A DNA stretch of 26,276 nucleotides from Opitutales bacterium (GTDB lineage Bacteria > Verrucomicrobiota > Verrucomicrobiia > Opitutales > UBA2987): positions 1-26,276 of the forward strand of contig JAJFLT010000100.1 of the NCBI GenBank assembly GCA_021772555.1, written 5' to 3'. Shown here piece by piece: positions 1 through 26,276 of this stretch. A program made the position numbers and the translations under genes. Position 1 is the stretch's first letter. Each line of letters starts with the position of its first letter. The notes under the pieces are model-generated. The model was given only the letters and a program-made list of their open reading frames with translations. It ran no database searches and was not told the DNA's origin.

Positions 1-2513
1 AATTTCTCCGACAGGGCTTGGGCTTTTTCGTAACAGGATGAATCCAGCCTTTCCGCGGGCTGACTAATTGACTGGGCGGAAGGCTCCCGATCCACCTTGC
101 CGGGCGCTTTTTTTAAGGTATCGGGCAATTCCAGCCAATGGCTTTCGTTTTCACCGTCCGGTAAAACTTGCAGCTTTTCGGCCAGGGAATGGGCCGGTTT
201 GGCAAAGAATGCGCTATCTTCCATGAAGACGAGCGAGCGGCGGGCGCGGGTGGTCGCCACATAGAGAAGTCGCTCCATTTCCCGGCTCCTGATTTCTTTT
301 TCTTTCCGTTCCAATGAACCGAATTTGTGTTGGCTATCGAGCGCCAACCGCGTCTTGTCATCGGCGCCCGCCCGGCGTAGCGCTGGATAGGTGGCTCTGC
401 CATAACCAACCTGACGATGAAAATAAGGCAAAATCACGGCGTCCCATTCCAAACCCTTGGACATATGACAGGAGAGCAATTGCACATGGCCCTTTTTAAT
501 GGAACCCGCGACGCTGCGACGCGAGTTTTCTCCGGTCAGAGAAATAGTCCTTTCTTCTAGAGACAATCTCTCGTTTTCCGCCCGCGAGGCGGCCGCCAGT
601 AATTCCTCAAATAAGCCAGATAGCCCTTCTTCATCCTCATCCGGCAAAAGAGAGAGGCGCTCCCGTAAACAAATTGTCTCTACGAGGTGACATACGGCCT
701 CCCGCAATGTCCGTCCGGTAATTTTCCGGCGGAGGATGGCAAGTTCAGCCAGCGTTTTGGAGACAATATCATCTCCCTCCAAAGGGTGCAGAATTTGTAA
801 GGGTCGCTTTTGACAATAAACCGCCAGATCGTGATCGGAGATCCCGAATATCTCCCGTAAAACTCCATAAATTTCAAAAGAATTTTCCGGTTGCGAAACC
901 GCCGTGAGCAGGGCTGTAAACCAAAGAAAGGCGGGTTTGTCCCCCCATACATCGCTACCCGAATGCAATTGCGTATGGATTCCGCAACGGTTGAGTTCGC
1001 CATTGAGAGCCCGCAGCCATTCATTACGGGGACAAAGGATGGCCACTTCGGAAAAATCATCGGCCTGGAGCATTTTCAGCGGCTGGCCTTGAAACCATTC
1101 GGCAAAGGCACCGGCCAAATGTTGTGCGCGGTTGGATTCCGTTTCGCTCGAATCCATTTCGACGGGCGTGGGCATCTCAATCCTAGAAACCTGGCCCGCG
1201 TCAGCTCCCACACGCGCCGATAAGGGAACAAATGAAGCTTGTAAGTGATCTTCTTCGCTACCCGTTAAAATACTGGGGAAGAAGCTGTTGACGGCTGCGA
1301 CCACACTCTGGCTGCAACGAAATGTGACGGCGAAAACCAGTTCGTCGGCCGCTCCGCTTTCGACCAGGGTTTTGTGGATGCGATGGTAGGTCGGCAGGTC
1401 GGCCCGGCTACCGTAGATGGACTGCTGGGGATCGCCCACCATGCAGAATCGGCCCGGCTCAGGCGGCTCCAGACCGGTCTCCAGCCAGAGACCACGGGCG
1501 GCGGGCGGGCGGGTCACCTCGGTCAAAACCTCGAATTGCCGGGCATCTGTATCCTGGGCTTCGTCCAAAAGGATGCGGTAACCGGCATCGCGAATAATGG
1601 GGCCGGTCCGGTCATCACGCACAAGGACGCCTGCCAAATCGATCAAGTCGTCGTAGGTCAATCGCCCCGAGGTGACGCGAAATTTCCGGTATTGGGCGGC
1701 GATTTCCCGGATGAGGTTGAGCGAAGCCGTTTCCAGCCAATCGCGCAGGGGTTGAAAACTCGATTTCCAAAGATTCTGAAAATCCTTTCCTCCCTTGGAA
1801 AACTCGGGTTGCGGCAGGTAACCGGTTTCTGTTTGCCATTCAACCAGCCATTCGCGGGCGAGGGCCTTCCCCTCCAAAATTCCGGCCAAAGCCCGCTTGT
1901 TGGGTGGTTCGAAGTTGAGTAACGGCTCCAATTGCAAGCAGGGAAATTCAGTAAGGCCGCCGACCTCAAATCCACCGGGAGGTAGCCGAAAGTTCCTCGT
2001 CAAATCGAGGATCCGAGACAATGGAATGTGTCGCATGAGGTGACTTTGTACCTCACCCTGCAAAAAACCGGTAAATGAATCGATGCTCCCAAAAAATTCT
2101 CGCCAGAGTGCCTGATCGTCTTGCACGATTTCGAAATCGGAGGGCAAGCCGGCGGATAGCCCAAACCGCCGCAACAAATCGCCGCAAAAGCTGTGAATGG
2201 TGCCAAAGAAAGCGCTGCGCAGCAAACTCAACGCCTCGATTCCAACCCCTCTGGCCACTAATTCATTATGGGCGCGAAAACGCATCTCATCCGCGGCTTT
2301 ATTGGTGTAGGTGACCACCGCAAAACTTGATAACGGGCTTCCTCCACCTATCGCGCCAGATTGAGCAATATGGACAATGCGGTCGACTATGGCGCGGGTT
2401 TTGCCGGTTCCGGCTGGAGCGATGACGGTAAAATTCCTTCCCGTATCCTGCGAGAATCGATCGCGCTCCGTCTGATCGATGGGTAAAATGCCGGAATTGG
2501 TATGATCCATCAT
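1..2513 (-). CDS. addA: UvrD/AddA-type ATP-dependent helicase (helicase-nuclease subunit A), 3'-partial; runs off the window edge and is absent from the ORF track
   Basis: Manual translation from ATG 2513 (TGATG overlap with the upstream stop): MMDHTNSG...VIAPAGTGKT (Walker A), VVTYTNKAADEM (Ia), ILLDEAQD (II), MVGDPQQSIY (III), SCHMSKGLEWDAV (V), ERLLYVATTRARRSL (VI). The frame is open to position 3. Confidence 0.88.
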   Translation of the reverse strand, partial: MMDHTNSGILPIDQTERDRFSQDTGRNFTVIAPAGTGKTRAIVDRIVHIAQSGAIGGGSPLSSFAVVTYTNKAADEMRFRAHNELVARGVGIEALSLLRSAFFGTIHSFCGDLLRRFGLSAGLPSDFEIVQDDQALWREFFGSIDSFTGFLQGEVQSHLMRHIPLSRILDLTRNFRLPPGGFEVGGLTEFPCLQLEPLLNFEPPNKRALAGILEGKALAREWLVEWQTETGYLPQPEFSKGGKDFQNLWKSSFQPLRDWLETASLNLIREIAAQYRKFRVTSGRLTYDDLIDLAGVLVRDDRTGPIIRDAGYRILLDEAQDTDARQFEVLTEVTRPPAARGLWLETGLEPPEPGRFCMVGDPQQSIYGSRADLPTYHRIHKTLVESGAADELVFAVTFRCSQSVVAAVNSFFPSILTGSEEDHLQASFVPLSARVGADAGQVSRIEMPTPVEMDSSETESNRAQHLAGAFAEWFQGQPLKMLQADDFSEVAILCPRNEWLRALNGELNRCGIHTQLHSGSDVWGDKPAFLWFTALLTAVSQPENSFEIYGVLREIFGISDHDLAVYCQKRPLQILHPLEGDDIVSKTLAELAILRRKITGRTLREAVCHLVETICLRERLSLLPDEDEEGLSGLFEELLAAASRAENERLSLEERTISLTGENSRRSVAGSIKKGHVQLLSCHMSKGLEWDAVILPYFHRQVGYGRATYPALRRAGADDKTRLALDSQHKFGSLERKEKEIRSREMERLLYVATTRARRSLVFMEDSAFFAKPAHSLAEKLQVLPDGENESHWLELPDTLKKAPGKVDREPSAQSISQPAERLDSSCYEKAQALSEK

Positions 2514-5509
2514 CAGGAACTTTTGGTATATGGAAGCAGTGGATGGGTTATTTCCCATTTAACGCGCAGCGTCTCGATATCAAGGGGCAGGGTGGCCAGA
2601 GGGTATTCCGCCGATACCCCATATTTTGCCCGCACAGGTCCTGTCATCCCCAAGACTCCGGATTGCTGCAGGTGGGAAAGTCCGGCCCAAATCCGTCGCA
2701 ATTCGGTTGCCTGCAACTCAGACCAGGACAAAGGATTCGTCAATGCATCCGACACCTTCAAGACGGACAGGCTGACATCTTCCGCACCCATGGAATGAAG
2801 AGCCAAGGCATATAGGGCAACCTGCAGGCCTTTTCCTTTTTGCAAATCTTTAATGTGCAAAGGACGATCCTTTCCCGTCTTGAAATCAATCACCCAAAGT
2901 GGAGTGTACCCGGCCCAGGCTCGTTCGGATTGAGGCGATTCAAGGGGTTTTTGAGACAACAACAGGTCTATCCGGCCGGAAACGGGTAGGGTGTTGCGCT
3001 CCGTCAGAGGCAGGTCCATTTCTGTTGCGGGGGGCAAATCCCATTCGCTACGGGCAAAGGCCCAGCCTTCCAGTGCATCCAGAGAATCAGCCAAACCGGA
3101 AGCGATGCGCAAAGCCTGGGACCAACCCGATATCCACCAGTCAGGCAGGGTCCTGCCTGACTTTTTATAAGCTTCACGGACAGCCTTCTGCAATCGCCTG
3201 GCCTTTTCATCCACCTGTCGGGCCCAACCTCCCTCTAACGGAAAAGACGTGAACATGCTATCGTCATCCGCTGCGTCTTGATCGAGCCCGAGCCATTCAT
3301 GCACCCAGATTCCGATCGTCATGGGCCAGTTAACCGGTTCGCTGAAATCCGCGTCTTTGCGAATTCCGGTAACTGTATTCATCCACACCGAGGCGGGCCG
3401 CGCCAAAACCGTTTCCCAATTTTTGCAGGACAACGCCACCCCGCCGGGCGGAGGTTCGCGGTAGGCGAATTCAAATTCCCCAAACGGCTTTTTCTTATTC
3501 CGCCGGGCCGTGTGAGCGCGCAGGAAACGGTCGCGGTCTTTGGTATCGATTGAGGCTCTCCCGGTTTGTGGAAACGGGGGGATCCATTGCCGGGTTGCCG
3601 CGGCCAGCTCCGCCATAGTTTTATCATCCAAATGCCCTCCTGTATCCGCTCGGTAGAGTTTTAAAAAAAGCTCGCTGGGGGCGGCGGCGCGGCTGAAATC
3701 ATCCTCCGCCTTGAGGGAAGCAGTCGCTGCCAAACGGCATCCGGTCGATTCCAGCAAGCCCGCGAAAGCGTCCCGCGAGAGCTGACGCAAATCGCCCGCA
3801 CCAAGCAAAAGGCTACGATCCTTTTTAACCGCTAAATGCCCCTCCCCCTGAGAACCCTGAGCCAGACTGTTCCGGTTCAGAGCCTGCAAAAGCTCATCCG
3901 GTAAAAAAGGGGAAAGGGGAGGCTCGGGAGGCCAAAGCCCGTGGTTCAGCCCGCCCAGTATGAGATGGGAGAAATCCTGCCCCTCAGCCTGCTCGTAGGT
4001 TAACAGGTGCAACGGTGAAAGGGATTGCCGCCCGCAGGAGTAGCGGGTTCGCCCCGGGGTCCTCAGGATGTCGCCCAACCAACGCAGGAAAACGGACCGT
4101 TTGACCGGCAGGACGAGTGCTTTTTTCAGTGGTTCGGCGCGACTGGCCAGAATTTCCAGTTCGGATTTCCAGCCTAATCTGTCGAGCGGCCCCAGAGATG
4201 CCTGTAAAAATCCGGCAAAGGAATCCAGGGGCGGGAGCGCGGGCCATTGATTCAATACCGAAAAACCATTTCCCTCCGGCCGGTGTTTACCCAACCACGA
4301 ACGAATAACACCCAGATGACCCGTCAGCAAAACCCTGGTCGCCTCTTTTAAATCTCTTTCAGAAGATCGAAAAAGTTTTGCCGAACCCAGGTCGAGATTT
4401 CGCCTTGAACGCAGGAACATGTGAAACGAGGGCAAACTCTGGTCCCTTTGAAAATCCAGCCAACGATTCAGCAAACCTTGCCGCGTTGATTGCACGGGGT
4501 AGTGTCCGATATTGTCTAGGAAAGGGATTTTCAGCCGGGCCAACCGCGAGGCCACCTCTCTTCCCAAAATCGACCCCGAAGGCGTTAAAATGCCCAGGCG
4601 CGCACACTTTGGATCTTCTAAATAAGTGCAGGCGCAAGCCGTTATTACCTCTGCCTCCTGACGAACATGGTCCGCCAAATAGAAATCCCCGGAGGCATTT
4701 TCGGGTGCTCCCGGCAAATCCAGGGAATAATTCAGGCATAACCCGGAAAAGGGGAAATCAACAACCGGTTCTGCCGCCGGAACCGTTTCCGCCTCCCCAA
4801 AAAATTCCTCCCACGCACCAGTCCAGATTCTTTCCGGTTGACTATCTCGGGCCAGAGGCAAGCAGACCAAGGTTTCGGAGGCATGGGCGCATCCCGCCCG
4901 AAGGAGGGCCAGCCACTCCCAGTGCCGGGCTGAAAACCCGACTATGAGCATGGAATCTATCAGTTTCCCAGTCGTTGCTCTTTCTCGACACAGACGCCAA
5001 TCCGCCTCCTGGGAAGTTTGCAGACCGGTATGGGCAAGAAGTTTTTCATACCTGGAAGCCACTTCAGCCCATAATTCACCATCCAGTGACTTGCTCTCGT
5101 GTCCGGCTGCTTTAAGCATGTCCAATGTGCGCACGAATTCATCCGGTTGCTCCTCGAGTATCTCCGAAAAGACCTCTTCCTCCTCCCCATCAGCGGCTGC
5201 AACCGCCATAAAAAAGTGTAAGTCTTCACGTAATGCGAGGCGTTTGTCACCGCCTGACCGGGAAGTCTTGAGCAGGAATTCGCGGAGATTTCCCAGGCTC
5301 CAGAAATGAATCGAAAAAAGGGGCAAGCCCGCATTTAAAACCTTCTGTTTGAGGAACGCGCCGTAGGCCTGGTTGGGAACGATCACTACGGTGGGACGCC
5401 CCGAGGACATGGATTCGGTTGATACTTTTATCCGAAACCACGGCTCCAGAAGTTGTTGCCAGCAATCCTCGAATCCCGCTGCCTGGCAAAGGCGAATACT
5501 GGAGGACAT
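2513..5509 (-). CDS. addB: AddB-like subunit with C-terminal PD-(D/E)XK nuclease domain, 998 aa
   Basis: C-terminal SGRIDLL...VIDFKTG...LQVALYALAL RecB-family nuclease motifs; translationally coupled directly upstream of the UvrD helicase (addB-addA order). Confidence 0.78.
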   Translation of the reverse strand: MSSSIRLCQAAGFEDCWQQLLEPWFRIKVSTESMSSGRPTVVIVPNQAYGAFLKQKVLNAGLPLFSIHFWSLGNLREFLLKTSRSGGDKRLALREDLHFFMAVAAADGEEEEVFSEILEEQPDEFVRTLDMLKAAGHESKSLDGELWAEVASRYEKLLAHTGLQTSQEADWRLCRERATTGKLIDSMLIVGFSARHWEWLALLRAGCAHASETLVCLPLARDSQPERIWTGAWEEFFGEAETVPAAEPVVDFPFSGLCLNYSLDLPGAPENASGDFYLADHVRQEAEVITACACTYLEDPKCARLGILTPSGSILGREVASRLARLKIPFLDNIGHYPVQSTRQGLLNRWLDFQRDQSLPSFHMFLRSRRNLDLGSAKLFRSSERDLKEATRVLLTGHLGVIRSWLGKHRPEGNGFSVLNQWPALPPLDSFAGFLQASLGPLDRLGWKSELEILASRAEPLKKALVLPVKRSVFLRWLGDILRTPGRTRYSCGRQSLSPLHLLTYEQAEGQDFSHLILGGLNHGLWPPEPPLSPFLPDELLQALNRNSLAQGSQGEGHLAVKKDRSLLLGAGDLRQLSRDAFAGLLESTGCRLAATASLKAEDDFSRAAAPSELFLKLYRADTGGHLDDKTMAELAAATRQWIPPFPQTGRASIDTKDRDRFLRAHTARRNKKKPFGEFEFAYREPPPGGVALSCKNWETVLARPASVWMNTVTGIRKDADFSEPVNWPMTIGIWVHEWLGLDQDAADDDSMFTSFPLEGGWARQVDEKARRLQKAVREAYKKSGRTLPDWWISGWSQALRIASGLADSLDALEGWAFARSEWDLPPATEMDLPLTERNTLPVSGRIDLLLSQKPLESPQSERAWAGYTPLWVIDFKTGKDRPLHIKDLQKGKGLQVALYALALHSMGAEDVSLSVLKVSDALTNPLSWSELQATELRRIWAGLSHLQQSGVLGMTGPVRAKYGVSAEYPLATLPLDIETLRVKWEITHPLLPYTKSS

Positions 5510-5534
5510 TTTAATTTATTAAACCTACCCGGCC

Positions 5535-5957
5535 TCAGTCCTCGCCTTCATCAATCCAGTGAATGGCGACGGATCTTTCGATATCGGGGTGAATGCTGTA
5601 ATTAACCGGACAGGTTTCCGCCGCGTGAAGCAACGCCGCTTTGACTTCATCGGTATGATTGCCGGAAATCCAGAATTCAACCGGCAGCCCCACGATGCGC
5701 CGGGGTGTATCGGAAGACATGATTTTTGTTACTTTAAAGCGCGCTCCGGCCATATCCACGCCCAGTTGCCGGGCTCGAATGCCCATTATAGTGGTCATGC
5801 AGGTTCCCAGCGCAGTGGCGCAAAGATCCGTGGGGGAAAAAGATTCACCTTTGCCTTGATTGTCCACCGGCGCATCTGTGCTCAGTTGGGCGCCGGAAGG
5901 CTCGTGTCGGGCGGAACAACGCAAATCACCCTCATAAACCGCAGTCATCGTAACCAT
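5535..5957 (-). CDS. OsmC/Ohr family protein
   Basis: TDAPVDNQGKGESFSPTDLCATALGTC and the second Cys in AAETCPV. Likely start is ATG 5957 (MVTMTAVY); the ORF track extends to a TTG at 5975. Confidence 0.88.
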   Translation of the reverse strand: MVTMTAVYEGDLRCSARHEPSGAQLSTDAPVDNQGKGESFSPTDLCATALGTCMTTIMGIRARQLGVDMAGARFKVTKIMSSDTPRRIVGLPVEFWISGNHTDEVKAALLHAAETCPVNYSIHPDIERSVAIHWIDEGED

Positions 5958-6123
5958 GCCAAGAGTCAAACTCAAGTCACCGAGGCCTGCAACTCAAAAT
6001 GAATTCTGAACATAAGAAGCAACCTGCTTGCATATTGCAGGCACGGTATTATATTGCCTCAGAGAGGGAAACCATACTAAAGGAACAGACTTAGAAGAAA
6101 TCGATTTAATGGAGATAAAATTG

Positions 6124-6393
6124 ATGATTAAAAATAGCCACACTTTCTTTATTTCGTTGATATTCACAGGATTACCGACCATTCTGGAGGCCCATTCAGG
6201 CCATGGGATGGATGGCACTGCTCACAGTATAACACATTATCTAACAGAGCCTTTTCACATTGCAGTGGGTGCCAGCCTGGCCGCATTGGTTGCCGCGGGT
6301 TTTTATATTTCCAGGAAAATCAGGCAGGGGCAACAGGGTCGGGTCTTGAAAATTGAGACTCGTCACTCTTCGGATTTTGAGGCTTATTCGTAA
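6124..6393 (+). CDS. Small His-rich single-pass membrane protein of unknown function (89 aa)
   Basis: GGAGA RBS at 6111-6115 before ATG 6124; signal-like N-terminus, then AHSGHGMDGTAHSITHYLTEPFH, a hydrophobic helix and a basic tail. Confidence 0.6.
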   Translation: MIKNSHTFFISLIFTGLPTILEAHSGHGMDGTAHSITHYLTEPFHIAVGASLAALVAAGFYISRKIRQGQQGRVLKIETRHSSDFEAYS

Positions 6394-6451
6394 AGAATTA
6401 TTCCTTTTCCGCATTGTTCCTATTGCGAAGAATCCGATTGGTGACAAGGCG

Positions 6452-7186
6452 CTAATCCCGATGTGCGGAATAGAGTAATTCCAGCGTGTGCCGCAAAATT
6501 TGGACGAGGTTTCGAATTTCCTCTTCCAAAATTGTTCCGGTCAAGGCGATGGCATAGAGTTTGTCTTCCTGGGCAACGGCCAGGGAACATCGCTCTTCCG
6601 ATTCTGCTGAGGAATCGCTCAAAAAAGCGTAGCCTTGGCTTTTGATGGCCCGCAACTCCTTCACCAAAGCGGGCAAGCCGCAGGGGAACCCGGGAACCGG
6701 GCCGCCAATAAAAATGGCCTCCACTTTCTCCTGCGAATAATTGGAGAGCAAAACCAGGCCTATGGCGGAGCGAGTGGCCGCCCGTAAATCCATACGACCC
6801 ATGGCCCAAGAGGTGGGTCTATCCGGTTCGCTGCCATAAAAACATGAAACAGCCCCTTCCCAGCACATTCCGAGTTCAACTTTACAAGAGGGTACTTGCC
6901 GCTGCAAATCCTGAAGGGGTTCCGGCATTGTGCGCCATATGGGCGCATTGCAGAGGCTTTGCGAGGCCAGGACTGGTAATGCAGGACCGGCCTGAAATTT
7001 GCGGTCTCCTCCCTGATGAACCAACCCCAAATGGGCAAGAGTTTTGAGAAGGCGATGCGTCCTTGTCGGTTCGATCTTGAGCAAGCGGGAAACTTCAATC
7101 GAGCGAAGGGGGTTTCCTGACAGGGAGAGAGCCTTTAAACAACGAACGCCCTCAATCAGACTTTGGTTGGGTTGTGCGGGAAGCAT
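6452..7186 (-). CDS. IclR family transcriptional regulator
   Basis: N-terminal HTH NQSLIEGVRCL...RTHRLLKTLAHLGLV; C-terminal effector-domain motifs ATRSAIGLVLL and IKSQGYA. Confidence 0.85.
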   Translation of the reverse strand: MLPAQPNQSLIEGVRCLKALSLSGNPLRSIEVSRLLKIEPTRTHRLLKTLAHLGLVHQGGDRKFQAGPALPVLASQSLCNAPIWRTMPEPLQDLQRQVPSCKVELGMCWEGAVSCFYGSEPDRPTSWAMGRMDLRAATRSAIGLVLLSNYSQEKVEAIFIGGPVPGFPCGLPALVKELRAIKSQGYAFLSDSSAESEERCSLAVAQEDKLYAIALTGTILEEEIRNLVQILRHTLELLYSAHRD

Positions 7187-7196
7187 TTAATTGCTT

Positions 7197-7220
7197 TTAT
7201 AGCTGAATATATTGCTATAA
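7197..7220. promoter_or_regulatory. Palindromic candidate operator upstream of the IclR gene
   Basis: TTATAGC-TG-AATATATT-GCTATAA is a perfect palindrome apart from a 2-nt bulge and lies 11-34 nt upstream of the IclR ATG. GTCAA-N4-TTGAC at 7240-7253 supplies TTGAC -35-like hexamers on both strands. Confidence 0.45.
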
Positions 7221-7484
7221 ATGCAATTATTGAATGAGAGTCAAGAATTTGACAAAATTTTTACAAAATCGTTAATAATTCTTAACAAAAATCTTATAAA
7301 AATGACTTTGGGCTTTATAAAAAGCACAAGCCTCTAGCTACCAACGCTGAATAAACTTGTTTCAGGTTGATTCAATCAGCAATATCGACCAATCTTCTAT
7401 ACGCTTAACAAATTAAGATGATTCCAAAGAGATTGAAGCGTGAGAATTTTCCTAATATCTCTGCCCATATTACAACGGTTGTAA

Positions 7485-8753
7485 ATGAATGACAGCAGAT
7501 TCAGGTTCCACCGGCACCGGAGGGCGAACATTTGGAGGAGACTGGTAGCCGGCTCCTTGTTTTTCAGTCTGATTGGAACCAGTCCATTTTCTAATGCGGA
7601 GGAAAATGAAACGGAGAATGCGAAACGCTCCGATCGCCTGGTACAGCGCGGCCGGGACCTGCGGAAAATCGGCGACCTGCAGGGCTCGCGGCACGACCTC
7701 AATGAAGCCATTCGCCTGAACCCTTACAATGTAGACGCCTACGTGCAAAGGGGTATCACAAGAGCCCAGGCAAAAGATTTCGATGGTTCCTATTTCGATT
7801 TCGAAAAAGCAGAGGAGATCGATCCGGGCAATATTACGGCTCTCTTCGGACGTGGCCTCATGCACGAGATGAAAAATGACATCAATGGCGCGATGCAGGA
7901 TTTTGAGGCCGTGCTCCGCTTGAAACCCGATCATAACATGGCCACTTACAAACGTGGGATCCTCAAATTCGGGCTCGGGCAATACGAGGAAGCGATCGAG
8001 GATTTTACCAAGGTTATTGATCGAAAGCCGCGCTCCGCCGTCACTCTTTCGGCCCGTGGTTTAACGAAAATGCATACCGGAGACCTGGCCGGCGCGATAG
8101 ACGATTTAGACAGTGCATTGTATGTCAACCCCCGGCTCTACCGCACCTTGTTTGCGAGAGGAAAAGTGTACCTGCTGCAGGGTAAAAGGAAAGCCGCCTT
8201 GTTTGATTTTGAGAAGGCTCTGCAAATCAACCGGCAATACCCGGACGCCTATCTACTCCGAGGCCTGGTTCATTTGACCATGGATCGGTATGAGGAGGCT
8301 CTGGCCGACCTTGAGAAAACATTGAGCCTCTACAAAAACCCCGAAATGGAGGACCCTCCGCAATTACTATTGTGGTTTACTCGCATGTACCTGGAGAGGG
8401 AGGACGAGGCCAACCAACGATTGGCCCGCCATTTAAAAAAAAGGTTGGCCCATGAAGAGGAGGGGGGCGCCGAAATCCCCGATTGGTATGCGGCCCAAGT
8501 TCGTTTTCAATTGGGAGAAGTTAAAGAAAACTCAAGGGCTGCCCCATCCGGTGATGATGGCGAAAAGCCCGGGAAGCAAAATCGCCTTCGATGCAAATAT
8601 TACTATTATACCGCCCTGCATAAATTGCTCCACAAAGATGCTGAAACAGCCATTCCCCTCATGCGAAAGTGCCTGCAAACCGATCAATATGATGCCATCG
8701 AATACATTGCCGCAGGCCTCCAATTGAGAAAACTGAGAGTAAAACTTGAATAA
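7485..8753 (+). CDS. Tetratricopeptide-repeat protein, NlpI-like, with N-terminal signal/anchor
   Basis: Multiple TPRs (e.g. AYVQRGITRAQAKDFDGSYFDFEKAEEIDP); the C-terminal LLLW...DWY...CKYYYY...EYIAAGLQL pattern resembles the NlpI C-terminus. Confidence 0.8.
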   Translation: MNDSRFRFHRHRRANIWRRLVAGSLFFSLIGTSPFSNAEENETENAKRSDRLVQRGRDLRKIGDLQGSRHDLNEAIRLNPYNVDAYVQRGITRAQAKDFDGSYFDFEKAEEIDPGNITALFGRGLMHEMKNDINGAMQDFEAVLRLKPDHNMATYKRGILKFGLGQYEEAIEDFTKVIDRKPRSAVTLSARGLTKMHTGDLAGAIDDLDSALYVNPRLYRTLFARGKVYLLQGKRKAALFDFEKALQINRQYPDAYLLRGLVHLTMDRYEEALADLEKTLSLYKNPEMEDPPQLLLWFTRMYLEREDEANQRLARHLKKRLAHEEEGGAEIPDWYAAQVRFQLGEVKENSRAAPSGDDGEKPGKQNRLRCKYYYYTALHKLLHKDAETAIPLMRKCLQTDQYDAIEYIAAGLQLRKLRVKLE

Positions 8754-8837
8754 ATCGCGCAATTGCTCAAGCCTTCCTAATCACTGGCATCAACCGGATA
8801 GTGATTGATTATGTAAATAAAAGGAGGGATTGGAAAT

Positions 8838-9485
8838 ATGAACCAATTGAAGGAAAAATACATTACGGCCAAGGAACGCTGGGCTGAAAAAAAGAAAAAC
8901 GCCGGTTTCGCCCCACTCGATAAACCGTCCGATGGCAGACTACCGCCGGGACAGCACCTGACCAAAGGCTTCCCCATTCTCGATTTAGGTATCCAACCGG
9001 ATATTCCGCACGACCAGTGGAACCTTAAAATTCACGGATTGGTGGGCAACCCGATGGACTTGAATTGGGAGGCATTCAATGCCCTGCCGCAGGTGGAAGA
9101 CATCAGCGATTTTCATTGTGTGACCACCTGGAGCAAATACGACTGCCGTTGGAGCGGGGTTCCTTTTACGGAAATCTACGAACGGGCCGCGACGACCGCG
9201 GAGGCCAAATATGTTTACTTCACCTCCTACGACGACTACTCCACCAACCTGCCACTGGATCAATTACTGGACGATGATGTCCTCATTGCCACTCATTTTG
9301 ACGGCAAACCAATCACCCGCGAGCACGGGGGCCCGGCCCGCATTATCGTCCCCAAACTCTACGCCTGGAAAGGCGCCAAATTCGTCCGGGAAATAGAATT
9401 TTTGGCCGAGGATCGCTTGGGCTTCTGGGAAATTCGCGGCTATTCCAACACCGCCGATCCCTTCACCGAGGCCCGTTTCGCCTGA
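8838..9485 (+). CDS. Sulfite-oxidase-family molybdopterin-binding oxidoreductase (YuiH-like)
   Basis: RLPPGQ, DFHCVTTWS (Moco Cys ligand), HGGPARIIVPKLYAWKGAKF, GFWE.RGY; AAGGAGG RBS upstream. Confidence 0.9.
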   Translation: MNQLKEKYITAKERWAEKKKNAGFAPLDKPSDGRLPPGQHLTKGFPILDLGIQPDIPHDQWNLKIHGLVGNPMDLNWEAFNALPQVEDISDFHCVTTWSKYDCRWSGVPFTEIYERAATTAEAKYVYFTSYDDYSTNLPLDQLLDDDVLIATHFDGKPITREHGGPARIIVPKLYAWKGAKFVREIEFLAEDRLGFWEIRGYSNTADPFTEARFA

Positions 9486-9499
9486 AGCCGAAACGGGCC
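9470..9499. terminator. 11-bp perfect hairpin between convergent genes (terminator-like, no U-tract)
   Basis: GGCCCGTTTCG (9470-9480) / CGAAACGGGCC (9489-9499), with an 8-nt loop containing the TGA stop. Confidence 0.45.
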
Positions 9500-9504
9500 G
9501 CGAT

Positions 9505-10755
9505 TCAGTGCGGCAGGGTTGGGCCGGCGTCTCCCGGCAACTCTCCGCCGGGAACCAGTTTTTGGGCCAGTTCGCCTTCCAGGTGAACCGTCCTGGTGGG
9601 AAAGGCGATGCTAGAACCGCGGGCCGCGACGGCGTCCATGATTTTTAGGTTTACCCGCTGCCGCACATCCATGTGCTCGAGCCAGGCCGTGGTGGTGGTA
9701 AAATAATAGACCAGGATGTTGAGAGAGCTTTCTCCGAAATCGGTAAAATTGACCAGAATGAACTCCTGGTTGACGCCCTCGTCCTCTCGCAGGAGCTGTC
9801 GGATATCCTCGACCAGGACTTCCATCGTCTCGGTCGGGGTACCGTATTCCACTCCCACGATCTGCTTGACTCGCCTCTTGGGCATTTGCGACCAATTGTT
9901 GATCATCTCGTTGGCGAGAACATTGTTGGGAATTGAGAGCACGGTTTTCGGCCAGGTGCGGATCTTGGTTGAGCGCAACCCGATTTCCTCAACATCACCA
10001 TCCACCCGGTCTCCCACCATAATCCAGTCCCCCACCTTAAACGGCCGATCCAGGGCGAGGGCAAAGGAACCGTAAAGATTGGCGATGGTGTCTTTGGCGG
10101 CAAAGGCAAAGGCGGCGCCACCCAGTCCAAGGGTGGCCAGAATGCCACCCACCGAGTATCCGAGATTGTCGATTACCATAATGATTCCGACAATGATGAC
10201 GAATACCCGGGTAGCTTTTTTCATGAGCGGAACAAACGCCCCCACCGTACTCCCTTTTAAATCGCTGATTTGGACCGTCAAATCAGCCAGAACATCGAGA
10301 AAGCGCAGAATACCCCAAAAAACCAACAGGGTGCTGGTGCCCCGGAAAAGTAGGGTGAAAAAGTGAAACAACTCGTCCTCAAGGGGTAAGACGGCAATGG
10401 CCAGATAAATGCCGAAAAATAGGAAGAAAAGGGAAACCGGTTTTTCCAGCGCCTCCAGCAAACGATCGTCGTAATCAGTCTTGGTGCGGGTCGCCAATTT
10501 CTTTAAGCGGGCAAATATCATCCGGGTCAGCACATTGCGAAAAATAAAGGTCAGTAGGATGATGCCGAAACTCCAGAGCAAATGCCCATAGGTGTATTTC
10601 CCGATAAAAGAACTCTCGAATATATCCGTTATCAGGCTCGGCCAAACACCTTCCAGCATTCCGATTCCCAACCCGGTGCTCGCCTCCGCGTCCAATGGTG
10701 CGGCCATCAGAAAACTGAAAAATACCATATGGAAAAAAGATCGTGCCAATGTCAT
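9505..10755 (-). CDS. mscS: MscS-family small-conductance mechanosensitive channel
   Basis: GLGGAAFAFAAKDTIANLYG, DRPFKVGDWI, GDVEEIGLRSTKIRT, IPNNVL, FTDFGESSLN, IAFPTRTV. The exact start is uncertain. Confidence 0.93.
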   Translation of the reverse strand: MTLARSFFHMVFFSFLMAAPLDAEASTGLGIGMLEGVWPSLITDIFESSFIGKYTYGHLLWSFGIILLTFIFRNVLTRMIFARLKKLATRTKTDYDDRLLEALEKPVSLFFLFFGIYLAIAVLPLEDELFHFFTLLFRGTSTLLVFWGILRFLDVLADLTVQISDLKGSTVGAFVPLMKKATRVFVIIVGIIMVIDNLGYSVGGILATLGLGGAAFAFAAKDTIANLYGSFALALDRPFKVGDWIMVGDRVDGDVEEIGLRSTKIRTWPKTVLSIPNNVLANEMINNWSQMPKRRVKQIVGVEYGTPTETMEVLVEDIRQLLREDEGVNQEFILVNFTDFGESSLNILVYYFTTTTAWLEHMDVRQRVNLKIMDAVAARGSSIAFPTRTVHLEGELAQKLVPGGELPGDAGPTLPH

Positions 10756-10862
10756 AATAGATTAATCGATTTGGAAATCAGGTTCTTATCAAACTCTATT
10801 CTTTCATAGGGCAGTAGCCGCTTTAGTAAAAGCAAAAAGCTCTCTTCCAGATCCATGTCCGA

Positions 10863-11756
10863 TTACAGTTGGTATTTTTCGCCGAGGTAGCTGTCCAAGG
10901 CCTGTAGTTCGTCGACGGTCAGGGCGCGCTGGTAGCAGATGATCTCGGCGAGTTGGCAGGTCAGCCAGTCGCCGAGGGTGGTGCTGGCGATTCCCGTGAT
11001 TGGGCTCGGGATGTCTTCGAAGGCATTTGCAGTGTCGGACGGGAGGGCGTAGGGCAGAACTTTGCCGTCAATGACGATGCGCGCGACCTTTGCCTCGTAG
11101 TCGACCGTCACCATCAAACGGTGCCAGGTGCCGCCGGTCAGGGCATGCCTATCATTTTCGATAAAAGACGAGTTATCAATGCCGTCCTCCTGGGCTGTCA
11201 CAGCACGGGAGTAAAGCTGCACTTCGCCGGTGCCTTCGATGATTTGGACGGAAACCCGGGTGTTGTAGTTACTCACATGAGTGAGGAAGAGGTAACGATT
11301 CGTGGTCCAGGGAGCATCGGGTGCAGGGGGCGGGCCGTAGACGAGAGTGGGGTTGACGAGAAAAACGGCGGTAAATCCGCTCGTTTGCTGGCCCAAGGCG
11401 TGGCCGGCCCTGTTCAGGATCAGGCTCTGCCGATTGTTGGCATCAAAAGACACCACAGGCTGACCGGCCAGAGCGCCAGGTTTGTAGGTAGGCGGATTGT
11501 GGATTCCCGTGTTCATGCCGACCTGTGGTACACGCCTTTCAAAAACGGCGTCGTAATCATTGCCAGAACGATCCGGCCAGAGTGTGATGACCTGGCCGTC
11601 TTTGTGTCCCGGGCTGAGATCGCCCGCGATCAGCCACAAGGCGAGGTCGTTGATCTGATGGGGTTGGACCGCGGCTGTGGCCAAGCCGGTAGTGACCGCC
11701 AATGGCAAGATGGCCACGGCCAAGACGAACGACCGAGGGCGGAAGTGTGTTTTCAT
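10863..11756 (-). CDS. Secreted protein with concanavalin A/LamG-like beta-sandwich
   Basis: Signal peptide MKTHFRPRSFVLAVAILPLAVTTGLATAA; LALWL.A.DL, WPDRSGN, WHRLMVTVD, LAEIICYQRALT...LDSYLGEKY. The ORF track start at 11816 is an alternative. Confidence 0.7.
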   Translation of the reverse strand: MKTHFRPRSFVLAVAILPLAVTTGLATAAVQPHQINDLALWLIAGDLSPGHKDGQVITLWPDRSGNDYDAVFERRVPQVGMNTGIHNPPTYKPGALAGQPVVSFDANNRQSLILNRAGHALGQQTSGFTAVFLVNPTLVYGPPPAPDAPWTTNRYLFLTHVSNYNTRVSVQIIEGTGEVQLYSRAVTAQEDGIDNSSFIENDRHALTGGTWHRLMVTVDYEAKVARIVIDGKVLPYALPSDTANAFEDIPSPITGIASTTLGDWLTCQLAEIICYQRALTVDELQALDSYLGEKYQL

Positions 11757-11819
11757 GATAGAGAAGGGGAAGCGACGGACCGATTTCGTCCTACTTTTAT
11801 CGCTGATATTGAACATGAA

Positions 11820-13403
11820 TTAATTTTCCAACGTAAGAGCGTAAACGGTGGCATCGTTTTCCAAATAGATACGCAACCAATAGGTTCCGCCTGGTAGATC
11901 AGTGATTCGCTTGGTTTTCCACGCCACAGGATGCCGCAGATGGTTTCCTTGAATCACTTCGGATTCCTCACGAGTATAGCCTTCGAGCTTCCAACCGTTT
12001 GAATTCAATATTTCCATGCGGATGGCGCCAGACGTGGCATCCGCGTTTAGTGACAATGCGGCAACATTCTCGATCAGCATGGGCTGAAGAGTGATTTGGC
12101 CGATCTTCTCGATGGGACGGATTCCCGCGAATCGATCAAGTGGCATGGAAGCCATGCCAACGCCGGTGGGTTTGGAGAGGAAGTTCTTTTTTCCACCACT
12201 CCATCGGCCGGAGTAGGCACCAAAATAAAATCGCACCTCGTCTTCGAGAAAAACGGGCGTCGCGTTGCTCCAAACCAGGCTACCGAAGGAATCCTGATCA
12301 GGCACAGGTATGAAAGGACGGTCTCGAAAGGGTCGATCCCAATTGAGACCGTCACGGCTGATGGCAAGTTCTCCCGGCATTCGCCCGCTGAGCCGCGCAT
12401 CCATTTTCTGGAGCAAACCAAAGTAAACACCCTGATAATAAAATACCGGTCCTCCGTGCAATTGGATTCCCTTGCTTCCGCCTCCCACGCCACTGGTTTC
12501 GAGTTCCAGGTCGTCCCCTTCCCATCCGTCAAATTCGTCCGGCGCCATCATCAACTGCGGCTGGGACCAGTGAAGGAAATCTCGGCTTTCGCTACGGACA
12601 ATCGCCCGTTTCCATTGCTCGCCGGTGTGGCCGTCGATCCAGGTCTTGCCATAGATAACAAACATTTCGCGTACGGGGTCGAACATCACGTCGTTGACAT
12701 CGCTGACCGTATGAACGACGCCTGGAAATGCCTTCAAGAGGGGGATCTCCGGATATTTTTCCCAGTGAATGCCGTCGGGGGAGAAGCCCACACCCAAACC
12801 GTATCCCTTGTCCTCCGGATCTTCCCAAAAAACCATTTTGTAACGTCGCGCCGAATCCGAATCTCGCGGGTCGTACAATACCGCGGCCCCGTAATGACCG
12901 AGGCCGGTCAAAACGATGTTAGTGGGTTTTCCATCAATGGGAAAGTGGTCCATCATGGGCTTGGTCCAAACGATTCCGTCATCCGAAGTCGCGTAGCACA
13001 CGCAAGCTCCCAATTCCCCTCGATAGGCTTGGTACCAAAGTTGGTATCGCCCGGTGTGATCGCGGTGAACGCTGCAATAGGCTATTGTTTTCTCCCATGG
13101 AAGATCATCCGGGATAAGAGGATTGTCGGGGTGGTGGTCCAGGGGACGAAGGATACGCTTGGTACCCGGTCGGTACATCACCGAATGATCATCCACAAAA
13201 AGGATCGTTTTCGAATCAGAGGTAGTCCCCGTTTCCTGCCCTAGGACCGGGAGGCAAAGAACAATGAAAGTTGCGAACCATTTGAAGCACTTACGAGGAC
13301 AGTATCCTAGCATAGGCAAAGGATATTTTCGCAAGAAAAACAGGTTGTCAATAAGTGATCTGGTCCACATCTGTCCTGCGCTTACCGATTGGCCAGAGAC
13401 CAA
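11820..13403 (-). CDS. Secreted beta-propeller, glycoside-hydrolase-like protein (GH32/43/130-like fold), function unknown
   Basis: Repeated Asp-box-like blades (YATSDDGIVWTKP, FSPDGIHWEK, ESRDFLHWSQP, ISRDGLNWDR) and a C-terminal beta-sandwich. The start may be 13313 (MLGYCPRK...). Confidence 0.65.
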   Translation of the reverse strand: MVSGQSVSAGQMWTRSLIDNLFFLRKYPLPMLGYCPRKCFKWFATFIVLCLPVLGQETGTTSDSKTILFVDDHSVMYRPGTKRILRPLDHHPDNPLIPDDLPWEKTIAYCSVHRDHTGRYQLWYQAYRGELGACVCYATSDDGIVWTKPMMDHFPIDGKPTNIVLTGLGHYGAAVLYDPRDSDSARRYKMVFWEDPEDKGYGLGVGFSPDGIHWEKYPEIPLLKAFPGVVHTVSDVNDVMFDPVREMFVIYGKTWIDGHTGEQWKRAIVRSESRDFLHWSQPQLMMAPDEFDGWEGDDLELETSGVGGGSKGIQLHGGPVFYYQGVYFGLLQKMDARLSGRMPGELAISRDGLNWDRPFRDRPFIPVPDQDSFGSLVWSNATPVFLEDEVRFYFGAYSGRWSGGKKNFLSKPTGVGMASMPLDRFAGIRPIEKIGQITLQPMLIENVAALSLNADATSGAIRMEILNSNGWKLEGYTREESEVIQGNHLRHPVAWKTKRITDLPGGTYWLRIYLENDATVYALTLEN

Positions 13404-13449
13404 GAGGGCATCTCAAGAGGTTGGATGCTTACTTGGTATATGATTTATT

Positions 13450-13476
13450 CTCTGTGTTCTCTGCTCTCGGTGGTTT
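13450..13476. repeat. Short CTCTG-iterated intergenic element
   Basis: CTCTGTGTTCTCTGCTCTCGGTGGTTT: three CTCTG-like units; resembles short dispersed repeats I associate with PVC genomes. Only one copy in the window. Confidence 0.3.
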
Positions 13477-13568
13477 AACCTAACCTTTTTGCAGGCAGAG
13501 TTGACGCATCTGCCGATACTCGAGTGGACTTTGACTTTGGCTTATTCTGTGACCAGTAGCCAGTATAG

Positions 13569-14285
13569 CTACTTAACATCGGCGTCTTCGCTGCCTTTCC
13601 GGCCCCGGCGGGAAGCCCGAGCGGCCTCTCTTTCCTCTGGGGACAATACGCCGTCGCCATCGGTATCAAACCGAGTCACCATTTCCGCGTGTCGAGTTTC
13701 CCTGAAAGCCTTGGCGGCAGACTTCTCCTCCTCGGACAGAACACCGTCGCCATCGGTATCAAAGCGTTTTACGCGCTCATGATGCCTGCGGGCAGGGCGG
13801 GGTCCTTTATCCCCCGGCTTTCTCAATTCCCTACCGCGCTCACGCGCCGCGGCTCTCTCTTCCTCGGATAGTTCTCCATCGCCATCCGTATCGAACTTTG
13901 CCAATCGCTCCGCCATGAACTGCTCCCGGCGTTTTTGAAAGAAGGCGTGCGCTTCTTCTTTTTCCACCTCGGAGAGGGTTCCGTCCCCGTCGGCGTCAAA
14001 TTTTTCCAGCATACGGTTGTGGCCCATGCCGGGTCCCTTCCTTCCGAGCCCACCGTCCCCGAAACGTTCTTGCATGTGCGCCCGGGCGGCTTCCCTTTCC
14101 TCCTCGGAAATAATTCCGTCGCCATCCGCATCGAATTTTTCCCGGAATCGTTCAAAATTAGGCAGCTTGTCTTCCTCGGCCATGACCAGCGACCACAAGC
14201 CACTCCAAAGAGCCGTCGCGGCAACGATTAAAAACAGGTTCAAGAATTGATTTTGGTATTTCATAAATGGTTTATTCCTCTTCAT
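13569..14285 (-). CDS. Secreted EF-hand Ca2+-binding protein with five DxDGDG loops
   Basis: FDADGDGIISEEE, FDADGDGTLSEVE, FDTDGDGELSEEE, FDTDGDGVLSEEE, FDTDGDGVLSPEE; N-terminal signal peptide (start may be 14264). Confidence 0.88.
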   Translation of the reverse strand: MKRNKPFMKYQNQFLNLFLIVAATALWSGLWSLVMAEEDKLPNFERFREKFDADGDGIISEEEREAARAHMQERFGDGGLGRKGPGMGHNRMLEKFDADGDGTLSEVEKEEAHAFFQKRREQFMAERLAKFDTDGDGELSEEERAAARERGRELRKPGDKGPRPARRHHERVKRFDTDGDGVLSEEEKSAAKAFRETRHAEMVTRFDTDGDGVLSPEEREAARASRRGRKGSEDADVK

Positions 14286-14447
14286 TTAAGATTGGCGAGA
14301 TGCGCCGGCAAAATTACGACCATTTAAACACACCTCATTTTTAAAAGTTGCAGAACACCGCTTAGTCGGAAAGGATAATCCCTAATTTTCCTCCTCAATC
14401 CGGTCAACCATCCGCAAGTGGAAGTTCGATAAATCAATTGCAAATCC

Positions 14448-14804
14448 ATGTACCAGATAACCTTCAGCAAGCAAAGCATGGAAGAGCTGAACAAGCTGGA
14501 AATAATCGACCAGATGCAATTGGTGGAGAGGATCTCCAACCTCTCACCGAAGCAACTGGCCCGACCCCGCGAACCCCTGGGCAAGTTTCATCGGGAGGGA
14601 AAAACTTTTTATCGCCTGCGAGCTGGTGAGTTTCGCCTCTACTTCGAGGTCGAGGGGGATTTTATCAACAATCGCTACATGCTGCATAAAAACACCCTCA
14701 CAGACTTTATTGTTCGAGCCAAGTTGCCCCTGTCGCAGGAACAGTTATTGGAGCAGCATCAGTCATTTTGGAAATACCTGGAAACATTGACCAAAAACCA
14801 TTGA
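14448..14804 (+). CDS. RelE/ParE-fold protein with C-terminal extension (no adjacent antitoxin)
   Basis: MYQITFSKQSMEELNKL N-terminus and FYRLRAGEFRLYFEV, matching the RelE YRLRVGDYRIIY signature. Confidence 0.7.
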   Translation: MYQITFSKQSMEELNKLEIIDQMQLVERISNLSPKQLARPREPLGKFHREGKTFYRLRAGEFRLYFEVEGDFINNRYMLHKNTLTDFIVRAKLPLSQEQLLEQHQSFWKYLETLTKNH

Positions 14805-14810
14805 TAGAAA

Positions 14811-15701
14811 ATGTCCGCTCAGGAAAAACAAATTCCTAATCAAATCGATGCGGCCGAAGCCAGCCGCATTTATTTTCTCCCCAGTCTGATGACCGCGGGC
14901 AATCTCTTTTGTGGGTACCTGGCTGTCATACGTTGCATTCAGGCAAAATATGTATCGAGTAAAATCCTCGAAGACACACCCAATGCCGTGATGACCGCCC
15001 TGGAAGCCGAAGCCACTGGATTTTACAAACAGGCGGTATGGCTCATTCTTTTGGCGGTCATATTCGACACCCTTGATGGTCGACTGGCCCGGCTGGGGGG
15101 CAAGGAGTCATTATTCGGCAAGGAATTCGATTCCATCGCGGACATTGTTTCATTCGGTATGGCACCGGCCCTGATGGTTTTCTTCCTCATCCTGTCACCG
15201 ACCGACGCCTTTCCCTATTTTCGCCAACTGGGATGGTTGATCGGGTTCATTTACCTGTTGTGCGCGGCCGTCCGGCTGGGACGGTTCAATGTTATCACCC
15301 ATCCCTTGGTTCATGGCGTCAAACCGCGTGGATCAGAGGACTTTCAGGGTTTACCTGTGCCCGCCGCAGCAGGCATGATCGCCTCTTTCGTGCTCGTCCT
15401 CAATCGTTACGACCTCAGAGCGTGGTCTTTTTTTCTACCCATATTGCTCCTTCTGGTTGCCTTCCTCATGATCAGCAAGGTTCCCTTCCCCAGCTTTAAA
15501 AACATCGGGTGGGACACGCGAACGCGCGTCCGAAGTTTTATTTATCTGTTCGTCGGTCTGGGCCTGGTTTTTTTGTTTCATGACTTCGCCTTCGCCATCC
15601 TTTTTGTGGGTTACCTATTTTTTGGCCTTATCAGGCACTTTCGCAAAAACAAATCAGAAATTTTTAAAAACTGGTTCCGAACGGGTTCCAAACCCTCATG
15701 A
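14811..15701 (+). CDS. pssA: CDP-diacylglycerol--serine O-phosphatidyltransferase (CDP-alcohol phosphotransferase)
   Basis: LPSLMTAGNLFCG; DTLDGRLARLGGKESLFGKEFDSIADIVSFG motif; RLGRFN; FQGLPVPAAAG. Confidence 0.88.
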   Translation: MSAQEKQIPNQIDAAEASRIYFLPSLMTAGNLFCGYLAVIRCIQAKYVSSKILEDTPNAVMTALEAEATGFYKQAVWLILLAVIFDTLDGRLARLGGKESLFGKEFDSIADIVSFGMAPALMVFFLILSPTDAFPYFRQLGWLIGFIYLLCAAVRLGRFNVITHPLVHGVKPRGSEDFQGLPVPAAAGMIASFVLVLNRYDLRAWSFFLPILLLLVAFLMISKVPFPSFKNIGWDTRTRVRSFIYLFVGLGLVFLFHDFAFAILFVGYLFFGLIRHFRKNKSEIFKNWFRTGSKPS

Positions 15702-15965
15702 ACCGGTCTTGGTAACTATTAAACTTCCTGTGAATAATATCGGAACAAGAAGGTTTTTATTGGGACAGAGATAAAATAAACAATTCGACGAAAGGTGTTG
15801 TGACGAATAATTAACCCAATAAATCGTTCGACTGGAATGACTTAAATTGCTTGTTTAAACTACTCACAGCCTATAAGAATACTAGATATTTTATAACTTA
15901 AATATATGTAGATATATAAAAGTTGTCAGCAACGCTACAATCCCGCTAAATTCAGTCATTGAATC
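15702..15965. other. AT-rich intergenic region with DnaA box(es): candidate oriC or DnaA-regulated dnaN promoter
   Basis: Perfect TTWTNCACA box on the minus strand (TGTGAATAA, 15729-15737); two 2-mismatch boxes (15799-15807, 15860-15868); 15872-15921 has 44 of 50 bases A/T. Confidence 0.4.
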
Positions 15966-17093
15966 ATGAAATTTAAAATCAATCGCGACCATTTTTCCAG
16001 TGGCTTGTCCAGAGTTCTCAATGTTGTCGGCACCCGAGCCACAATGCCCATTCTCAGCAATGTGCTTATTGACGCCGAAGACGGTTTCATATCCCTGACC
16101 ACGACCAATCTCGACCTCGGCATCCGCTGCAAAATTAAAGCCGAAGTCCTCGAACCCGGCGGCATTACTTTGCCCGTGCGTAAATTGGCCACCATTATCC
16201 GTGAATTACCCAATCTGGATGTGGAGTTGGAAACCTCCTCCAACCAGCAGGCGAAAATAACCTCAGGCGGTTCCCTTTTCCGGGTCATGGGAATCGAAAG
16301 GGAAGAATTTCCCTCTTTGCCCAGCTTCAGTGACGATCATGTTTACAATCTATCCCAATCGGATCTGGCCGAAATGCTGCGGTGTGTTTCCTACGCTCAA
16401 AGCAGCGATGAAACCCGCTACATCATGAACGGGATTTATTTCAATTTCGAGGAGGGCACCATGACCCTGGCTGCCACCGATGGCCGGCGACTGGCCGTCA
16501 TTAAAAAGGAATTGGAAGCAACCGAAGACAAGGGAGGCAGTCTCATTCTGCCAGCCAAGACAGTGGCCGAACTGGAACGTATCCTGGGCGGTGGTGAATC
16601 CGTTAAAATTGCCTTCAACGACCGGCAGGCGGCCTTCGAACTGAGTAACGGCGAAGATGAAAAATCTTCCGGCCTGATCGGCAGCACCTATCTGGTTTCC
16701 AAAGTGGTCGAGGGAAAATACCCCAACTACCGGCAGGTGATACCGCAGGAAACCGAGCAGCGTATCAAAATCGAGCGCGAGCTCCTCCTCGACTGCGTCA
16801 AGCGGGCCGCTCTCGTGACGACCGACCAGAGCAGCTCCATCAAAATGAAAATCCATAACAACCTGATGGAAATCACCGCCTCCAGCCCCGAGTACGGTCA
16901 ATCCCACGAATCCCTCGCCGTGCAGTTTGATGGGCCCGAAATATCCGTCGCCTTCAACCCCGGATTCCTCGCAGATCCGCTCAAGGCGGTCACCAAGGAC
17001 GAGATTATCTTCGAGTTTAAAGACGAACTCAGCCCCGGTGTAGTCCGCACCACGGAAAACTTTCTCTGCGTAATCATGCCCCTCAGGCTCTAA
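15966..17093 (+). CDS. dnaN: DNA polymerase III beta sliding clamp
   Basis: [60 protein letters not shown]-like VAFNPGFL, C-terminal VIMPLRL. Confidence 0.97.
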
Positions 17094-17218
17094 CGGCTGG
17101 CCCTTATGCTGTGCTGCAACCTGTGGATCTCAGCTAAAAAATCTTCGTCTTCTTCTCAAGTAGCCGTCCCGATTTTAGAAAAATAATTGGATATGGCAGG
17201 AGTTAAAGAAATTCGTGC

Positions 17219-18109
17219 ATGAATGATAATTCACATTACCTGTTGCAACAAATACTGCTATTCTCCCTCGTGGTTTGCTTCCTTTTTTACCAGGACCGGC
17301 TTTCCACCTCGCCCATTGTGGCCATTTTCAACCGTTGGGTGAGGTGGATTACCATATCACTGGGGCTCGCTTATATCGTCCACACTTCGGGTGTCAGCGG
17401 GCGACCATTCTGGATATTGGCGGTTTGTGGTTTCCTCGGCTGGTTTCTCCTCGAAACCATTTACAATTGGCTAGCCATCGCGGCCCTGAGCAAAAGCCCG
17501 GTTCCCCTTTTTCCCAAATTTGAAGTCAATGAATCGGGTGATGAATGGCCGGCTCAAAAACACTTTATAGGCCTGCGCGAATGGCTCCGAGAAGAGGGTT
17601 TTCAACGCATCGTGGCACTGCGGGCGGAGATCGTTGAGTCGATAGTTCTGCGTCTTTCGGTCTATCAAAACGCCGATAAAACCATACGATTGCAGATCAT
17701 GTTTTTGCCCCACCGCAGCGGGAATGTCTCTGTTTGCCACATCCTCAGCTCGCAGGGACGGGAGGGCTACCGCCTCATCACCGACAACTATTTTTTGCCT
17801 TTCGGCGGGTTTTATCCCGAAGCCTGGGTGGTCGATCGGAGCCCCTGGACGCGCTCGGTCAGTAAATTACTACACCGGCACAAACAACGGGTGCAATCCT
17901 CCGGCGAGAAAATTCTTCCCTGGGACGAGGACCCGCTGATCGAGATGAACGACCAGCAACGCATCCTCGAGCGCATCAACACAGACCTCGGCTTTCTCTT
18001 CCCCCGGCATTTACAGGAAAACTACGGCAAAATCACCTCGGAGGGCCGCTATCGCTTCTGGAAAGAAATCTGGCTCCTCAACTACTTCGGCATCACTTTC
18101 GTCAGGTAA
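17219..18109 (+). CDS. Hypothetical membrane-anchored protein (about 3 N-terminal TM helices plus a soluble domain); its 3' end is the repeated sequence
   Basis: 296-aa ORF 125 nt downstream of dnaN on the same strand; hydrophobic N-terminal third; ends ...GKITSEGRYRFWKEIWLLNYFGITFVR*. Confidence 0.8.
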   Translation: MNDNSHYLLQQILLFSLVVCFLFYQDRLSTSPIVAIFNRWVRWITISLGLAYIVHTSGVSGRPFWILAVCGFLGWFLLETIYNWLAIAALSKSPVPLFPKFEVNESGDEWPAQKHFIGLREWLREEGFQRIVALRAEIVESIVLRLSVYQNADKTIRLQIMFLPHRSGNVSVCHILSSQGREGYRLITDNYFLPFGGFYPEAWVVDRSPWTRSVSKLLHRHKQRVQSSGEKILPWDEDPLIEMNDQQRILERINTDLGFLFPRHLQENYGKITSEGRYRFWKEIWLLNYFGITFVR

Positions 18110-18111
18110 GG
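17990..18111 (+). repeat. Direct repeat copy 1 (intact 3' end of the gene downstream of dnaN)
   Basis: Core GGCAAAATCACCTCGGAGGGCCGCTATCGCTTCTGGAAAGAAATCTGGCTCCTCAACTACTTCGGCATCACTTTCGTCAGGTAA (18026-18109). Confidence 0.95.
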
Positions 18112-18228
18112 AGAGAGAGTGTCCTGTATTGGTTTGAGCAGTCTTAATTTTCCAAGCTCGAAAGAACCTCAAGCAGCGTTGTATCGCCATTGTTGCAACT
18201 GAATAGAACCACGGGACAGGCTCTAATT

Positions 18229-19536
18229 ATGAACGATCAAGAGTATTATGATTACGCCAAAACACTGATCCCCGGTGGGACACAATTACTGAGCAAGCGT
18301 CCTGAGTTGCAGGCACCGGGGTTATGGCCGGCGTATTTCACCGAGGCGAAGGGCTGTGTTGTGACCGATACCGATTGCAGGCATTATCGTGATTTTTCTT
18401 TTATGGGCCTGGGATCATGCGTTTTGGGTTATGGAGTCCCCGCCATCGACCAGGCGGTTGTCAGCCGAATCAGGCAAGGTGCGATGTCTACCCTCAATCC
18501 ACCTGAAGAGGTTGCCCTTGCAGAGACATTACTGGAAATTCATCCATGGGCCGACAAAGTGAGGTTTGCCCGCACAGGAGGTGAAATCCTCGCTGTGGCT
18601 GTGCGTATTGCGCGTGCTCATACCCGAAGGAGCACGATTGCAGTTTGTGGCTATCATGGATGGCATGACTGGTATCTGGCGGCAAACCTTTCTGCTGCCA
18701 ACGCCCTGGATGAGCACCTGCTGCCGGGCTTGTCTCCATTGGGTGTGCCGACGGAACTTCGAGGGACCTGCCAGACTTTTCGTTTCAATGATTTCGATGC
18801 GTTTGACGAATTGATCAGCCGGCACGGCAATGATCTGGCTGCAATCGTGATGGAACCCTTGCGATACGAACCGCCCGAATCGGGTTTTCTGGAAAGGGTA
18901 AAGGAGGCAGCCGAAAAATATGGACTCGTTTTGATTTTTGACGAGATCACCTCGGGATGGAGGAACCGCCTTGGAGGAGTGCACCTGGATTTTGGAATCA
19001 CCCCGGACATAGCGGTATTTGCCAAAGCCATGTCCAACGGCTACCCCATGGCGGCGGCAATTGGCACGGCGGAAACCATGGATATTGCGGGATCGTCATT
19101 CATCTCAAGCACTTACTGGTCAGAGGCAATCGGACCGACCGCGGCACTTGCCACCATCGCAGAGTTTAAACGTAATCAGCCGTGGAAAGGCCTGAAAAAA
19201 ACCGGTCGGAAAGTCGTAGAAATCTGGAGAAGCGCTTCATCCAGGCATTCGTTGCCCATAGAGTGCCACAGTTCGGATGCACTGTCGCATTTTTCTCTCA
19301 AAGACTGCGATGCGAACGTTGCCAAGACGATTTTTGCCCAGCAGATGTTGGAAAAGAATTTTTTGGCCACTACTTCCTTTTATGCTTCGACCGCCCATGC
19401 GGAAGCCGATATCGATGATTATGCGGAGGCCTGCGATCAAAGTTTTCAATATATCAAAAATGCATTGTCTAAAGGTGACCTGAAAAACGCCCTCACGGGA
19501 CCCGAAGCCCATATCGGTTTTACGCGGTTGAATTAA
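18229..19536 (+). CDS. Class III PLP-dependent aminotransferase (glutamate-1-semialdehyde aminomutase-like)
   Basis: RFARTGGE, CGYHGWHDW, AIVMEP, LIFDEITSGWR, PLP lysine in FAKAMSNGYP, SSTYWSE. Likely start ATG 18229 (MNDQEYY). Confidence 0.9.
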   Translation: MNDQEYYDYAKTLIPGGTQLLSKRPELQAPGLWPAYFTEAKGCVVTDTDCRHYRDFSFMGLGSCVLGYGVPAIDQAVVSRIRQGAMSTLNPPEEVALAETLLEIHPWADKVRFARTGGEILAVAVRIARAHTRRSTIAVCGYHGWHDWYLAANLSAANALDEHLLPGLSPLGVPTELRGTCQTFRFNDFDAFDELISRHGNDLAAIVMEPLRYEPPESGFLERVKEAAEKYGLVLIFDEITSGWRNRLGGVHLDFGITPDIAVFAKAMSNGYPMAAAIGTAETMDIAGSSFISSTYWSEAIGPTAALATIAEFKRNQPWKGLKKTGRKVVEIWRSASSRHSLPIECHSSDALSHFSLKDCDANVAKTIFAQQMLEKNFLATTSFYASTAHAEADIDDYAEACDQSFQYIKNALSKGDLKNALTGPEAHIGFTRLN

Positions 19537-19540
19537 CCTC

Positions 19541-19621
19541 ATGAATATAGACTACAGCGAGCACGACCAGCGTATCTGGGAGGAGGAACTGGAAACGTTT
19601 GTGCCTCAACGCATCTATTAA
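19541..19621 (+). pseudogene. N-terminal fragment of a probable amidohydrolase-family gene
   Basis: ATG 4 nt after the aminotransferase stop: MNIDYSEHDQRIWEEELETFVPQRIY*. It stops where a D-A-H-x-H metal motif would be expected (TAT TAA TGC G versus TAT GAT GCG). Family call is from recall of similar N-termini. Confidence 0.55.
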
Positions 19622-19720
19622 TGCGATCCGCGAATTTAAGATAAATTCTAGTTATTAGCTACGGCGTAAGCTCTATTTTCGATCTATCTTACCAATATCG
19701 GCTTGATGCTGTTTGCGTTT

Positions 19721-19826
19721 CGCCATTTGAACGGAGACTACCCCAAAATCACCTCCCAAGGCCGCTAACGCTTCTGGAAAGAAATCTGGCTCCTTCAACT
19801 ACTTCGGCATCACCTTCGTGCACTAG
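19721..19826 (+). repeat. Direct repeat copy 2 (decayed 3' end of the 17219-18109 gene)
   Basis: RHLNGDYPKITSQGR*RFWKEIWL(+1 T)LNYFGITFVH*; 72/84 identical to copy 1 over the core plus a 1-nt insertion; nonsense TAA at 19766-19768. Confidence 0.93.
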
Positions 19827-19827
19827 C

Positions 19828-20793
19828 CTACTGTTGTTCGAGGATATCATCGGTGTTCTCTGAATCGGGATTGGTGTAGGAGCCGCGGTATTTTTCACCG
19901 GTTGAGATCGGTTCGGGGTCCATGGCTTCCTGCGGGATCCTGGCGATGGCTTCGAGGACAATCGGAACGGCGTGTTTGGCGATTCGCTGCACGCTGTTCT
20001 GCATATCGACAAAGCTAAACGGGCGCACCCCGACCGCCGGATTGGCGATGGAGCAGATGGCGGCAAAACGGATGCCGAGTTGTCGGGCGTAGGTTGTGGC
20101 GGTTGCTATATTTTCACTACAGAGGTCGCCACCGAGGATGCGCATTGCACGGACCTCCGCAGCGGTCTCGAACCGTTCCGGGTTGTGCTGCACAAAGACG
20201 CCATGTTCGTAGAGCTTGCCGGTGTAGCCTTCCTGGACTTTGCGGGCCTCCGAGATAAGAAGTTTCCGCAAAGACGGACTATAAGGCTGGTAGTAGTTTT
20301 GAAAAACTCCCGGTCGCTCGATTCCGGAATAATCCAGAATGTTGTGGGGGCGGGTATTTTCCATTTCCATAAAATCGTCCACGATAATGAGGTCGTCATA
20401 ATCGTAGTCGGTTCGAATGCCTCCCGAGCTGGCTCCACCAATTACATGGGTTATGCCGAGGTCGTAAAGAGCGACCCAGCAACGGATGTGCCCTATGGCT
20501 TCGCTTTCACCTTCTTTTCGTGCCTCATAGCCATACATGCGGATGTAATAAAATGGCACCCCCTTGTAACGCATTCTGTAGATCGGAGGACTCGTTCCAA
20601 CCCTGGTCTCAATTGTAAAGACCCCTTCCTCCTTGACCAGGCCTTTTCCAAAAGTTTTTTGGTCGCCGAAAGTTGTTCCTCCCACCACGGCAATGAAAAC
20701 CTTTTGTTCGCCACTGGACTCTTCAGTATCAGCGTAGAGTTGGATAGAAAACAAAATCGAGACGAACAGTAAAAGAACTTTCCAAGCATTCAT
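19828..20793 (-). CDS. MTAP/purine nucleoside phosphorylase-family protein with predicted signal peptide
   Basis: IAVVGGT, YYIRMYG, LYDLGITHVIGGASSGGIR, DLIIVDDFME, PYSPSLR, RFETAAEVRAMRILGGDL, ARQLGIRFAAICSIAN align with MTAP motifs. Start is ATG 20793 (MNAWKVLLLFVSILFSIQLYA). Confidence 0.78.
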   Translation of the reverse strand: MNAWKVLLLFVSILFSIQLYADTEESSGEQKVFIAVVGGTTFGDQKTFGKGLVKEEGVFTIETRVGTSPPIYRMRYKGVPFYYIRMYGYEARKEGESEAIGHIRCWVALYDLGITHVIGGASSGGIRTDYDYDDLIIVDDFMEMENTRPHNILDYSGIERPGVFQNYYQPYSPSLRKLLISEARKVQEGYTGKLYEHGVFVQHNPERFETAAEVRAMRILGGDLCSENIATATTYARQLGIRFAAICSIANPAVGVRPFSFVDMQNSVQRIAKHAVPIVLEAIARIPQEAMDPEPISTGEKYRGSYTNPDSENTDDILEQQ

Positions 20794-20844
20794 GTGGACG
20801 AATGATGCAATCAATCCCCATAAAAGCGAGCCTGAATCACGATA

Positions 20845-20966
20845 GGCCTCTTCGACCCTCGCCACCTGCAGGAGGATCACGGCAAAATCACCTCCCAAGG
20901 CCGCTACCGCTTTTGGAAAGAAATCTAGCTCCTCAACTACTTCGGCACCACCTTTGTGCGGTAAGG
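20845..20966 (+). repeat. Direct repeat copy 3 (decayed 3' end of the 17219-18109 gene)
   Basis: GLFDPRHLQEDHGKITSQGRYRFWKEI*LLNYFGTTFVR*; 73/84 identical to copy 1 over the core; nonsense TAG at 20926-20928; ends GGTAAGG like copy 1. Confidence 0.95.
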
Positions 20967-21183
20967 TCGCCCTGAGCAACCTGATCCTTTTTGGGAATCC
21001 AATGCTTTGCACGCACAAATCTGGAAAGAGTGGGGTTTCAATCAGCGCCTTTTTCTAATTTTTCTGACGTGATAATCCGTGATCCTGGAGTTAGCTTCTC
21101 ACTGCCGATTACAAGTGCCATCATCAAGATTAAACTGATATCGTCTATTGCAACGGCTGGCGACTTTTTTTAGAGTAATGGGT

Positions 21184-22392
21184 TCATTTTCGTGATCTGG
21201 ACCCTTTGGTGGTTTCTCGCCATGGCTTGTTGCTTTTGTATAATTCTAAGCGTTTTTGATAACTTTCTATGGACTTATCTCCCTCCTCAAGTTTTTCAAT
21301 AGCTTTTATTTCGATTTCAATTGCTTCATCAAATCTTCCCGCTTCCGCAAAAGCTGCTGCAAGGGTATCAAGGATTGCGGAGGAATTCTCTTTCATTAGC
21401 GCTTGTTCGGCATATTCGATTGCTTTCTCTCCATCACGAATCGAATCATCAGGACATGTGGCAAGTAACCATGCTATACTATTTAACCCATTAACGATAT
21501 CTTTTTCAGCTACTTTGAAATACCATTTATATGCTTTTTGATAATCTTGGGGCATCCCTTCGCCATTTTGATACATCGAACCAATAGCATTTTGGGCTAG
21601 TAGGTGGCCCTGTTCAGCTGCCTTGAGAACCCACTTTTTGGTTTCCCCATAATCCTGAGGCACTCCATTTCCTTCGTGATACAAAACCGAGAGATTGTAT
21701 TGAGCCTTGGCGTGTCCTTTTTCGGCCGCCTTAATATACCATTTTCTCGCCTTTACGAAATCCTGAGCCACTCCATTCCCCACATGGTACATCCACCCAA
21801 GATTATATTCGGCATCTGGATAATTTTGTTCCGCTGCCTTACGATACCACTTTATAGTCTCGGAGAAATCCTGAGCCACACCATTTCCTTCGCTATACAA
21901 AACCCCAAGGTTGTATTGTGATACGGCATGCCTCTGTATTGCTGCCTTGCGATACCATTTTACAGCCTTGGAGTTATTCTGAGCCACTCCTTGTCCTTTG
22001 CCATACTTAACCCCAAGGTTGTATTGTGATAGTGCATACCCTTGTTTTGCTGATTTGCGGTACCATTTTACAGCCATGGAGAAATCCTGATCCGCGCCAT
22101 GTCCTTTGTCATACATCATTCCTACAGCATATTTTGATTTGGCAAAACCCTGTTGGGCTGATTTCTTAAACCACTTTAGAGCCTCGGAATAATTCTGGGA
22201 AATTACATAACCTTTGTAATACAACAATCCAAGGTTATATTGAGCATCAGGGTCTCCTAGTTTGGCCTGCTCCTTTAACACTGAAAGCTCTTTTGGTTCA
22301 GCAGCCTTTATTGAAGCCAATGCCACAAAAAAGAATATGATTGAAAACCAAAAGCTTAGAGTTCGGGGTAGCTGCGTTGATAAGGTAGTCAT
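21184..22392 (-). CDS. Secreted Sel1-like repeat protein (7 SLRs) with a TPR-like C-terminal cap
   Basis: 36-aa repeats AQYNLG..Y..G.GV.QD...A.KWY.KAA.QG; C-terminus LNSIAWLLATCPDDSIRDG...LDTLAAAFAEAGRFDEA; signal peptide; visibly lower GC (spot counts 27-48%). Confidence 0.93.
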   Translation of the reverse strand: MTTLSTQLPRTLSFWFSIIFFFVALASIKAAEPKELSVLKEQAKLGDPDAQYNLGLLYYKGYVISQNYSEALKWFKKSAQQGFAKSKYAVGMMYDKGHGADQDFSMAVKWYRKSAKQGYALSQYNLGVKYGKGQGVAQNNSKAVKWYRKAAIQRHAVSQYNLGVLYSEGNGVAQDFSETIKWYRKAAEQNYPDAEYNLGWMYHVGNGVAQDFVKARKWYIKAAEKGHAKAQYNLSVLYHEGNGVPQDYGETKKWVLKAAEQGHLLAQNAIGSMYQNGEGMPQDYQKAYKWYFKVAEKDIVNGLNSIAWLLATCPDDSIRDGEKAIEYAEQALMKENSSAILDTLAAAFAEAGRFDEAIEIEIKAIEKLEEGDKSIESYQKRLELYKSNKPWRETTKGSRSRK

Positions 22393-22560
22393 AAAAGAAA
22401 TGTGTCAGGTCGCGATAATCAAAAATAAGTTAGTTGTAAAATTCTGATTTTATGCATTGGAACGTAGTTGGTTCTCTGTCTGCGTTATGGAACCTTGAGG
22501 ATGGTGGCAGATGTTCGCGGGCAACTGCAGAATGAGTTAGTCGTAGAGGATGAATTTCAC

Positions 22561-23577
22561 TCAGCCGCCGATGTAGGACATTTCTACTTTGTGGGGGTGG
22601 AGGTGCTTTTTGAGGATTTCGGTGCGTAGCTCGGAGTAGCGGTCGTGGCGGTTTTCCCAGATGGCGCGCAGGGTCTCGCGGATGTCGTCGTCGGTCTCGC
22701 CGTTGCGGAGGACTTCGCGCAGGTCCCATCCTTCGTTGGCGAAGAGGCAGGTGTAGAGTTTGCCGTCGGCGGATAGGCGGGATCTCATGCAATTGGCGCA
22801 AAACGGCTGCGTGACTGAGGCGATGACGCCGATTTCCACCTCCGTTCCGCTGTAACGGTAGCGCCGTGCCACCTCTCCCGGGTAGTTCGGGTTGAGCGGT
22901 TCGAGGGGAAACTCCGATTGGATCAATTCGACGATCCGGCGGGAGGGAAAGACCTGCTCCATTTTCCAACCGTTATGGTTGCCCACGTCCATGAATTCAA
23001 TAAACCGCAAGGTATGGCCGTTTTGTTTAAAAAAACGAGACATGGGCAAAATTTCGCTTTCGTTGACGCCCTTTTGCACCACCATGTTGATCTTGATGCG
23101 CAGACCGGCAGCAGCGGCGGCCTCGATGCCCTTTAATACAGCTGCCACCTGCACATTGCGCCCGTTCATCTTCTGGAAGCAGTCGTTGTCGAGGGCGTCC
23201 AGGCTGACCGTTATGCGCTTCATCCCGGCGTTTTTAAGACGCTCCGCAAATCGCGGCAGGAGCACACCGTTGGTGGTCAGCGCGAGGTCGTCGATACGCG
23301 GAATAGCGACCAGCATCTTGATCAATTGATCGATATCCTTGCGCAGCAGCGGCTCCCCGCCCGTGAGGCGGATTTTATGCACACCGAGGTCGGCCGCGAT
23401 CCGGGTCAAACGAGTAATTTCGTCGAAATTTAGAAGCTCGTCCCGTTTTAAAAAAGCGTAGTGATTGCCGAAAACCTCCGCCGGCATACAGTAGGGGCAG
23501 CGGAAGTTGCACTGGTCGATAACCGATATGCGCAAGTCCTTGAGCGGCCTCTTGAGAGTGTCTATTGGAAAATCCAT
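22561..23577 (-). CDS. moaA: GTP 3',8-cyclase MoaA (radical SAM)
   Basis: LRISVIDQCNFRCPYCMP (CxxxCxxC), RLTGGEPLLR, FCANC.R.RLSADGKLYTCLF, C-terminal MSYIGG. Confidence 0.97.
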   Translation of the reverse strand: MDFPIDTLKRPLKDLRISVIDQCNFRCPYCMPAEVFGNHYAFLKRDELLNFDEITRLTRIAADLGVHKIRLTGGEPLLRKDIDQLIKMLVAIPRIDDLALTTNGVLLPRFAERLKNAGMKRITVSLDALDNDCFQKMNGRNVQVAAVLKGIEAAAAAGLRIKINMVVQKGVNESEILPMSRFFKQNGHTLRFIEFMDVGNHNGWKMEQVFPSRRIVELIQSEFPLEPLNPNYPGEVARRYRYSGTEVEIGVIASVTQPFCANCMRSRLSADGKLYTCLFANEGWDLREVLRNGETDDDIRETLRAIWENRHDRYSELRTEILKKHLHPHKVEMSYIGG

Positions 23578-23598
23578 TGTCTTGAAAATCAGTCTGGC

Positions 23599-23690
23599 TA
23601 GAACCTATCTCAAATTCGATGGATTCGTGCGGCACGGTGCCACAGTGGCGCTACAAACACCATTCATCTGCGATTTTGAGTTAGGTTCTA
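23599..23690. mobile_element. 92-bp imperfect inverted repeat: MITE-like element (TA flanks) or structured leader
   Basis: TAGAACCTATCTCAAATTCG (23599-23618) pairs with CGATTTTGAGTTAGGTTCTA (23671-23690) at 18/20 positions, followed by a 3-nt bulge and 6 further pairs. Confidence 0.55.
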
Positions 23691-23781
23691 ATAATTTGCC
23701 TCTAAATGACGGCATTGTCCAATGCTAATGAAGGGCCAATAATCGTTGCCCTCCGCGCATTCGATGTCTTGTATTTTTGGC

Positions 23782-24993
23782 ATGCCGTTAATCGCTGTCA
23801 ACGAGGCCGCCCGCATCGTCGAGGAAGCCACCGCCGTACTTTCCACGGAGGAAGTATCGCTGGTGGAGGCCATTGGACGGGCACTGCGCCAGACGGTGCA
23901 AGCCGACCGTGATGTGCCACCCTACGATCGGGTTATGATGGACGGGATTGCTTTTAACCATCGGGATTGGGAAAATGACGTTCGCCAATATTCCATTGTC
24001 GGCACGCAGGCGGCGGGAGCGCCCCCGGAAATCCTCACCGGTTCGGGAAACTGTTTCGAGATTATGACAGGCTCGGAATTATCGAACGGCTGCGATTGCG
24101 TGGTCCCCTATGAGGAAGTGGAAATCAACGAAGGGAAAGCGCAGATTGTCGATGGATTTGTGCCGCAACCGGGTCGATTCGTCCACAAAACGGGTTCCGA
24201 CTATCCCGCCGGGGCGACACTGTTGCAGCCGGGCTACCGGTTGACCTCGCGGCAAATCGCGATCGCCGCGGCCAGCGGGTGCACTCATTTGAGAGTGACC
24301 CGGCTTCCCCGCATCAGCCTCGTCTCGACCGGCGATGAGTTGGTGGAAATCGACCTGCCGGTGGAGCGGCATCAAATCCGCCCCTCGAATGCCTATTCGC
24401 TGCAAGCGGGGTTGGCGGCATTGGGTATTTCCACGGTTAAACGTAGCCATCTCAATGATCGTCCCGAGGAAATTGAGAAGAAATTGGTCAGCCTTTTGGA
24501 AGATTCCGATGTCCTCATCTTGAGCGGAGGCGTCTCCAAGGGCCGCTACGATTACGTTCCAGAAATTTTGGAGAAACTGGGTGTCAAAAAGCTATTTCAT
24601 GGCGTTACCCAGCGACCCGGCAAACCGTTTTGGTTTGGACGGCAGGATGACGGTCCTTCCGTTTTTGCCCTGCCCGGCAACCCCCTTTCGACTCTGGTTT
24701 GTTTCCATCGGTTTGTCGTACCCTCTCTGGAGAAAATGCTCGGATTGCCGACTCCGCCGACGGTTTGGGCTTCGCTGGCCGAACCATTTGACTTTGAGCC
24801 GCCCCAGACATTTTTCCTGCCGGTAGCTGCCGAAAGCCAACCGGATGGGCTCCTTTCGGCCACTCCCCGATCGGTCAGCAATTCCGGGGATTACGCCTCC
24901 ATAGTCTCAACCTCGGGCTTTGTGGAGCTGCCCGGTGAGGATTTGAGCGAATTTCCCACCGGGTATTGCGCAAAATATTTTTCCTGGATTTAG
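23782..24993 (+). CDS. moeA: Molybdopterin molybdenumtransferase MoeA
   Basis: PPYDRVMMDGIA, IMTGSELSNGCDCVVPYE, STGDEL, SGGVSKGRYDYVP, QRPGKP, LPGNPLS. Likely start ATG 23782. Confidence 0.95.
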   Translation: MPLIAVNEAARIVEEATAVLSTEEVSLVEAIGRALRQTVQADRDVPPYDRVMMDGIAFNHRDWENDVRQYSIVGTQAAGAPPEILTGSGNCFEIMTGSELSNGCDCVVPYEEVEINEGKAQIVDGFVPQPGRFVHKTGSDYPAGATLLQPGYRLTSRQIAIAAASGCTHLRVTRLPRISLVSTGDELVEIDLPVERHQIRPSNAYSLQAGLAALGISTVKRSHLNDRPEEIEKKLVSLLEDSDVLILSGGVSKGRYDYVPEILEKLGVKKLFHGVTQRPGKPFWFGRQDDGPSVFALPGNPLSTLVCFHRFVVPSLEKMLGLPTPPTVWASLAEPFDFEPPQTFFLPVAAESQPDGLLSATPRSVSNSGDYASIVSTSGFVELPGEDLSEFPTGYCAKYFSWI

Positions 24994-25016
24994 GTTCAAT
25001 CAATAGCCGAAATAAA

Positions 25017-25496
25017 ATGACCAGTCTATCCCACATCAATCCCGATAATCAGCCCGAGATGGTCGATGTCGGCTCGAAATCTATCACCCGGCGCGAAGCC
25101 CACGCGCGGGCCGTCGTTTTGCTCAATGAGGAAATCATGCAACAGCTCGTCGGTGGTGAACTGATGAGCAAAAAAGGGCCTGTTTTCCAAACCGCCTACA
25201 TCGCTGGAATCATGGCCGCCAAGAAGACCCATGAACTCATACCATTATGCCATCCGCTGGTTATCGAAGATTGCAAAATTCAAATCCTGCCGGCGGACGA
25301 CAATCGCGTGGTCATCGATTGCACCACCAAGGCGACCCACAAGACCGGCGTCGAAATGGAAGCCCTCACTGGCGCTTCAGTGGCCGCCTTGACCATCTAC
25401 GACATGTGCAAGTCCGTCTCCAAAGAGATCGTAATCGAGAGCGTCCGCCTCATTAAAAAGACCGGCGGCAAAAGCGATTTCGAAACGGTTGGATAA
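25017..25496 (+). CDS. moaC: Cyclic pyranopterin monophosphate synthase MoaC
   Basis: LSH...MVDVGSK..T.REA.A, KKGPV...A.IAGIMAAKKT.ELIPLCHPL, TGVEMEAL, LTIYDMCK, KTGGKS. Likely start ATG 25017. Confidence 0.96.
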   Translation: MTSLSHINPDNQPEMVDVGSKSITRREAHARAVVLLNEEIMQQLVGGELMSKKGPVFQTAYIAGIMAAKKTHELIPLCHPLVIEDCKIQILPADDNRVVIDCTTKATHKTGVEMEALTGASVAALTIYDMCKSVSKEIVIESVRLIKKTGGKSDFETVG

Positions 25497-25502
25497 ATCA
25501 AG

Positions 25503-26129
25503 ATGCCGCCCATATCAAATAACGACATTTATGCGCTCGTCCTGGCGGGGGGCCGCAGCGCCCGTATGGGCGTGGACAAATCCCTTCTTCGCTACGGCGG
25601 GAAGACTCAGTTGGAGAACATTCTCGAACTCGCAAACCAGGTATGTCCCAAAGTTTTTCTTTCTCTGCGAAAGGGGCAACCTGTGCCCGTGGAAGTGGAA
25701 AATGCGGCGTTCAACATTACCATTCTGTGTGACAAGTTGGAGAATATTGGACCAATGGGAGGCATTTTTACGGCTCTGGAAAAACACCCGCGTCATCCCT
25801 GGCTGGTCGTAGCGGTGGACCTGCCGTTTCTCGATGCGGAAACCTTGGCCTGTTTGATTGAAAACCGAGACCGTGAACGGCCCTTTACCGCGTTTCGCAG
25901 CAATTTCGATGGCTTGCCGGAACCTCTTTGCGCCCTCTATGAGCCGACGGCTTTGCCGATTTTGCATAACTATTTCACCGAGAAGCGAAATCATTGTCCG
26001 CGCAAGATAATGATGGGCTCCGATATACGGTTGTTGACGCTTCCCCAGGAACGCGCCCTTGACAATATCAACACGCCTGACGATTACAGGGAGGCCTTGC
26101 AAATTATAAAAACATCCAGCAAATCATGA
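25503..26129 (+). CDS. mobA: Molybdenum cofactor guanylyltransferase MobA
   Basis: LVLAGGRSARMGVDKSLL, GPMGGI, LVVAVDLPFL, PEPLCALY, NINTPDDY. Confidence 0.93.
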   Translation: MPPISNNDIYALVLAGGRSARMGVDKSLLRYGGKTQLENILELANQVCPKVFLSLRKGQPVPVEVENAAFNITILCDKLENIGPMGGIFTALEKHPRHPWLVVAVDLPFLDAETLACLIENRDRERPFTAFRSNFDGLPEPLCALYEPTALPILHNYFTEKRNHCPRKIMMGSDIRLLTLPQERALDNINTPDDYREALQIIKTSSKS

Positions 26130-26276
26130 GCCCAGAGCCCAAAACGGTTTCTTTATTGTATTTTGCCCTTCTGCGTGAGCAGAGAGGTATAGACACGGAG
26201 GCTCGCGCCACCACCGCCACCACCGCTGGTGAGCTTTATGAAGACCTGAAAAATGAATACGGTTTTTCTTTAGCCC
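26126..26276 (+). CDS. moaD: Molybdopterin synthase sulfur carrier MoaD/ThiS family, 3'-partial; not in the ORF track
   Basis: ATGA overlap with the mobA stop; MSPEPKTVSLLYFALLREQRGIDTEARATTATTAGELYEDLKNEYGFSLA matches the YFAxLRE MoaD N-terminus. Confidence 0.85.
   Translation, partial: MSPEPKTVSLLYFALLREQRGIDTEARATTATTAGELYEDLKNEYGFSLA

Follow-up and report, generated by a model that had tools for sequence, protein, structure and literature searches.

The stretch of DNA analysed here (the window; 26,276 nucleotides of contig JAJFLT010000100.1 in the Opitutales bacterium assembly GCA_021772555.1, hereafter genome G000) raises the question of how the 3' end of one protein-coding gene came to be present in three copies with unrelated genes between them, and whether a dedicated integration system was involved. 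The gene concerned, geneX (17219..18109, + strand), encodes a predicted membrane protein of 296 aa that gave no match in Pfam and NCBIfam profile searches and whose Atlas neighbours are hypothetical proteins of Verrucomicrobiota. It is a single-copy gene conserved in Opitutales (33/41 and 224/401 genomes in two surveys). Its left flank is dnaN, encoding the beta clamp of DNA polymerase III (15966..17093, +; Pfam DNA_pol3_beta domains 1-3), which is found in synteny at the locus in all relatives compared, while the conserved flank on the right is formed by moaA (22561..23577, -; Pfam Radical_SAM and Mob_synth_C) and moeA (23746..24993, +; Pfam MoeA_N, MoCF_biosynth and MoeA_C). In many Opitutales, G005, G007 and G008 among them, geneX and moaA are adjacent and convergent, with a gap of 5-274 bp, and this abutting arrangement is, judged from its distribution, the ancestral one. 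In G000 the interval measures 4.4 kb and contains, in order, an aminotransferase/amidohydrolase operon, orphan tail 2, a PNP/MTAP-like gene, orphan tail 3 and a Sel1 gene.

The repeated segment comprises the ~105-130 nt at the 3' end of geneX (the last 35-50 codons), and all three copies lie in direct orientation on the + strand. Copy 1 (17990..18111; the last ~35-40 codons and the stop) is the functional end of the geneX ORF, whereas copy 2 (19721..19826) and copy 3 (20845..20966) are orphans. The repeat search aligned 18005-18078 with 19721-19794 (84%) and with 20860-20933 (81%), and returned 17990-18111 and 20845-20966 as a 122-nt direct pair of 80% identity; over ~104 aligned nt, copies 1 and 2 share 86/105 positions, copies 1 and 3 85/104, and copies 2 and 3 86/105 (82-86%). 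The first-pass annotation, made from the letters of the window, had placed the two recurrences at the same positions with core identities of 72/84 and 73/84, close to those measured. Its statement that copy 1 is the sole intact copy stands, since copy 2 carries a +1 T frameshift and copy 3 is disrupted by TAG, but a TAA in copy 2 is polymorphic or uncertain: a Logan contig assembled independently from the same run has C at position 19768, which gives TAC, and the frameshift is unaffected. On the right, every copy ends 0-2 nt past the stop codon of geneX. On the left, the edges of the orphans differ by no more than ~25 nt, and at the protein level the homology goes slightly further, to ~19694 in copy 2 and to ~20812 in copy 3, 19 nt from the PNP start codon. 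The edges are sharp, with no trace of the geneX body upstream of either orphan, and no fourth tail was found beyond the Sel1 gene. When the whole 3.4-Mb metagenome-assembled genome (MAG) was searched with the tail, the orphans were matched at E values of 4e-26 and 1.6e-25, the next best match had 0.36, and no tail was present beyond the three places; the tail is therefore not a dispersed repeat.

The sequences enclosed by the tails are unrelated to each other. The interval from the stop of geneX to the start of the aminotransferase is a spacer (18112..18228, +) without homology to the post-geneX sequence of the relatives. The class-III aminotransferase that follows (435 aa; 18229..19536, +; Pfam Aminotran_3) has best homologues of 74-65% identity, sited in AT3-Amidohydro_2 operons elsewhere, and no close homologue across G000-G004; by this pattern it is a horizontally acquired gene, foreign to the locus and to the genus. 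Its operon partner is preserved as an Amidohydro_2 remnant (19541..19660, +), recognised by tblastn against the partner genes of L090-L092 and their C-termini, in which the first 26 codons (19541-19618) are joined to the C-terminal NAIREF motif (19620-19637). This gene had been described initially as truncated; its structure indicates an internal deletion of ~0.9 kb and not a cut end of the cargo. The second unit consists of a PNP/MTAP-superfamily gene (321 aa; 19828..20793, -; Pfam PNP_UDP_1), whose product is scored far below the cut-offs by the NCBIfam MTAP and PNP models and whose N-terminus reads like a signal peptide, so that the protein is predicted to be secreted. It occupies the entire space between copies 2 and 3: its stop lies 1 nt from the copy 2 stop, as had been noted, and its ORF 19-50 nt from tail 3, which leaves no space for a recombinase gene. 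The distal cargo is a Sel1-repeat protein gene (21184..22392, -; seven Pfam Sel1 matches) of low GC (0.40-0.45), in agreement with the first description; a Sel1 gene adjoins moaA in G001 also.

Such an array might be suspected to be an assembly artefact in which variants of different strains were joined into a chimera at low coverage, the more so as this MAG is divided into 471 contigs at ~5x depth and the same study also contains a related species. This is hardly credible, because independent Logan contigs bridge dnaN-geneX-copy 1-AT3 and AT3-copy 2-PNP, the tail-PNP-tail 3 order is present in the separate assemblies of G002 and G004, and the copies are mutually diverged and degenerate and, therefore, not collapsed alleles.

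Comparison of the same locus in the relatives gives the history of the array a direction. Orthologues of the PNP-like gene were found in G002 (92.5% aa identity), G004 and G003. In G002, a genome of the same genus, the order is geneX-PNP-tail 3, without the aminotransferase unit, and is collinear with 19721-20977 of the window, which means that G000 holds an extra insert of 1716 nt starting with a replacement tail. Copy 2 of G000 is positionally orthologous to the functional geneX tail of G002, and the G002 orphan is orthologous to copy 3 and bears lesions of its own. In G004, likewise of the genus, what is left of the two tails around PNP-moaA amounts to 44 nt of tail 2 and ~20 nt from the left end of tail 3, while geneX itself is followed by defence genes and IS elements. 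Together with the tails on either side of it, the PNP unit is, as these alignments indicate, old, orthologous in three species and not recently mobile. Five different sequences begin right after the geneX stop codon within the genus. Directly 3' of this stop stand AT3 in G000, PNP in G002, AAA_21/DUF4276 with IS in G004 and L086-L088, an IS630-like element in G003, an S9 peptidase gene in L089 and AT-rich DNA in G001. Cargo that differs in this way among same-genus genomes supports serial accretion at a hotspot. Orphan geneX tails were confined to one genus among the 224 geneX-bearing Opitutales genomes surveyed. The earlier proposals, that the 3' end of geneX anchors a hotspot of variable cargo and that the orphan tails are scars of successive insertions, are supported by the relatives, as is the uniqueness of the repeat by the genome-wide search and the soundness of the junctions by the independent assemblies.

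The same comparison bears on a purely local history, in which a tandem duplication of geneX, or of its 3' part, was followed by the loss of most of the extra copies and their overwriting by unrelated genes, with no arrival of tail-borne DNA. It would fit the direct orientation and the decay of the distal copies, but it is very improbable: the orphans lack any upstream geneX body and have sharp edges, the cargo genes do not belong to the locus and, in the case of the aminotransferase, not to the genus either, the same design recurs at a second gene (see below), and G002 against G000 already points to a tail-bounded insertion without a full-length intermediate.

We favour instead, at a probability of roughly 0.4, the reading that the geneX-moaA interval is an additive gene-capture hotspot filled by recombinase-independent, Campbell-type homologous insertion. 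Single crossover of circular DNA through a short homology is the textbook route by which suicide plasmids insert, familiar chiefly from laboratory use and from plasmids and episomes; its product is likewise an insert between direct duplications of the homologous segment, reversible and made by no special recombinase. To our knowledge, it has no standing as an established natural route that stacks single genes at the 3' ends of core genes. At least two separate insertions would have taken place in the last 35-50 codons of geneX, each by a single crossover of the tail in the chromosome with a small DNA circle, supplied by a close relative, that carried a tail and its adjacent cargo. Since each incoming DNA would bring its own tail copy, geneX would be kept whole, and the previous tail would be displaced downstream as an untranslated orphan and then decay. 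Sel1 would probably have come first, without a duplication; the PNP unit would have followed and given rise to tail 3 before the split of G000, G002 and G004, and the aminotransferase operon, which gave rise to tail 2, would be the latest arrival. General recombination (RecA) would suffice with no dedicated integrase, and a unit between direct tails could be excised again by the same crossover in reverse and inserted into the genomes of kin. Campbell-type insertion is consistent with three unique direct copies of which the first is intact, with the short ancestral geneX/moaA junction, with the opening of the G000 insert by a replacement tail and with the remnants that bracket PNP in G004. The orphan tails, moreover, look like ordinary alleles of the genus; copy 3 has only 5 private changes in 102 nt. 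The three-way tail distances at geneX are 8/11/4, in copies too old and too short to be assigned to a lineage.

The principal alternative, possible but less probable, is site-specific accretion, according to which the units are remnants of elements of a tyrosine or serine recombinase that target the geneX 3' end with a replacement tail in attP, and which have either lost their recombination genes by later deletion or been mobilised in trans. A restored target gene with displaced partial copies in direct orientation is the classic signature of such elements, and the right edge exactly at the stop codon, together with two left edges within ~25 nt, is simpler under a site-specific attP than under a homologous crossover. 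The recombinases themselves are missing, however: no integrase or transposase was found in the 26-kb window by Pfam and ORF search (the first-pass annotation, too, had seen no integrase) and no recombinase beside geneX in ~35 related loci (G001-G008, ENA/Logan contigs and 25 further loci). The two units, like those orthologous to them in G002 and G004, contain no integrase, excisionase or relic of these genes. The geneX tail was also found on no viral, plasmid or phage record, and the restriction of orphan tails to one genus also counts against an element of this kind. The suggestion of an active or site-specific integration system, and the expectation of tails beside recombinase-bearing elements, accordingly find no support in these loci and records. 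Nine Phage_integrase matches elsewhere in the genome, in a fragmented MAG that is 82% complete, are a point for site-specific accretion and leave room for a recombinase acting in trans.

Documented precedents exist for site-specific accretion. The tandem accretion of cis-mobilizable elements (CIMEs), e.g. those related to ICESt1/ICESt3 at the fda 3' end in Streptococcus thermophilus (PMC5704250), likewise targets the 3' end of a protein-coding gene and yields direct successive units that are bounded by copies of the target end, lack integration and transfer genes and are the newer the nearer they stand to the gene. Both systems thus have units flanked by target-end direct repeats with the gene restored. 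CIMEs, however, are defined as derivatives of ICEs or IMEs that have decayed; their att repeats are short and nearly identical, and integrase-bearing relatives share their site, whereas the geneX repeats are 105-130 nt long and 82-86% identical, the units are of one ORF or operon without any mobility relic, and no recombinase-bearing relative of them, in the unit or at the same site, was found anywhere. The prophage e14 and phage 21 integrate in E. coli icd and leave the C-terminal pseudogene icdC, as outlined in PMC13626634 (Hill et al. 1989 therein). There, too, the insert supplies an alternative 3' end, tens of codons long and slightly diverged, the gene remains functional, a fragment is left distally, and tail-by-tail recombination restores a chimeric gene; but e14, a prophage of 15 kb, encodes an integrase of its own and is excised upon SOS induction, while the geneX cargo is 1-1.6 kb of metabolic genes without phage or recombinase genes. 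The additive flexible genomic islands of Alteromonas (PMC4898812) and those seeded by tycheposons in Prochlorococcus, which leave partial-tRNA arrays (bioRxiv 10.1101/2020.12.28.424599), share with the present locus a fixed hotspot between conserved core genes, cassettes that vary among close relatives, and partial target copies between cassettes that mark successive integrations with the older units pushed inward. Their hotspots are almost always tRNA/tmRNA genes with element-borne tyrosine recombinases, in contrast to the protein-coding anchors here (geneX and a sigma-70 gene), with which no recombinase is associated.

Two further classes of element were compared. Integron arrays and CALINs resemble the geneX array in their small, tight, promoter-poor single-gene units, a recurring repeat of ~100 nt and the lack of an internal recombinase, but here a conserved gene supplies the repeat with its coding tail, the cargo orientation is mixed, and there is neither IntI/attI (no ORF of the Phage_integrase family in the window) nor an attC hairpin. 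The tail copies have no inverted-repeat structure and fold no better than shuffles (single-strand DNA fold z of +2.25, -0.11 and +1.65 for copies 1, 2 and 3; +1.89 for the reverse strand). As a candidate crossover core of a site-specific recombinase, the longest blocks common to all copies (12-13 nt) are uninformative, every functional allele having them as well. Neither is there a transposon signature, with no transposase, no terminal inverted repeats and a duplication of >100 nt against a short identical one of 2-14 bp.

A genome-wide screen for the same design returned exactly one more unique case, on contig C470, where a sigma-70 gene (5043-6125) is followed by a CPT-like kinase gene and an orphan sigma-70 tail (6936-7082; 147 nt, 94.6% identity). 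The repeat spans the last 45 codons and 13 nt of 3' flank, the 800 nt between the tails are filled by the single kinase gene, and the locus is likewise a junction of convergent genes with no mobility genes. None of the four congeners has the arrangement. Bases specific to G000 and the 13-nt flank are common to both tails, which points to an origin in the lineage itself or in close kin, as the capture of kin DNA supposes. Two anchor genes without a recombinase are simpler under a generic homology-driven process, whereas site-specific accretion would demand a second target specificity and, in this young case (5% divergence), an unlikely complete loss of the integrase. Of the two routes proposed earlier, mobilisation in trans or Campbell-type recombination, the second locus thus favours the latter over a dedicated recombinase.

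The sigma-70 tails bear also on repair- or replication-based duplicative insertion, in which a break or stalled fork at a convergent junction would capture ectopic foreign DNA, and staggered ends or template switching would duplicate ~100-150 nt of the target. Both loci are indeed convergent core-gene junctions with very short spacers and without mobility genes, and both sigma-70 tails with their flank belong to the own lineage, as a target duplication predicts. This explanation is nevertheless improbable: no Ku was found in the 82%-complete MAG, we know of no precedent in bacteria for target duplications of 100-150 nt, an insertion point 35-50 codons inside the gene would be left unaccounted for three times, and the sigma-70 tails already differ by 5%.

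At geneX the direct duplications span 105-130 nt, and the one at sigma-70 spans 147 nt. Such lengths suit a RecA crossover and are yet small enough for the repeats to persist, although crossover in 105-150 nt of diverged homology is inefficient. Against Campbell-type insertion it also counts that no circle, empty site or tail-by-tail deletion joint was seen in the Logan contigs (~5x depth; such contigs drop rare variants), that no donor with the aminotransferase operon beside geneX was found, and that the first origin of a small circle with tail and cargo is unaccounted for.

It is conceivable, if rather doubtful, that a recombinase-independent capture is at work in this Opitutales lineage, in which small circles with a core-gene tail of 35-50 codons and one adjacent accessory gene insert by a single homologous crossover at tight convergent junctions and the orphan tails serve as portable homology. 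If so, the capture process would operate at two unrelated core genes in one genome, and single genes would loop out, move among kin and stack by means of orphan tails, as in a cassette system with core-gene ends in place of attC and RecA in place of an integrase.

The gene that follows dnaN (geneX, 17219-18109) encodes, by translation, a product of 296 aa with a hydrophobic N-terminal half, for which no match was found in Pfam or NCBIfam; it is single-copy, the full protein was found in 33 of the 41 Opitutales genomes searched, and the tail peptide alone as query was found in 224/401. According to the repeat search of the window, the last ~105-130 nt of geneX recur in two downstream copies of the same direction, at 19721-19826 (copy 2) and 20845-20966 (copy 3), as the first-pass annotation had claimed, and the tail search of the whole source MAG (471 contigs, 82% complete, from an uncultured Opitutales bacterium of Verrucomicrobiota) returned these two orphans with E values of 4e-26 and 1.6e-25, the next best being 0.36. 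The tail is thus confined to this locus in the MAG, and a genome-wide dispersed repeat, the possibility raised against that claim, is ruled out. The identities over ~104 nt are 86/105 between copy 1 (the geneX end itself) and copy 2, 85/104 between copies 1 and 3, and 86/105 between copies 2 and 3. Only copy 1 is intact, also as annotated, copy 2 bearing a +1 frameshift and a TAA, and copy 3 a TAG.

The order dnaN-geneX-copy 1-aminotransferase and the order aminotransferase-copy 2-PNP (the PNP/MTAP-like gene of the second cargo unit) are spanned by independent Logan contigs of the source run, with an even depth of ~5x, and two genomes of the same genus, G002 and G004, which were assembled separately, show the same junctions on the PNP side. 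An array produced by chimeric assembly is, accordingly, very unlikely, the least credible of the explanations weighed. The sole difference between Logan and the MAG is position 19768, where the TAA of copy 2 reads TAC, either a polymorphism or a base error of the low-coverage MAG.

On the right, all three copies end 0-2 nt beyond the stop codon, and on the left the orphans have sharp edges in the nucleotide sequence, equivalent to ~18005 of geneX for copy 2 and ~17990-18001 for copy 3, with weak protein-level homology leftwards to geneX residues 256 and 247, respectively; no homology to the geneX body was detected further upstream of the orphans, and no downstream flank is common to the copies. 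Such an architecture is the textbook signature of site-specific accretion followed by decay to CIME-like units, in which the near coincidence of the two left edges would also be expected, and this origin is regarded as possible, if somewhat less likely than the mode of entry ranked first. The repeat does not fold, and therefore an attC-like or other structured site is ruled out; the promoter and terminator scan gave no signal above background. Between copies 1 and 3, 12/19 differences fall at third codon positions, a bias in the direction expected of copies that diverged as coding sequence; it is not significant (p about 0.18 by our own binomial estimate), and functional copy 1 under constraint would give the same result in any case. 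The orphan tails resemble normal alleles of the genus, with 5 private changes over 102 nt in copy 3.

In the sister genera of the family (genomes G005, G007, G008), as in many further Opitutales, the CDP-OH transferase gene, dnaN and geneX are followed by convergent moaA and moeA, with 5-274 bp between the stops of geneX and moaA, so that the 4.4 kb separating these genes in the window is inserted DNA. Within the genus, different sequences follow geneX. In G002, represented by its MAG contig and, from the same study, a longer Logan contig, the PNP orthologue (92.5% aa) comes immediately after geneX, and next to it lies a complete orphan tail 3 with lesions of its own, TAG and TGA. The window is collinear with G002 over 19721-20977, and therefore carries an extra 1716 nt, which start with a replacement tail and contain the aminotransferase unit. 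G004 has an AAA_21/DUF4276 pair and DDE transposases after its intact geneX; at a distance of ~120 kb on the same contig (C21), 44 nt of tail 2 remain, next to PNP and its upstream flank, which retains ~20 nt of the tail-3 left end, and moaA-moeA come last. In G003, an IS630-like transposase gene starts ~20 nt past the geneX stop in our reading of the translated flank, with PNP located elsewhere; S9 peptidase follows geneX in the related ENA contig L089, and AT-rich DNA in G001. Among the genus members, similarity is in every case lost a few bases at most from the stop codon of geneX. The predicted hotspot with cargo varying among relatives was thus borne out.

By these comparisons, the PNP unit and both its flanking tails are older than the split of the source genome, G002 and G004. 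Of these genomes and the other relatives, none but the source genome was seen to have the aminotransferase unit, and the Sel1 gene, being the most distal, may have entered first. Such an order is expected if new units enter at geneX and displace the earlier ones outward.

Several further features of these loci were recorded. On C21 of G004, geneX lies at ~11.5 kb and the block from the tail-2 remnant to moeA at ~133 kb in the same orientation, a separation that implies a putative rearrangement with its breakpoint inside orphan tail 2; the end of a histidine-kinase-like gene now abuts the remnant. The AAA_21 (AbiEii/OLD-like ATPase) and DUF4276 genes follow geneX at 9447-11368 of the G004 locus (L031) and in loci L086-L088, looking like a candidate defence system; in the G004-type strains, several DDE transposases flank the pair and an IS lies between the CDP-OH transferase gene and dnaN. 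The flanking of the G003 PNP gene by a tail of another gene was ruled out, the single 15-nt match being at chance level.

The first cargo unit (18112-19720) contains a class-III aminotransferase gene (18229-19536) and an Amidohydro_2 remnant (19541-19660) beginning four nucleotides past it, in which the first 26 codons are fused to the C-terminal NAIREF motif of the family. Since the nearest aminotransferase homologues (74-65% aa) are all within aminotransferase-Amidohydro_2 operons of identical spacing, the unit was at first a complete two-gene operon, of which the second gene later lost ~0.9 kb internally, and the aminotransferase is probably functionally orphaned by this deletion. No donor with such a gene adjoining geneX was found, the closest aminotransferase genes being in catabolic clusters, and its origin as a paralogue was ruled out by comparison within the source genome. 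The second unit (19827-20844, minus strand) is the one gene of the PNP/MTAP superfamily, with a predicted signal peptide-like N-terminus, its stop being 1 nt from that of copy 2 and its start 19-50 nt from the left edge of copy 3. Beyond copy 3 come the low-GC Sel1-repeat gene and then moaA, and no fourth tail exceeding the shuffle range was found between these two or at the G001 locus. The Sel1 gene consists, over 21503-22098, of 108-nt periodic repeats of 60-71% identity, and its GC of 0.40-0.45 is far below the surroundings; in G001, a shorter homologue adjoins moaA on a contig other than that of geneX. The moaA-moeA spacer (23638-23697) contains a dispersed repeat of ~55-70 nt, also present at 8053-8124 of locus L104, and G001-G004 each have dozens of copies of it, 85-94% identical. 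The repeat overlaps the 92-bp hairpin annotated there, for which a regulatory RNA specific to this locus is therefore a less likely reading than a REP- or MITE-like element.

The self-BLAST screen of the whole MAG for unique 3' tails of long ORFs recurring 0.25-15 kb downstream revealed two loci only, geneX and a sigma-70-family gene on contig C470 (L104, gene at 5043-6125, whole locus 5043-8152). The last 45 codons of the latter with 13 nt of the 3' flank (5989-6135) have a second copy at 6936-7082, which is 147 nt long, 94.6% identical and still open, and the sole gene between the tails is that of a chloramphenicol-phosphotransferase-like kinase (6223-6798), for which an exact look-up of the protein, seeking an independent contig, gave no record. 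The repeated tail is followed by a convergent GDPD gene, the short dispersed repeat and then the next core gene, likewise convergent. This 2-kb segment is absent in all four congeners (G001-G004), where the sigma gene is 29-115 nt from the next gene. Both sigma tails have bases and flank in common that are specific to the source lineage, unlike all relatives, which points to an origin of the duplicated segment in this lineage or very close kin rather than in a distant element. As at geneX, a core gene with a closely spaced convergent neighbour serves as the anchor, a single gene makes up the cargo, and the duplication of 105-150 nt ends at or just past the stop codon, with no tail beyond the most distal cargo gene and no mobility genes. 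A third candidate, a 241-nt cyclophilin-domain gene 3' end on contig C114 (L105, 2086-2326 and 4609-4849, repeated after an LRR-protein gene), was ruled out, since genomes of this genus each carry the segment in dozens of paralogues, which makes it a widespread C-terminal domain module.

Taken together, serial insertion into the 3' end of the gene by tail-bearing DNA, with the orphan tails as scars in an additive hotspot, is held at a probability of roughly 75-80%. The incoming DNA would carry its own copy of the end of the anchor gene, and each new unit would enter at geneX, the older units being pushed outward. For the mode of entry, a single homologous crossover at the tail by a small circle from kin (Campbell-type insertion) is tentatively ranked first, because two unrelated anchor genes show the same product, neither with a recombinase, the young sigma case has no room for a lost integrase, the sigma tails are of local origin, the orphan tails resemble genus alleles, and the observed lengths of 100-150 nt are those expected of duplications that can recombine and yet persist. 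As annotated initially, no integrase, and likewise no resolvase or transposase, is encoded in the 26-kb window; no integrase adjoins geneX in ~35 loci drawn from genomes and from ENA, Logan and JGI, the tail was not found in IMG/VR, PLSDB or the phage collection, no further copies were found elsewhere in the source genome and G001-G004, and the JGI metagenome contigs gave no relative nearer than ~53%. Orphan tails are found only in this genus among the 224 Opitutales genomes with the gene; the extra matches in G202 and G004 (E about 0.004) lie inside other ORFs by chance, and the double match in G223 represents two full-length genes on two contigs. Duplicative capture during repair or replication is improbable, and Ku for end-joining capture was not found in the 82% complete MAG; a local duplication followed by gene replacement is given very little weight.

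Most bacterial accessory genes are in hotspots whose insertion mechanism is obscure, the mobility gene being absent. Precedents exist for hotspots marked by partial copies of their target, for accretion-array units devoid of an integrase, and for elements that supply a protein gene with a replacement 3' end, the classical cases of site-specific accretion being fda in streptococci, with decay to CIME-like units (PMC5704250), and icd/icdC for e14 (PMC13626634). Unusual here is the combination of protein-coding anchors and long, diverged, coding-type repeats with units of exactly one ORF or operon and full absence of a recombinase at two loci of one genome, so that a natural, recombinase-independent route of cassette stacking is possibly documented. 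The scars kept at two core genes indicate that the DNA that entered already contained a copy of the end of the anchor gene. If these are decayed site-specific elements, geneX and the sigma-70 gene would be two added protein-coding att targets, and an undiscovered element family would be predicted in this genus. If homology-driven capture is true, it would give a concrete route for the integrase-free stacking of single genes, relevant to lineages poor in classical mobile elements, such as Verrucomicrobiota and other environmental bacteria, and would account for the 3' ends of convergent core genes becoming hotspots.
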